This document shows, piece by piece, positions 1 through 64,000 of a stretch of DNA of 64,000 nucleotides. The notes below the pieces were generated by a model. The model ran no database searches, was not told the origin of the DNA, and worked only from the letters and a program-made list of their open reading frames with translations. This DNA comes from Alphaproteobacteria bacterium. Lineage in GTDB: Bacteria > Pseudomonadota > Alphaproteobacteria > Rs-D84. Every line of letters begins with the position of its first letter. Within the stretch, counting starts at the first letter, position 1. Where the stretch lies: positions 34,834 to 98,833 of the forward strand of contig WRHR01000002.1 in the NCBI GenBank assembly GCA_009783145.1, given 5' to 3'. Position numbers and translations under genes: made by a program.

Positions 1-90
1 CGCGCAGCTGTAATCCGAACGTTGAAGCCAGTTCGCCCGCGGTAGTCTTCGCCCCGCGCGGCCCGAATAAAAATTTCAATAGTTTCATCA
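1..90 (-). CDS. N-terminal fragment of a gene running off the left edge (MMKLLKFLFGPRGAKTTAGELAS...)
   Basis: ATG at 88-90 on minus strand, open to window edge; not in ORF track because partial. Confidence 0.2.
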
Positions 91-111
91 TAAAGGGAAT
101 TCTAAAACAAA

Positions 112-235
112 AATTAGCAATTAGCAATTAGCAATTAGCAATTAGCAGTTTGACGCAACAATAAGCATTGTCCATTATAATGGACAATGTTTCTAAATTC
201 TCCGAACCATTAATTGCTAATTGATAATTGCTAAT
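112..235. repeat. Heptamer-array hairpin element, family A: (gcaatta)x4 - spacer with TGTCCATTATAATGGACA - (taattgc)x3
   Basis: Tandem 7-mers 112-143 and inverted copies 209-235 flank perfect 18-bp palindrome 169-186. Confidence 0.85.
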
Positions 236-1015
236 TTATGGGCATTGGGACAGCAAATCCTGCACCATACGGACGTCGTCCGTTATCGAGACCGTAACTT
301 CGCGCTTCAGCCCGTCCTGAAAGGTATAAATGAACTGTGCGTCGGAAAAATCATCAAACGGCGCCAGCAGAGCGTCGAACCATTCGCGACGGTGGCACAG
401 GCAGACGTCCCGCACATCGGATACCGCATTCGCCGTCATAGTGCGCCGGTATTTCGCCTGAAGCTCGGCATCTCCGGTCACCAAGCAGCGATCGTTGAAT
501 CCGTAGAAGTTCGCGTCATCCACCATGAACTTGTATATGAGGCCGCGGGATGCCCCGGCATTTCGCAGTCTGTTCACCATTCCGCTTGTGCAGCAGGCGC
601 GCGACGCCCTCATCAGCGTTCTGTATCTTTTCACCAGCGGGCGCATATATTCCGCGTCCATATCTATTTCTTCCCCGGAATCTATCGCTCTTTGCAACGC
701 GGCCGTCCTTTCTTCCCCGATCGAGCGCGAGGGCAATTGCAACCCTTCCCTGACAAGCGGCTTGCGCGTCCAGATCCGGCACTCGGCATTCGTGAAAAAA
801 GGGCATCCCCTCTTTGAATACGGCGAAGAATAATTCAGCACGTTAAACGGTTTTCCGGCTTCGAATAAAAAGTCAAGCTCGTCAAATAAAACGGGGTCTC
901 CCTGAAAAACGATATCATCGGATATAAAGAAATCCGCGCTGCCGTCATCGGACGCAAACGCGCCGAACGAGCAAAGCGCAAACAGCAACGCGCAAATAGC
1001 AAATCTTGCTTTCAT
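236..1015 (-). CDS. Hypothetical secreted protein (cleavable signal peptide MKARFAICALLFALCSFGAFA)
   Basis: 259-aa ORF, N-terminal signal peptide; no recognisable domain. Confidence 0.5.
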   Translation of the reverse strand: MKARFAICALLFALCSFGAFASDDGSADFFISDDIVFQGDPVLFDELDFLFEAGKPFNVLNYSSPYSKRGCPFFTNAECRIWTRKPLVREGLQLPSRSIGEERTAALQRAIDSGEEIDMDAEYMRPLVKRYRTLMRASRACCTSGMVNRLRNAGASRGLIYKFMVDDANFYGFNDRCLVTGDAELQAKYRRTMTANAVSDVRDVCLCHRREWFDALLAPFDDFSDAQFIYTFQDGLKREVTVSITDDVRMVQDLLSQCP

Positions 1016-1035
1016 AATAAAGAATTATATCATAA

Positions 1036-1128
1036 ATAATGACTAATGACCAATGACTAATTACAAATGACCAATCCGCACCAAATTAGTCATTAATCAT
1101 TGGTCATTGGTCATTAAAAAAACCGCCT
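1036..1128. repeat. Heptamer-array hairpin element, family B: (aatgacN)x5 / inverted (attNgtc)x4
   Basis: taatgactaatgaccaatgactaat ... attagtcattaatcattggtcattggtcatt. Confidence 0.8.
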
Positions 1129-1147
1129 TTCGGCGGTTTTTTTTAGA
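1118..1147 (-). terminator. Intrinsic terminator (aaaccgcc-tttc-ggcggttt + T/A runs), bidirectional
   Basis: GC hairpin followed by U-tract on minus strand immediately after the stop of 1143-1817. Confidence 0.6.
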
Positions 1148-1817
1148 ATCCCTTGGGAGTTTCCATTTTGGTATTGGATATGCGCTTGTCCAATGCCGCG
1201 ACTATATCCGGCGTAATGTCCAAGCCTTTTATAGCGCTGGGCGCAACGCGGGCAAACCGGCCGTCGATTACCAATGACAGGTTCTTCTTCGCGATTATCG
1301 CATCCACTATCGGATCCAAATGATCCGACTGGATTTTGTTCAGGGCCTTTTGGAATGAAGTCTCTATCGCCTGGGCGCGAGTCGTCAGGTCCTGCTGCAA
1401 TTTGGAGACTTTCTGCTGGTATTCGACCACGCGTTTCTGCAGGGCTTCGCGCGAAAGCACGTCCTGGGACTTCTCGATCTCGACCTTTTCTTTTTCCAGC
1501 TCTTTCTGGCGGCGGGTCAGTTCGTCGCGCAGCTTGGTCTCGTACGATTCGCGCTGCTTGCGCAGGTCGATCAAGACTTTTGCCTCGGTCTGGATCGCAT
1601 CCATGCGGACGACCGCCATGCGCAGGTCCGCGCCGGTTACCGCCTCATTCGACACATGCGAAATCGCGCTATCTACCGACATCGGGCCTGAAAAATGCCG
1701 TACGGCCCAGAACCCCAAGATTGCGACAACCACAACCGCGGCGGCGATTATTCCGACTTTGGAATATTTTTTCAGATTGGCGGGAACCGCCACTTTTTTG
1801 GACATATTTACCTTCAT
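1143..1817 (-). CDS. OmpH/Skp-like periplasmic chaperone with N-terminal membrane anchor
   Basis: 224 aa, TM anchor then long K/E/Q-rich coiled coil typical of the OmpH family; call from composition only. Confidence 0.4.
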   Translation of the reverse strand: MKVNMSKKVAVPANLKKYSKVGIIAAAVVVVAILGFWAVRHFSGPMSVDSAISHVSNEAVTGADLRMAVVRMDAIQTEAKVLIDLRKQRESYETKLRDELTRRQKELEKEKVEIEKSQDVLSREALQKRVVEYQQKVSKLQQDLTTRAQAIETSFQKALNKIQSDHLDPIVDAIIAKKNLSLVIDGRFARVAPSAIKGLDITPDIVAALDKRISNTKMETPKGF

Positions 1818-1894
1818 AGCTTCTTCCTTTTTGTTATTAGGCGAGGAGAGTATAGCGAATTAATTACGGATTTCAATGAGAATTTTTGCGAAAT

Positions 1895-2596
1895 TTACCT
1901 TGCTGGAGACAGCCTGATTTCCACGCGCCGGTTCATACGGCGACCCGTATCGTCCTGGGCCGCGATCGGGCGCGCGGCGCCACGCCCGGTTATGAACATC
2001 CGCGACGTGTTGACCTCGTGCTTTGCCAGGAAAATCGCCACCCTTTGGGCCATGTCTGTCGACAGCGCAACCGCCGCGTCCTTGTCCCGCATAGCGTCCG
2101 TATATCCCGCGATTTCCATAAACGTGGCATCGTATTTTTTCAGAACCTTCGCGATGGTCTTCAACATATCCGCCCCGTCTGCGGAGATTTCCGGAGCATC
2201 CGAATACATAAACGAATCGCGCACAAGCAGCAAGACTACATCTGTCCCGACGCGCTGCACTTGGATTCCAGGCTTCAGCAAGGAATCATAAAGCTCTTGT
2301 TCCAACGCCACCATGTATTTGAATACCGCCGGGTCTATATCCGTACGGGCCGATTCCGCACCATAATTGCTGATTACTGATTGCTCATTGCCAATTAACT
2401 TGCCCCCATTGCCCAAGTAAACCGGGCGCTTTGCAATTTTCATAGTATCCGTCATTTCTCCCATGGTCGCCCCGCGAAGAATCGCGGGCCACTGGTCATG
2501 CGGCGGAGTTTTATATGCGACGCAGCCGCATATAAGAGTAAGAGAGTAGAAGAGTAGAAGAGTAGAAAAGAATGATAATAACCGATGTTTTTTCAT
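1895..2596 (-). CDS. OmpA-family peptidoglycan-binding (lipo)protein
   Basis: C-terminal OmpA_C/MotB-like domain (...TDAMRDKDAAVALSTDMAQRVAIFLAKHEV...NRRVEIRL); signal peptide encoded by the repeat at 2525-2640. Confidence 0.7.
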   Translation of the reverse strand: MKKHRLLSFFSTLLLFYSLTLICGCVAYKTPPHDQWPAILRGATMGEMTDTMKIAKRPVYLGNGGKLIGNEQSVISNYGAESARTDIDPAVFKYMVALEQELYDSLLKPGIQVQRVGTDVVLLLVRDSFMYSDAPEISADGADMLKTIAKVLKKYDATFMEIAGYTDAMRDKDAAVALSTDMAQRVAIFLAKHEVNTSRMFITGRGAARPIAAQDDTGRRMNRRVEIRLSPAR

Positions 2597-2640
2597 ATCT
2601 GATTCTCTCCTACTCTCTTACTCTTTTACTCTCATTTAAC
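2525..2640. repeat. Heptamer/octamer-array hairpin element, family C: (agagtaga)x4 / inverted (tactctc)
   Basis: gagtaagagagtagaagagtagaagagtagaaaag ... ctctcctactctcttactcttttactctc; left arm codes LLSFFSTLLLFYSLTL of the 1895-2596 product. Confidence 0.8.
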
Positions 2641-3456
2641 CCAAACCGCCACTTCGTTTTTATCCGCTTTGCGGCAGTAAGTCGCGGCGGATTCAAAGTA
2701 CCCGTTAACGCTGACGCGATCCGCCCAATCCAGCTTTACCGTCGCCAGCCAGCCGCAAGTCTTGAAATCCAGCCCATTCAGCACCAGCGCGAATTCGCGC
2801 ACTCCCGGATGGGCGAATACCGAGAAATCCGCACCCGCCAGCGGGCTTTTTTCTGTTTTCATCACACCAGATTTTACAAGATAGTCGGTGGAGATTCCCC
2901 CAAAATCACGCCGCGCGGCATACAGCAGTTTCGTATTGCTGGCAATCGCTTTCAAGTCTTCGACCGCAACCATGCGAATCTGGCGAGTGCGCACGACATT
3001 ATACATTGATATCGCGCCCGCAGTCATAACACCTGCGATTGCAAGAACGCCCAGCATCTCTATTAGCGAACGACCTGATTGCGACAGGTTGGAGGTTGGA
3101 GGTTGGAGGTTGGAGGTTATTGATTTTGTAGAACTTGAAAGCATCTTTTTTATCTCCTCACAGTCATTGTTGATATTGTTAAACCATTCTTCTGTCAGGT
3201 AATCATTATCTTTTAGCAATTCCAGCCAATACAAAGTTTCGGAACATTCTTTTAATGCTATGTATTGCTTATTTGCAAAATCTTTTCTGCTGCTGGCATA
3301 AGCAGCTTCTGCCAAATTAGCACCGATACTTGTCCCCGATCGTAAAATTTGTTTAGAAAGAATATATTCTTTTTTTTCATCACACAAAAATTTATATAAC
3401 TTTACAACTCGACTGGCAAACTTTTTACTCTTTGTAAAAATCATACTTTCTTTCAT
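2632..3456 (-). CDS. Chimeric ORF: N-terminal four-helix-bundle protein of the 23S-rRNA-IVS protein family (TIGR02436-like) + (TSNLQPP)x3 repeat linker + type IV pilin-like C-terminal half (GRSLIEMLGVLAIAGVMTAGAISMY prepilin motif)
   Basis: Residues 1-110 match the four-helix-bundle pattern (SIGANLAEA...FIALKECSETLYWLELL); AT-rich block 3125-3456; class-III signal motif internal to ORF. Confidence 0.5.
   Translation of the reverse strand: MKESMIFTKSKKFASRVVKLYKFLCDEKKEYILSKQILRSGTSIGANLAEAAYASSRKDFANKQYIALKECSETLYWLELLKDNDYLTEEWFNNINNDCEEIKKMLSSSTKSITSNLQPPTSNLSQSGRSLIEMLGVLAIAGVMTAGAISMYNVVRTRQIRMVAVEDLKAIASNTKLLYAARRDFGGISTDYLVKSGVMKTEKSPLAGADFSVFAHPGVREFALVLNGLDFKTCGWLATVKLDWADRVSVNGYFESAATYCRKADKNEVAVWVK
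3087..3118. repeat. (ggttgga)x4 tandem heptamer repeat, in-frame inside CDS 2632-3456
   Basis: ggttggaggttggaggttggaggttggagg encodes TSNLQPPTSNLQPP. Confidence 0.8.
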
Positions 3457-3460
3457 TTTT

Positions 3461-3492
3461 ACCTCCTACTTCCTACCTCTTACCTCCTACTT
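3461..3492. repeat. Family D (ggaagta/ggaggta) single arm between chimeric-gene start and dnaX stop
   Basis: acctcctacttcctacctcttacctcctactt. Confidence 0.6.
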
Positions 3493-5037
3493 AACCGATA
3501 CAACCTCTGCCCCCGCAAATAGATTCAAAGCGTTTGCAACGGCCGGGTCGGATTCTATTTCCGCTTTTTTTATTTCGCCCGGAGTTTGAAGCGGCTCAGG
3601 CCTTGAAGCCTGCTCTATTTTTTCCAGAGTCCAAGTTTTGCCGGTTTTTTCCAACAAGAACTTATTCAGCTTTATCTGGAAATCGCGATCGTCCCGTCGG
3701 TCAAAGAATTTTATATGCCCATCCGAAAACTCGATAACTTCTATATTGTTGTTCCAATGAGTCATCAGCAGCAATTCTTTTGCATCGGAAAGCGCACAAG
3801 CCAAATCCGCAGGAGAATTTAAAGCCGGAGGCGCGGAATGCGAGGACGGCTCCGGCTGCGCGGCTTTTACGCTTTTCGTTTTGCTTTTTTCGCCTTCGCT
3901 GTGCTGCAACAAAACGGAAACCGGCGGTATGTCCGCGATATGCATCAAGCGCACGAGCAGCATATCGAAGCACTGCTTTTGATTTCCCGCTGCCTGCATT
4001 TCCGGCTGCGCGGCCACCATAACCTGCCATATCCTCGACAAGGTATTTATCCCCGCGGTCTCGACGATTTTTTTGATCTGCTCTTTTTGGTCCGCAGTGT
4101 ACGGCGAGCTTGAAGCGCCGCCGGCGCGCAAGGCCGGATGCATTCTTGTCGCCCAATGAGTCCATTCCATCATGTCAGTCAGCAGCATAGTCAAATCCGC
4201 GCCGTTCGCGTACAGCGCGTCGGCTTTGGCGATCGCCGCCGCCACATCCCCGGATAGCAGAGTCTGCATAAAATCGACAACCACACCGCGGTCCGCGCGT
4301 TTCAGCATTTCCAAGACCGCCGCTTCATCAACCTTGCCCCCCGTCTGCGCGATTGCCTGGTCCAACAGAGATACTCCGTCGCGAGCGCTGCCGTCCGCGG
4401 CGCGGGCAATCAGATCATTCGCGCCTTCGGTCAGCTCTATCTTTTCTTGGTCCGCCATCCAAGCAAAATGCTTCTTTAAAATATCGACCGGTATGCGCAC
4501 CAGATCAAACCGCTGGCAGCGCGATAAAATAGTCACCGGGACTTTGCGGATTTCAGTTGTCGCAAGTATGAAAATAACATGCGATGGCGGTTCTTCCAGA
4601 GTCTTCAACAAAGCATTAAACGCGCTGGTCGACAGCATATGGACTTCGTCGATGATATATACTTTATAGCGGCCGTTCGTAGGGCGATACCCGGCGGCGT
4701 CCAGAATATCGCGCATATTATCCACGCCGGTGTGCGACGCGGCATCGATTTCCAAGACATCGATATGCTGGCCGGCGGCGATCGCGCGGCAGTTTTCGCA
4801 AGTCCCGCAAGGCGTCGCGGTGGCCTTGTCCGCGCTTTGGCAGTTCAAGGCTTTCGCCAGAATGCGCGCGGTGCTGGTTTTCCCGGTGCCGCGTATTCCG
4901 GTGAAGATATATGCGTGAGCAATACGGTCGGTATTGATTGCGGTGGTAAGAGTCTTGACCAAGACTTCCTGGCCGATAAGCGATGCGAAATCCTGCGAAC
5001 GGTATTTCCGCGCAAGAACGGTGTAATTTGTATCCAT
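3487..5037 (-). CDS. dnaX: DNA polymerase III subunit tau/gamma
   Basis: N-terminal clamp-loader AAA+ motifs (GTGKTSTARILAKALNC, Cys4 zinc module CGTCENC, DEVHML). Confidence 0.9.
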   Translation of the reverse strand: MDTNYTVLARKYRSQDFASLIGQEVLVKTLTTAINTDRIAHAYIFTGIRGTGKTSTARILAKALNCQSADKATATPCGTCENCRAIAAGQHIDVLEIDAASHTGVDNMRDILDAAGYRPTNGRYKVYIIDEVHMLSTSAFNALLKTLEEPPSHVIFILATTEIRKVPVTILSRCQRFDLVRIPVDILKKHFAWMADQEKIELTEGANDLIARAADGSARDGVSLLDQAIAQTGGKVDEAAVLEMLKRADRGVVVDFMQTLLSGDVAAAIAKADALYANGADLTMLLTDMMEWTHWATRMHPALRAGGASSSPYTADQKEQIKKIVETAGINTLSRIWQVMVAAQPEMQAAGNQKQCFDMLLVRLMHIADIPPVSVLLQHSEGEKSKTKSVKAAQPEPSSHSAPPALNSPADLACALSDAKELLLMTHWNNNIEVIEFSDGHIKFFDRRDDRDFQIKLNKFLLEKTGKTWTLEKIEQASRPEPLQTPGEIKKAEIESDPAVANALNLFAGAEVVSVK

Positions 5038-5094
5038 GATATTTTATTCCTTGTCGGCTAAGAATAGCAAAAATAAACCGCGTTTCAAGGAATA

Positions 5095-5265
5095 TGTTAG
5101 TCCCCCTTGTTAAAGGGGGAATTTTTGTTAATGAGCACGAAGTGCGAATTTACAAAAATAGGGGGATTATCGTTTTATACGAACATTACAAGATAATCCC
5201 CCTAAATCGCTAAACTCGCCTACGGCTCCTTAAGCGATTTTCCCCCTCTAACGAGGGGGATGACG
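5095..5265. repeat. Cluster of three G5/C5-stem hairpins upstream of dnaX
   Basis: cccccttgttaaaggggg; agggggattatc-N22-gataatccccct; ccccctctaacgaggggg. Confidence 0.6.
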
Positions 5266-5314
5266 AATAACATAACATTTGTAAATACCGACAAAATATG
5301 GTACAATTTACATT

Positions 5315-5566
5315 ATGAAACTGTTCAAACGCATCTTGGGCGTATCTTTGGTTACTGTAGGAGTCCTAGCGGGCAAGTCGGCCCTAGGTGCATCTTGCAA
5401 CTCGGCTATAGGGAACGGGACAGAAATTAATGGCGATTGTCGTTACGAAAGTTGCGTTAATGCAACCGATATTTTATCCAATGGAAAATGTTATTGCAAG
5501 AAAAGCAATTGTGATCCATCTGCCCCCATCAGTTTGTTCAGGCTTCGGGCCGGTTCAAACTGCTAA
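5315..5566 (+). CDS. Small secreted Cys-rich peptide (signal peptide + 8 Cys), AT-rich
   Basis: 83-aa ORF; low-GC block 5300-6330. Confidence 0.3.
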   Translation: MKLFKRILGVSLVTVGVLAGKSALGASCNSAIGNGTEINGDCRYESCVNATDILSNGKCYCKKSNCDPSAPISLFRLRAGSNC

Positions 5567-6322
5567 TCCTGCCTTGCTGGCTTGCTTTATATATTTCTTG
5601 AGTCTTCTGACCAAACCTTTTCTTTTCGCCATTTTATAAGCGAAACCGCATGGTCCATTATCCATCCAAGTATTATTATATCTTTCTTCTTCCCTGTCTT
5701 TATTAAACTGTAGTAACAGCTTATCCGCGCAAGCCGGGGACATTTTTTCATCTATTATGTGCTCCGCACACTTTTTCATCTGTGCATAAATCCGTTCGGT
5801 TTGCATTTGCAAGTTTTTCAGCGTCTGCTTATCATATTTTTGGGGCTTTACAATCCATTCATCGCGAAGCACGGAATACGAGGCCGCGTTTTTTGCGATA
5901 TCCGGCACCTGACCGTCTTTACCAAAAGTTCCGTCATTATTTTTGATATAAAAATTATGAAAAATAGCAATTTCCAATTTCCGCCCGCAAATTTTCGGCT
6001 TGAAAAAGCGAATGAAATAGTCTTGCAGATACCAAACGAATTCGTTGGCGATTTCAGGGTTGCAGACTTTAAGTATTCCCGATATATCCACAAAGATATG
6101 GACGTCTATATCGCTGGACCAGGTGTAAAAATAATTCGCCGCGGAACCGATAAGAACTATGTCCATAACATCCTTGTCATGATCAAGCTTTACATGAAAC
6201 GATTCTTCAAAAAAACCCAAAAACTCCCAGGCCCACTTCAATATGCATTGCCTAGCGGGCTGTCGCAACTTTTGCGAAGGCAGCCAAATTGTTTTTAATA
6301 ATTGTCGCTTTTGGGCAAACAT
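5555..6322 (-). CDS. Nucleotidyltransferase-fold protein (Pol-beta superfamily; GS-x10-DID motif)
   Basis: IVLIGSAANYFYTWSSDIDVHIFVD = hG[GS]...DxD signature; start taken at MFAQKRQLL (6322), 7 bp after the upstream stop; AT-rich. Confidence 0.5.
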   Translation of the reverse strand: MFAQKRQLLKTIWLPSQKLRQPARQCILKWAWEFLGFFEESFHVKLDHDKDVMDIVLIGSAANYFYTWSSDIDVHIFVDISGILKVCNPEIANEFVWYLQDYFIRFFKPKICGRKLEIAIFHNFYIKNNDGTFGKDGQVPDIAKNAASYSVLRDEWIVKPQKYDKQTLKNLQMQTERIYAQMKKCAEHIIDEKMSPACADKLLLQFNKDREEERYNNTWMDNGPCGFAYKMAKRKGLVRRLKKYIKQASKAGLAV

Positions 6323-6329
6323 ATTCTGA

Positions 6330-9212
6330 TTACGGACATGACCCACCGGGTGTTTCCATTTCCAACTGAAAACATTTCGGCACACCATTCAGCTTGCCAG
6401 CCCGAGTTATATAGCTACATCTAAGTCCAGCCGCGACGCATCCTTGCGGACCTTCCAGGTATCCCGTGCAGCTTTCATCCATAAATACCCAAACATAGTC
6501 TTCTGAACTATACGTTGAATGGTGCTCGCCATCACCATCTGCATAAGTGAAGCCATATCCTATAAAACCACAGGCAGGATTTATTGCCGCCCCTATTGTA
6601 AAAAGCCCTGAATCGCATCCGAAGCCTTTTGCCGGACATTGCGAATTACGTTCAACACAAGCCGAATTCTGGCTGGAACCTTGTGGTACTCCGCATATAC
6701 TGCCCAGCCATGTCGTTTCGATTGAACAGCAATGGTTATTGTCTGAATTTGCAGAACAAGTGCAATTCTCAATAAGTTGGCCAATTTCGCATGGCGGATA
6801 AACGCAGGAATTGCCGTTCGACTCTTGCCCTGTCGGACAGCAATACTGATTAATACCGGAAGTGCTTACGTCGCCGGGGCAAGCGCAAGACCCATCCATA
6901 GGGAAGTTTGCCGTCGAGCACTTGGGCTTACAGCCGTCGTCCCATGCTTGCCCGGACGGACAGCAATGTCCATGACTGGCGTTGCTGCAAGAGCACTCGT
7001 CCGTAGCGGGTCCCGGGATCGGGCACGGAGGCTTGCCCGTAACGCAATTCATCCCGTTCCAAATCTGTCCGACACCGCAATCCGGCTGACAACGGTTGAG
7101 GTTAATGTTCCAAACTTCGCCCGGCTCGCAGACGCCGTACGGCAATTCGCAGCGTCCCGAGATTACCAGATACCCGGCTTCGCAGACGCAGCGCTCATTC
7201 ACATAGAATCTCTGCAGACCCGTGTTTGGATCCGTTTGATATATTTGCCCAGGCCTTGGAATCGGCGCACCGACCTGCAACGACACCCAAGATGAATAAT
7301 CCGGACACAGCATCGACTGATAGAAGATATCCGATATGCTTTCTATGCATGTGTTCGGCTCGTCTATCGGACAAGCAACTTGATCGTCCGAGAACACCGC
7401 ATAGCCGCAAGTCAGCGCAACGTTCCGACACGCTCCTTTCAGCACCGCGTACACATTGTTGATATTCGCGTTATTAGACCAAGAATTAATCTGCATAACC
7501 TGCTGCGAATAGCACGCCGAAATTTCCGCCATACAACTGGAAGCGTAATCCGATATGATCCTTTCCTGAGCGGCGCGGATGCTGACCATCGCCCGCTGGA
7601 TATAATTCACCAATATATTATTCTTGTTGTTATACTTGCCGCGGTCGTCGTAAGTAAATGCGCGGCACTTGTCCAAGACCGGGCGGCAAAGGCCGCTGTT
7701 CGCATTGTCCCCCATTCCTATCTTCGAAAGCAGATACCGCACGATGCACTTGCCGTTATTGTTTTGAGCGTCGCAGGCGGAATAGCCGGACATGCTCCAC
7801 GCGCTGTTGATAAAGTTCGCATCTATCAGCGAATTATCATAATTAACCATCATCTTTCTTATCATAGAAATATTCTGGCCCAGTATGACTTCGCCATTTT
7901 CGTCTATGAATCTTTTTGTCGGATCCAAGCATTTCGCCATGTCGGCGCCGCAAACCATGTCGTCCTTCATGCATTGCTCCAAGGCCCCGACGCAGCCCTT
8001 GGCGTCGTACGCATTGTGGTCCTGCAGCACGGCCAGACGCGCCTTTTGCAGCATCTGCGTTGCGCTGCGCACGTTGGATTTAAGGGTATCGTTCATCTTT
8101 TCCAATCCCTTTTCGTACGCGATGCAGTCCTTGTCTATCTCCACGTCATAGCGGCCCGTAACCTGCCCGGTGTTCGCGCCCTTGGCCTTGCATGCGTTTA
8201 TCACGGGCGCGCAGCGCTTTTGCGCCATTTTGAACAAGTCCGTCCCGCGAAGGTTCGCAAACGAGGTATTGTTGTTCAGGCTGAACATTTCCGTAAAGTC
8301 CGTATCCAAATCGAAGTCCAAATCCAAATCCAGTCCGAAGTTGTTGTTGCCTTCCGCCACAAAAGATTCTGGGGTGCGTATCAGCTTTTCGATATCCGAC
8401 AGCATTCTGCGCGATTGGGTTGTGTCGCGGGCGTTCTGCAGTTCCAGCTCCGCTTCGGTGGCGGACATAATCGCGCGGATTTCCGGAGCCGTCAGCCCGA
8501 CATAGCGGATGCGCTGCGCCACGTCGTTCAACTGGCTGTTCGCTTCCTTTACGGCGCTTTCCACTCGCGCGTAAGACGACAAGCGCCCCGAACAGGCGCA
8601 TCGCTTTTGATTCGCGTCGATTACCGCGCAGAACTGATCCATGCAATCCGTGTACTGCACCATGCACGAATCGGTCGCAGCGCTGGTTTCTTCCCAGTTA
8701 AGCGCAGGCGCAGCAGGCGCAGAGGTCGCCGCGCGCGCCGTCAGATTACGGTTTTCGGCGCTTATATTCGAACCGGTTTGAAGGTCCGTGCCGACAATTT
8801 TCGCCCGTCCTCCGACTTCCGCCGTAGTCGGGCGCAAGGTAACCCCCGCGCGCCGCATAGGCGCGGACGCGTTCAGGCTTGCGGCATCGGTGCGCGCGGC
8901 GCGCCCTACTTGACGCGCGGCTTCGGTTATCGGGCTGGCGCGTCCGGATGCGGCCGGGGCCGCGTTCGCAACTTGACGAGATACGACTGCGCCGCGAGGA
9001 GACGGTGTCGCAGCTTGGACGCCAACTGCCGCCGGCTGATTCGCCGTTACGCGCGATACAACAGCGCCTTGGGTTTCAGTCTGATTTTGCGCGGACGAAG
9101 CGGCTGTAACGCCAACCTGCTGGCCTGGAATCGCGCGCGACGGGGCAACGTCAGCGGCCAGCGCCATGCCAGCGCAAAGAGCAAAGAACAAAGAGCAAAG
9201 AGCAAGTCTTTT
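6330..9212 (-). CDS. Large secreted Cys-rich protein B (signal peptide, A/T/G/R-rich disordered region, conserved Cys core, C-terminal Cys-dense repeats)
   Basis: about 960 aa from MKRLALCSLFFALCAGMALA; paralogous to 9215-11356 (YTDCMDQFCAV...RCACSGRL vs YYTCMDEICTA...RCACAGRV). Confidence 0.6.
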   Translation of the reverse strand, partial: KRLALCSLFFALCAGMALAADVAPSRAIPGQQVGVTAASSAQNQTETQGAVVSRVTANQPAAVGVQAATPSPRGAVVSRQVANAAPAASGRASPITEAARQVGRAARTDAASLNASAPMRRAGVTLRPTTAEVGGRAKIVGTDLQTGSNISAENRNLTARAATSAPAAPALNWEETSAATDSCMVQYTDCMDQFCAVIDANQKRCACSGRLSSYARVESAVKEANSQLNDVAQRIRYVGLTAPEIRAIMSATEAELELQNARDTTQSRRMLSDIEKLIRTPESFVAEGNNNFGLDLDLDFDLDTDFTEMFSLNNNTSFANLRGTDLFKMAQKRCAPVINACKAKGANTGQVTGRYDVEIDKDCIAYEKGLEKMNDTLKSNVRSATQMLQKARLAVLQDHNAYDAKGCVGALEQCMKDDMVCGADMAKCLDPTKRFIDENGEVILGQNISMIRKMMVNYDNSLIDANFINSAWSMSGYSACDAQNNNGKCIVRYLLSKIGMGDNANSGLCRPVLDKCRAFTYDDRGKYNNKNNILVNYIQRAMVSIRAAQERIISDYASSCMAEISACYSQQVMQINSWSNNANINNVYAVLKGACRNVALTCGYAVFSDDQVACPIDEPNTCIESISDIFYQSMLCPDYSSWVSLQVGAPIPRPGQIYQTDPNTGLQRFYVNERCVCEAGYLVISGRCELPYGVCEPGEVWNINLNRCQPDCGVGQIWNGMNCVTGKPPCPIPGPATDECSCSNASHGHCCPSGQAWDDGCKPKCSTANFPMDGSCACPGDVSTSGINQYCCPTGQESNGNSCVYPPCEIGQLIENCTCSANSDNNHCCSIETTWLGSICGVPQGSSQNSACVERNSQCPAKGFGCDSGLFTIGAAINPACGFIGYGFTYADGDGEHHSTYSSEDYVWVFMDESCTGYLEGPQGCVAAGLRCSYITRAGKLNGVPKCFQLEMETPGGSCP

Positions 9213-9214
9213 CA

Positions 9215-11356
9215 TTACCATTCGTGCGGCACGCATTGCCCGCCTTGGGTTTTGTACCCGTTGAAGCATCTGCATCCGATTTTCACGCATCCGTTCGTAC
9301 CGCCCGAGGTGGAAGTAATGCCATCGGAAGAAATGCCTTCGCAGACCGCGCTATAATCCGAATACGGAGGACACATCACGACGCCGGGGCCCCAGCCCGT
9401 GCCGAAGTCGCGGATAGAGCCTTCGCCATGCACGCCCGGCGTTTCCCGCAGGCAGCTTTCGCGCAACGATGCCGAGCTTTGTCCGCCAACCGCCGTTATG
9501 ACGTTCAGGATTTCCGTCAGCCGGACCACATTGCGGCAGTTATTGATGCTCCAATCCTGCGAGTTATTGCAACTGCCGGTGCTGTCCGGAACATCGATAA
9601 TTCTGCCCGCGCCTTGGCCGCATACCATGGTGTCATAGCAGCTTGGGACCTCCGAGCTCTGCGAGCAATAATTCCTTACGCGCGCCACGGTCCAATTCGG
9701 GTTAGACCGGTTCTGCTGGTCAAAGCAGTCATATATTTCATTGACGCAGTTCTTATAGTTCTCCTTGGCAGTCGCCAATTCGTTCGCCGTGTTCGTCGTT
9801 TCTTCCTGCGCGAACTCCAGACGCTTTTGCTGCAAGTATTGCGTCGCGGCGATCTTCTGATACGCCATGTTCGTCGCTTGCTTTTTCAGCTCTTCCCCAT
9901 ACAGGTCGCAATCCGCGTTCGCGTCCAGCGCATACTTTTGCAGGATGGAACGGCGCGCGTCCGCAACCGGGCGGCGCAAGTTCGCGTACGGGTCGCCGCT
10001 GGACGTCGTATAGCCATAGCACGCCGCGCTGGTGTTGCCGGTATAAGAATTTCCGGGGTTAACGAAGTTCAAATCGGACCCGTCGTTGCTGACGGTGATA
10101 GTGCTGTTAAGATTATACGGCCCGGTGGTGCCGCCGTACGATCCGCACGCTTCATAGATTCCGTTAAAGCAGGAATCCAGAACTCGGTTGCAGACGTTGT
10201 TGTGCCCGTACTGGAACAGCTGGTATCCCCAAAGCCTCGCCAGAAAGTCCGCCGACGTCTCGGTATTGAACAGGTTTATATCCGCCATCTGGCCCACTAT
10301 ATCGCTGACGTTCATGAACGAGTTGAACAAGTTGCCATCGTTGCTGCCCGTGATAACATTGATTTGGTTTATGGTGCTGGCATAGGTCTGCAGGTTCGCC
10401 AAGATATCGGAATCCGCGCCGTTCAGAACGCTCATAAACTCATTGAAGCTGTTCAGCCCCAGCGCGCCGTTGGTGCAGTACGAAGGCGGAGTCGTCGCAT
10501 TGCATGTCTCGCTGTATCCGGCGGTCTGTCCCATCATATGGTTGTTGCACCAGTCGGTCATGTTCTGCCCTGTGGTTTTCGCATCGCGCCAGGATACGCA
10601 GTTCAGGGTCTTTTCCGCATCGGTAAGTTGGAACGCCTCGTTCATGCTCTTGCCCCTGGTCATAATCAGCATAGACAGCTGGCCCGAAACTTTCAGCAAG
10701 TCTTCTTTCGCCTGCTGCAGTTGAGCCTCGACATTGGAAAAGGTCTTTACGCGTCCGGCGCAGGCGCAGCGGCGCTGGCCCGGATTGCGCGCGGTGCAGA
10801 TTTCGTCCATGCAGGTGTAATAAGATTCCAAACAGTTGGCGTAAGCGTCCGCGGAAATCAAGCCCGTGGTCGGATCTATTATGTTGGAATAAGTTCCCGT
10901 ATACAGCCTGTTCTGCAACAAGGTGTTCGAAGCGCTGACTCCGGCGCTGGCGCGGATCGGCACATCTCTCAGCGATATGCGCGCCTGGCTCGCGCCCGCC
11001 GGCATTGTTGCGGTACGCGCGGTGACACTGCGCGCCGGACTGCCGGGACGCGTCACTACATTTCTGGGGGTCGCGGCTGAAGCGGCATTCCCGCGCTGCG
11101 CCACGCCGCGCGAGGTCTGGCCGGTTGCTGCCGTGCCTCGGCTGGTCCCGGTTGTCGCGCCGGCTTTCGCCGCCGCCGATGTCGTTTGGGCACGTCCGGT
11201 GCGATTGTTCGCGGCGCCCGAGCGCCCGGACTGCGCGGCCGCAGTGGTCTGCGCAGGCACTGTCTGGTCGTACCCGGCAATCGGATCACCCAACGCTGGC
11301 AACGCAAAAGCGGCGCAAAGCGCAAACGCAAAGTATACAAAAAACCGGCTTTTCAT
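9215..11356 (-). CDS. Large secreted Cys-rich protein A (paralog of B)
   Basis: 713 aa, signal peptide MKSRFFVYFAFALCAAFALPALG; 4-bp overlap with downstream paralog suggests an operon. Confidence 0.6.
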   Translation of the reverse strand: MKSRFFVYFAFALCAAFALPALGDPIAGYDQTVPAQTTAAAQSGRSGAANNRTGRAQTTSAAAKAGATTGTSRGTAATGQTSRGVAQRGNAASAATPRNVVTRPGSPARSVTARTATMPAGASQARISLRDVPIRASAGVSASNTLLQNRLYTGTYSNIIDPTTGLISADAYANCLESYYTCMDEICTARNPGQRRCACAGRVKTFSNVEAQLQQAKEDLLKVSGQLSMLIMTRGKSMNEAFQLTDAEKTLNCVSWRDAKTTGQNMTDWCNNHMMGQTAGYSETCNATTPPSYCTNGALGLNSFNEFMSVLNGADSDILANLQTYASTINQINVITGSNDGNLFNSFMNVSDIVGQMADINLFNTETSADFLARLWGYQLFQYGHNNVCNRVLDSCFNGIYEACGSYGGTTGPYNLNSTITVSNDGSDLNFVNPGNSYTGNTSAACYGYTTSSGDPYANLRRPVADARRSILQKYALDANADCDLYGEELKKQATNMAYQKIAATQYLQQKRLEFAQEETTNTANELATAKENYKNCVNEIYDCFDQQNRSNPNWTVARVRNYCSQSSEVPSCYDTMVCGQGAGRIIDVPDSTGSCNNSQDWSINNCRNVVRLTEILNVITAVGGQSSASLRESCLRETPGVHGEGSIRDFGTGWGPGVVMCPPYSDYSAVCEGISSDGITSTSGGTNGCVKIGCRCFNGYKTQGGQCVPHEW

Positions 11357-11421
11357 AAAAAACCCCTTCCCTATATTCGTTTTATTATATCATAAAAACT
11401 AACTGAGTGAAAGCGTTATCA

Positions 11422-11508
11422 ATGACTAATGACCAATGACTAATGTTTAATGACCAATATAAGCGCCCATTAGTCATTCGTCATTTATCATTGGTCATTA
11501 GTCATTAA
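11422..11508. repeat. Heptamer-array hairpin element, family B (second copy)
   Basis: caatgactaatgaccaatgactaatg ... cattagtcattcgtcatttatcattggtcattagtcatt. Confidence 0.8.
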
Positions 11509-11536
11509 AAAATCGCCGCGAATACGGCGATTTTAT
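11509..11536 (-). terminator. Intrinsic terminator (aatcgccg-cgaata-cggcgatt + U-tract on minus)
   Basis: Hairpin plus T-run directly after the stop of 11537-11965. Confidence 0.55.
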
Positions 11537-11965
11537 TTACTCTTCGTCATTCGTTCCGACGACCTCTTCAATTTCTATCTTGCTTGCTTTCCATTCGGAT
11601 TTTTTAGCCTCGCATTTCTCGCCTCTATCGCCTTCTTTGGCGTCGCAATTCCATTCTTTTTTCATGCCGTCTTTTTTATCTTTCCATTTGGCTTTTTCCC
11701 CGGCTTTTTTATCCTTCCATTCTTTCTTCTTGCCTTCTTTTTTAGCTTTCATTTCGGCTTTCTTGGCATCTTTCGTACCTTTGCATTCCGTCTTTATGCT
11801 TTCGCGTTCTTGGGTCGCCTCTTCCGTGCCGGTGTACGATTTATCGGTAATCTCTACTGTCGCCGGCTCCTTTTTCTTGCCCAGGAAATCAAACATGCCG
11901 GCACTTGCCGCCGATATACCGATAACCAAAGCCAACCCCGAAATCATAACTTTTCTCATAAGCAA
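11537..11965 (-). CDS. Small secreted Lys/Glu-rich repeat protein (EWKDKKAGEKAKWKDKKDGMKKEW)
   Basis: 142 aa, signal peptide, internal K/E repeats with spaced Trp and Cys. Confidence 0.4.
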   Translation of the reverse strand: MLMRKVMISGLALVIGISAASAGMFDFLGKKKEPATVEITDKSYTGTEEATQERESIKTECKGTKDAKKAEMKAKKEGKKKEWKDKKAGEKAKWKDKKDGMKKEWNCDAKEGDRGEKCEAKKSEWKASKIEIEEVVGTNDEE

Positions 11966-12024
11966 TCTCCTTTCTGCTGTTGCTGAAGCACTCTAGCATT
12001 AATCGCTAAAAATGAAAAGCTGTT

Positions 12025-12237
12025 TTATCTGCCAAAGCCGAGTTCTTTTAACTCTTTCTTATATTTTTGAAAGTTCGGGCATTTTGACTGGTCGCAGCCG
12101 GCGCTCCAGAACCCGCAAGTTTCGCAGGGATTCCGGGGGCGCTGTAAATGGGCTGAGCCCGGCGGGGGGCCAAATTCCGACATTCTCGTTTCTTTTGTTA
12201 GAAGCATCAAAGACTGTAATAAAAAATTTCGCGACAT
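12025..12237 (-). CDS. Possible small Cys-rich zinc-binding protein (CETCGFWSAGCDQSKCPNF)
   Basis: 70-aa ORF, CxxC...C...C spacing; weak. Confidence 0.2.
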   Translation of the reverse strand: MSRNFLLQSLMLLTKETRMSEFGPPPGSAHLQRPRNPCETCGFWSAGCDQSKCPNFQKYKKELKELGFGR

Positions 12238-12440
12238 GCATCAGGAAAGGATTCAACCGCCCATTTTGCCGATATTATGAACATTTTCATACAACTATAA
12301 AGAGATGGACGCAAAATAAACAACCAATATTAGTTAGGAATAATTGCGTACAATTGTAAGTTGTATCTTTCCAACAATTCGCGCGCAGGATTTGTTTTAG
12401 CCCTCAAAACATGGTACAATAGCATCAAAAGGAGGGGGCT

Positions 12441-12716
12441 ATGAGCTACTTAACAATAATCCGCAATATAAGAAACACATTATTCAAAGTATTTTTGATA
12501 AACATTTTGTTTGTTATCGTATTTTGGGTATTCGCGATGCTGGATCTGATGCAGTACTTTATATGGGCGCTGCCCGGCTGGACATTGGAAATGACCAATG
12601 ATTATATCATATGGCTGATCGGGCTTATAGAAGTTGTAAACCTTGTTCTGTTCCTGGCGCCGACCTTGGCGCTGAGCTGGGAAATCGGCCGCGTAAAGCC
12701 GAAGAAAAAGAAATAA
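12441..12716 (+). CDS. Small membrane protein (2-3 TM)
   Basis: 91 aa hydrophobic; aggagggggct SD 6 nt upstream of ATG. Confidence 0.35.
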   Translation: MSYLTIIRNIRNTLFKVFLINILFVIVFWVFAMLDLMQYFIWALPGWTLEMTNDYIIWLIGLIEVVNLVLFLAPTLALSWEIGRVKPKKKK

Positions 12717-12747
12717 AAATTCCGCCGGATGGCGGGATTTTTATTCT

Positions 12748-13158
12748 TTATTTTTTTCTTTCGCCATATTGTTCCATCAACTGTTTGTCTATAGTCCTCC
12801 TTGCCGCGCTTCGCAATGCAAGCCATAATTTATACTTGTCGCAGTCGCATTCTCTCGGATCGCAATTCCTGCAATTTTTATGAGAACCGCAGCCGATTTT
12901 ATCCTCAATATCCACATTGGAAATACGCTGAACGGCGCGGCACACAGTATCGGCAATTTTACTACCCTTCTTTCCGCCCGCTTCTTGGCCAAGATAAGCT
13001 TCATCAAGACGCTTTGCGTCATCGAAATAACCGGCAGGCATTGTTTCTGCCCATTCTGCATTTGTTAACTTATCCCCGTCGTTATTAAACATAGCATTTC
13101 TCTTTTTTCCCCGCCAAAAACTCTCTTCCGTTAAACCTGGGCTGATTGTACAATACAT
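12748..13158 (-). CDS. Hypothetical protein with C-terminal Cys cluster (CGSHKNCRNCDPRECDCDKY)
   Basis: 136-aa ORF. Confidence 0.3.
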   Translation of the reverse strand: MYCTISPGLTEESFWRGKKRNAMFNNDGDKLTNAEWAETMPAGYFDDAKRLDEAYLGQEAGGKKGSKIADTVCRAVQRISNVDIEDKIGCGSHKNCRNCDPRECDCDKYKLWLALRSAARRTIDKQLMEQYGERKK

Positions 13159-13180
13159 AAGAAGCTTGTCAAGTTTTATA

Positions 13181-13207
13181 AAAAAATCCCGCTATGAAAG
13201 CGGGATA
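13181..13207 (-). terminator. Native rrn operon intrinsic terminator (aucccgcuuucauagcgggau + U7 on minus strand)
   Basis: Classic stem plus U-tract; lies just beyond a degenerate copy (13225-13258) of the 23S-5S spacer hairpin. Confidence 0.6.
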
Positions 13208-13258
13208 ATATTGTCGGTTTTTATGCTTGTCCGCCGAAGCCTTGGCGAAAGCGGATTA

Positions 13259-13284
13259 ACAGAAATTGGTTCTGGCGACGACCT
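13259..13284. repeat. 26-bp direct repeat = duplicated 3' end of the 5S rRNA gene (right junction of the inserted cassette)
   Basis: acagaaattggttctggcgacgacct identical to 15868-15893. Confidence 0.9.
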
Positions 13285-13286
13285 GG

Positions 13287-13889
13287 TTATGCACTCATAA
13301 TACTATCCACCAATTTATGGATTCCAGCAAGCTTAGACGCCTCATACTCCTTGCCATCCGCATTGCTAAGCCCCCAGCTCCTGGCCGTATCTTGTGCCAA
13401 TTCATACCTTTTCATCATGTCCTCGAAGTTAAACTTTGCTCCATCACTATGGTCATACCCAGGCATTATTTCTTCTAGCTTCTTTTGGCACTGATGTCTT
13501 GTCGTTGGGATATCAGAAGGCGGAACATAATGTGATAACGCCCATGCTTCTATACACGGCGTATTCAATGCTATTTGTACTTTTGGCCTATTGGCAACCG
13601 AATTGCTTTCCTTTGCCTTTTGATATGCCAGTCTTACTCTTTCCGCTTTATCATCGTGATCAAACACGCACCAATATTCTACGCTTTTCTCTATTCGCTT
13701 ATCTTTGACAAAAGATACCATTCCCTCAACAATCTTCAATGGATCCGTATGCTTGTGGGGTTGAATTTGAAGCATACATCTTGGATTTAATTTACTAATC
13801 GCATCCAAATACCTTGGTTCGGAATTCACTCCCTCACAAATCACATATACTGTTTTGGTAATCAAAGGTCTACTTGGCGGGCATCTCAT
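13287..13889 (-). CDS. RloB-like protein (AbiLii-like component)
   Basis: N-terminal VYVICEGVNSEPRYL matches the RloB (vICEGxtEpnYf) signature; 20-bp overlap with the upstream ATPase gene. Confidence 0.6.
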   Translation of the reverse strand: MRCPPSRPLITKTVYVICEGVNSEPRYLDAISKLNPRCMLQIQPHKHTDPLKIVEGMVSFVKDKRIEKSVEYWCVFDHDDKAERVRLAYQKAKESNSVANRPKVQIALNTPCIEAWALSHYVPPSDIPTTRHQCQKKLEEIMPGYDHSDGAKFNFEDMMKRYELAQDTARSWGLSNADGKEYEASKLAGIHKLVDSIMSA

Positions 13890-15192
13890 CCGTATTCTCC
13901 GCAGATTTTACACCATCCAAAAAGAGATGCGCCCCTAAAAAGGGAATTGCACCATATACGCCATTCAGATACCCTCTTTCCACATCTTTGTCTTTGCGGG
14001 GGGCAAAATCTGCCAACGAATATAATTTCGAGGAATGGTCAAAATCTTTTTTTACAAACCAAATTTCATCATCACGCCATATATCCTGAATATCCATTAG
14101 CAGCGTGTTATGCAAAGATACCAATATTTGTGAACCATTTTTATTATCTGCCAATAATTGCTGCAATAAGCGCTTTACAATGAACGGATGCAGAGAGCTA
14201 TCAAACTCATCAATTATCAATAAAGCGCCTTTTTGATAATTTTTAAAGTTATATAACGCCAAAGCAAGATGTATTAGCCTATTCGTCCCGGTAGATAGTT
14301 CTGACAACTCAAAATACTCGTTCTCGACTTTGATTTTCAACTTCTCTCCTTTCGCCTTTCCAGATGCAACATCAAATGTAAAAACATAGTAGTCTTCACC
14401 ATCCATATATGATAGAGCATCGCCGAATTTTACAGGTGTCGTATATTTGGACGGCTTACTCTTTAACAATTCATTTGTTAAATCATCTGAAATTTTTACA
14501 AATTCCGCGCACTGAATACCAACATCGGATTCTTGCAATAACCTATTTAAAAATTCGGGAAAACTACTCTGTGTGTTATAAACATTATAGAATGACGACA
14601 TCTTGACCTTGGTCTTATCGTTGAAAAGCAATATGGCCCCAAAAAATTCATATAAATTTTCTATATGATCTCTATACGACCAATCAATGCTATTGAGGCC
14701 GTCAGTATCTAATTTGCGAATATAAGACATTCGATCCGCAACGGTTTTATTTTCTCTCGACCAATTTCCACCACATTCGACCTTGCCTTTTGAGCGACGA
14801 AATATCAATTCAGTTTGCGAGTCGTCTTTTATCAGTTCAAATTTCTCACTAACAAATTCCGCAGGTCTGATCTTCATTTCATACAAATACTTTTTGTTGC
14901 TCCATATAAAGCTGATTTTAAAAACCGATTCGTTATTTTCGGAAAATCTGAATTGGCTTGCCTTTACATTCAACGAAGAAATATCATCCATTTCTATCAA
15001 CAAACTTAACCAGCTCAATGAATTCATAAAATTTGATTTTCCGCTCGCATTTGCACCATAAATTACTGCTCCTGATAAGTATTCATCTGAGACAATATGG
15101 TCCAAGTGTTGTCTGCTGCCGGTTTTTTCAAAACTAATCTCTTGTTCGGAATCAAACGAGCCAAAATTTGACACGGAATATTTCACAAGCAT
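13870..15192 (-). CDS. AAA_21-type ATPase (AbiLi-like / RloA-like component)
   Basis: Walker A GANASGKSNFMNSL, Walker B LLIIDEFDSSLHP typical of AAA_21. Confidence 0.7.
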   Translation of the reverse strand: MLVKYSVSNFGSFDSEQEISFEKTGSRQHLDHIVSDEYLSGAVIYGANASGKSNFMNSLSWLSLLIEMDDISSLNVKASQFRFSENNESVFKISFIWSNKKYLYEMKIRPAEFVSEKFELIKDDSQTELIFRRSKGKVECGGNWSRENKTVADRMSYIRKLDTDGLNSIDWSYRDHIENLYEFFGAILLFNDKTKVKMSSFYNVYNTQSSFPEFLNRLLQESDVGIQCAEFVKISDDLTNELLKSKPSKYTTPVKFGDALSYMDGEDYYVFTFDVASGKAKGEKLKIKVENEYFELSELSTGTNRLIHLALALYNFKNYQKGALLIIDEFDSSLHPFIVKRLLQQLLADNKNGSQILVSLHNTLLMDIQDIWRDDEIWFVKKDFDHSSKLYSLADFAPRKDKDVERGYLNGVYGAIPFLGAHLFLDGVKSAENTDEMPAK

Positions 15193-15487
15193 GATTAACC
15201 CCTTTTATAAAAACTTCGTAAGTTTATCTTAATCGTTACACCAATGTCCGAAAAAATCAAGCAGAAAATACGATAAAGTCGCAAAAAAACAAACACTCTT
15301 GCTATTCTCGATTTTTTCGCATTCTTTATTTGACTTTTCCGTAATAGTGTTGTATAATAAAAAAGAATCACCCGAAATGGATGATTCTTCCAAAACCGGA
15401 ATCAACAAATGGCAACTCAATTTCGGCTTAAAGCACCCTGATTATGCCATAAGATGATTCTTAAAACAACAGGTATTTTGACCACAT

Positions 15488-15826
15488 GTGCAAAATACCG
15501 CATACCAAAAACAAAGGATTTATCTAATGGTATATGTAATTAATGCAACCGGCAATTATCCAAAAGATTGCCCGCCTCAATACGATTCTTGGATCGATTA
15601 CTGGATAAAAAAACGCGGCCTGATACCCGAGTGGTGTAGACACTGCAAAACGAACACGAAAGAATTAGATGGCGGCCATGTACGAATTGTAGAACAGGGC
15701 CCGGACGGAAAATGGTATTATAAAGGCGAAACCTTGTATATCGTCCCGATTTGTCGCGGATGCAATAATCCTAACAACCAAGAAATTTTCTCAGTATCAG
15801 AAACAGACTTGGTTCCTGTACCATAA
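15488..15826 (+). CDS. Small HNH-like (bba-Me) zinc-finger nuclease candidate
   Basis: CRHC ... LDGGHV ... N ... IVPICRGCN spacing resembles CxxC-H-N-CxxC HNH cores. Confidence 0.4.
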   Translation: MQNTAYQKQRIYLMVYVINATGNYPKDCPPQYDSWIDYWIKKRGLIPEWCRHCKTNTKELDGGHVRIVEQGPDGKWYYKGETLYIVPICRGCNNPNNQEIFSVSETDLVPVP

Positions 15827-15829
15827 AAA

Positions 15830-15853
15830 ACGCCCCAAAAGGGGCGTTTAATT
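15830..15853. terminator. Bidirectional intrinsic terminator (aaacgcccc-aaaa-ggggcgttt), now terminating 5S/rrn on minus
   Basis: Perfect hairpin with A-run one side and T-run the other. Confidence 0.65.
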
Positions 15854-15876
15854 CGGTTTTTATGTTTTACAGAAAT

Positions 15877-15995
15877 TGGTTCTGGCGACGACCTACTCTT
15901 CCGTGGCTTAAGCCAAAGTACCATTGGCGATGCAGGGTTTCCCTGTCTGGTTCGGGATGGAACAGAGGGTGGCTCCCGCTCAATAATCACCAGAA
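15877..15995 (-). rRNA. rrf: 5S ribosomal RNA
   Basis: ...CCAUCCCGAACCAGACAGGGAAACCCUGCAUCGCCAAUGGUACU...GGAAGAGUAGGUCGUCGCCAG; flanked by 16-nt inverted processing arms 15870-15885 / 15989-16004. Confidence 0.85.
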
Positions 15996-16155
15996 CCAAT
16001 TTCTGCGCTTGTCCGCCGTAGCTTTAGCGAAGGCGGAAACATCGTAATTCAAAATATCAAAGAATCCATTCTTTCAACATACTCTTCAAGCATTCTGTTT
16101 GATTTCACGGCGCGCGAGGCGTCATGAAATCAAACAAAGATAAAAAGTCGATCAT

Positions 16156-19027
<2,872 letters not shown>

Positions 19028-19062
19028 TTTATCCAATGCTTGAAGAGTAGGTCGTAACGCGA

Positions 19063-19170
19063 GACGCGAGACACGAAACGCGAAAAAACCAACTGCTTCA
19101 AATTTGGTAAAATAACTTGAATGAGCTATAATCGCACGCGTCACGCATCTCGCGTTTCGCGTCTCGATTT
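19063..19170. repeat. Heptamer-array hairpin in the tRNA-23S spacer: (cgcgaga)x2(cacgaaa)(cgcgaaa) / inverted (tctcgcg)(tttcgcg)(tctcg)
   Basis: cgcgagacgcgagacacgaaacgcgaaaa ... cgtcacgcatctcgcgtttcgcgtctcg. Confidence 0.7.
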
Positions 19171-19603
19171 TCAGCAGTTGTAAGTTGATTCTTGTTCTTT
19201 GAATTGAATTTCATCGCGACGCAACCCGGGCCCTGAAAAAATCATAGATTTTTTTGGGTGGGAATTCGCGACGATACTTCTATTTTCAGAAAGATATTTT
19301 GAGATTATTACGATGTCTATTTAGTAGCTAGAAGCTACTAAACAAACACAAAAACCGATTCACAATATAAAGCAGATTCACATATGCGAACATATGGAAT
19401 CATTGGTAAATTCCGGGTTCGCACCGAGATGCGAACACGGGCTTGTCCGAAGACAAACAATTTACCAATGATTCCAACCTCATCAAAAAATAATACCAAA
19501 CTTGAACAGTCCCCCTTCGCGCTTTGCGCTTCGGGCGACACTCCTTCGCCTTCGCTGCTCGGCTTGGGTGGCTTGCCACCCGAAGCCTCGCAGAGGCGAA
19601 GGG

Positions 19604-19680
19604 TGGTGGGTCAGGAAGAACTCGAATCTTCGACCTCCGCTGTATCAGAGCGGCATTCTAACCAACTGAACTACTGACCC
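19604..19680 (-). tRNA. tRNA-Ile (anticodon GAU), CCA encoded
   Basis: Cloverleaf; anticodon loop CUGAUAC. Confidence 0.85.
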
Positions 19681-19685
19681 AAACT

Positions 19686-19761
19686 TGGTGGAGCCAATCG
19701 GACTCGAACCGACGACATCCACGTTGCAAACGTGGCGCTCTACCAGCTGAGCTATGACCCC
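19686..19761 (-). tRNA. tRNA-Ala (anticodon UGC), CCA encoded
   Basis: GGGGUCAUAGCUCAGCUGGUAGAGCGCCACGUUUGCAACGUGGAUGUCGUCGGUUCGAGUCCGAUUGGCUCCACCA. Confidence 0.9.
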
Positions 19762-19889
19762 GAAACAAACTCTGGGGACAACAATGGTTAAAAATTTGCT
19801 TTGCTGATACCAAAGTTTCTTCATCTTGTAAAGGGATGTTCAGACAGTCGTTTGGATTAATGACACTTCGTGAGAAGTGTTTTATCTAT

Positions 19890-21585
<1,696 letters not shown>

Positions 21586-21939
21586 TTAGAAAACTTGTTT
21601 GTTTGTCCGTGCACTAAACTAAACTGACATTGAATGTTAGTTCGTTTTACTATTTCGCAAGACAAGTATTTTAACGAGGCCACAAAATTTTGTAACCTAC
21701 TACCTGTCTAGGATATGCACTATGACAATTGTCAAAGTTTGGATTTTCCCAAATTCAACTGTCTGCACATCCCTTCTTTTTATGATTTGTATTTTGCAAC
21801 GCAAAACACCCATCATAAATCTTGATGAGCTGCTTTATTCACAATGTTGCGATTTTTCCTGGGACAACGAATCGTGTTGTTTCCATAAAACCGCAGAATT
21901 TCAGGGGTTGAAGCTTTTGTTCCAACTTGAAAGCCCGCA

Positions 21940-21969
21940 TAATATAAAGTGTTTTTATGAAAATGTCAA
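21940..21969 (-). promoter_or_regulatory. Candidate rrn P1 sigma-70 promoter (TTGACA - 16/17 nt - TATATT) with AT-rich UP region
   Basis: Minus-strand reading ccccTTGACAttttcataaaaacactTTATATTATgcggg, about 360 nt upstream of 16S. Confidence 0.5.
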
Positions 21970-22127
21970 GGGGAAAATTAAAAATATTTTCTGCGGCACC
22001 CTGCGGGAAACTAACGAAAAATGCATTTTTCTGTCTATACATGCCCGTTTTGTAAATCATCTTATACAAAACTGCGTTTTTTACCCGCAAATTCGCTATT
22101 AAAAAAATTTTGCATAGCAAAACTTGA

Positions 22128-22152
22128 TTATAAAAAATCCCGCAAAAGCGGG
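22128..22152. terminator. Intrinsic terminator (aaaatcccgc-aaaa-gcgggatttt)
   Basis: Perfect hairpin with flanking A/T runs after the stop of 22158-23060. Confidence 0.65.
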
Positions 22153-22157
22153 ATTTT

Positions 22158-23060
22158 TCAAAACCTATACATCAATCCCAGTTTTATCATCGGGAATAAT
22201 TTTAATTTCGCCAGTTCGTCATCGGCCATGCGCAACGCTGCTTTTTTATTGGTGTTAAGCTCGGTTTCTACCGGCGTGCCTTTGATAACCGGATCCCAAT
22301 TATCTCCATCGTCATGGCTGACCCATAAATTATCCAGCGGTATATTCAGCCCCAGTCTCGCAGTCCGGCTGGTAAACACTGCGCCCGCGTCCATATATAT
22401 CTTCACGCCCCACAACAGCCCCAGATCGAAACCGGTTCCCAGATACGGCCCGGAATATTTCCAAGTCATATCCGCGCCGACCTTCAGCTCGGTGCCGCTG
22501 TATCCGTAAAGGGTGTCGTTCAGCTCGAACGTTATCATATCGTCATCTGTGCGCGTCCCCTTGATGCCCGCGCCGGCGCCGATTTTTCCGGTCATATATC
22601 CCCCCGATATGCGCACACCCCCAAGGAACCAAGTATCCCCGAACGGATAGAAATCAACAATCGCGCCGATATGATTTGCTTTCAGATCGATATTGCCTTT
22701 TAGGGATATGTTGTCGTCGATTTCAAAGCCGTCATTGCCGACCGCCGAATCAATCGCCGAATTTATCGTGGATTTGATCGGAGAAGTCGTGGCGAAATCC
22801 AGGCGCAGCCCCAAACGCTTCCACCAGAACGAATCGAAATTTTTATTCGCGTATCCGACAAATCCGTTCAAGCCGGATGTAAAGGACACGCCGAGTCCCA
22901 ACTGCATTCCTTGCGGGAACTCGGTCTTGGGATTCGATGCCACGACCGGCGCCTTGACTTCCGATAAATCGGCTTTTATTTCTTCAAGCGCGCTCTCGTT
23001 CGCGAACGTGGGCAGGACAAACATCGTTGCAAAAATAACCGGCAAAATCTTTTTCATCAT
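22158..23060 (-). CDS. Outer-membrane beta-barrel protein (porin-like), C-terminal ...LMYRF
   Basis: Signal peptide, alternating amphipathic strands, terminal aromatic Phe; paralog of 23539-24819. Confidence 0.6.
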   Translation of the reverse strand: MMKKILPVIFATMFVLPTFANESALEEIKADLSEVKAPVVASNPKTEFPQGMQLGLGVSFTSGLNGFVGYANKNFDSFWWKRLGLRLDFATTSPIKSTINSAIDSAVGNDGFEIDDNISLKGNIDLKANHIGAIVDFYPFGDTWFLGGVRISGGYMTGKIGAGAGIKGTRTDDDMITFELNDTLYGYSGTELKVGADMTWKYSGPYLGTGFDLGLLWGVKIYMDAGAVFTSRTARLGLNIPLDNLWVSHDDGDNWDPVIKGTPVETELNTNKKAALRMADDELAKLKLFPMIKLGLMYRF

Positions 23061-23086
23061 ATGGGGAACTCCTTTTGTACAAAATA

Positions 23087-23347
23087 GGTCCAGAATTGGT
23101 TAAATTCCAGGTCAAGGCGGCAGGGAAATTAAAACAAGAACAAGGACTTTCGCGAAACAAGTATATTATACTTGTGAGCGGAAAGCCGCAGTTATTGGTT
23201 TAATTTGACGCCGTCCCGAAGGATGTGGCTAAAATCCCCCATCGCTTTGTCAAACCGGCTCGTCGTATTATATACGCCTTCGCCGATTTTCCGCGCGCTG
23301 TGCGATTTTATCTCGCACCTTGACCTGGAATTTAACCAATCCTGGAC
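23087..23347. mobile_element. MITE-like element: 261 bp bounded by 31-bp terminal inverted repeats, no ORF
   Basis: ggtccagaattggttaaattccaggtcaagg ... ccttgacctggaatttaaccaatcctggacc (30/31 match). Confidence 0.6.
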
Positions 23348-23430
23348 CTAACTATAACAATCAAAAGGAATGTTTTCAAGCGTATATTACATTAACCGTA
23401 TAACCATATAACCATTAATCACGAATCACT

Positions 23431-23520
23431 TGTCGTTCTAGTATACTAGAACGGCAAGTATAAAATAAAATGTCCATTATAACGGACAACGTTCATTATC
23501 GCGTACGACTTATGATTAGG
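23431..23520. repeat. Composite palindromic element: TTCTAGTATACTAGAA + TGTCCATTATAACGGACA + cgacttatgatta (copy 1)
   Basis: Homologous to 52131-52225. Confidence 0.7.
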
Positions 23521-23538
23521 GTCAGGACTCAATGAAAT

Positions 23539-24819
23539 TCAAAATCTATACATTACCCCCAGGCGCACTATCGGATAGAATTGAAAATCTTTCAGAATGT
23601 TATTGGCATCGCGCACTATATTATGGCGGCCGCGATGGTACTCGTCTATTATGCCCTGCACATCGGAATCCAGCGCGCTGTGCGCGTTCGCAACCGCATC
23701 CTGCACTATATTATTGATAGCGTCGCAATTGCCGCCGCATGCGGCGATACCCGCGCTGTACCAAATTGGCGGAGCGCCGCCTCCTATTACCCATGACGTT
23801 ATGTCGTTCAAAATGACGGTCGGATCTATATTGCCGGCAATCAAGATATTCTGGAACAGGCTGACGTCAGTCCCGTTGAAGTTTCCCCCCGGCGCGGTCA
23901 GGATTTCATCCAGGATGCTGCCGAGAAGCCCCGCGGTCGTCCCCGGTATATCGTTCTTATCAATATTAGTCCAACCGCATTCGAAGCCGTTGCCGATAAC
24001 GTAACAGGCTTGGATTTTATCATAGGGAAGAACTATATCGCTGTCATGCAGCTTGGGCGGATTGGTAAATATCACGCCCGCATCGACAAAGAACTTAAAG
24101 CCGCGAAACACGCCGATGTCCCAGCCAAGCCCTCCGTAAGGCCCGTTGTATTTCCAATTCAATTTTCCGCGGACTTGCGCGCCGCCTTGCAAACGGGTCC
24201 TGATTTCGCCGGCGGCGCCAACATCGATTATGAATCCGCCGGGCGGAGTATCATTCGGCACATTCGCCCGCAGATCGATGTCCAATCTGCCGATATAATA
24301 ACCGCCGGATAGGCGAAATCCGCCCACAACGGCGGTATCTCCAAAAGGATAAAAATCAATCAGCCCGCCGAACCGGTTATCATTTACGGAAAAGACGCCG
24401 TTAACTCCGTCCAGATTCACGTCTGCGCCATGAATTGCTATCGGGTCAAAGGCATCTTCCCATTTATAGTTATATTTCAGCCCCAGAACATTAAGATTGA
24501 AGTCTATGCTGGTCTCGTCATAAACGCGCGCCGAAATCATCTTATTCGTGCCGGTGGCCAAATCGGCGCGGAATCCGAATCGCTTTCCCCAAAAGCCCGG
24601 CGCGTCCTTATTCGCATATCCGACGAACCAGTTCACCGAAGAAAGAGGCCAAAGCGCCAAGGGAGCGCCGATTCCGAACTGCCATCCCGCATACGGTGAC
24701 TTTTGCGGAGCGGATTTGCCGTCTTTCAGAACTTCATCTATAGGCTTCAGATCGGGCGCTTCTGCAAAAGCAGGTATAGCAAATGCAACCGCAAAAATAA
24801 TCGGCAATATTTTTCTCAC
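23539..24819 (-). CDS. Outer-membrane beta-barrel protein paralog, C-terminal ...VMYRF
   Basis: 426 aa; signal peptide MRKILPIIFAVAFAIPAFA; shares N- and C-terminal blocks with 22158-23060. Confidence 0.6.
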   Translation of the reverse strand: MRKILPIIFAVAFAIPAFAEAPDLKPIDEVLKDGKSAPQKSPYAGWQFGIGAPLALWPLSSVNWFVGYANKDAPGFWGKRFGFRADLATGTNKMISARVYDETSIDFNLNVLGLKYNYKWEDAFDPIAIHGADVNLDGVNGVFSVNDNRFGGLIDFYPFGDTAVVGGFRLSGGYYIGRLDIDLRANVPNDTPPGGFIIDVGAAGEIRTRLQGGAQVRGKLNWKYNGPYGGLGWDIGVFRGFKFFVDAGVIFTNPPKLHDSDIVLPYDKIQACYVIGNGFECGWTNIDKNDIPGTTAGLLGSILDEILTAPGGNFNGTDVSLFQNILIAGNIDPTVILNDITSWVIGGGAPPIWYSAGIAACGGNCDAINNIVQDAVANAHSALDSDVQGIIDEYHRGRHNIVRDANNILKDFQFYPIVRLGVMYRF

Positions 24820-24846
24820 AAGCCGTTTATATAATTATATAGGGAT

Positions 24847-25611
24847 TTACTCAATAAGTTTAATTTCTTTTGCATTCAATTCGCGAACTTTGCCGGGCGC
24901 CAGATCACCCAGCCGGGTCGGTCCGTAAGATTCGCGATGAAGTTTTTTCACCAAAAATCCAAGATAGTCCATAACTATTCTAATCTCATTCTTTTTGCCT
25001 TCTTGCAATGTCAGGCGAACGGTTAAGGGATATCGCGACAGCAACTCTATCTCCATCGGCGCATATTGCACCCCGTCGATTTTTATCCCATTTCGCGCAT
25101 TATCAAAAATAAAATCATCGGAATTTAAGGGCGATAGAAAACCGCGCAAAGCCTTTGCCCGCGCAGGTGACTTTATTTCCGCAAAACTCTTGGGATGCAG
25201 CCCGGCGACATAAACTCGTTTTATTCCGCTGGAGGGCAAAGTCAGCCGCCGCGCCAGTTCGCCATCGTTCGTCAGCAGCAGCAAGCCCGTAGTTTTATAA
25301 TCCAATCTTCCAACATATTTGAAATTATGCAGCTTTGCCGGCAAGTAATCATAAATCGTCGCGCGCGCTTGCGGATCGCTGCGGGTCGTCATAGTATTTA
25401 TCGGTTTATTAAAAGCAAAAATTCGAGCCTGCGATTCGCCGGCTAATGATTTGCCATCAACTAAAATTTTCTCGTCGCCATTTATAAAAAATACTGGCGT
25501 AAGAATTTTCTCGCCATTCACGAAAACCTTGCCGTCGACGATAAGCTTTTCCGCCTCGCGGCGCGACGCGATTCCAGAGTCTGCGATAAATTTGGCGATT
25601 CTTGTTTTCAT
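24847..25611 (-). CDS. rluB: Ribosomal pseudouridine synthase, RsuA/RluB family (S4 domain + catalytic GRLDYKTTGLLLLTNDG)
   Basis: S4-like N-terminus, conserved catalytic Asp motif. Confidence 0.8.
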   Translation of the reverse strand: MKTRIAKFIADSGIASRREAEKLIVDGKVFVNGEKILTPVFFINGDEKILVDGKSLAGESQARIFAFNKPINTMTTRSDPQARATIYDYLPAKLHNFKYVGRLDYKTTGLLLLTNDGELARRLTLPSSGIKRVYVAGLHPKSFAEIKSPARAKALRGFLSPLNSDDFIFDNARNGIKIDGVQYAPMEIELLSRYPLTVRLTLQEGKKNEIRIVMDYLGFLVKKLHRESYGPTRLGDLAPGKVRELNAKEIKLIE

Positions 25612-25613
25612 TA

Positions 25614-25738
25614 ATTAGCGATTAGCAATTATCAATTAGCGATTAAAAATGCAACAATATGAAATGTCCAATATACTGGACAATGTTATTACCAGTTCCC
25701 CAATTGCTAATCGCTAATTGCTAATCGCTAATTCCTTT
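25614..25738. repeat. Heptamer-array hairpin element, family A (second copy) with central TGTCCAATATACTGGACA
   Basis: ttagcgattagcaattatcaattagcgatt ... ttgctaatcgctaattgctaatcgctaatt; shared gcaacaata flank. Confidence 0.85.
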
Positions 25739-27984
25739 ACTGTTTTCGTCTTCGGGTCGTATACCTTTGGGGTGCCGCGATATCCCATCGTAGAATGATG
25801 GCTGGGGATTAGAAATTCCGGCAGAGGCGTGCTTTCGCCCATACTCCTGAACGCCTGCAGCCGCGGGTCGGAATACGCCGGAGTATAATCCGCTTCGATC
25901 GGCCTGTGGTACCAGCCTTGGAATATTACCAGCTCCTTTTTCGCGTCCAGCTTCAGAATATCCATAGTGCTGTAAAGCGGCTTTCTTTCCGTCGTCGTAG
26001 TGTCTTTTCCGTCCGCGCCCTTGGTCTTTTTCTCCTCCACTTTTTCGCCCATCATATCCGAAAATCTTTTGGCGGTATCGGGGTCATTCTGGCGGAAAAC
26101 GATTTTCGCCGCAGTCGTGGAAATTATGGTTGCCGCCGCGTCCGCGCCGTACTTTTCCTGAATCTGGTGAATATCCTGGCCGATGATAAGATAAGACACT
26201 TTCTGTCCTCGGCCGATATCGGGCCCTTGGATAATCGCCTGCATCTTTTGCATTTTGGGCATTTCGTCCAAGACGAACAAGGCGGGGAACGGCCCGACTT
26301 TTTGACCCTTATGCTCGTCGCCGGGCGCGTTCGCAATCAGAAACTTAGACATAAGCTCGATAAATATTGCCGTTATCGGGTTCAAGGCGTCGGCATCGAC
26401 CTGATTGATGGACAGGTATACCGTAACCGGCTTTATTTTTCCATCGCGCGGGTCGATCATACCGCGCAGATCCGCGAAATGAAAATCACTGTGGCTGGTG
26501 CGATTTCGCACGGCGGCGTTTCGGAAAATCCCCAGCCCCGCCAGAACCGTGGACAGGATGGAGCCGCGCTCCTTGTCCGGGGTATTCGCAATCTGCGTAA
26601 GCTCCAAAACCGCGCGATGGCTGTATCCGTACTGCAGCGCTTCGTTCACCGCGTTCAGGAACAAGTCCTTCATGGGATCGGCCATCATCACCATCTGGTC
26701 GCCTTGCTTGCGGCGGTTTTCTATTTCCTCGGCGATCAGCACCTGATTTTTGTTCAGCCAGTCCAGAATCATGGACAAAGACGCCTCTTTCCCGATCCAA
26801 TCGTCCGGAATCTTCGCCCAAGTCCCGATATGGACATAGTTCATGGCATTCAACTGCCCGTTGGCCAAGGCATGCAGCGCGGCATCCGCATTCGGGTCAT
26901 TCATAAGGGTATAATACTCGCCCAGCAATGCGGCGTCTTCGGAATCGAATTGTCCAGATTGCAGGCGCGCGTAAAAATACTCGTCCGCCTTGACCTTGTC
27001 TATCTTGGAAACCATAAAGTTGATAAGACCCGAAAGCGCCGCGCGGCCGGAAATCGTCCAATGGGGGTCGGCGGTAGAGCTTGTCTTGTCCGCAATAAGC
27101 GTGGAGCATATGGAGTCTATGTAAAGGTCGCGCTCTTCGGCCAGAAACGGCACATGCGAAGGCGATAAAGGGTTCCAGGACGGATAATAAATGCCCGCCG
27201 CCGGATCGTCCTGGCCCGCCCAGTTCATGATAAACACCGGGCCTACTTTCTCCGCGCGATACGCGGACGACTGCTGCTTTAATTCCGGCTTCGGGTCGTT
27301 GATAATCATCGAAACGCCGGTGCAATCAAAGATAGTGGGCAAAACGACGCCTTGGGTTTTACCGGTCCCTGGAGGAGCCAAACATAGGGCGGAAAAAGTC
27401 TCCTTCATCATCAGCGGCTTTTTCTTCCAATAGCCCAGAACCATCATAAAACCGTCAAGCAGGCCCATTTTTTTGACATCTTCGTCATTGGCCTTGCGCG
27501 AGGACTCTTCTTTCAGGGTGTCTTTGCCATGTGGGTTGAACTCTTTAAGCAGGGTATCGTCCGCCAGGATGAAAAACACGGCCAGCGGAAGCAGCGGGGC
27601 AAGCGTCGCAATATCGGTCTGGGTGACGGCTCTCATAAGCCAATCCGGGACTTCGGCCAGCACGGACAAGCCGCCGCTGCGCAGCAGGTTTCCGAAATAT
27701 ACGCTGATCCACTTGGCGGCGGCCGGCGACCAGCCATAGCGCCATATATGCTCGATCGGAAACGCCAGAATAAACGCCAGCGCGCAGGACAGCCAGATAA
27801 TAAGCTTGTACCGCATATTCCAGAACAAGCGCGCCAAGGGCGTCCTTTCGTGGTCCTTGTACACGGACGAGTCGAATATCTTCAGCCCCTTGCCTTTGCC
27901 CGAAAACGATAAAAAGTTGAACTTTTCTGCCATTAGGTTTATTATACCAAAAAAATAGGTAATTGATAATGCAAAACTTGCCAA
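25714..27984 (-). CDS. virD4: Type IV secretion coupling protein VirD4/TraG family
   Basis: Two N-terminal TM segments, Walker A LAPPGTGKTQGVVLPT, Walker B FVLDEMP, 756 aa. Confidence 0.8.
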   Translation of the reverse strand: MASFALSITYFFGIINLMAEKFNFLSFSGKGKGLKIFDSSVYKDHERTPLARLFWNMRYKLIIWLSCALAFILAFPIEHIWRYGWSPAAAKWISVYFGNLLRSGGLSVLAEVPDWLMRAVTQTDIATLAPLLPLAVFFILADDTLLKEFNPHGKDTLKEESSRKANDEDVKKMGLLDGFMMVLGYWKKKPLMMKETFSALCLAPPGTGKTQGVVLPTIFDCTGVSMIINDPKPELKQQSSAYRAEKVGPVFIMNWAGQDDPAAGIYYPSWNPLSPSHVPFLAEERDLYIDSICSTLIADKTSSTADPHWTISGRAALSGLINFMVSKIDKVKADEYFYARLQSGQFDSEDAALLGEYYTLMNDPNADAALHALANGQLNAMNYVHIGTWAKIPDDWIGKEASLSMILDWLNKNQVLIAEEIENRRKQGDQMVMMADPMKDLFLNAVNEALQYGYSHRAVLELTQIANTPDKERGSILSTVLAGLGIFRNAAVRNRTSHSDFHFADLRGMIDPRDGKIKPVTVYLSINQVDADALNPITAIFIELMSKFLIANAPGDEHKGQKVGPFPALFVLDEMPKMQKMQAIIQGPDIGRGQKVSYLIIGQDIHQIQEKYGADAAATIISTTAAKIVFRQNDPDTAKRFSDMMGEKVEEKKTKGADGKDTTTTERKPLYSTMDILKLDAKKELVIFQGWYHRPIEADYTPAYSDPRLQAFRSMGESTPLPEFLIPSHHSTMGYRGTPKVYDPKTKTVKELAISN

Positions 27985-28742
27985 GGATTTTTATTAACGA
28001 GCCTTTGGAATCCGGAAAGCAAATCCCGATTTCCAAAGACCAGCTGCACTACCTGCAGAAAGTAATGCGGACGGAAAAATGTCTGGTTTTCAATGCCGGA
28101 AAAGAATTCAATGCGCAGGTCGCCGGCTCGCAGCTTTCGGTTCTGGATTTGACCGAGCATCCTGACCCGTCCAATAATTTGATCTTTGCATTTGCACCGA
28201 TAAAGCAGTCAAGAATGGAAGAAATGCTGAATGCGGCAACTCAAATGGGCGTGGCGAGGTTACAGCCGGTTATCACAGAGCGCACCACCGAGAGATTTCC
28301 AAAATGGGAAAGAATTAGAAAAATCATAATCGAAGCATCGGAACAATCGGGTCGCAATTCCGTCCCCGAACTCCTGCCGCCGATTAAATTTTCGGAATTC
28401 GTAGGGGCGAATGAAAATTCGCCCGGCAATTTAATTTTCGCAGACGAGCGGTTCGCGCATGAGGTGTTCCCCTCCTGTGGAGGGGTGGATGCGAGCGAAG
28501 TGAGCAGACGGGGTGGTTCTTGTAATATGCGAGAATTAAACGAACCACCCCGCCCTGCGGGCACCCCTCCACAGGAGGGGAACCGCGACCCCACCACCGT
28601 GCTCATTGGCCCCGAAGGAGGATTCTCCCCGGCGGAATTCTCGGCATTGGACGCATCCGATGCAATAGGAATCAGCCTTGGAAAAACAATCCTGCGCGCT
28701 GAAACCGCTGCAATCGCCGCATTGGCGAAAATTATTGATTAA
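27963..28742 (+). CDS. rsmE: 16S rRNA m3U1498 methyltransferase RsmE carrying an in-frame palindromic-element insertion
   Basis: N-terminal PUA-like and C-terminal SPOUT (LIGPEGGFSPAE) blocks; the only housekeeping gene on the plus strand. Confidence 0.75.
   Translation: MIMQNLPRIFINEPLESGKQIPISKDQLHYLQKVMRTEKCLVFNAGKEFNAQVAGSQLSVLDLTEHPDPSNNLIFAFAPIKQSRMEEMLNAATQMGVARLQPVITERTTERFPKWERIRKIIIEASEQSGRNSVPELLPPIKFSEFVGANENSPGNLIFADERFAHEVFPSCGGVDASEVSRRGGSCNMRELNEPPRPAGTPPQEGNRDPTTVLIGPEGGFSPAEFSALDASDAIGISLGKTILRAETAAIAALAKIID
28466..28583. mobile_element. RPE-like palindromic element (GTTCCCCTCCTGTGGAGGGGTGG ... CACCCCTCCACAGGAGGGGAAC) in-frame within rsmE
   Basis: 118-bp nested inverted repeat; copies at 31143-31252 and 35708-35834. 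Confidence 0.85.
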
Positions 28743-28773
28743 TGATTACAAAATAAACGCGGCTATGCCGCGT

Positions 28774-30384
28774 TTATTTTGTCGTTCTTTTTATCCACCA
28801 CATCTGGCCGATTCCGAACAGGTTGGAAACCGTCCAATACAGCACCAGTCCCGCCGGCATCCATGCAAACATCGCGGTAAATATTACAGGCATCCACTTC
28901 ATCATTTTCTGAGTCTGCGCCATCGGGTCGTTGCCCGTAACCTTGTTTGCAGCGGATTGCAGATGCATCTGCCACCACATTGACGCTCCCATTACTATCG
29001 GCAGGATAAAGTAAGGATCCATCACCGCCAAATCCGAAATCCACAAGAACTGCGAATGACGCAGCGGCGCCGCAATCAGCAGCGCTTTATAAAGCGCGAA
29101 GAAAATCGGAATCTGCAAAAGCATGGGCAAACATCCAGACATCGGACTGGTCTTGCTGTCTTTATACAGCTTCATCATCTCCTGTTGCATGCGTACCTTG
29201 TCGTCTGCATACAGCTTTTGAATGCGCTGCATTTCCGGCTGCATTTTCTGCATCGCGGCCATGCCGACAAAAGACTTGCGCGTCAGCGGCCACATCAGGA
29301 TTCTGATAATTATCGTCAGAAGAATAATCGCAACGCCATAGTTCGCCACCAGCGAATACAACGCATTCAGCGCCCAAAGGAACGGACGCGACAGGAACCA
29401 GAACCAGCCGTAATCAAGCGTCTGATCAATGCCGCGGATAGAGGTGGCCGCGGCTTTCAGCACTTCGGGCGTTTTGGGCCCTGCAAAAATTCTTGTTGTG
29501 AAAGTAGTTATCCCGCCGGCCGGCACAGAAACAGCCGACGCGCTTGCTTCGGCCTGCAAGCGCCCGTCTCCCAGCGGTTTTATTTTTATCGTTTGGTCCA
29601 CAGAACCCAGGCTGGCTATGACCTGCCAGTATTGGTCTTCGAATCCGACAAACCCTGCGGGCGTTGTCCAAGCATAAGATTTCTTACCGACGGATTTCCA
29701 GGATTCGCGTTCAATACTGCTGTTTGCAAAAGCAACCCCGCCGGTTGAAACTCCGGCCGTGTCGGCGCCTGCATCGCGCACGATCCGCGCATAAGGAACA
29801 AACGACACATCGCGCTTGGAATTGTTTCTGATAGTGTCGGTGATTGTAATTATGTAATTTTCTTTATCAGAAATTTCTATGGCGCGCGAAAATTCTATCC
29901 CATCGGAGTTTTTCCAAACAATATTCTCGAATCCGGTTCCTACGTTTTTTTGATTCCAGTGCGTAGCGACGTTCGGCGCGGTAGTTCCATTCGCAATCAA
30001 CCCGACTTCTATGAATTCATTTTTCCCGGACAAAATGCCAACGGCTTCTTCGCTATTTTTTGCGGCTTTGTAATTATGCAGGCGAATATCGCTGATGCGA
30101 AGCCCTTGGGCGTTAAAGCCCATTTTCCAACCCATGGTCTCGTGACCGAGCGGAACGACAACAGCATTTGAAACATCTTCGACCTGCGCCGCCGCGACAT
30201 CCGTATTTTGCTCTGCGGGCGCAGGGCTCTGCTTCGGAGACAGCCAAGCGCTGAAAATCCACCAAGCCAGCAGGAATATGACTATCCACCATAAAACTCC
30301 GGTGAATTTCGATTTCTTCGAATTCGCGTCTTTCGCCGCCAGCCAAGAGGAAAACCCTGAATTATTCTCTAAATATTTTACCAT
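28774..30384 (-). CDS. yidC: Membrane protein insertase YidC
   Basis: Large periplasmic domain then 5 conserved TM helices (…FGWGIILLTIIIRIL…); start taken at MVKYLENN. Confidence 0.85.
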   Translation of the reverse strand: MVKYLENNSGFSSWLAAKDANSKKSKFTGVLWWIVIFLLAWWIFSAWLSPKQSPAPAEQNTDVAAAQVEDVSNAVVVPLGHETMGWKMGFNAQGLRISDIRLHNYKAAKNSEEAVGILSGKNEFIEVGLIANGTTAPNVATHWNQKNVGTGFENIVWKNSDGIEFSRAIEISDKENYIITITDTIRNNSKRDVSFVPYARIVRDAGADTAGVSTGGVAFANSSIERESWKSVGKKSYAWTTPAGFVGFEDQYWQVIASLGSVDQTIKIKPLGDGRLQAEASASAVSVPAGGITTFTTRIFAGPKTPEVLKAAATSIRGIDQTLDYGWFWFLSRPFLWALNALYSLVANYGVAIILLTIIIRILMWPLTRKSFVGMAAMQKMQPEMQRIQKLYADDKVRMQQEMMKLYKDSKTSPMSGCLPMLLQIPIFFALYKALLIAAPLRHSQFLWISDLAVMDPYFILPIVMGASMWWQMHLQSAANKVTGNDPMAQTQKMMKWMPVIFTAMFAWMPAGLVLYWTVSNLFGIGQMWWIKRTTK

Positions 30385-30403
30385 TAAAAAACCTTCGGTT
30401 TTT

Positions 30404-30525
30404 AAGTAGGAAGTAGGAGGTAGGAAGTAGGAAATAAAAAGCAACAATAAACGATGTCCATTATAATGGACAACGATTACCTTACTCTATCACTTCCTAC
30501 TTCCTACCTCCTACTTCCTACTTCT
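30404..30525. repeat. Heptamer-array hairpin element, family D: (ggaagta)xn - TGTCCATTATAATGGACA - (tacttcc)xn
   Basis: taagtaggaagtaggaggtaggaagtaggaaat...cttcctacttcctacctcctacttcctacttc; palindrome at 30455-30472. Confidence 0.85.
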
Positions 30526-31062
30526 TGTTATTAACCATCCCAACAGATACGCCGCAACGCCGATGCTGATGCAAATGTCCGCCACATTGAACGCCGGCCA
30601 GTGAAATCCCCTCACGTGAAAATCTAAAAAGTCGATCACCGCGCCAAAGCGGATGCGGTCTATCAGATTCCCCAAGGCCCCGCCGATTATCAGCGACAAT
30701 GCTATGCGCTCGTACTTTTCTTTTGCGCGAGCGAACAGGTGATAAGCCAGAAAGCCTATTATCGCGCCCGTCAGCGCGATTATAACAAACGGCGCCGAGC
30801 TCCCCAGCGCACGGAATAATGAAAAGCTGGTTCCCGGATTCCAGACGAACACGAACTTGAACCAGGATGTCATAGGCAGACTCAGCAAGTCTGCGCCATG
30901 CACGACCATGCCTCCATTGCAAAATGGCGAGTGCAAGTCGCATGCGGCGCCGAACCAATGAAATCCGACCGGAGACATTGTCATAATCCAGCCCTTGGTC
31001 AATTGGTCGAGAACGACCACCAAAAGAATAAAGAATAAAGAATAAAGAATAGATTTCTTCAT
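30511..31062 (-). CDS. lspA: Lipoprotein signal peptidase II
   Basis: 183 aa, 4 TM, conserved Asp blocks; N-terminal MKKSILYSLFFIL coded by an (aagaata) array. Confidence 0.8.
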   Translation of the reverse strand: MKKSILYSLFFILLVVVLDQLTKGWIMTMSPVGFHWFGAACDLHSPFCNGGMVVHGADLLSLPMTSWFKFVFVWNPGTSFSLFRALGSSAPFVIIALTGAIIGFLAYHLFARAKEKYERIALSLIIGGALGNLIDRIRFGAVIDFLDFHVRGFHWPAFNVADICISIGVAAYLLGWLITRSRK

Positions 31063-31142
31063 ATATCAACCTTTTGATTGGGGCATTATAACGGAAAACT
31101 TCTGCAATACAAATGAAATATGGCAGAAGAAGCGGGGTCGCA

Positions 31143-31252
31143 GTTCCCCTCCTGTGGAGGGGTGGCCGCAGGCCGGGGTGGTTCTTGTAATCTGCGAAAA
31201 TTAAACGAACCACCCCGTCGGCTACGCCGACACCCCTCCACAGGAGGGGAAC
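31143..31252. mobile_element. RPE-like palindromic element, intergenic copy
   Basis: cagttcccctcctgtggaggggtgg...ggggtggttcttgtaatctgcgaaaattaaacgaaccacccc...cacccctccacaggaggggaac. Confidence 0.85.
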
Positions 31253-31267
31253 ACCACGGCGCAAATT

Positions 31268-33001
31268 TTAATGATTATGCTTTTCAATTGCGTCGGCCAA
31301 GGCTTTATAATTACTATCCCGCAAGGCGGTCAAAAGGCCGTCTATCTTATTCTTCTGAATCCCCAGCGCGATCAAGACTTCCTGGCCCAGCACAAAGCTG
31401 GATTCTATCGTTTCCGGCAATGCGACCAATGCGCCCTCGGCCCGCAATTCTTCCGATTCCTGCATATTGCGCACGCGCGCAAAGATTTTTACCCGCGGCG
31501 ATGCTAACCTGGCCGCGCGTATAGTCCGCTTCGCTATCGCGGCATTATTCAGCGCCACCACTACCGCGCGCGTGCGCCGTGGCGCAAGGCCCAGTCTTTT
31601 CAGAACAGCCTCGCTGGTCGTATCGCCGTAAAATACGTTAAAGCCCGCCTCGCGCGCAAAAGCCACCGCATCGACATTCGCGTCGATTGCAAGGTACGGA
31701 ATTTTTTGCGCCTCCAGCATCTGCGCGATAGTATGCCCCACGCGTCCGAACCCGCAGATAATTACTTCCGCCTTGATTTCCAGCAGCTTTTCGTTATTTA
31801 TCTTTTCGGCCTGAGCGGGATTGAATAATTTCCCGCGCGAATTCAGCAAGTCATAAACCGCCAGCAATATCGGCGTCACCATCATCGACACGACTATGAT
31901 TGCGGTCAAGACTTCGCCATGTCCGAACGGTATGGCTTGGATATCATTGGTTTTCATAGTCTGCAGAATCAGCAGCCCGAATTCGCCGCCTTGGGCCAGA
32001 ATCAATGCGATAAGGAACGATTCGCGGCTGGAAACATTTCTTACGCGCGCAACTATGTAGATCGCAAAGAACTTGATTACGACCAATGCGATAACGCCCA
32101 GCGCGATAACCCACCAGTTCTGGGCCAGCAGCGGCAAGTCCAGCCCCATGCCCAAAGCGATGAAAAAGAATGACAAGAACAATATCTGATAAGGTTGCAT
32201 GTCCGCCTGAACCTGATGGCGGTATACGGTCTCGGACAGCAGCATTCCGGCAAGGAACGCGCCCATCGCAGGGGGCAGCCCAAAATACCCGAACACCACC
32301 GCCCACAAAACTATGTTCAGCAATATGGCCAAAAGGAAGGCTTCTTTGGATTTGAGTTTTACAACGGCCCTCATCAAAGGATTCAACAGGAACCGGCCGA
32401 CGATGACGACGCCCAGAACAAGACCGGTCGACATAACCAGAATATCGATGACTTCGGCGCCAAGGTTAAACGAACGGCCGGCCAAAATAGGCAGCATCGC
32501 CAGCAAAGGAATAGACAGCAAGTCTTGAAACAGCAATATGGAAAAGGTCTGGCGGCCCATGTTCGACTGCAGCTCGTTTCGATCGGCCAGAACTTGCAAG
32601 TCGCCGGAAGTGCTGGACATAGCCAGCATCAAGGACACCATAACCGTCCCCATTATCGTCCAACTGGTCAGCCCGAAAAGAATAGGGAATATCATCACGG
32701 CAACCATCAGAACCTGCGCGGCGCCGAACCCGAAAATGCTATGGCGCAGTCCCCAAAGGCGCCGCATGTTTATTTCCAACCCTATGACGAACCACAAGAA
32801 TATGATTCCGATCTGCCCCAGGAAAGTCCATATTTCCGAAATCTCCCACAGCTTCAACGCATAAGGCCCGGCAATAACGCCCGCGGCCAGAAACGCCAGC
32901 AAGGTCCCGACGCGGAAAAGGCGCAGCAAGAACACCAGCGCGAACGCAACGCCCAGGAATATGAAAATAGAAGTGCTCATTTTTTCTCTCCGTCCCCGCA
33001 A
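31268..33001 (-). CDS. kefB: CPA2 K+/H+ antiporter with C-terminal TrkA-N (KefB/KefC type)
   Basis: About 12 TM Na_H exchanger domain + Rossmann GFGRVGHTIAQML. Confidence 0.8.
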   Translation of the reverse strand: MRGRREKMSTSIFIFLGVAFALVFLLRLFRVGTLLAFLAAGVIAGPYALKLWEISEIWTFLGQIGIIFLWFVIGLEINMRRLWGLRHSIFGFGAAQVLMVAVMIFPILFGLTSWTIMGTVMVSLMLAMSSTSGDLQVLADRNELQSNMGRQTFSILLFQDLLSIPLLAMLPILAGRSFNLGAEVIDILVMSTGLVLGVVIVGRFLLNPLMRAVVKLKSKEAFLLAILLNIVLWAVVFGYFGLPPAMGAFLAGMLLSETVYRHQVQADMQPYQILFLSFFFIALGMGLDLPLLAQNWWVIALGVIALVVIKFFAIYIVARVRNVSSRESFLIALILAQGGEFGLLILQTMKTNDIQAIPFGHGEVLTAIIVVSMMVTPILLAVYDLLNSRGKLFNPAQAEKINNEKLLEIKAEVIICGFGRVGHTIAQMLEAQKIPYLAIDANVDAVAFAREAGFNVFYGDTTSEAVLKRLGLAPRRTRAVVVALNNAAIAKRTIRAARLASPRVKIFARVRNMQESEELRAEGALVALPETIESSFVLGQEVLIALGIQKNKIDGLLTALRDSNYKALADAIEKHNH

Positions 33002-33004
33002 AAC

Positions 33005-33838
33005 TTATAGCACATTAGCGCGCGCTAGTTCAACAAACTTTTCCATAGGCAATTCTTCCGCGCGCTCTTGCCCGGTTAATCCGAATTGCGACCAATCGAC
33101 GCCGGGCATAATGCTGCGTATCATTTTCCTCCGCTGGCCGAAAAGCTTCGCGGTCAGCTTTTCAACGGATGACAGCTGAATTGTTTTTTTATCTTTCGGG
33201 ATTATCTGCACAACCGCGCTTTGGACTTTCGGCGCGGGGAAAAAAGCGGTATTCGGAATATTGAATAAAATCTTCGCGTCCGCAACCAAAGCGGTAAGAA
33301 CGCTCAGCCGGCCGTATTGCTTATCGCCGACGCGCGCGACGATTCTATCCGCCACTTCGCGCTGGAACATTAAGGTCATAGAGTGGAGAGTGGAGAGTGA
33401 AGAGTGTAGTTGGTGCAGCCACTGAATTAAAAGTTCAGTTCCGATATTATACGGAAGGTTGGAACAAATTGCTAAATCATCTGCACTCTTCACTCTCCAC
33501 TCTTCACTCTTGAAATATTTCAATGCGTCGCCATAAATAACTTCCAGGCGGCCGTCTGCGGCGTTCGAAATTTTTTTCAAAATCAGCCCGGTCGCACGGT
33601 CTTTTTCAATCGCGATAACTCGCGCGGCGCCGCACTCCAGCAAAGCGCGCGTCAGGCCGCCCGGCCCTGGGCCGACTTCGACAACCGTAGCGCCCTGTAT
33701 GCCCGGCACGCTGCGCGCTATTTTCCGCGTGAGGTTCAGATCGAACAGGAAATTCTGGCCCAGCTGCTTTTTGGGTTCCAGGCCCGCATCGCGCATCATT
33801 TCTGCAACTGGGGGAAGATTTAATAATTTTTCATTCAT
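33005..33838 (-). CDS. rsmA: 16S rRNA (A1518/A1519) dimethyltransferase
   Basis: SAM motifs VVEVGPGPGGLT, NLPYNI; contains a 28-bp inverted repeat pair in-frame. Confidence 0.85.
   Translation of the reverse strand: MNEKLLNLPPVAEMMRDAGLEPKKQLGQNFLFDLNLTRKIARSVPGIQGATVVEVGPGPGGLTRALLECGAARVIAIEKDRATGLILKKISNAADGRLEVIYGDALKYFKSEEWRVKSADDLAICSNLPYNIGTELLIQWLHQLHSSLSTLHSMTLMFQREVADRIVARVGDKQYGRLSVLTALVADAKILFNIPNTAFFPAPKVQSAVVQIIPKDKKTIQLSSVEKLTAKLFGQRRKMIRSIMPGVDWSQFGLTGQERAEELPMEKFVELARANVL
33379..33512. repeat. Inverted heptamer arrays (gagtgaa/gagtgga ... cactctt/cactctc) inside the rsmA coding sequence
   Basis: atagagtggagagtggagagtgaagagtgtag and ctgcactcttcactctccactcttcactcttg, 71 bp apart, bracketing the NLPYNI codons. 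Confidence 0.85.
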
Positions 33839-34464
33839 ATCTGCTTTCTGCCGCCGAACGCAATGCTCAGCGTTCCGTCGTCGATGTAATCCAGGTCGCC
33901 GCCCAAAGGCACGCCGGATGCCAGTTCTGTAAATTGTAGGGGCGAAATATTTTTCGCCCCAGGGGCGAATGATAATTCGCCCCTACAAACCTGTGCGACA
34001 TAATGCTGGGTTGTTTTTCCTTCCACCGTATTGGGCAGGGCAAAAATGATTTCGACTATTTTTTCATCATCGATACGCGCGGGCAGACTTGCGATATTCA
34101 AATCTTCGGGAGTGGTTCCCGCGGCGCCGGACAGCAAGCCGCCGATGATATGATAGCGCCCCTTGAACACGCCGGATTTTTCCAAAGTCCAAACATCGCC
34201 CAAATCGCGGACCAGACATAACTGGCCGTTAGCGCGCGCGGGATCGCGGCAGAATTCGCAATTATCACAATCGGTCAAACACCCGCATACGGGACAAGGA
34301 CGTACAGATTCGGCAGTATCATTCAGCGCTGCGGCCAGGGCAGCGGCCCTGCCTGTTTTGTCCTGCAACAGGGCCAAGACTATGCGCTGCGCCGCCCGCC
34401 CTCCGACCCTGGGCAGCTTTGCGAATTGTTTAATAAGCTTTTCGATTTTCTGATTCATCGACAA
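33835..34464 (-). CDS. recR: Recombination protein RecR
   Basis: HhH, C4 zinc finger CPVCGCLTDCDNCEFC, Toprim; carries a 53-bp in-frame double hairpin. Confidence 0.85.
   Translation of the reverse strand: MSMNQKIEKLIKQFAKLPRVGGRAAQRIVLALLQDKTGRAAALAAALNDTAESVRPCPVCGCLTDCDNCEFCRDPARANGQLCLVRDLGDVWTLEKSGVFKGRYHIIGGLLSGAAGTTPEDLNIASLPARIDDEKIVEIIFALPNTVEGKTTQHYVAQVCRGELSFAPGAKNISPLQFTELASGVPLGGDLDYIDDGTLSIAFGGRKQI
33935..33987. repeat. Tandem double hairpin (ggggcgaa-N-ttcgcccc)x2 framed by tgtagg...cctaca, in-frame inside recR
   Basis: tgtaggggcgaaatatttttcgccccaggggcgaatgataattcgcccctaca encodes CRGELSFAPGAKNISPL on minus. Confidence 0.8.
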
Positions 34465-34507
34465 AATATTAGCCTAAACTAACAACATAAATAAAGCACA
34501 AAAAACT

Positions 34508-34538
34508 TTGACAAATCAGTTTTAATCTATGTTATAAT
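34508..34538 (+). promoter_or_regulatory. Candidate sigma-70 promoter TTGACA-N19-(TGt)TATAAT with strong SD aaggaaagga
   Basis: tttgacaaatcagttttaatctatgttataatat 25 nt upstream of the ATG at 34565. Confidence 0.45.
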
Positions 34539-34564
34539 ATCCATAACCAAGGAAAGGATATAAA

Positions 34565-35692
34565 ATGGCGGACACTCAAAAATACCCGAAGTCATTCGAA
34601 GAAGTCTTGAAGATGGCGATGGACAAGAAACCGGAAAAAGGAAGATTTGGCGATTGGGGGGGCTGGCGCATCATGGCAAACGCCGGCAAGGCGGAATTTA
34701 TCGGAACCCCTTGGAGCGAGGGCTTTCCGAAAACACTGGATGATGCCAAACATCTGAGAGTTTGGCACGACAATGAAGAATTTTTCGAAATGTTTATCAA
34801 TGCTGACGCGGATAACTCCGCCGAAGCGAGGGATTTTCTGCAGCGCGCGAATCTTATCGGCGCCGTGCTGGATAATAACTTCAAAAGTCCGGAAAATATG
34901 ATTGTCTTTCTGAAAAACGTGAAATCCCTGACCGACGAGCAGCTGAAATACAATGTGCTGAAACAAGTATCCGACCACAACGATAAAAAAATAAATTATG
35001 ATAAAAATTTGATGCTTGCACAAAGCCCGTTTGTAACGACGAACGACCTGCAGCATGTTTTATGGGTGATTTACGAATATAACGACAGAAAAGACGACCT
35101 GGCGCAGTGGTCGGCGGAACAAAGGGAAATCGCGGCCAAAGTCGCGAATGATTTGCTTGCGCTTGCCGACAAGGAACTGCGCGCGGAACTTGCCAAAGAC
35201 ATTCCGGATACGCAGGTTTTCAAAGACCTTGAAAGAAATTCGGATGCGGCTATCAAGTATTTGCCGGCAGCGCAGGATTACAAAGAAAAACAAAATCTGG
35301 AGAAAGAAATCGCGAAAAAGTTCGATGTGAACCAATTGCTGGGCGACACCGAATATATCGCCAAGTACGACCAAAGCGTCTTGTTGAAAAACGAAGAGCT
35401 GAAAGCGGAAATAGAAAAACTGAATCGCGAAAAAGAGGAAAACGCCGCACAGCAACAGCGCGATTCCAAATATAGAACGGAACTGGAGCAAATGAACGCG
35501 CGATTGCAGGGAGAGATTACCGGGCTAGAAAACCAGCTGTCGGAAGCAAAGAACACTTCCCAAAACACGCAATCGAAATTAGCTAAGCTTCAAGAAGCCG
35601 TGGAAAATACTTCTGCAAAAACATCTTTGAAAACCGGCAGAATCGCAAATTTGCAAAAGATTGTAAAAGAGCAAACCGAACAAAAAAAATAA
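34565..35692 (+). CDS. Hypothetical soluble protein with a long C-terminal coiled coil (K/E/Q-rich)
   Basis: 375 aa, no signal peptide, no recognisable domain; one of the few plus-strand genes. Confidence 0.5.
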   Translation: MADTQKYPKSFEEVLKMAMDKKPEKGRFGDWGGWRIMANAGKAEFIGTPWSEGFPKTLDDAKHLRVWHDNEEFFEMFINADADNSAEARDFLQRANLIGAVLDNNFKSPENMIVFLKNVKSLTDEQLKYNVLKQVSDHNDKKINYDKNLMLAQSPFVTTNDLQHVLWVIYEYNDRKDDLAQWSAEQREIAAKVANDLLALADKELRAELAKDIPDTQVFKDLERNSDAAIKYLPAAQDYKEKQNLEKEIAKKFDVNQLLGDTEYIAKYDQSVLLKNEELKAEIEKLNREKEENAAQQQRDSKYRTELEQMNARLQGEITGLENQLSEAKNTSQNTQSKLAKLQEAVENTSAKTSLKTGRIANLQKIVKEQTEQKK

Positions 35693-35707
35693 TAAAAGCG
35701 GGGTGGT

Positions 35708-35834
35708 GTTCCCCTCCTGTGGAGGGGTCGGCGAAGCCGGGGGTGGTTCGGGTAATGTTCGTATGTTGTGTATAATTTCGTGCATTACATAAACCACCAC
35801 GGCCCTTTGGGCCACCCCTCCACAGGAGGGGAAC
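35708..35834. mobile_element. RPE-like palindromic element, intergenic copy 3
   Basis: gttcccctcctgtggaggggtcgg...ggggtggttcgg...accaccacgg...cacccctccacaggaggggaac. Confidence 0.85.
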
Positions 35835-35863
35835 ACCACCACACGAATTTCAGAATATTTTAA

Positions 35864-36976
35864 TCAATGAAACACAAAGCAATCTATCTGCTGCGTTTTG
35901 GCCGCCTGGCATGCGCTCTGCGCCGCGCTTTCCGACAGGCCGTTCGCACGCACGCGGAACATTCCGCTGGGGGAAGGCTCAACCACCGCTGACAGTCCTG
36001 TAATATTACGAACGCGCGTCACTTGCGATTCTGCGGCCGCCCGTGATCCGAAAGCACCAAATTGAACGCCAGTCCCGCCCGCGTTTTGCACGGGAACAAT
36101 TGCCGCGGGCTTGCTTAACGGCTTCGTTACGGCCACGGGCGGCGGCGCATAATTATTCTGCACCGCAACCGGCGCCGCGCCAGTTCCTAGTATTGTAAAT
36201 CCTTTATCCAGCATCCTTGTCGAAACCGCGGCGCGAATATCCTTGGTTTGCGCGCCCAGAACAACGCTCATCACGCGCCGACCGTCGCGTTTGGCTGTTG
36301 CCACCAGCGAATATTTGGACTTGTTCGTATATCCTGTCTTCATACCGTCGCATCCCGGATACGACGCCAGCAGCCGGTTCCCGTTGGTATAAGTCTGCCC
36401 GTTATAAGTCCAGCTTTGAATCCCGAAATATTTCCAATATTGCGGGAAATGCTTGTAAACCGCCATAGACAGCAATGCGATATCGCGCGCGCTTGACAGG
36501 TGGTCGTCGTCCGGCAATCCGGACGAGTTCTCGAAATTAGTCTTGGAAAGCCCGATTTCCGTCGCGACCTGTGTCATCAATGACGCGAAGTTTCCCTCCT
36601 TTCCACCCTTCAGGTTTTCCGCCAAAACCCGCGCGACATCATTCGCGCTGTGCACCGCGACGGCTTTTATCGCGTCTTCAACCCTTATCTTCGACCCCGC
36701 GGCCAGGCCCAGTTTTACAGGCAAAGCATTCGCCGCGCTTTGCGAAACGATTAAGTGGTCGTCCAGATTAAGACGCTTGTGCTCCAACGCGTCGAATGTC
36801 AGATACAGCGTCATGATTTTCGTAAGAGATGCCGGATAATTCAGGTCGTTCGCGTTCTCGGAATAAAGCACTTTGCCCGTATCCAAGTCCGCGACAAGCA
36901 CGGCGTTATAGTCGGCTGCAAACGCCGATACCGAAAGAATAAAGAATAAAGAATAAAGAATAAAGAATCTCTTCAT
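35864..36976 (-). CDS. dacA: D-alanyl-D-alanine carboxypeptidase (PBP5/6 class) with C-terminal SPOR domain
   Basis: SxxK (ASLTK), SxN (SAND), KTG motifs; C-terminal VQFGAF...SPOR-like; signal peptide MKRFFILYSLFFIL from a repeat arm. Confidence 0.8.
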   Translation of the reverse strand: MKRFFILYSLFFILSVSAFAADYNAVLVADLDTGKVLYSENANDLNYPASLTKIMTLYLTFDALEHKRLNLDDHLIVSQSAANALPVKLGLAAGSKIRVEDAIKAVAVHSANDVARVLAENLKGGKEGNFASLMTQVATEIGLSKTNFENSSGLPDDDHLSSARDIALLSMAVYKHFPQYWKYFGIQSWTYNGQTYTNGNRLLASYPGCDGMKTGYTNKSKYSLVATAKRDGRRVMSVVLGAQTKDIRAAVSTRMLDKGFTILGTGAAPVAVQNNYAPPPVAVTKPLSKPAAIVPVQNAGGTGVQFGAFGSRAAAESQVTRVRNITGLSAVVEPSPSGMFRVRANGLSESAAQSACQAAKTQQIDCFVFH

Positions 36977-37082
36977 AGCATGAAAGAGTACAAAATTTTC
37001 ATATAAAAGGTCAATTAATAAAAGTACCGCGCAACCTAGATTACGCGGCCCTAATTTATTCTTTATTCTCTATTCTTTATTC
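36937..37082. repeat. Heptamer-array hairpin element, family E: (aagaata)x3 - spacer - (tattctt)x3; left arm codes the dacA signal peptide, right arm abuts the pyk stop
   Basis: gaaagaataaagaataaagaataaagaat ... ttattctttattctctattctttattcttta. Confidence 0.8.
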
Positions 37083-37083
37083 T

Positions 37084-38472
37084 TTAATCCAAATCTCTCA
37101 ACGAAATTTTATCCCCTTCGACTATTACCAGCTTTCCGCGCGTGACGCCAAAGCGACGCGCCGCCTCGGACGCGTCCTTTTGTCCGAACATCTGCTCGTT
37201 AAAAATCGGATAGACCCCGCGCGAAAGGCACAACTGATTCGCATCTATCGCATCGTTGCAGACCGCGATTATCGGCATATCGGGTTTCCGACAGGAAACA
37301 GCCGTCGCAATTTCAGTCCCCGCGTCAAACACCACGATCGCCGCGGCTTTGTTCAAATGAGCCATCGACGCGACGCTGCGCGACCAGTCGTTTTCGGGCA
37401 AGTTCTCGATTCGCGTCCAATCCTGTCCGTTCTCATAAACGTCCCCGTCGGCGTTGGTCACGATTTTCGACATAGTATCGATCACGTTTATGGGATTGTC
37501 GCCAATGGTCGTTTCTTCGCTGGTCATAACGCAGTCCGCGCGCAAATAAGACGCCAGCGCGACGTCGGAAATTTCCGCGCGCAAGGGGAACTCGCTGTGA
37601 ACCATGCTGCCCAGCATCTGCGTTGCGACGATGATCGGCTTGTTCATCTTGCGGCACATGCGGATGCTTTCGCGCTGCAGCGCGGGAAGCTTTTCAAAAG
37701 GTATTTCCACGGCCAAATCCCCGCGCGCGAACATAATAGCGTCGGAAATCTGAATGATTTCTTCCAGCCGTTCCAACGCCTGGGGCCGTTCTATTTTCGA
37801 AATGATTTTAATAGGCTGACTGGAACGAGCCGTGATAAAATCGCGGGCCTCGGCCACGTCTTCGGGCCGCTGCACGAAAGAAATCGCAACCCAATCGGGG
37901 TTCTTGGTCAGCGCGTATTCCAAATCCGTACGGTCTTTTGGCGTCAGCACCGAAGTTTCTATATCGGTATCGGGAATATTGAACCCGCGGCGCGACCAGA
38001 TTTCGTCGCCGCGCTTTACTTTTGTCGTCACGGAGCAGAGCCTGGATTCAACCGTGCAATTGTTATTCAGAACTTCCAGCTCTATCTTTCCATCATTCAA
38101 TAAAACGCGGTCGCCGACTTTCAAGGACTTCAAGACATCGTTATCCGGCAGGCAGACGCGGGTTTCATCGCCGCGAGCAGGATTATTGTCCAGAACGAAT
38201 TCCTGACCGACTTTCAAAGGATAGTGGTTTTCGGTTTTAAAGTCGCCTATGCGGTGCTTTGGCCCCTGCAAGTCCGCGATGATCGCAATCGGACGGCCCA
38301 GTTCTTCGGATATCTGTCGTATCAAGTCAATCTTTTGCCCCTGGACATCGCCGGTGTCATGCGAAAAATTCAGGCGGCAGGCATTCACGCCCGCATCAAC
38401 CATCGACTTCAAAGTCTTGTAATCCTGGCTGTTCGGTCCGATGGACGCGATTATTTTAGTGAGTTTGGTCAT
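37084..38472 (-). CDS. pyk: Pyruvate kinase
   Basis: MTKLTKIIASIGP..., conserved K+/Mg sites, 462 aa. Confidence 0.85.
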   Translation of the reverse strand: MTKLTKIIASIGPNSQDYKTLKSMVDAGVNACRLNFSHDTGDVQGQKIDLIRQISEELGRPIAIIADLQGPKHRIGDFKTENHYPLKVGQEFVLDNNPARGDETRVCLPDNDVLKSLKVGDRVLLNDGKIELEVLNNNCTVESRLCSVTTKVKRGDEIWSRRGFNIPDTDIETSVLTPKDRTDLEYALTKNPDWVAISFVQRPEDVAEARDFITARSSQPIKIISKIERPQALERLEEIIQISDAIMFARGDLAVEIPFEKLPALQRESIRMCRKMNKPIIVATQMLGSMVHSEFPLRAEISDVALASYLRADCVMTSEETTIGDNPINVIDTMSKIVTNADGDVYENGQDWTRIENLPENDWSRSVASMAHLNKAAAIVVFDAGTEIATAVSCRKPDMPIIAVCNDAIDANQLCLSRGVYPIFNEQMFGQKDASEAARRFGVTRGKLVIVEGDKISLRDLD

Positions 38473-38553
38473 AAGAAATTACTCCGTAAATTCTAATTGA
38501 TTTTTCATTTTTCAATGATACCATACCTGCGCAAATAAACAAGAGGGATTTTT

Positions 38554-38802
38554 ATGGCAAAAGAAAACCACGGCTCCATAGACAATAAACAATTGCTGAC
38601 CATCATAGAGCGCGTTGAAAAACTGCAGGAAGAAACCAAGGCAATCGCGGCCGATATCAAAGAGATATACGCCGAGGCTAAATCGGCCGGATACGACCCG
38701 AAATACATCCGCCAGATGATACGCCTGCGCAAACTGGATCCGGATGAAATCGACGAAGCGGACGAGCTGACCAAGATGTACCGCAACGCTCTCGGTTTAT
38801 AA
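38554..38802 (+). CDS. GapR-like DUF2312 (UPF0335) small DNA-binding protein
   Basis: 82 aa; LLTIIERVEKLQEE...IKEIYAEAKSAGYD matches the alphaproteobacterial DUF2312 pattern. Confidence 0.65.
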   Translation: MAKENHGSIDNKQLLTIIERVEKLQEETKAIAADIKEIYAEAKSAGYDPKYIRQMIRLRKLDPDEIDEADELTKMYRNALGL

Positions 38803-38839
38803 ATCGCTTTCGCGATTTATAAACCGAGAGCAGAGTAGC

Positions 38840-38935
38840 GCGCGCTTCGCGCGCAGAGTAGAAGAGTAGGAGATTATTAGATACTCTCTAACTCTTTTAC
38901 TCTGCGCGCGAAGCGAGCGTTACTCTCTTACTCTT
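38840..38935. repeat. Heptamer/octamer-array hairpin element, family C (copy 2) with GC hairpins gcgcgcgcttcgcgcgc
   Basis: cagagtagaagagtaggag ... tactctctaactcttttactctgcgcgcgaagcgagcgttactctcttactctt. Confidence 0.8.
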
Positions 38936-39235
38936 ATGAAAAGATTCTCTCGCACTATTGAAAACTTTACCTGCGCGCATTGCGGCGCGAGCGTGAAAGG
39001 TGACGGCTATACCAACCATTGCCCACGCTGCCTTTGGTCGCGGGATGTGGATATAACTCCTGGCGACCGCGCATCCAGATGCGGCGGAATGATGCGTCCC
39101 ATCGGAGTCGAAACCACAAGCGACGGATTCATAATAATTCACAAATGCGAGAAATGCGGCAAGATTGCCCGCTGCCGCGCCAGCGAAAATGACGACACGG
39201 GCGCAATAATCAAGATTTCAGTGCAGCCGCTATGA
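38936..39235 (+). CDS. RNHCP-domain zinc-ribbon protein
   Basis: CAHCG ... TNHCPRC ... CEKCG spacing. Confidence 0.5.
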   Translation: MKRFSRTIENFTCAHCGASVKGDGYTNHCPRCLWSRDVDITPGDRASRCGGMMRPIGVETTSDGFIIIHKCEKCGKIARCRASENDDTGAIIKISVQPL

Positions 39236-40793
39236 ATGCGGTAAAAAGCGGATGTCCAGTATAGGGACTGCTTTGAAACTCCGGATGGAACTGGCCCGCG
39301 ATATAGAACGGATGATCCGGAATTTCGATTATTTCGGGCAGGCGGCCGTCCGGAGACTTTCCACTGATTACCATCCCGTGCGCGCTAAGAATATTTTCGT
39401 ACTTTATATTTAATTCGTAACGATGCCGGTGGCGTTCCGAAATTTTGGGCGCGCCGTAAATCTTTTCCGCCAGCGTTCCCGGTTTTATAAAGCAAGGATA
39501 CGCGCCCAGGCGCAACGTTCCGCCCAAATCGATCTTGTCGTGACCCGGCATTATGTCTATTACCGGCTCGCACTTGTCCGAGAACTCCGTACTGTGCGCA
39601 TTTTTTATTCCGGCGACATTGCGCATGAATTCTATAACCGCGACCTGCATCCCCAGACAAATTCCAAGATAAGGGATTTTGTTTTCGCGCGCGTATTCTG
39701 CGGCGGCTATCTTCCCGTCTATCCCGCGCGCGCCGAATCCGCCGGGGACCAGAATTGCGGACACGCCCGCCAAGTCTTTCGGATCGAATTTCTCCGCATC
39801 GACTTTTTTGATTTTCACGCGGACGTTGTTTTGAATTCCGGCATGGAATAACGCTTCATTCAACGATTTGTACGCATCGGGAACGTCAAAATACTTTCCG
39901 ACCATCGCGATTTCAACCTCTTGCAAATCGCCGGACAAGTACTTTTCGATACGATGAAAGCGCGACAGATCGCCGGCTTTGTTCTCCAGGCCGAAATGCT
40001 CCGCCGCGCGCGCGAACATATCCTGGGCCTCGTACGCCAGCGGAATCTTGTAAATATTATCAACGTTGACCCCCGAAATCACACTGCGCTCCGGCAGATT
40101 GCAGAACAGACCGATTTTTTCACGCTCGCTTTGCTCCAGCATGCGCGGGCTCCGCACGATCAGCATATCCGCCTGGATTCCGCTTTCCAGCAGCAGGCGC
40201 GTCGATTGCTGCGTTGGCTTCGTTTTCAATTCTCCGCTCTGTTCCAGATAAGGCGCCAAGGTCAAATGTACGAACATCACATTGCGCCGCCCGATATCGT
40301 TCGCGAACTGGCGGATTGATTCAAGAAGCACATTGGCTTCCATATCGCCTACGGTTCCGCCAAGCTCGCAAATTATGAAATCGGCATTGTCCGCAGGGGC
40401 GGCGATGTATTCCTTTATCTTATCCGTAATATGCGGAATTGTCTGAACCGTCGCGCCCAAGTAATCGCCGCGCCTTTCCGCATTCAGGACTTCCCAATAA
40501 ACTCGGCCCCCAGATACGGAATCGTTCCGCGACAACTTTATATCCAGAAATCTTTCATAATACCCCAGGTCCAAATCAGTCTCGAACCCGTCGTCGGTAA
40601 CGTAAACTTCCCCATGCTGCAGAGGCGACATAGTGCCGGGATCGACATTCAGATAACCGTCGAACTTGCGCGAATGAACGGCATATCCGCGCGATTGCAG
40701 CAGCGCGCCCAAGCTTACGGCCGCGACGCCCTTGCCCAATGACGATACTACGCCGCCGGTTATGAAAATATATTTGGGGGATTTTTGTTCCAT
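39210..40793 (-). CDS. pyrG: CTP synthase
   Basis: N-terminal synthetase P-loop GGVVSSLGKG, C-terminal GATase (GICLGMQ). Confidence 0.9.
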   Translation of the reverse strand: MEQKSPKYIFITGGVVSSLGKGVAAVSLGALLQSRGYAVHSRKFDGYLNVDPGTMSPLQHGEVYVTDDGFETDLDLGYYERFLDIKLSRNDSVSGGRVYWEVLNAERRGDYLGATVQTIPHITDKIKEYIAAPADNADFIICELGGTVGDMEANVLLESIRQFANDIGRRNVMFVHLTLAPYLEQSGELKTKPTQQSTRLLLESGIQADMLIVRSPRMLEQSEREKIGLFCNLPERSVISGVNVDNIYKIPLAYEAQDMFARAAEHFGLENKAGDLSRFHRIEKYLSGDLQEVEIAMVGKYFDVPDAYKSLNEALFHAGIQNNVRVKIKKVDAEKFDPKDLAGVSAILVPGGFGARGIDGKIAAAEYARENKIPYLGICLGMQVAVIEFMRNVAGIKNAHSTEFSDKCEPVIDIMPGHDKIDLGGTLRLGAYPCFIKPGTLAEKIYGAPKISERHRHRYELNIKYENILSAHGMVISGKSPDGRLPEIIEIPDHPFYIAGQFHPEFQSSPYTGHPLFTAFIAAALKS

Positions 40794-40846
40794 AAGAAAA
40801 CTCCTTATGGACTTCTATAATAGCATTTATTAGGATTTGATTCAAG

Positions 40847-42766
40847 ATGAATTCGGCATTTGCTCTTTTCTCGTTCTGCGCGGGTATCGCGATTTATTTC
40901 ACATTGCCGTTGGAGCCGTCGGTCGCCTATCCTTTGCTAATAGCGGCTTTATGCGCGGCGAACTTTTTCGTCTGGCGGAAAAACCGCGCCGCGATCGTTT
41001 TCGCGCTTCTGTTCGGGTTCTTCTATTCAGCCCTCTATACCCGGCTGATAGACATTCCGCGGATAACATATCCAAAGCGCGATATAGAAATCTCCGGCAT
41101 CGTGAAAGGCATAGATTACACGCCGGATAGAATCCGGATATTCATAAAGACATCGCTTATCGGCGCGGGAGCATACGGCCGGCCCGAAGACGCGACAACC
41201 ACGCCTATGCTCGTGCGTTTATCCATGGCGGCAGATAGCCAGCTGCCGGGCATAGGCGATGAAATCACGGCAACCGCAACCTTGTTCCCGCCAAGGGCTG
41301 CGGACAGTATTGGGGGATTCGACAGCGCCGAATGGGCTTACTTCGCTGGAATTTCCGCGACCGGCGTAATAAAAGAAATGTCCGTAACGAATCCGAAGCC
41401 GAAATCGGATATCGCGACTTTGCGCGATTATATGCATCATCAGTTCCGCTCGCCGCTGTTCGATTCGCTTGTGCTGGGATACAAGCGCACTATGACCGCG
41501 GAAGAAAACAACGCTTGGAAAGCAGCCGGCGTCGCGCATGTATTCGCCATCAGCGGATTTCATATGACTCTGGTCGGAGGATGGCTGTTCGCGATATTCT
41601 ATTTTCTGTTCCGCGCCATGCCGGCAGTGACGCGGAGGTCTTCCGCAAGGTATCCGGCAATGATCTGCGCTTGGTTCGGACTGCTGTTTTATCTGTTCCT
41701 GTCGGGCGCCAATGTCGCGACGCAAAGGGCGTTCCTGATGACCAGTTTCGTATTCGCGGCATTCATGTTCGGGCGCAGCGTCTTCTCGATGCGCAACGCA
41801 TGCATAGTCTTTGTCGCATTGCTGCTTGCATGCCCGCATTATTTGCTGCAGGCGGGATTCCAGCTTTCATTCAGCGCGATCTTCGGACTGATATGGTATT
41901 TCAGCGGCGCAAAGTATGCAAAGCTTTCGCGCTGGCAGAAAGTAAAGCGCGGCATAAAGGCCATGGTTATGACGACGATGGTCGCGACGCTCTTCACCGG
42001 GCCGTTCATCGCGTATCATTTCAATATGGTTCAGATTTACAGCCTGATCGGCAATCTGCTTTGCCTGCCGATTTTCTCTTTTCTGATTATGCCGCTGGTA
42101 TTGCTTGGACGCGTGGAATGGGCGGGGACGGTTTACGGCTTCGCGCTGGATATCGCGCGATGGATTGAAACTCTGCCGGCCGCGCTGTTGCAAATCCCAA
42201 GGGTTTCGGGACCAGCCTTGACCTTGATGGTCGTCGGACTGCTGTGCCTGATAATGGTTAAGAATAAAAGAATGCAAATTATTGCGACGGCATCCTGTTT
42301 TCTGTTATCCGCGATTTGGATTACGGCAAGCCCCAGGCCGGTATTCTACGCAAGCGCGGACCACGAGCTCATAGGACTGGTCAAAGACGGAAAATTGCAT
42401 TTCAACAGAAATAAAGCCAGCGGAAATAACTTCGCGTTCGATTCGTGGAAGCTGTCAAACTTCGAGCAGGCAGGCACAATAAACCTGCGCATAAAGTGCG
42501 AAAAAGGACTATGCGAAATCAATACCGAAAAATGGAATCTGGCGTATACTCAAAAGTTCATTCCGCTGTTGAACAATATGGAAAAGTTATGCGCGGAAAA
42601 TGACTTCATAGTTTCGTATTTGAAAATAGAAGCGCCGAACTGCAGGGCCGAAATCCTGCGCGGGGGATTCGTGATTTACAAAAGCGGCAAGGTGGAATAC
42701 GTAACCGCTAACCGTTACTGGCATATTCGGCCGAAACAAAATACAGACCGGACGGCGGAGCAGTAG
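40847..42766 (+). CDS. comEC: ComEC/Rec2-family DNA internalisation channel protein (no obvious metallo-beta-lactamase domain)
   Basis: DUF4131 + competence domain (AGVAHVFAISGFHMTLVGGW), about 10 TM, 639 aa. Confidence 0.65.
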   Translation: MNSAFALFSFCAGIAIYFTLPLEPSVAYPLLIAALCAANFFVWRKNRAAIVFALLFGFFYSALYTRLIDIPRITYPKRDIEISGIVKGIDYTPDRIRIFIKTSLIGAGAYGRPEDATTTPMLVRLSMAADSQLPGIGDEITATATLFPPRAADSIGGFDSAEWAYFAGISATGVIKEMSVTNPKPKSDIATLRDYMHHQFRSPLFDSLVLGYKRTMTAEENNAWKAAGVAHVFAISGFHMTLVGGWLFAIFYFLFRAMPAVTRRSSARYPAMICAWFGLLFYLFLSGANVATQRAFLMTSFVFAAFMFGRSVFSMRNACIVFVALLLACPHYLLQAGFQLSFSAIFGLIWYFSGAKYAKLSRWQKVKRGIKAMVMTTMVATLFTGPFIAYHFNMVQIYSLIGNLLCLPIFSFLIMPLVLLGRVEWAGTVYGFALDIARWIETLPAALLQIPRVSGPALTLMVVGLLCLIMVKNKRMQIIATASCFLLSAIWITASPRPVFYASADHELIGLVKDGKLHFNRNKASGNNFAFDSWKLSNFEQAGTINLRIKCEKGLCEINTEKWNLAYTQKFIPLLNNMEKLCAENDFIVSYLKIEAPNCRAEILRGGFVIYKSGKVEYVTANRYWHIRPKQNTDRTAEQ

Positions 42767-43457
42767 GCCCCGCGGCGCTGCGATTTTTCGCCGCAAAGAT
42801 TTCATCTATGTCGTACGGTTTTCCCAGCCCGATTTCAACCAAGGTCCCGACCATATTGCGGACTTGGTGATGCAGGAATGACCGCGCGGAAAAATCAATC
42901 GTTATCAGTTCCCCGTTACTTGTTATTCGTATTTCATCAAGAGTTTTTACGGGCGATTTAGCCTGGCATTCCGAAGCGCGAAAACTCGTGAAGTCATGAT
43001 TGCCATGCAGTTTCTCAGCCGCAGCGCGCATAGCGTCGATATCCAGCGATCGCGGAATCCACCAGACCTTATTTTTATCCAATACGGCCGGCGCGCGCCT
43101 ATTCAAAATCACATAGCGATAATTTCGCCGCAGGCAAGAAAATCGAGCATGAAAATCATCGGGAACAATTTCGCAATTCAGAACGCAAACCGGCGCATCG
43201 TTCAGATAAAAATTAAGCGCGCGCATAACCGTTTCCGCATCATGATCTGAATCAGATAAATCAAAATGGCAAGCCATGCCAAGAGCATGCACGCCGGCGT
43301 CCGTGCGGCCAGCTGCAAAGACTTCCACGTATTGCTGGCAGAACTTGAACACAGCATCCTGCAGCAAAGACTGCACGGATGGCCCCTGAGCATTTTCCTG
43401 CCAGCCGATCAAATCCGTCCCGTCGTATTCAAGAGTGAGTTTATAGCGAGTCATTTT
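42708..43457 (-). CDS. truA: tRNA pseudouridine(38-40) synthase
   Basis: GRTDAGVHALGM catalytic motif; start taken at MTRYKLTLEYDG. Confidence 0.8.
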   Translation of the reverse strand, partial: KMTRYKLTLEYDGTDLIGWQENAQGPSVQSLLQDAVFKFCQQYVEVFAAGRTDAGVHALGMACHFDLSDSDHDAETVMRALNFYLNDAPVCVLNCEIVPDDFHARFSCLRRNYRYVILNRRAPAVLDKNKVWWIPRSLDIDAMRAAAEKLHGNHDFTSFRASECQAKSPVKTLDEIRITSNGELITIDFSARSFLHHQVRNMVGTLVEIGLGKPYDIDEIFAAKNRSAAGPTAPPSGLYFVSAEYASNG

Positions 43458-44251
43458 CCAAATTCTATCTTCCCGCGCTGGCCGTTTACAAAATCTTTCC
43501 ACGCCATAGGCTTCTTTCCGGCGGGCTGCACGCGCAGGATTTCTAATTTTCCATCCACTATCTTTGTTTCCAAAATCTTTACATCAATCCCGTTGATAAC
43601 CGTGCGGGCGCCAATGCTGCGAACTTGATTATGAATTTCGCGCGGGCTTTGCGACCAATCAATCAGTTCGTCATCTCCCGTCCATTTGCGCGTGAATGTC
43701 GGCGTTCCAACTTGCGGCCGTGGGGGATACTTCTCCGGCGAACGCAGATATTCCAAAATCATCGGCGTGGCGATTTCGCCAACGCGCGCCTCGACATCGG
43801 CCAAGGCATCGTTTTCGCCAATAGCAAATGCCTGCCGCATCAGCACATCGCCCGCGTCGACTTCCTTTGCTACTTGCATCAGGCAGACCGCGCTGTCCGC
43901 GTCGCCGTTGTAAATGGCAGTAGTCATAGGCGACGGCCCGCGATACTTTGGCAAATCACTGGGATGAATATTAAGCGTCGGCGCGGCATTCAACACGTCG
44001 TCTTTCAATATAACGCCATAAGATGCAACAAGGATATAATCGGCACCGTTTCCTTGAAATTCCTTAATGCTGGTATGCACTGGAATTCCATGCGATTCGG
44101 CCCATTCGTGAACCGCGGATTTCTTCAGCTCTTTTTTGCGGCCCGCCGGTTTTGGCGCGCGAGTAAATACGGCAACGATATCATGCTCCGCCGCCACGCG
44201 GTCAAATACCGGTATTACCCAAGAAGATGTGCCCATTAAAATCAGCTTCAT
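43451..44251 (-). CDS. fmt: Methionyl-tRNA formyltransferase (short form, 266 aa)
   Basis: Formyl_trans_N (HPSDLPKYRGPSP) + shortened C-domain; fmt-def adjacency. Confidence 0.8.
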   Translation of the reverse strand: MKLILMGTSSWVIPVFDRVAAEHDIVAVFTRAPKPAGRKKELKKSAVHEWAESHGIPVHTSIKEFQGNGADYILVASYGVILKDDVLNAAPTLNIHPSDLPKYRGPSPMTTAIYNGDADSAVCLMQVAKEVDAGDVLMRQAFAIGENDALADVEARVGEIATPMILEYLRSPEKYPPRPQVGTPTFTRKWTGDDELIDWSQSPREIHNQVRSIGARTVINGIDVKILETKIVDGKLEILRVQPAGKKPMAWKDFVNGQRGKIEFGK

Positions 44252-44766
44252 TTTCTCTTCCTAACTTTCCTCATCATCATCTCGCGCTTTACGGGCGACA
44301 AATGGTCTATAAACAAGATTCCGTCCAGGTGGTCTATTTCATGCTGGAAAATCCGCCCGGAAAACCCGGTCAACTCTCGCGTCTGGCGCGCCCCAAGCTC
44401 GTCCGTCCATTCGGCGATTACTGATTCGGGACGCTCCACATCCGCATATATCGGCAAATCGTCCGGCCCCAGAATGGACAAGCAGCCTTCTTCCTTTATG
44501 CAAATCTTTTCGGACTTCGATATAATCCGCGGGTTTATCATTTTATGCAGTATGCCGGGGTCTTTGCGATTTTTCACTTCCCTCATCACGATAAAGCGCA
44601 AAAGGACTCCGACCTGGGGCGCGGCCAGGCCGACGCCGTTCTGCTCGTCCATCATTTCGGCCATTTGGGCTAATTGGTCGCGAACTTGGGGAGTAATATT
44701 CCCCACCGGCGCGCACTTTTCACGCAGCACAAGGTCCCCGCAAAGTTTCATTTGTAATTTGCTCAT
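44248..44766 (-). CDS. def: Peptide deformylase
   Basis: GVGLAAPQ, EGCLS, HEIDHLDG motifs. Confidence 0.9.
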   Translation of the reverse strand: MSKLQMKLCGDLVLREKCAPVGNITPQVRDQLAQMAEMMDEQNGVGLAAPQVGVLLRFIVMREVKNRKDPGILHKMINPRIISKSEKICIKEEGCLSILGPDDLPIYADVERPESVIAEWTDELGARQTRELTGFSGRIFQHEIDHLDGILFIDHLSPVKREMMMRKVRKRK

Positions 44767-44798
44767 AGCTGGTTATAATCATAACAAAGGAAATTGAA

Positions 44799-45671
44799 AT
44801 GGCAATCATTTTCGCACTTTTGGGCGTAATTATAATTCTACTGGTGATTTTGCTGGTCCGGCGCCAAACCGTGGACTTATCCAGTCTGCGCGAGGATAAC
44901 GTCCGTATGCGGGAAAAACTGGCCGAGCGCTTGGGCGCCTTGGCACAGAACGCTGCGGACCTGAAGAACATCAGCGGCGATATCGCGAATTTCAAGAATA
45001 TCCTTATGGGCTCGAAACAAGCGCGCGGAAGTTTTGGCGAACGCCAATTGGAAGATCTGGTCGCCGATATAATGCCTCCGGAAACTTATGCTTTCCAGAC
45101 AACTATGGAAAACGGAGTTCGCCCGGATTGCATAATCCGCCTTCCCTATCCGCCAGGAGATATGATTATAGACAGCAAGTTCCCGCTGGAGGGATACGCG
45201 AAATACACCGAAACGCCAGACGACGGGACAAGGAAGATTTTTGAGCTTTCCGTGCGCACTCATATAGATTCGATCGCATCGAAATATATTATTCCGGGCA
45301 AGACGGCTGAAAGCGCAATGATGTTCATCGCGTCGGAATCGATTTTCGAAACCCTGCATCGCGAGTTTCCGGGTATCATAGATTACGCCGCGCGCAAGAA
45401 AGTCTTTATAGTGTCGCCAGCGACATTGTGGGCGACATTGAATACAATCCGCGCAGTGCTGTCTGACATAAAAATCAAGCGCGTTGCGGGACAGATAAAA
45501 AAAGAATTGGATATGCTGCTGACGGACTTGGGGCGCCTGAACGAGCGCGCAGGAAAACTTGACTCTCACTTCCGCGCAACAGCGACGGATTTGGAAGACT
45601 TGCAAACCTCAATCCGCAAAATCACCCCGCGCGCGGAAAAGCTGAGAGAATTAGAATTCGGCGACGAGTAA
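44799..45671 (+). CDS. rmuC: DNA recombination protein RmuC (short)
   Basis: N-terminal TM + coiled coil + RmuC nuclease-like domain. Confidence 0.65.
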   Translation: MAIIFALLGVIIILLVILLVRRQTVDLSSLREDNVRMREKLAERLGALAQNAADLKNISGDIANFKNILMGSKQARGSFGERQLEDLVADIMPPETYAFQTTMENGVRPDCIIRLPYPPGDMIIDSKFPLEGYAKYTETPDDGTRKIFELSVRTHIDSIASKYIIPGKTAESAMMFIASESIFETLHREFPGIIDYAARKKVFIVSPATLWATLNTIRAVLSDIKIKRVAGQIKKELDMLLTDLGRLNERAGKLDSHFRATATDLEDLQTSIRKITPRAEKLRELEFGDE

Positions 45672-45673
45672 TC

Positions 45674-46312
45674 TTATCCCGAAACGCGCTGACCGGTTTT
45701 CGGATTTATCCAGATTTGCTCTTTCGCCAATGACATCATCGGCATGTCGGATTTATTATCCGAATAAGCCCGGACTACATTCGGCATTATTTTTTTACGC
45801 CGCGCCCATCCGTCCAAAGCAACGACCTTGTTCTCGCCCCAGTTGAACGACTTAAACGACTTGTACTTCCAAGGCTGCGCGCGATCCATCTCCGAACAGA
45901 TAACACCGTCAAAGCCCAAGTCCTCCACCAGCGGCTTTATCAAATAACTTGGCGACGCGGAAAGGCACAGCGCTATATTTCCGGCAGCTTTTTCTGCGGC
46001 CACCGTTTTTTTCGCCCACGCGAAACGTTTCTTTTTAAATCCTCGGATAAATTCCGGCGCAAGCCGCGCCACCATATCCGCCGATAAGCACCGGCGCATT
46101 ACCCGGCGCCACAAAAATGAAAGCGACGTTATGCGCCCCGGCACGCGCGGCCGGTCGAACAGCTTCAATATTCCGCCAAGCAGAATAAGCGGCAGAAAAA
46201 ACCAAGGACGCGGCGAATGCATAAAGCAATATAATACAAATCCGGTATTCGCATCACCAGCCGACAGCGTCCCGTCAAAATCAAAAACAACAATGTTTTG
46301 TTTTTTTATCAT
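45674..46312 (-). CDS. HAD-superfamily hydrolase (HAD-IB-like)
   Basis: Motif I VVFDFDGTL. Confidence 0.55.
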   Translation of the reverse strand: MIKKQNIVVFDFDGTLSAGDANTGFVLYCFMHSPRPWFFLPLILLGGILKLFDRPRVPGRITSLSFLWRRVMRRCLSADMVARLAPEFIRGFKKKRFAWAKKTVAAEKAAGNIALCLSASPSYLIKPLVEDLGFDGVICSEMDRAQPWKYKSFKSFNWGENKVVALDGWARRKKIMPNVVRAYSDNKSDMPMMSLAKEQIWINPKTGQRVSG

Positions 46313-46317
46313 TCCAC

Positions 46318-46438
46318 TACCCCGCCCACTTCGTGGGCACCCCTTCGCCAGCGAATGGGAATTTAGACCGAGCCATGCCGAAGCAAATTCCCCTTCGCTG
46401 GCGAAGGGGTGGCGGCGAAGCCGCCGGGGTAGTGGTTT
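46318..46438. repeat. Nested palindromic element (ccactaccccg...ccccttcgccagcgaa...ttcgctggcgaagggg...cggggtagtgg)
   Basis: Two concentric inverted repeats between the acrB stop and the HAD start. Confidence 0.7.
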
Positions 46439-49400
46439 TTATTTATTACGATTACGCACGCGTTCCATCAGAGTGAATATAGCCGGTGTGACCATGAAAG
46501 TCCAGAACAATGATGCCAGGATTCCGCCGCAAATAACCGCGGCCATGCTGCTTTTCATCCCGTCCACGGACCAAAGCTGCGGCACCATTCCGGCCGCAAC
46601 CGCAATCGTGGCCATCAGAATCATACGTTTTTTGTCGTTAAACTCCGCCCACAGCGCGCTTGTCCGCGATTCCCCCTGGTTTATCCTGGCAATCGTCGGC
46701 TCCAACAGCAGAATATTGTTGTTCACGACCAAGCCCACCAGCATGACTATGGCCAGCATCGCGGCCACATTGATGGTGGCCCCCGACAGGAACATCAATA
46801 TGAACACTCCGGAAAAGCTGGTGAGTATTCCCGTCGCAATCGTAAACGGATGCACCCAGGTATTCATCATCGCCGCCAGCAGCATAAAAGTCAAAATCGT
46901 CGCCAGCAGAAACGCCTGCCCGATTTCCCCGGTCGTCTCGGACTGGATTTCGCTCATCCCGCCGAACTGCGCGTAATAACCGGGCGCCCAGTCGATGGTT
47001 TTCAGCGCCGATTCTATCCTGCTCTGCACGGGACCTATGGTGCTTTTACCCAGATTGATATTTATTTCAGTAATGCGGTTTTTATCCAGGCGGCGGATAT
47101 CCGGCGTTGCTTGCGCGAATTTTATCTCGCCCAATTCCGACATCGGCACCAGGCCCTTTTGCGACGCGACGAACACGCTGTCGAACATCTCGCGATTTTT
47201 GAACGGCTTCGCGAATTCCAAGACTATCGGGTATTCCTTGCCCGCTTCCTTGTATTTGTAAGAGTCATTTCCAAACAATGCGGTTCGCAAGGCGGTGCCG
47301 GCGTACGCATTTTTTATTCCCCAGAAACTCATCGCGTCGGCGTCCGGAACAAACGTGATTTCCATGCCGGGGGCTTGCTGCGCGCGAACCGCGCTTTGGA
47401 TTTCCGGAATTCGGTTCAGCAGCTCTATGACCTGATCCGCGTATGCTTCGCGCTTTGTATCGTCTTCACCATTTATGTCCAAAATCATGTCGGACGAGTA
47501 ATCGCCGCCCATAGCTTCGCCCGCGCGAATCTGAATTTCCGCGTCCGGAATCTGAGACAATGCGGGCAGCATAACTTGGGCCAAGCGCTTGTCCGAAAGT
47601 TTTCTTTTCCCATACGGCACCAGCTCTACCTTTACGGTTACATTCTGAACGCCGCGCTCCCCGATTTTTACCGAAGTGGATTTTACTTCCGTAAATTCGC
47701 GCAGCTTTTCCTCGATCTGCAGCGCGATCTTTTCGGCCTTCGCATAAGAGCTTCCCGCCGGCGCCCGCGCCGTGACCGTGATTTGACTTGCGTCTATATC
47801 AGGCCTGAACTCGTTCCCGACCCAACGCATCGGAATCAAGCTGAGCACCAAAACAGCCGCGGCAATACCGACCGCTTGCCATGGTTTTTTCAACTGCCAA
47901 TCATAAATCGGTTTGAACCAAGAAAGAGAATTGTCATTTTTCTTTTCTTTATTCTTTATTCTTTTTTCTTTATTCTTTCTTAAAATCTTCGCGATCATCA
48001 TCGGCGTCAGGGTAAAGCTGAACATCAAAGACAATATCGTCAAAAACACGACGGTCAATCCAAACTGAGCCATAAACTGACCCGCAATCCCGCCCATGAA
48101 CGCGATTGGCAGAAACACGACTATATTCGTGCCCGTCGCCGCCAGGATCGGAACCACGACTTTTTTGGTGCCGTCGACCGCCGCTTGTTCCGGCGTTTTC
48201 CCGACATCTAATTCTTTCAGCGCCGCCTCTATCAGAACTATCGCGTTGGAGATCAAAGTCCCCAAAGCCGACGAGCACGCCAGCAAAGTCATCGCGTTAA
48301 TCGTAAATCCCGCCGCGTCCATAAACAGGAATCCCGCAACCAAAGATGCCGGTATCACAATGCCGGCTATTACCGTGGACCGCCAGTTGCGCGTAAAAAA
48401 TAAAAGCGTCAAAACAGTAAGGGCCAACCCCAAAACTATCCCAAGAATCGTGTTGTTTGTTTCCTTTGAAACAGCAACAGAAGAATCGGATATTATTTCC
48501 ATCCGCGCATCCGGATAGCGCGTCTGCATGTCTTTTTCCAGTGCGGGCAATTGCTTATGCAATTGGTTGGCAATCTTTATGGCATTTCCGTCAGTGGCTT
48601 TTACCACGGATAAAATCACGACCGGCTTGCCGTCATAACGCGCGCCGGTCTCGATATCGCGCGCGGCATCTTTGACATCCGCGATGTCGCGCAAGGCAAA
48701 GTTCTGGCCTTCGGCCGTAGTGATATGCAGGCCCTTGATATCGTCGACAGATTGGAATTCTCCAATAAAGCGTATGTTGTTGGAGTCCTGCCCCGCCTCT
48801 ATCTTTCCGCCCGGCACGTTCAGGTTATGGGCGGCCAGCGCCCCCACTATATCCATAACGGCAACGCCGCGCGCGGCCATCAGCTCTGGATTCATAAATA
48901 TGCGAACAGCGCGGCTTTCCCCGCCGAACAGAGAAACGGAGGCAACGCCCTTCACAGCCGTAATTTTATTCGCAAGCGCGTCGTTGACATAGAATTCCAA
49001 GTCGCGCGGGTTGGTCCCGGTCAGAACTATATCCACAACCGATTGCTGCAGAGGGTTCAGCTTTTCCACAACCGGCTGTTTTAATCCTTCGGGGAATTCG
49101 TTCGAAATCGCGTCCAGCTTTGCCTTCACTTCGGCCGCCTTGTCATTGACATTCACGCCGATGTTGAATTCCGCCATGACGAAGCCGCCGTTTTCAAAGG
49201 CTTGGGATTGTATGCGCTTTATTCCCGCAACTTCGGACATGGCATCTTCCGCTTTTTGAACGACCTGGGTTTCTATTTCCGCAGGAGACGCGCCGGGATA
49301 GACAAGCGTCGCCGTAACCATGGGCAGGTCTATGGGGGGTATGCGCTCCACATTCATTTTCGGGAACGCGACAATCCCCAGCACCACCCACAAAAGTACG

Positions 49401-49444
49401 AACATAATCGTAGTAACCGGCCGCTGCACGAAAAATTTTATCAT
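46439..49444 (-). CDS. acrB: RND multidrug efflux permease (AcrB/HAE1 family)
   Basis: 1001 aa, 12 TM, two large periplasmic loops; contains an in-frame (aagaata) repeat at 47943-47983. Confidence 0.85.
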   Translation of the reverse strand: MIKFFVQRPVTTIMFVLLWVVLGIVAFPKMNVERIPPIDLPMVTATLVYPGASPAEIETQVVQKAEDAMSEVAGIKRIQSQAFENGGFVMAEFNIGVNVNDKAAEVKAKLDAISNEFPEGLKQPVVEKLNPLQQSVVDIVLTGTNPRDLEFYVNDALANKITAVKGVASVSLFGGESRAVRIFMNPELMAARGVAVMDIVGALAAHNLNVPGGKIEAGQDSNNIRFIGEFQSVDDIKGLHITTAEGQNFALRDIADVKDAARDIETGARYDGKPVVILSVVKATDGNAIKIANQLHKQLPALEKDMQTRYPDARMEIISDSSVAVSKETNNTILGIVLGLALTVLTLLFFTRNWRSTVIAGIVIPASLVAGFLFMDAAGFTINAMTLLACSSALGTLISNAIVLIEAALKELDVGKTPEQAAVDGTKKVVVPILAATGTNIVVFLPIAFMGGIAGQFMAQFGLTVVFLTILSLMFSFTLTPMMIAKILRKNKEKRIKNKEKKNDNSLSWFKPIYDWQLKKPWQAVGIAAAVLVLSLIPMRWVGNEFRPDIDASQITVTARAPAGSSYAKAEKIALQIEEKLREFTEVKSTSVKIGERGVQNVTVKVELVPYGKRKLSDKRLAQVMLPALSQIPDAEIQIRAGEAMGGDYSSDMILDINGEDDTKREAYADQVIELLNRIPEIQSAVRAQQAPGMEITFVPDADAMSFWGIKNAYAGTALRTALFGNDSYKYKEAGKEYPIVLEFAKPFKNREMFDSVFVASQKGLVPMSELGEIKFAQATPDIRRLDKNRITEININLGKSTIGPVQSRIESALKTIDWAPGYYAQFGGMSEIQSETTGEIGQAFLLATILTFMLLAAMMNTWVHPFTIATGILTSFSGVFILMFLSGATINVAAMLAIVMLVGLVVNNNILLLEPTIARINQGESRTSALWAEFNDKKRMILMATIAVAAGMVPQLWSVDGMKSSMAAVICGGILASLFWTFMVTPAIFTLMERVRNRNK

Positions 49445-49466
49445 TTTAAAAACCTTTGGTTTTATT

Positions 49467-49590
49467 AGGTAGGAGGTAGGAAGTTGGAGGTAGGAGGTAA
49501 GAGAGTAAAAGTTTTTTCTTTTAATTTATAGAATAAATTCTTAATCACCAACTTCCTACCTCCTACTTCCTACTTTCTACTTTTGTCCCT
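49467..49590. repeat. Heptamer-array hairpin element, family D with central ttggtgattaagaatttat core (inverted relative to the 53330-53462 copy)
   Basis: taggtaggaggtaggaagttggaggtaggaggtaagagagtaaaag ... accaacttcctacctcctacttcctactttctac. Confidence 0.8.
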
Positions 49591-50123
49591 TCTTCCACCC
49601 TGGAAAGAATAATCACATCGCCGTCATTCAATCCGCGCTGGATTATGGCGTTTTCTGAATCTGCGCCCAGCACTTTCACTTCGCGGCGCACCGCGATTCC
49701 GTTTTCCAGGGCCATCACGGCACTGTTATTCACCGCGTAAATCGGAACCATAATACCAGTATATCTCGCTTCGGCGAATTGCTCGCCATCTTCGGCCCCC
49801 TGCGTTTTTATCATATACATTCCGGTATCCAGGTCCAGTCTGGAAGCGACGGAAACTATGCGCCCCGCGCCGACGCGCTGACCCACGCCGAACTTTCCAA
49901 TGCGGGCTCCGGACACGAACGAGCGGTTATTATGGATGAACAAGGGCTCGCGCAATACGCCCATTTCTTCCTGCGCGGTAATGGTTTGAACGGGCACGTG
50001 CGAGGCGCGCGCGGCGTTGAATACTTCGCGTTTGCTTTCCGAATAAATCGAATGGACGCGGAATCCGATCCAGCCCGCCATTATAACGCCTAATAAAATA
50101 TATATTGTCTTTTTCATAACCAC
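49563..50123 (-). CDS. Short RND periplasmic adaptor (membrane fusion protein) lacking the alpha-hairpin region
   Basis: 186 aa, N-terminal TM + beta-barrel/MP-like C-terminal half; position between tolC and acrB. Confidence 0.5.
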   Translation of the reverse strand: MVMKKTIYILLGVIMAGWIGFRVHSIYSESKREVFNAARASHVPVQTITAQEEMGVLREPLFIHNNRSFVSGARIGKFGVGQRVGAGRIVSVASRLDLDTGMYMIKTQGAEDGEQFAEARYTGIMVPIYAVNNSAVMALENGIAVRREVKVLGADSENAIIQRGLNDGDVIILSRVEEGTKVESRK

Positions 50124-50133
50124 CCCGTTTTAT

Positions 50134-51462
50134 TTATGATTTTTCGCCATTAAGTTTCTTAATTTGTTCCGCGGACATCAGCAAATTATATTTCGCGTTC
50201 AAGACCGCCATATCCATCTGAGACAATGCAGCCGATACGTCGGACAGCTCCACCGCGCTGGTTTGCCCGGCCGCAAACCTGTCGCGGGAATATCCGTACG
50301 CTTTCTCGGCCAAATTGCGCGCGTTTTCAAGACCCGCTAAGTTCCCCCGCAGGTGGTCGTACCTTTTCACCGCGGTATTATACTCCTCGGACTTGAGCTT
50401 TTTGGACTTGTCCAAGTCCTGGCGCGCCGCTTCGGCATCCATTGCGGCGACCGTGGCATTGGCGCGGTTCAGGCCTCCGTCGAAAATCGGCACGGTCAAG
50501 CTGAGGCCCCAATAAGCGTTTTGCGCCTTGCTTCCATTCCACAGCTGATAGTCGTCTTTCATAGCGACGTAGTTATAAGACGCCATCGCCGCCAAGGTGG
50601 GCAAATATCCGGCGCGCTTCGACGAAGCATTCCTCTCATGCATCCTCACCTGCTGGGACAGCAAGTCCCATTCCGGATTGTTTTCCATCTTGCCCGCTTC
50701 CAGCATGCCAAAGGAGGACGGGAAATCGTCGAGCAGGACCAACTGCTCGTCCGCGTCGATGCCAGCCATGATTTTCAGCATCCTTTGCGCAGTGTCGCGG
50801 TTAAACTGAGCATCGGACAGGTTTATTTCCTTGGCGGCGATGTCGGCTTCTATCTTCACAAGGTTGGCGCGGGACGCGCGGCCGGCGCTGGTCAGCTTTT
50901 TCCTCGCGGCATATGCGTCATTCAAAGATTTTTCGGAAATCGTAACCGCACCGTCCGCCATTTTTGCCGTCCAATACAATTGGGCCGCCGCATAGCGCAC
51001 TTCGCGGCGGGTCAGCTCCTTGCCGGATTCGGACATCTTTATCGCGCTACGCAGGCCATCGACCGCATATCCTATTTTCCCAAAGGTATAAATCGGCTGA
51101 GTGATTGTCACGCCGGCTATCAGAAAATTATCGGGAATGGAAATATTTTGATTTCCGTTGTTAATCTGAGCAAGCAGCCCGCCGAATTCCGGCGGCAGAT
51201 CCACGCCTTCGGAGCTGAAGGGTTTGCGAACGTTAATAAGGTTCATATATGTTGCGGTGCCCTCTACATGAAACCAGCGGTTGGCATTCGCGGCACTAAG
51301 CCCGGCTTGGGCCTTTCTTAAATTCGCGTCGGCTTTTTTCGCGTCGTGCGATTCGGCTTCTATCATCTTGACGGCGTCCTCGAAAGAAAGATCGCGCGCA
51401 TACGCGCCGGGCAACACAAACGCACTCGCCAATACGGCGTAAAGTAATTTATTCACCTGCAT
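50134..51462 (-). CDS. tolC: TolC-family outer-membrane efflux channel
   Basis: Signal peptide, duplicated OEP repeats, 442 aa. Confidence 0.8.
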   Translation of the reverse strand: MQVNKLLYAVLASAFVLPGAYARDLSFEDAVKMIEAESHDAKKADANLRKAQAGLSAANANRWFHVEGTATYMNLINVRKPFSSEGVDLPPEFGGLLAQINNGNQNISIPDNFLIAGVTITQPIYTFGKIGYAVDGLRSAIKMSESGKELTRREVRYAAAQLYWTAKMADGAVTISEKSLNDAYAARKKLTSAGRASRANLVKIEADIAAKEINLSDAQFNRDTAQRMLKIMAGIDADEQLVLLDDFPSSFGMLEAGKMENNPEWDLLSQQVRMHERNASSKRAGYLPTLAAMASYNYVAMKDDYQLWNGSKAQNAYWGLSLTVPIFDGGLNRANATVAAMDAEAARQDLDKSKKLKSEEYNTAVKRYDHLRGNLAGLENARNLAEKAYGYSRDRFAAGQTSAVELSDVSAALSQMDMAVLNAKYNLLMSAEQIKKLNGEKS

Positions 51463-51518
51463 TTCTCCTTGTTTTCACATTTTGCAACGCCATCGGCGTA
51501 TCCTCACGATGCGCACAT

Positions 51519-51547
51519 CAAAAATTTTCTAATAACGAAAATTTTTG
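51519..51547. promoter_or_regulatory. Inverted repeat CAAAAATTTTC-N7-GAAAATTTTTG between marR and tolC, candidate MarR operator
   Basis: Perfect 11-bp arms in the promoter region of the efflux operon. Confidence 0.4.
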
Positions 51548-51571
51548 TGTGCTTTTACGCTCGGATTCATT

Positions 51572-52006
51572 TTATTGTTCCATTTTGTTCAGAAGTTTAT
51601 TTATGGTTTCCAAAGCATCGGTAAGCTTTTCCTCGTCCTGGCGACTGATTCCGGAAAAGAATTCTTCGACCCGCGTCCGCAGCAGGTCCATCGCGCGATC
51701 GGCCAATTTGGCACCCTTGGCGCTTACGGAATACCAAGTGTTGCGCCGGTCGGATTCGTCGATTTCGCGGCTGATCAGCCCGTCCTTTTCAAGATTTCTG
51801 AAAAGCGCGCATAAATTCGACGCTGGCGTCATTTCGCGCCGCGCGATATCTTTCAGCTTCGCGCGCCCCGACAGGCGCAGGCGAACAATCATCTGAAGTT
51901 GTGCGCGCGAATATCCAAAGAAGTCCGCGCCGGCTTTCAACCTGTCCGACATCCTGTCTATGGCCCGCATATTGCTTTCGATAAGTTCTACAAATCTTTT
52001 CTTCAT
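51572..52006 (-). CDS. marR: MarR-family transcriptional regulator
   Basis: Winged HTH (LSGRAKLKDIARREMTPASNLCALFRNLEKDGLISREIDESDRRN). Confidence 0.8.
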   Translation of the reverse strand: MKKRFVELIESNMRAIDRMSDRLKAGADFFGYSRAQLQMIVRLRLSGRAKLKDIARREMTPASNLCALFRNLEKDGLISREIDESDRRNTWYSVSAKGAKLADRAMDLLRTRVEEFFSGISRQDEEKLTDALETINKLLNKMEQ

Positions 52007-52130
52007 GATTTATTGTCCTCTATAATTATTATAGATAATAATAATTATTACAGACAATAAAATAATTTGCAAGGAAAATTTTCATAAGCCGCGAATCGTA
52101 AGCCGTTAACGGATGGCTTGGCGATAATAT

Positions 52131-52225
52131 TTGCTATTCTAGTATACTAGAATAGCAAACATAAAACCAAATGTCCATTATAATGAACATTGTCCATTGT
52201 TGCATTCGACTTACGATTAACGATT
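52131..52225. repeat. Composite palindromic element copy 2: TTCTAGTATACTAGAA + TGTCCATTATAATGAACA + cgacttacgattaacgatt
   Basis: Homologous to 23431-23520. Confidence 0.7.
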
Positions 52226-52231
52226 CATGGC

Positions 52232-53311
52232 TTACGATTGCTTCAGGATTTCTTCAGCGATGTTAGCAACGGCATTGTTTTCAATCTTCGCCTTTGCCGC
52301 CATCTTTTTCAGGCGCGCCCCATTGCTAAACAATTCCTCCAGCGTTGCGGATAGCCACCTTGAAGTAAATTTGCTCTGCGGGATTGCAATGCCGCCGCCT
52401 TGCGAAGCAAAAACTTCCGCATTCGCCGCCTGGTCGGGGTTTATCCCCAACGGGACCAGAATCGCCGGACGGCCAACGGTCTGCAATTCCGCGACCGTGC
52501 TTGCGCCGCTGCGCCCTATCACCAAGTCCGCCGCCGCCACTTCCGATGCCATATCATGAATGAACGACAGCACGTTCGCCTTCACGCTGTTGCCGGCATA
52601 GAACCTTTGCAAGCGCGCGACGTTTTCCGGCCGGGTCTGATGCACTATGAACAGCTTCTTTACGATGGATGACGGAAGAAGGATGATGGACGACGGAACC
52701 ACGTCGTCCAAAATCTGCGCCCCTAACGAACCACCGGTGACAAGAAGACGGATGATGGATGATGGATGATGGATGATGGATGACATAAATTCTTTACGAA
52801 CAGGTAATCCTGTATAAACAACTTTCAACTTTCCATCATCCGTCATCCGTCTTCCATCATCCATTCCCTCCACCTTTGGAAAACTTGTCATCAAAGTATT
52901 TACCCAGCGCAGGGCGAATTTATTCGCGCGACCAATTGCCGCGTTCTGCTCGTGCAATAATGTCGGGATTTTCCAAACGCGCGCCGCCAAAATTGCAGGA
53001 ACGGACGCATAGCCGCCGAATGCCACAACTCTGTCCGGTCGGAAAACCATAAAGCGCAGCGTCAGAGCAACCGCCGAAAAGCCGATCTTCATCAATGCGA
53101 AGACTTGCTGCAACTTTCCCTTGGCGCCGACGCCGGACGCCCAAACCCAAGCGATTCCCGCGCGCGGAGGCTTATTCTTTTTCACCATATCCATAACGCG
53201 CGAATCGGTCGAGATTATCACGCGATTATGGCGCCGCACCAATTCTTCGGCAACGACCAGCGCTGGAAAAACATGCCCGCCGGTTCCCCCGGTCGCAATC
53301 CATATCTTCAT
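52232..53311 (-). CDS. murG: UDP-GlcNAc:undecaprenyl-PP-MurNAc-pentapeptide GlcNAc transferase
   Basis: GGTGGHVFPAL N-terminus, C-domain LLVTGGSLGA; linker holds an inverted (ggatgat) array element. Confidence 0.85.
   Translation of the reverse strand: MKIWIATGGTGGHVFPALVVAEELVRRHNRVIISTDSRVMDMVKKNKPPRAGIAWVWASGVGAKGKLQQVFALMKIGFSAVALTLRFMVFRPDRVVAFGGYASVPAILAARVWKIPTLLHEQNAAIGRANKFALRWVNTLMTSFPKVEGMDDGRRMTDDGKLKVVYTGLPVRKEFMSSIIHHPSSIIRLLVTGGSLGAQILDDVVPSSIILLPSSIVKKLFIVHQTRPENVARLQRFYAGNSVKANVLSFIHDMASEVAAADLVIGRSGASTVAELQTVGRPAILVPLGINPDQAANAEVFASQGGGIAIPQSKFTSRWLSATLEELFSNGARLKKMAAKAKIENNAVANIAEEILKQS
52748..52867. repeat. Inverted heptamer arrays (ggatgat)x5 ... (atcatcc)x4 inside the murG inter-domain linker, in-frame
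   Basis: gacggatgatggatgatggatgatggatgatggatgacat ... ccatcatccgtcatccgtcttccatcatccattcc; codes MSSIIHHPSSII and GMDDGRRMTDDG around the conserved GLPVR block. Confidence 0.85.
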
Positions 53312-53329
53312 AAAAAAACCTCCGGTTTC

Positions 53330-53462
53330 TATAAAGTAGGAGGTAGGAAGTAGGAAGTTGGTGATTAAGAATTTATATCTCGAAATAAAAGCTCTTACTC
53401 TCTTATTTCCTACCTCCTACCTCCTACCTCCTACTTCCTACTTCCTACTTTCTACTTCCACT
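53330..53462. repeat. Heptamer-array hairpin element, family D between ftsW and murG (right arm overlaps the ftsW 3' end)
   Basis: agtaggaggtaggaagtaggaagttggtgattaagaatttat ... ttcctacctcctacctcctacctcctacttcctacttcctactttctacttcc. Confidence 0.8.
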
Positions 53463-54597
53463 TGTCCTCTCGCACCAATGCCAATATCATACCAAACATC
53501 AGGCAGAATGCAACAAAAGACGAGCCGCCGTAAGATATGAACGGCAAAGTCATTCCCTTTGGCGGAAACAGCCCCAGCGCCGACATCACGTTTATGCAAA
53601 CTTGAGTGCCGAACAAGGCGAACAATCCGCCGCATGCATAAAAAACAAACTTGTCCTTGGCTCGCGTCGCGTCTGTAGCCAGGCGTTTCATCACGTATAA
53701 AAATCCCAGCAAAAGGACGCAGGCTATTATGGCGCCGGAATCTTCCGCTATCGCGGAAAAAACAAAGTCCGTATGCGCGTCGGGCAGCGATTGCTTTATA
53801 AAGCTGTCTTCGCCGCGGCCGAATAATCCGCCGTGCTTTACCGCCTCTACCGATTTTTTAATCTGATAGTTATCGCCGCCGCCGGCAAGACCCAAGAACC
53901 CCAGCACCCTCATTCGTACGTGCGACATGGTGAAGAATGCGAACACTCCACCCGACGCACCGACGCCCGCAAAAATCGGAAGAAAATACATCGGCAAGCC
54001 CGCCAGAAAAATCATAGAAGCGAACACGATTAAATAAAGAACGAACGAGCCGAAATCCGGATGAGTCAATATAATCAAAATCGCGGGCAGAAATAATGCC
54101 AGATATGCCGGCCAGCCGTCCCATTTCCATGCTCGCTTTGCAAAGAATATATCGCCCGGCGCCAGCTTTTCAATGCGCGTCAAGAACCATGCGGTTAAAA
54201 TTATGAAGCCCGGTTTCAACAAGTCGCTGGGCATAACGGACGCAAAGCCCAGATTGACCCAGCGCGCGGATCCTTTGACCGCTGCGGGCATGACCAAGGT
54301 CGCAATCAGCAGCAGCCCGCATATGACCACGTTCACGAACGCGACGGCGAAAACTTGCCTTTTGCTTAAGAATGACGACACAAGCAGCGTTATCAGCCCC
54401 AGTATGTAAAAGGGTATCGCTTTCAGCAGAAAGAAATGCCACGGCTGGGGCGGATTCATACGCTCGGCCGCCACAGAGCCGGCGGACACCATCGCCCACA
54501 TGCCGACGAATATAAGCGCGATAACGCACCAGAACAGACGGCGGTCTATTTCAAAATACCAGCTTGTTAATTTGCTCTCTTCGCTTCGGCGCAGCAT
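53452..54597 (-). CDS. ftsW: Cell division/peptidoglycan polymerase FtsW (SEDS family)
   Basis: 10 TM SEDS topology, 381 aa, dcw-cluster context. Confidence 0.85.
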   Translation of the reverse strand: MLRRSEESKLTSWYFEIDRRLFWCVIALIFVGMWAMVSAGSVAAERMNPPQPWHFFLLKAIPFYILGLITLLVSSFLSKRQVFAVAFVNVVICGLLLIATLVMPAAVKGSARWVNLGFASVMPSDLLKPGFIILTAWFLTRIEKLAPGDIFFAKRAWKWDGWPAYLALFLPAILIILTHPDFGSFVLYLIVFASMIFLAGLPMYFLPIFAGVGASGGVFAFFTMSHVRMRVLGFLGLAGGGDNYQIKKSVEAVKHGGLFGRGEDSFIKQSLPDAHTDFVFSAIAEDSGAIIACVLLLGFLYVMKRLATDATRAKDKFVFYACGGLFALFGTQVCINVMSALGLFPPKGMTLPFISYGGSSFVAFCLMFGMILALVREDKWK

Positions 54598-54598
54598 T

Positions 54599-55666
54599 TT
54601 ACAACCTCAACAATAACAACGCGATTCCTGAAAACAGAATCGACATTATGAAAAACCTTTCCACGATTTTTGATTCGGGCAGGCCCAGTTCTTCGAAATG
54701 ATGATGCAGCGGCGCGCGCTTGAAGACTCTCTTGCCGACTCCGTTTTTCTTGGTCAGCTTATACACGAAAGTCTGAATAAAGCTGGACAGCAATATGGCG
54801 ACCAGCATCAGGGACGCAACGCCGATTACTATCTCGGCCTTAAGCAGCATCGATACGGTTCCGACAAATCCGCCAAGAGCAAGGCTGCCCGTATCGCCCA
54901 TAAAGATACTTGCGGGCGCGGAATTGAACCACAGGAATCCGACCAGCGCGCCCAGCGCCGCTCCGATTATCGGAAACAGGCTTGCCGCTTCGGGCAACAT
55001 AACCGCGTTCGGGATAAAGCCAAGGCGCGTCACTCCGAACAAGGCGATCAACGCCACGACCAAAATCGGAATATAAATTTTCGACAGCATGCCGTCCAGC
55101 CCGTCCGTAATATTCGCGGCATTGGCCGTGCCAGCGATTACGAAATACGCCAGGACGAAATATAAAATCCCCAGCGGCAAAAGATACCCGCCCGGAAACC
55201 AAAGCGAATATTCCGGCAGATAGAAAGGCATCGTCTGATTGATGAAATAAGCCAGCCCCAAAACGCCCAGCCCTTCCAGCCCCAGGCGCATTTTGGGCGA
55301 CAGGCCGTTGTCGGCTTTCTTGCTCTGAGAGCGGACTTTTTTAAAGTCGTCGGCAAATCCTATGGCGCCGAACCATAACAAGGCCGCGATTGAGATCCAA
55401 GGCGCATCCTGGCCCCAGTCCATAAACAAAACGCCGCCAACAACAATTGCCAAGACCATCAGCAGCCCGCCCATAGTCGGCGTTCCCGACTTGATCAAAT
55501 GCGACTGCGGCAAGTTTTCGTTAATGGGCTGTCCTTTTTTCTGCCAGCGGCGCATGGCGTTTATGTAGCCCCGCCCGAAAATAACCATAATCAGAAAAGC
55601 TGCAGCAAACCCGCAAGCGAAAAGCGCCCCGCCGCCAAGTTCAATGTTCAAGAGTTGTGGTAACAT
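54599..55666 (-). CDS. mraY: Phospho-N-acetylmuramoyl-pentapeptide transferase
   Basis: 355 aa, 10 TM, conserved DD/DGLDG and HHH motifs. Confidence 0.9.
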   Translation of the reverse strand: MLPQLLNIELGGGALFACGFAAAFLIMVIFGRGYINAMRRWQKKGQPINENLPQSHLIKSGTPTMGGLLMVLAIVVGGVLFMDWGQDAPWISIAALLWFGAIGFADDFKKVRSQSKKADNGLSPKMRLGLEGLGVLGLAYFINQTMPFYLPEYSLWFPGGYLLPLGILYFVLAYFVIAGTANAANITDGLDGMLSKIYIPILVVALIALFGVTRLGFIPNAVMLPEAASLFPIIGAALGALVGFLWFNSAPASIFMGDTGSLALGGFVGTVSMLLKAEIVIGVASLMLVAILLSSFIQTFVYKLTKKNGVGKRVFKRAPLHHHFEELGLPESKIVERFFIMSILFSGIALLLLRL

Positions 55667-55674
55667 AGTTTGTT

Positions 55675-55750
55675 CCTTTTTTTATTTACGATTTAAGATT
55701 TGCGATTTTACTCCCGACAAATCGTAAATCGCAAATCGTAAATTATTTTT
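55675..55750. repeat. Heptamer-array hairpin element, family F: (tttacga) / (atcgtaa) arms around GGGAG-like core
   Basis: ttatttacgatttaagatttgcgattttactcccgacaaatcgtaaatcgcaaatcgtaaatt. Confidence 0.8.
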
Positions 55751-55754
55751 TCCA

Positions 55755-56486
55755 TTATATCCCCAAAATCGTCCAAAGCAATCTCCGCGCGTCGATATAC
55801 GATTTATACAGCAATTCGCCGACCCTCTTCCACCGCGCCACCAGATATTTTTTCTTTTCGGCATAATTGATGCTGCTGGCCACGCCCTTGCGTTCCCAAG
55901 CGATGTTAGGGAATACCGACCGGCCGCGGACGCGGTACTTCCAATATTTTATGTACTCGTGGTCATGCGGGACGAACATAGGCAGCATTTTGGCGACATA
56001 TCTTTTCGCCGCATCGCGCTTTATCAGATAAGCCCCGGATTTGTTCTGATGAAACGCGTTCCTTACCAGATGATATTTTCCGCCAAGCAACTTGCGCATA
56101 CGGATTTTTCCGCCTCCATGTGTGCCGTATAGCTTCACGATATCCCAATCGTCCTTTGATATTATGTCGTCCAAGACCTGCTTGAAATCCACAGCGAACT
56201 CCATATCGTCTTCCAGTATCAGGCCGATGTCGGCGCCCGTTTCGACGAATTTCTCCAATGCCTCGTAATGCGAGATATAGCACCCGATTTCATTGTTCAT
56301 CACGATTCTGCCGTGGACGAAAGTATGAAGGCCGCGATTGACCTCCCTGCTTGTAAATGTCCGTATCTTGCCGTCGGTGCCCGAAACGCGGACAAAATCC
56401 AAGCCGACAGCTTTCAGGTTTTTTTCGGTTTGTTCCATGCGCTCGGGTGCGCGGTCCAAATTTATTACGAGCGTTTTCATTTTCAT
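55755..56486 (-). CDS. Glycosyltransferase family 25 (LPS core beta-glycosyltransferase-like)
   Basis: MKMKTLVINLDRAPERMEQTEKNL... typical GT25 N-terminus. Confidence 0.65.
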   Translation of the reverse strand: MKMKTLVINLDRAPERMEQTEKNLKAVGLDFVRVSGTDGKIRTFTSREVNRGLHTFVHGRIVMNNEIGCYISHYEALEKFVETGADIGLILEDDMEFAVDFKQVLDDIISKDDWDIVKLYGTHGGGKIRMRKLLGGKYHLVRNAFHQNKSGAYLIKRDAAKRYVAKMLPMFVPHDHEYIKYWKYRVRGRSVFPNIAWERKGVASSINYAEKKKYLVARWKRVGELLYKSYIDARRLLWTILGI

Positions 56487-57793
56487 TTCTTCTTTCCCTC
56501 CGCAAAGATTTTTCGCCAGTCGGAAACTTGCTTTTTCGTATTATCCCAAATCTTTTTCAGGTCGCCGCTGACTTGCTTGCCGAACGACTCGTCTATCTTT
56601 CCGCCCATGTCTTCCGCAATCTTGGTCGCTTTATCCGCCAGATATGCGACCAGGCAGCCGACTATCAGGACCGGCATAAAGCCTTCGGATTGCACTGTCG
56701 GAACCTTGTCTCCCAAATCAGTTGTAACCACTCCGCCCAGCAATGCCGCGCCTATGGCCGCAACGACCGCGAGTATAATGAAGTAAATCACCGCCTGGAT
56801 GAACCTTTTTATCTGGTCGGGCAGCGAGGTATATTTGAAAATTCCCGCAAAGGCCGTAAATATGGTGGCCGGGATGCCTTCCAAGTTTGTGGCCTTCTTG
56901 CCGCCGAAGCATTCCGTAATAGCGGTAAACGGAAGCAGCATTATCGCCATGAACAAGTCCACTATCACGCCCAGCGCCAGCAAGGCGAACTTCCAGATAT
57001 TTATCGTGAAAATCACGACAAAGACAGCGCCCGCGACGAAAGTCAGCGCGCTGTGGCCGATCCCAAACCACATCCACTTGAAGCCCGCCGCGACGCAGGT
57101 ATAAAAGAATCCCGATAGACGCGTCGGCAGGCATAATAAATCCGCCGTGTAACGCGATGATACTATCCCGCCGCTATTACCCACAAACTGGCGGATCGCA
57201 TCGCAAGTATCGGGCAGCTTTGTCCCCGCCGCGCCCGCGACGGAATCCAGTATCAGGTTCGACATATACGCGCCGGCGCTTATTATTGGCCCGAAGATCG
57301 TCATAAAAATCTGGCCCGGATTGTTGGACAGCACCCACAGCCAGACGGAAATCAACAGCGCTTTCTTTGCGACCTCTACGCCCAACTTTTTAACATCACC
57401 CTGGCCTTTTATGAGATTATAAGCCTCGAACATTATCCAGAACGCGAACAGGGCCACCAGCAGGGTTTGCACGAACTCGAACAGAGAACGCTGCAGAGCG
57501 TCGCTGATGCGGGACAGGGCGCCGATAAAGGCCTTTCCCACGCGCGCTTCTATAGGAACGTAATCTTTTACCAGCGCTTTCTGAAAATTGCCCTGGAACG
57601 AATCTATGTCCAGCGACAGATTGCTCATAAGAAGTTTCTGTTTTTGTTCGTCGAGCCAAGAGCCGGTATTCCCACCAGCGACGATTTCGCCGGCTATGGC
57701 TTCATTATTAATCACAGGAGACAGAACATCATCGGCAAAGGCATTGCCGATGCAAAGAATAAAGAATAAAGAATAAAGAATAAATTTTTTCAT
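56483..57793 (-). CDS. VirB6/TrbL-like type IV secretion inner-membrane protein, paralog D
   Basis: Signal peptide MKKFILYSLFFILCIGNAFA (repeat-encoded), multi-TM core, hydrophilic C-tail; start taken at MKKFIL. Confidence 0.55.
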   Translation of the reverse strand: MKKFILYSLFFILCIGNAFADDVLSPVINNEAIAGEIVAGGNTGSWLDEQKQKLLMSNLSLDIDSFQGNFQKALVKDYVPIEARVGKAFIGALSRISDALQRSLFEFVQTLLVALFAFWIMFEAYNLIKGQGDVKKLGVEVAKKALLISVWLWVLSNNPGQIFMTIFGPIISAGAYMSNLILDSVAGAAGTKLPDTCDAIRQFVGNSGGIVSSRYTADLLCLPTRLSGFFYTCVAAGFKWMWFGIGHSALTFVAGAVFVVIFTINIWKFALLALGVIVDLFMAIMLLPFTAITECFGGKKATNLEGIPATIFTAFAGIFKYTSLPDQIKRFIQAVIYFIILAVVAAIGAALLGGVVTTDLGDKVPTVQSEGFMPVLIVGCLVAYLADKATKIAEDMGGKIDESFGKQVSGDLKKIWDNTKKQVSDWRKIFAEGKKK

Positions 57794-57797
57794 TCTA

Positions 57798-59261
57798 TCA
57801 ACTCTTCTTCCCAAACGCGCCCGTGACTTTTTTCGTTATGCCGGACGGGATATCCCACAGCTTTTTCCCGAACTCCTTGAACGTGCTGCCGATATTTAAT
57901 ATGCCGTCCTTGCCGCCTTGCGTGTCTCCTACCAGAATCTTGTCGATCTTATCCTGCACAACATAGAAATAGACCAGGAATATCCCCAGCATCAGCATAA
58001 AGAACTGCCAGCCGTCCTTCATAAAGTCGAACGCGCCCGGATGCTGGGCCTCCACGATGGCCTTTTCGCGGCTAAAGCATTCTTTAAATAAATTCTTGTC
58101 CATTACGCCGTCGACCAGCGATATGCTTTCGCATTCGGCAAATACTTGCGCCACAACGACGTTTCGCGAGTTCTCGGCCGTCTGCATTCCGGCAAGACCA
58201 GGCGGGAAAATCGCGGAGTATCCGTCCAGAGGTCCCGGGAAATATTCGTCCGCGGCATAGGTCACCACCGCATAGATTATCAGGACTTTCAAGGTAATCG
58301 CGACCACCCGCACAGCGCAATTCACCAGCATTTCGACGGATTTCCCCACTGCGCCCTTTAATATATTCCAAACGTTCTCATATGCATAACTGGCGATAAT
58401 AACGGGCAAGAAGATTATTATAAATACAAGGCGGAAAACTACATTTAAGATATCGAAGAACAGGCTGAACCCGATGATTAAGAACATGATGACCAAACCC
58501 AGGCCCGCCATCCAAGTGAACAATCCCCCGCCCATCCCCATCCAGGAAAAATTCATCAGCGAAAAGCCCCCTGACGCGCCGGCAAGTATCACCGTGCTGG
58601 CATTACCAATAACGCACATAAACGGTTTTAACGCCGGCCCTATGACGTTGCTTTCTCCGGCGCTGGACAGAGCCGGACAGCTTGCCGCGCTGACCGCACC
58701 GGTCGCGGCCATAGCCAGTTCCGAGCCCACATACATAACAGGCCTGATAGTAATATCGGATACCGCCTTTAAAATCCCGGTCCCGCCAAGCGACAGCGCG
58801 CCCAGGAAAGCGCCCACCGCCAGCACGCGCGCGCCCTGCTTCCATACCCCGTCGAACCACTTTTGAAAGTCAAGTTTTCTTTCGTCCTCTTTCATTTCAA
58901 TGTTTTGTTTGTTCGCTTCCCGCAGAGTCTTCACCGTATGCATAAACAGGAAAATCACGAACCCCAGCGCCAACAGTATCCATAGGTTGCCGACCAGCGC
59001 TTCCCAGAAATCTTTCGTCGCCGTCCCTATTATATTGAACAACTGCTGGACGTACGGGCATAAAAAGCATCCGCGGCTTGCGGATATGTCGCAAACGCCA
59101 TTTGCATCGCAAGCCCCAGTGGCGTGCAGAAAGCTGTCCAGGCTGACATAACTGATAGAATCGCCGTTAATGCTGGACGACAAGTACCAGATGCCGACGC
59201 CCAGCGCGATTATCCACATAATCGCCTCTACCGCCATCAAGATGAGTTTCGACTTCAACAT
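57798..59261 (-). CDS. VirB6/TrbL-like protein, paralog C
   Basis: 487 aa; N-terminal TM, periplasmic CFLCPYVQQLF Cys pair, polytopic core. Confidence 0.55.
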   Translation of the reverse strand: MLKSKLILMAVEAIMWIIALGVGIWYLSSSINGDSISYVSLDSFLHATGACDANGVCDISASRGCFLCPYVQQLFNIIGTATKDFWEALVGNLWILLALGFVIFLFMHTVKTLREANKQNIEMKEDERKLDFQKWFDGVWKQGARVLAVGAFLGALSLGGTGILKAVSDITIRPVMYVGSELAMAATGAVSAASCPALSSAGESNVIGPALKPFMCVIGNASTVILAGASGGFSLMNFSWMGMGGGLFTWMAGLGLVIMFLIIGFSLFFDILNVVFRLVFIIIFLPVIIASYAYENVWNILKGAVGKSVEMLVNCAVRVVAITLKVLIIYAVVTYAADEYFPGPLDGYSAIFPPGLAGMQTAENSRNVVVAQVFAECESISLVDGVMDKNLFKECFSREKAIVEAQHPGAFDFMKDGWQFFMLMLGIFLVYFYVVQDKIDKILVGDTQGGKDGILNIGSTFKEFGKKLWDIPSGITKKVTGAFGKKS

Positions 59262-59340
59262 GATTTACGATTTACGATTTACGATTTACGATTTAGGGAG
59301 TCAAATCGTAATTCGCAAATCGTAAATTATTTTTTCTCCT
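59262..59340. repeat. Family F heptamer-array hairpin filling the gap between virB6 paralogs C and B
   Basis: atgatttacgatttacgatttacgatttagggagtcaaatcgtaattcgcaaatcgtaaatt. Confidence 0.85.
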
Positions 59341-60586
59341 CTGTTCCCGATTTTGCTTCTTTCTTGTCTCCGTCTTCGGCTTTTTTCTCCGGCTCTTTTC
59401 CCGTTGCCGCGTTCCACAGGATTGTTCCCGTTTTCTTCGCGAAATCAAAAGTATTCTGTCCGATTTTTAATGCGTCTTCGCCCAGCTTGTCGCCAATGGG
59501 GTGCCTTTCTTCTATATTGAACGTTTTATGTATCTCTTTCGCCACATCCCCGATATGGTCGGCCAGGTATTGCACGACATAGATCAGGACTATGACCCCG
59601 CCCAGCGTTACCATCGCCAGATTGTCGCCCTCCAGATCGCCCGCGAAAACGCTGCCATCCATTATGCCTTTGGCGAGAGCGGCGCTGTCCGCTCCGGGGC
59701 TGGAAAAGAACTTCGCGACAATCGTCATTATCACGACATAGGTTATCACGACCGTTGCCAAGGACACTATGGAGTTTATCACATTTCGGAAGTATCCTTT
59801 TTCGCCGACTATGGCGGTCCCGATGCTTTTCACCCACTTGGCGGACTCGCCGAATTGGGCGTTTTGTATTACGAAAAAGACCAGCATTATCGGAAAGAAG
59901 AACGCGAAGAATGTAAGGTCTATGATCACGTCCACAAAGTAAAAGCAGAATTTTATGAACAGCCTGAAAAACGACCAGACAATAAAAAGCCCCATAAAGA
60001 ACAGCATTATATGCTTTATAAGATTGCTGACCGGCCAAAGGGCTTTCCAAGTGAGCGAATGGTCCACAATCACCATTCCCATCTTCATCATCGCCTGGAA
60101 CTGAGTAATGCTGGTCTTCATCAAAAGGACTATGCGGTCGCGGAGCTCGGGCCGGTAAAACCCGTTGTCCGGCATCTGTTCGGTTCTGTATACTACTTTT
60201 TCCGAGACCTTTCCTTCTTCGGTATTCAGCATGGAATGAGTATATACCAGGGTCATATCGGCAACGGGCTCGAAAGTTATAGTAGTGATAAACCGCGGCA
60301 CCATAACGCCCAGCCCAAGGATGGCGATAACGACAAGCGAGTTTATCATAACCGGTTTGAAATATTTCTGATACGTCGGGTCAATATCGTCGGATTTCAG
60401 ATTCTGCAGGACCGCATACAAGACGTAAAAGGCGACAAACACGGACAGCAATACGGCCGCCAGCAACGCCATCTTGTCATAAATCGCGGCAGCCGCGGCG
60501 CTGATTACCTGGAACAGGCGGTCGAATATTGGGCAGCTCCAGCACTGCACGGTTTTACCAACAAAAGTGTCTATTAATGTGTTCAT
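59327..60586 (-). CDS. VirB6/TrbL-like protein, paralog B
   Basis: 419 aa; CWSCPIFDRLF motif, polytopic, KE-rich C-tail. Confidence 0.55.
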   Translation of the reverse strand: MNTLIDTFVGKTVQCWSCPIFDRLFQVISAAAAAIYDKMALLAAVLLSVFVAFYVLYAVLQNLKSDDIDPTYQKYFKPVMINSLVVIAILGLGVMVPRFITTITFEPVADMTLVYTHSMLNTEEGKVSEKVVYRTEQMPDNGFYRPELRDRIVLLMKTSITQFQAMMKMGMVIVDHSLTWKALWPVSNLIKHIMLFFMGLFIVWSFFRLFIKFCFYFVDVIIDLTFFAFFFPIMLVFFVIQNAQFGESAKWVKSIGTAIVGEKGYFRNVINSIVSLATVVITYVVIMTIVAKFFSSPGADSAALAKGIMDGSVFAGDLEGDNLAMVTLGGVIVLIYVVQYLADHIGDVAKEIHKTFNIEERHPIGDKLGEDALKIGQNTFDFAKKTGTILWNAATGKEPEKKAEDGDKKEAKSGTEEKK

Positions 60587-60665
60587 TTACGATTTACGAT
60601 TTACGATTTACGATTTACGATTTAAGGAGTCAAATCGCAAATCGTAATTCGTAAATATTAAATTA
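60587..60665. repeat. Family F heptamer-array hairpin filling the gap between paralogs B and A
   Basis: (tttacga)x5-tttaaggagtcaa-(atcgcaa)(atcgtaa)... Confidence 0.85.
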
Positions 60666-61946
60666 TTTTCCTTTTACCCACCCCAGCGCTTTCCCCGCCT
60701 TCTTGCCCCATTCGTTCACGTTCTTGTATGCTGTTTTGGTGTCCGCTTTCGCGTTATCGTACAGCTTGGTCATACTCTTATCCTTATCGGCGCCCGTATA
60801 TTTCATCAGTTGCTCTTTCGTCTCGTCAAAGATTTTGAACATCAAAAAGAACGTAAGCAGCGCGGACAGCCAGACGATGGAATGCCCTCCGAATCCCATC
60901 GCCCCGTCCCCGTTCCCCGAGAATGCGGGACCGTTAAAGTTAAACAAGGCGCGCACCGCCGCGATATTGATCGCCAATATAAACACGCATGCAATCATAG
61001 TTATAACCAGCTTCTTCAAGCTGTCTATTATACCCCCGAATGCGGGCCACGGATCAATCCATTTATCCGAGTCTTTCGCAACAAACATCAGGACTTTGAA
61101 CGGGTACAGCATCAAGGCCATTCCGAACTCGAAGATGCCCTGGATTATCAACAATGCCATAAAGAAGTTGCTGGACACAAAAGCAAATACCAGGAAAATC
61201 CCCGTAATCAGATTCAATAAATCCCGCCCGCCGTTCGGGACAAGATTGGCCATTCCAGTCAAGCCGGATGTTATGAATGTCAGCCCGCGCTTTATTATCT
61301 GATTATTGACATGGGTTATATCGGCGACGGGTTGGACCAGGAATTGGCAACTTTCTTTTGAGATATACTCTTTTTTTATGATGTTTTCCGGGCATTCAAT
61401 CTGCCGCGCGCCGGCGAACTCATTATTTTTATTTATGATTTCGGAAATGCTGTGCGTATAAAGCGCGCCAAAGCGCAGGAAAGGATCGACCACGACTTGC
61501 GTGACATATTGGGGCTTTACCTGCAAAAGCAATCCGGCGGCGATGATTCCGCGCAAGGCGGGCTTTACCAGGTCCTCGGAAATTTTCAGCGCGGACGCTT
61601 TGCCTTCCCACATCTGTCCGCCTTTCATTCCGAAAAAGGACAGCCAGCTTGGCGGCAGATACATCTTGACCAGATACATTCCGATAAAAAAGCCCAGCCA
61701 TCCCCAAACGAACAAGTAAATAATCCCGTCGCCCTTGCCGACAAAGAACTCGTACCCCGCCATAGCGATGGACATGAACGAGTCCAAAACTATGGGAACA
61801 AACGGGGACAAGTCCAGGCCGTCCACCAGCCCCCAAGCGGCATGCGCCCCAAGGGGCGCAGAGCATAGAGCAAAGAGCAAAGAGCATAGATAAAAGAGTT
61901 TTCTCGAGAATTTCATCCAATCCTGATTATAGCATAAAAAGCCCAA
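60663..61946 (-). CDS. VirB6/TrbL-like protein, paralog A (true start probably MKFSRK about 61913)
   Basis: Signal peptide LFYLCSLLFALCSAPLGAHA, CQFLVQPVADI motif, polytopic. Confidence 0.55.
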   Translation of the reverse strand: MGFLCYNQDWMKFSRKLFYLCSLLFALCSAPLGAHAAWGLVDGLDLSPFVPIVLDSFMSIAMAGYEFFVGKGDGIIYLFVWGWLGFFIGMYLVKMYLPPSWLSFFGMKGGQMWEGKASALKISEDLVKPALRGIIAAGLLLQVKPQYVTQVVVDPFLRFGALYTHSISEIINKNNEFAGARQIECPENIIKKEYISKESCQFLVQPVADITHVNNQIIKRGLTFITSGLTGMANLVPNGGRDLLNLITGIFLVFAFVSSNFFMALLIIQGIFEFGMALMLYPFKVLMFVAKDSDKWIDPWPAFGGIIDSLKKLVITMIACVFILAINIAAVRALFNFNGPAFSGNGDGAMGFGGHSIVWLSALLTFFLMFKIFDETKEQLMKYTGADKDKSMTKLYDNAKADTKTAYKNVNEWGKKAGKALGWVKGK

Positions 61947-61973
61947 TCAAATTATGATATAATTGATAAAAAC

Positions 61974-63368
61974 ATGACCCGCTGGCGCAAATTTTGGATA
62001 ATTTTTCTTTCTTTCCTCCCCTTCGGCGCGGGGGCGGTTGCTCCGTTGGTAATCGGGCTGATTGCCGGCGGGATTTCAATCGCAGGTTTTTCAATTTACC
62101 GGTCTATGTCGCCCGTTAATATGCAGGACGCGCTCTCGTTCTTTTCCAGTTGCTGGTCATGCGGCATATTCAACGACATAATGCTGGCCATGTCCGATAT
62201 TTTGCCGAAAATCTATTCCGCAATCGGCGAGTTCTGCGTGCCTATGGCATTCGCGCTTACGGCCGTTTACTTCGGCTGGGAAATCTTAAAGGGCTATATC
62301 GGCGTGGGAAAGCAGCCCGATGCATGGAGCATTTCGGGCCAATTCGGCACGCACTTGGTAAAACTGGCACTCGTCGTCGCGCTTTTTCTGTTCCCTTTGC
62401 CGCGCTTCATAACGAACGTCGCGATAGAGCCCATATTCAACGTCGGCCTATCCCTTGGGCATGCGGTTGACGGCAAGTTCGCCAAGGGTACCGCCAGCGA
62501 GCATTCGTTCGAGTCCTGCCTGGTCGCGACCGCAGTGATGGACCCGTCCAGCGCAGAGCTCGCAGCAAAAGGGGGCCTGTCCCCCGAAGCCTTGGCGAAG
62601 GGGGGCGCTTTTTCACCAAAGCTGCGCCATAACATGACATGCCAACTGGGCCAGGTCCATCAGATGACGGGGCTGGGCCTGACCGCAGGCTGGACCATTA
62701 TGAACATGGCGTTCAACGGCGAATATATGCACAAGCTGATCATCCCGATATTCCCGAACGTGGCGATGTTCTTGGCGGGAATGCTGGTTACGGTATTGTT
62801 TTTCTTTGCGCTGATTCCCGTGCCGCTTTACTTTCTGCTGACTTTCATAAGACTGTCGATGAACCTGGTGATGCTTCCGCTGATGCTGTTGGGGTGGCTT
62901 TTCGAAGGATGGCAAATATTTCCCCAAGGCAACAAGCCCAAAATTATCATCGACCAGGTGGTTCAGGATTCTCTGGGCATCGCGATGGTCGGGATATTTA
63001 CGGCCTTTTCGGTATTGTTCCTGAATGCGGCGTTCGGCAAATGGGGGGGCGCGAGCGTATTGCAGACCGCATTGGAGACAAACGATTCGCATTATCTTAT
63101 AGACGGCCTGATGATGAATAACGGAAGCCTGATCACGATACTGATGCTGGGAATATTCCTGGCTATGTTTATGAACTCCATACCGGCGCTGACCCAAGCA
63201 TTGTTCGGCGAGGTCAAAATCCCGGAAGATTACTATAAGAAAGCCCGCGACGACCTGAAAAAAATCAGCGGAAATGTGACTGACTGGTGGAAAAAAGTCA
63301 GCAAGGCAAATAAAGGTGAAAGTGCAGGTGCAAGTGAAAGTGGAAATGCAAACAAAACAACTAACTAA
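61974..63368 (+). CDS. VirB6/TrbL-like protein, paralog E (opposite strand to A-D)
   Basis: 464 aa; CWSCGIFNDIM motif; C-tail GESAGASESG coded by a hairpin arm. Confidence 0.55.
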   Translation: MTRWRKFWIIFLSFLPFGAGAVAPLVIGLIAGGISIAGFSIYRSMSPVNMQDALSFFSSCWSCGIFNDIMLAMSDILPKIYSAIGEFCVPMAFALTAVYFGWEILKGYIGVGKQPDAWSISGQFGTHLVKLALVVALFLFPLPRFITNVAIEPIFNVGLSLGHAVDGKFAKGTASEHSFESCLVATAVMDPSSAELAAKGGLSPEALAKGGAFSPKLRHNMTCQLGQVHQMTGLGLTAGWTIMNMAFNGEYMHKLIIPIFPNVAMFLAGMLVTVLFFFALIPVPLYFLLTFIRLSMNLVMLPLMLLGWLFEGWQIFPQGNKPKIIIDQVVQDSLGIAMVGIFTAFSVLFLNAAFGKWGGASVLQTALETNDSHYLIDGLMMNNGSLITILMLGIFLAMFMNSIPALTQALFGEVKIPEDYYKKARDDLKKISGNVTDWWKKVSKANKGESAGASESGNANKTTN

Positions 63369-63395
63369 CCCTTTCACCTGCACTTGCACCTGCAC
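63314..63395. repeat. Hairpin (gtgcaggtgcaagtg / cacttgcacctgcac) spanning the stop codon of virB6 paralog E
   Basis: 15-bp perfect stem, one arm coding, the other just 3' of the stop. Confidence 0.55.
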
Positions 63396-63574
63396 GATTC
63401 GCCAGAAAGTCAAGTTTTTTATTTTTTCGGGCGGGATTTTTTTTGGCTTCCGAATCTGATATAATTTTCTTTGATGAATTGTGAACCGCTGAATTCTCCG
63501 ACTTTATTCTGGCCCAAAAGCCGATGCCGCGATTCGGACGTCTATCAAGCGGCAAGGCGCGTTATTTCGGATAA

Positions 63575-64000
63575 ACATGGCGAAATGCCAAGGGTGGCAT
63601 CCAATGACCTCGATATGGCGGAGTTCTTCAAGGCCGGCCCGGACACGATTCTTTACTATCCAGTGTTTGCGAATTCGGTCGGCTGGTGGGGAGAGCTGCT
63701 GGGCGGCGGGGCGCGCGTATGCGACCAGTTGAAGATATCGCCGGAATGCAGGCTGATGGCGATAACGGGCACCCAAGAGTCCCCCTTCGCCAAGGCTACG
63801 GCGGACAGGCCAGCGCCCAAAAATCAGAACCTCCTGTTCGCGGCCGAGATTTTTCCAACCCCCGGATTTTTCAAGAAACTCGCATCGGTCGGGGCAACCA
63901 TATCCGATATGCTGGCGACAGAATCCGGCACTGCTTTGGCTCTTTTCTCCAGCAAAAATCAAAGCAAATTCCAAAATTTCATAGAATCCACGGGCAACTT
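63575..64000 (+). CDS. 5' portion of an unknown protein running off the right edge (MPRVASNDLDMAEFFKAGPDTILYYPVF...)
   Basis: GC3-rich open frame to window end; preferred over the antisense minus ORF 63504-63974. Confidence 0.35.

Follow-up and report, generated by a model that had tools for sequence, protein, structure and literature searches.

The window, a stretch of 64,000 nucleotides from an alphaproteobacterium of the order Rs-D84, contains five related open reading frames for membrane proteins, four of them (D, C, B and A) on the minus strand and the fifth (E) on the plus strand. The ORF list places all five at the positions given in the original prediction, and they are collected in Table 1 with the neighbouring genes, three hairpins and a promoter palindrome. 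Base composition of the array resembles that of its flanks. Paralog C starts at ATG 59261, as backed by an MLKxK N-terminus conserved in its orthologs, and the N-terminus of B is likewise kept among orthologs, while for A we take ATG 61916 as the start because the conserved promoter described below supports it. With this choice, the starts of A and E are 57 nt apart, in line with the ~60 bp claimed. After D come GT25, mraY, ftsW and murG, all in its orientation, as originally described. The 4-bp overlaps attributed to the array hold only for the D stop and the GT25 start; C and D lie 4 nt apart at the called start, and ftsW and mraY 1 nt apart.

Table 1. Features of the VirB6-like array and other loci discussed in the text (positions are those of the window).
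Feature	Position	Strand	Remarks
VirD4/TraG-type coupling protein	25714..27984	-	Pfam T4SS-DNA_transf 1.3e-49, TraG-D_C 1.5e-20, TrwB_AAD_bind 2.3e-17
mraY-ftsW-murG	52232..55666	-	Pfam; mraY 54599-55666, ftsW 53452-54597, murG 52232-53311
Hairpin F1	55684..55743		GT25 stop-mraY start gap; -23 kcal/mol, z -5.7
GT25 glycosyltransferase	55755..56486	-	Pfam Glyco_transf_25, 3.7e-21; between D and mraY
Paralog D	56483..57793 (57814, longer ORF start)	-	436 aa; signal peptide; no CxxC; gene call, ORF list
Paralog C	57798..59261	-	487 aa; CFLC at residues 65-68
Hairpin F2	59262..59327		B stop-C start gap; -28.9 kcal/mol, z -7.6
Paralog B	59327..60586	-	419 aa; CWSC at residues 15-18; no N-terminal TM
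Hairpin F3	60585..60663		A stop-B start gap; (ATTTACG)n / (CGTAAAT)n; -31.4 kcal/mol, z -7.8; TRF
Paralog A	60663..61916 (61946, longer ORF start)	-	417 aa; VirB6-fold; cleavable-looking signal peptide; no CxxC
Promoter palindrome	61926..61963	both	Back-to-back extended -10 boxes: TGCTATAAT minus strand (A-B-C-D), TGATATAAT plus strand (E)
Paralog E	61974..63368	+	464 aa; VirB6-fold membrane protein; CWSC at residues 60-63

All five paralogs are polytopic with K-rich hydrophilic C-terminal tails, as first noted, and hydropathy distinguishes roughly four to seven hydrophobic segments in each (four in D). Two other features ascribed to the whole set, a CxxC segment and an N-terminal TM, turned out not to be shared by all. 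A conserved CxxC is confined to B (C15/C18), C (C65/C68) and E (C60/C63); A and D instead have two conserved Cys residues in the central loop, a pair also present in C and E. B begins straight with the CxxC segment, while A and D have cleavable-looking signal peptides. Three of the five paralogs share a conserved CWxC motif with distant relatives. The predicted structures of two paralogs are all-helical.

Homology of the five to one another, as had been proposed, was evident both in BLASTP (B–E, 5e-11; B–C, 2e-6; A–B, 1e-4; D–E, 1e-3) and in family-versus-family hhalign, with probabilities of 98% for B–E (E 6.5e-14), 94% for D–E, 92% for C–E, 91% for A–E, 90% for A–D and 87% for B–C, and low values for A–B (8.8%) and A–C (1.4%). 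Their designation as VirB6/TrbL-like was right as judged by fold and intermediates, but the test proposed for it, a direct TrbL/VirB6 profile match, failed: Pfam TrbL (PF04610) and the NCBIfam T4SS models gave zero matches to the five paralogs, even at E ≤ 1. The E-family profile found nothing among PDB sequences at E ≤ 10, hmmsearch with the TrwI HMM against representatives returned marginal matches only, and hhalign against the TrwI-family alignment gave 0.2–10%, both for the single families and for the merged superfamily, a weak test with so narrow an alignment (at least 51% identity). Searching 72,556 plasmids with paralog E in tblastn gave zero matches.

Structure and sequence intermediates are more informative. 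The modelled paralogs match the fold of solved VirB6: the best five Foldseek matches are TrwI chains (probability 1.00), and two independently modelled paralogs each rank TrwI first, with ~94% of the TrwI chain covered, and have DotA, another T4SS channel protein, in second or third place. There is also sequence continuity with accepted TrbL/VirB6 members through intermediates. The E-family profile matches 249 representatives at E ≤ 1e-3, and Pfam TrbL is recognised in 27 of 60 long distant hits. Protein P0338 scores above the TrbL gathering cutoff (29.0 versus 25.9 bits, residues 230–352) and is matched by the E profile at 3.2e-8 (residues 53–343), and a chain of single-sequence phmmer matches leads from TrwI to L173_425aa (1.1e-4) and from L173 paralogs to window E (1.8e-7). 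That otherwise unrelated polytopic helical proteins match TrwI through convergent packing of their helices, or that the match is an artefact of modelling, is very improbable, given the agreement of the two independent models and their coverage, the rank of DotA and the significant profile links to Pfam-TrbL-positive proteins over the same region. We are therefore highly confident that the five genes are extremely divergent members of the TrbL/VirB6 superfamily, homologous to VirB6. This branch is invisible to Pfam and NCBIfam, and databases label its proteins "hypothetical".

The quintet is fixed and ancient, with D–C–B–A on one strand and E divergent. We found this order with 1:1 orthologs at 79 loci (about 80 relatives), the orthologs being 52–76% identical across about 80 species-level genomes, and no sampled member of the order Rs-D84 (Candidatus Enterousia and allies) lacks the quintet. 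These relatives are Candidatus Enterousia, although some submitters label their MAGs "Rickettsiales bacterium". Alignment of the A/E intergenic region revealed the divergent pair of extended −10 boxes in 56 of the 80 loci, mostly 16 nt apart. Each box lies 9–10 nt from its own ATG, so that both mRNAs would be near-leaderless, and both arms of the array may be transcribed from this palindromic promoter pair. Downstream of E is a conserved protein of 147–169 aa with no TM apparent in the translated sequence and no family match.

Linkage to the cell-wall genes is less uniform. The array had been described as fused onto the dcw cluster, and that arrangement is real but conserved in the nearest subclade only: direct D–mraY adjacency is common to the window genome and nine subclade relatives, whereas most of the order has mraY–ftsW–murG on the opposite side of E, and GT25 occurs at the array solely in the window genome among roughly 85 loci searched. 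In all, 58 of 83 relatives have mraY–ftsW–murG no more than 10 kb from the array. Because two different configurations exist, the dcw linkage looks like neighbourhood and not function.

Three hairpins of ATTTACG units fill the GT25/mraY, B/C and A/B gaps, as reported at the outset. The ATTTACG pattern occurs 19 times against 0.37 expected, and F1–F3 fold at −23 to −31 kcal/mol (z −5.7 to −7.8), with none of 200 shuffles as stable. In their stems of 25–32 bp, the 5′ foot carries the UAA of the preceding gene and the 3′ foot the AUG of the following one, and in the A/B and B/C gaps the start codons at the stem feet are without a free Shine-Dalgarno sequence. The loop of F1 is inverted relative to those of F2 and F3. 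The hairpins lack the G+C-rich stem and U tract of intrinsic terminators or attenuators: A and U predominate in the stems, which are followed on the sense strand by an A run or the next start codon and by no U tract, and F1–F3 are absent from the list of terminator-like sites. They have no Rfam match either.

No hairpins occur at these junctions in the relatives, whose genes overlap or abut, which argues against a conserved regulatory role; the F1–F3 motif was found in one of 171 loci, and that locus belongs to the same genome. The 64-kb window holds ~15 paired heptamer arrays, compared with a median of 0 per locus in relatives, and such palindromes also lie inside the murG coding sequence (in frame) and in rRNA genes. 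The signal peptides of A and D are likewise encoded by repeat arrays. With many copies, restricted to one lineage and located at gene ends and in frame, they qualify as dispersed palindromic repeats of REP/RPE type. Like REP and Rickettsia palindromic elements (RPE), they are short, imperfect and mostly at gene ends, with some copies within coding sequence and some in rRNA genes; unlike these, their arms are tandem 7-nt units whose sequence varies by site, their centres are variable and unrelated, and no associated transposase was identified. A MITE-like origin with a conserved core was rejected, since copies with equal units have unrelated centres.

Could the hairpins nonetheless punctuate the operon and tune how strongly A, B, C, D and the dcw genes are expressed relative to one another, whether as attenuators, as barriers to exonucleases or as sites of RNase processing? 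Very stable stems stand exactly at gene junctions, stems with the next start codon at their foot and no free Shine-Dalgarno sequence must affect translation initiation, and hairpins of the REP type are known to make the mRNA segments upstream of them more stable. Nevertheless, punctuation of this kind seems doubtful, if possible, in view of the absence of hairpins at these junctions in every relative, the missing U tracts, terminator-like sites and Rfam matches, and the similar palindromes within murG and rRNA genes, which fit promiscuous insertion. We infer instead that the ATTTACG hairpins arose by recent, species-specific insertion of heptamer-repeat palindromes, a class dispersed genome-wide, and are not conserved control signals; an influence on mRNA stability or on translational coupling, if any, would be a secondary consequence, not conserved design.

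The window also encodes a VirD4 coupling protein that had been overlooked, 34 kb from the array and an orphan among housekeeping genes. We confirmed 136 VirD4 relatives in metagenomes and kept 80, which are 57–85% identical. The orphan position is compatible with rvh-like gene scattering. Other T4SS parts were sought by phmmer with ten single R388 proteins as queries, covering every ORF in the window and in 170 loci. In agreement with the original statement that virB3, virB4 and virB8–11 are not in the window, no VirB4, VirB8–11 or VirB2/3 appeared there, nor up to 10 kb from the array in 80 relatives or from VirD4 in 80 metagenome loci, in a search that missed the window's own VirD4 and so is insensitive to divergent proteins, VirB8–10 included. 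Its sole hits were MgsA-type AAA proteins at ~1e-3, none a credible VirB4 or VirB8–11. About 75 kb of the window genome was covered, or about 10% for a genome of such size. As candidate hidden T4SS parts, u713 and u986 were discarded as Cys-rich secreted proteins, and u426 and u300 as likely outer-membrane barrels, all four without a Walker A motif. Three other lineages have four or five tandem VirB6-like genes with a small 2-TM protein ahead, in a housekeeping context and with no T4SS ATPase (VirB4) adjoining. Our literature search found nothing on T4SS in RF32 or Rs-D84.

These results could be taken to mean that the quintet is a VirB6-derived membrane machine without a canonical T4SS, VirD4 being unrelated or separately used. 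It might then form a hetero-oligomeric inner-membrane conduit for metabolites or macromolecules to a partner cell, or have an envelope function tied to its cell-wall neighbours. The failure to find VirB4 or VirB11 near the array or VirD4 in 160 loci, the arrays of the three other lineages in housekeeping context without an adjacent ATPase, the proximity of mraY–ftsW–murG in most relatives and the missing standard transporters of Rs-D84 genomes (PMC12306168) are all in its favour. We consider it rather unlikely, however, since VirD4 is conserved in the 80 retained relatives and the dcw linkage comes in two configurations. Moreover, coupling proteins of the VirD4 type are not known to have a role outside T4SS, and rvh-type systems are known to have scattered genes, so that absence from the neighbourhood says little. 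VirB6 and VirD4 genes are also typical cargo of ICEs or plasmids, which, with no other T4SS genes close by, might suggest a decaying remnant of an integrated conjugative element; such an origin is hardly credible for five intact genes, 1:1 orthologous and in the same housekeeping context in about 80 genomes, with composition like their flanks and no relaxase, integrase or VirB4 found nearby.

The five paralogs probably work in a T4SS, and together with VirD4 they may serve a chromosomal, scattered, rvh-like system for host or partner-cell interaction. A divergent VirB6 quintet of a scattered rvh-like T4SS, with the hairpins as recent insertions, is the overall explanation that we favour with moderate confidence. 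In T4SS, the polytopic inner-membrane protein VirB6 assembles into a pentamer, the platform beneath the stalk, and the five paralogs would probably each supply a non-redundant subunit to a single hetero-oligomeric VirB6 platform. Some arrays elsewhere have four members and others five, an observation that speaks against the hetero-oligomer idea. More speculatively, each fixed paralog could fill one position of the pentamer in a 1:1:1:1:1 platform, and this asymmetric platform could be the main conduit of Rs-D84 to partner cells, possibly with reduced or unrecognisable other T4SS parts. This proposal is unlikely, and our literature search found nothing that links VirB6 paralogs to the pentamer; if true, it would explain the long-unexplained proliferation of virB6 in rvh-type systems as subunit specialisation. 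The short paralogs (417–487 aa) suit multimer modelling of why systems keep four or five VirB6 proteins.

Rs-D84 genomes are about 0.75–1.0 Mb, lack standard transporters and have been proposed to be partner-dependent, and a genomic survey of them names only "hypothetical membrane-bound proteins" (PMC12306168). Since Rs-D84 (Candidatus Enterousia) is widespread in human, livestock, rodent and termite guts, and its partner dependence was proposed without a known interaction apparatus, the conserved VirB6 quintet and VirD4 provide a concrete candidate machine. For annotation, the TrbL/VirB6 branch missed by Pfam and NCBIfam calls for caution.

Among known systems, DotA of the Legionella Dot/Icm type IVB system (PDB 9NGY) is the more remote, having a far weaker fold score with the window paralogs than TrwI, about 850 residues and other domains. 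TrwI/VirB6 of R388 (PDB 7O3V, 8RT9; PF04610) shares their fold, but the window paralogs have no direct PF04610 or NCBIfam match, are 75–145 residues longer than TrwI (342 aa), differ in their CWxC motif and central-loop Cys pair, and are five fixed paralogs versus one gene, not beside virB4, virB5 or virB8. In arrangement, a close parallel is the Rickettsiales rvh system, of which tandem virB6 arrays are a stated hallmark (bioRxiv 10.1101/2025.08.29.673095). That hallmark, invoked in the original prediction, is present here as five VirB6-fold paralogs, four in tandem. Duplicated virB4, virB8 and virB9, the lack of virB5 and genes scattered in islands are further traits of rvh systems. Our comparison with rvh covers array features and gene arrangement. 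Differences are that the window lineage belongs to Rs-D84 and not Rickettsiales, that one of the paralogs is divergent and a palindromic promoter is common to both arms, that the proteins fall below Pfam detection and that no virB3–virB4 precede the array. Nonetheless, in both cases a reduced alphaproteobacterial genome has four or five virB6-like genes in tandem on the chromosome and T4SS genes scattered among housekeeping genes, as the distant window VirD4 illustrates, and rvh-style virB6 proliferation would thus extend beyond Rickettsiales.

An ORF map and an independent gene call of the same genome gave the same gene order across the region of the quintet, the five membrane proteins A–E. 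All five (417–487 aa) are polytopic by hydropathy, with lysine-rich tails at the C-terminal end. Their pairwise similarity is weak but consistent in BLASTP (B–E, 5e-11; B–C, 2e-6; A–B, 1e-4; D–E, 1e-3), and comparison of family profiles, made from the orthologs of each paralog in 80 related genomes and aligned over 180–350 columns, gave 98% for B–E (E 6.5e-14), 94% for D–E, 92% for C–E, 91% for A–E and 90% for A–D. Both bear out the original prediction of five paralogs. Some details of that description did not hold: a conserved CxxC occurs only in B, C and E, being absent from A and D; B is without an N-terminal TM segment; and, of the supposed 4-bp overlaps, only D and GT25 share 4 bp. The central loop of A, C, D and E has a pair of invariant cysteines. 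A and D begin with signal peptides that look cleavable and whose hydrophobic cores (FILYSLFFIL in D, LFYLCSLLFALCS in A) correspond to 4.4 and 5.6 copies, respectively, of a 7-nt unit. Since gain or loss of one unit would shift the frame, slippage could turn A and D on or off.

Features of the window and of related loci (window coordinates unless a locus is named)
Feature	Position	Strand	Support or context
murG	52232-53311	-	Pfam, ORF map, gene call
ftsW	53452-54597	-	Pfam, ORF map, gene call
mraY	54599-55666	-	Pfam, ORF map, gene call
GT25 glycosyltransferase	55755-56486	-	Pfam, ORF map, gene call
D	56483-57793	-	ORF map, gene call; D, C, B, A in order after GT25
C	57798-59261	-	ORF map, gene call
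B	59327-60586	-	ORF map, gene call
A	60663-61916	-	ORF map, gene call
E	61974-63368	+	ORF map, gene call
Signal-peptide core of D	57754-57784
Signal-peptide core of A	61860-61898
Extended -10 box TGCTATAAT	61926-61934	-	9-10 nt from ATG of A
Extended -10 box TGATATAAT	61955-61963	+	9-10 nt from ATG of E
VirD4/TraG coupling protein, orphan	25714-27984	-	Between rsmE and pseudouridine synthase gene, housekeeping context
VirB6-like array, L091	6361-17362
VirB6-like array, L172	2119-12777
VirB6-like array, L173	5980-11416
Inverted heptamer-array pairs (others also present)	112-236, 1037-1116, 11421-11507, 25613-25733, 30404-30524, 33380-33511, 36934-37086, 49467-49582, 53334-53463
Heptamer arrays in murG	52664-52864
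rRNA operon	15880-21586	-
Repeat array in 16S	21367-21401
Repeat array in 23S	18394-18472
23S_rRNA_IVP-family gene	2632-3456
Secreted proteins, 713 and about 970 aa	6330-11356	-
33/66-nt tandem repeat	11649-11799
Paralogous proteins, 300 and about 422 aa	22158-24819	-
Low-GC stretch	12000-16000
AAA_15/SMC_N ATPase	13870-15192

Curated models gave no backing to the assignment of these proteins as VirB6/TrbL-like: neither Pfam TrbL nor an NCBIfam T4SS model matched the five paralogs at E<=1, precomputed Pfam annotation is blank for hundreds of homologs, a profile run against every PDB sequence matched nothing, and hhalign against an alignment of the family of TrwI (the VirB6 of plasmid R388) was negative. 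The assignment was upheld instead by fold and by sequence bridges. With the predicted fold as query, the best five Foldseek matches were all TrwI chains. The E-family profile found 249 proteins at E<=1e-3 among 1.84 billion representatives, and 27 of 60 long, distant matches had Pfam TrbL at E<=0.01 (best 1.2e-8), the TrbL stretch falling within the part that aligns to the E profile. One protein (P0338), which the E profile hits at 3.2e-8, lies above the TrbL gathering cutoff (29.0 vs 25.9 bits). Moreover, single-sequence phmmer connected TrwI to one paralog of the L173 array, found in another lineage, and other L173 paralogs to E of the window. Fold match and bridges together overturn the negative answer from curated models, and we conclude from sequence comparison and modelled structure that the quintet very probably constitutes a branch of the TrbL/VirB6 superfamily invisible to Pfam; in this branch the distant relatives have a nearly invariant CWxC motif. 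Its fold homology to VirB6 we regard as highly probable.

Three other lineages (GC 30–44%; loci L091, L172 and L173) carry tandem arrays of 4–5 VirB6-like genes after a 51–86 aa two-TM protein. Their paralogs have 399–1331 aa, some being fused to Peptidase_M23, and the arrays stand in housekeeping context with adjacent VirB4 absent; an HTH_3 protein and four conserved unknown proteins downstream are common to L172 and L173. Searches with single R388 proteins, adequate for VirB4 and VirB11 and weak for VirB8–10, found none of VirB4 and VirB8–11 in the window, within 10 kb of the array in 80 genomes or within 10 kb of VirD4 on 80 metagenome contigs. A VirB6-derived machine working without a canonical T4SS is the main rival reading, one we consider rather unlikely. 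The orphan VirD4 is conserved throughout the lineage; gut metagenomes yielded 136 confirmed relatives, and the 80 retained of these are 57–85% identical. The best-supported reading, which we rate as somewhat probable, is a scattered chromosomal T4SS like rvh, the Rickettsiales vir homolog system, in which five specialised VirB6 proteins would form or tune the inner-membrane platform. VirB6 is a pentamer in the R388 structure, and the matching count of five invites the hypothesis of a hetero-pentamer, although arrays of four VirB6-like genes also occur.

The sequence comes from a MAG obtained from a termite gut and labelled 'Alphaproteobacteria bacterium'. Related to it, in GTDB order Rs-D84, are Candidatus Enterousia and allied MAGs from the guts of humans, rodents, ruminants, birds and termites. 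Genomes of Rs-D84 are ~0.75–1.0 Mb, without TCA cycle, respiration or standard transporters; the study that proposes partner dependence for them makes no mention of secretion systems (PMC12306168). The D-C-B-A/E order and 1:1 orthology are kept in 79 related loci, as are, 3' of E, a soluble 147–169 aa protein, L31 and an inositol phosphatase. The proposed fusion onto the dcw cluster held as direct D–mraY adjacency, with mraY-ftsW-murG next after D, on its strand, in the window and in nine subclade relatives (L011–L014, L016–L018, L023, L055), but not elsewhere: the three genes lie ~2.4 kb beyond D in five other relatives and 3' of E on the opposite strand in 44. Among the related loci compared, GT25 stands beside the quintet in this genome only. 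Rather than a functional fusion, the linkage has the look of a conserved neighbourhood that inversion has reordered.

Between the starts of A and E, 57 nt apart, two extended −10 boxes stand back to back, and across relatives they appear as an inverted repeat (ATTATATCACA ... TGTGATATAct); the divergent pair is present in 56 of 80 loci, with spacing mostly 16 nt. The boxes would act as promoters and both mRNAs would be near-leaderless. Box position favours ATG 61916 over TTG 61946, which argues for the former as the probable start of A.

Family-F hairpins, formed by ATTTACG arrays at the GT25/mraY, B/C and A/B junctions, proved genuine: 19 occurrences of the pattern compare with an expectation of 0.37, and the three stems have predicted folding energies of −23, −28.9 and −31.4 kcal/mol (z −5.7 to −7.8). 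Read on the sense strand, each stem has the upstream UAA directly against its 5' foot; the start AUG of B is at the 3' foot, and that of C is 2 nt past the heptamer array forming the 3' arm. No U tract follows the stems on that strand, the terminator-like sites include none of the three, and Rfam gave no match. The corresponding junctions in relatives are 4-nt overlaps or abutting genes, and the ATTTACG array was found in one of 171 fetched loci, which is from the same genome. Some 15 other inverted pairs of tandem 7-nt arrays in the window, with units varying by site (AATTAGC, TAATGAC, AAGTAGG, AAAGAAT and others) and centres unrelated between copies of one unit, form long hairpins, mainly at gene ends; relatives have a median of zero heptamer arrays per 21-kb locus, with several only in L012, L018 and L038. 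Given hairpin-free relatives and these other arrays, we read the family-F hairpins as members of a genome-wide repeat class, probably inserted or expanded recently; this would have broken ancestral translational coupling, yet with stop and start codons still adjacent at the stem foot.

Three in-frame arrays in murG (GGATGAT / TCCATCA) encode MDDGRRMTDDG, SSIIHHPSSII and PSSIILLPSSI in place of variable MurG loops flanking a conserved VVYTGLPVRKEF segment, and the mRNA hairpin is predicted at −63 kcal/mol (z −8.4). Arrays within 16S and 23S suggest palindrome or intervening-sequence insertions. The rRNA operon is complete (16S, two tRNAs, 23S, 5S), its 16S match spanning 1697 nt against a 1533-nt model, and the window also has a 23S_rRNA_IVP-family gene. 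Adjoining the operon is a low-GC (0.37–0.43) stretch, with an ATPase gene and an adjoining RloB-domain gene, that looks like an acquired defence-type island.

Two adjoining large secreted proteins have signal peptides; both are low-complexity and rich in Ala/Thr/Arg in the N-terminal part and very rich in cysteine in the C-terminal part. Neither had a family match, and they could be adhesins or effectors; a tandem repeat (2–4 copies, 68–75% matches) lies just upstream of the 713-aa gene. Two paralogous proteins with signal peptides and no Pfam match both end in LG(L/V)MYRF, as outer-membrane beta-barrels typically do.

Tandem virB6 arrays are already known in Rickettsiales, and the purpose of virB6 duplication is 'a mystery' even in Wolbachia (10.1101/2025.08.29.673095). 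Compared with the known arrays, what appears new here is the lineage, the divergence beyond the reach of every curated model, the fixed 4+1 layout with its putative palindromic bidirectional promoter, the CWxC signature and, in this genome, the heptamer-palindrome insertions.
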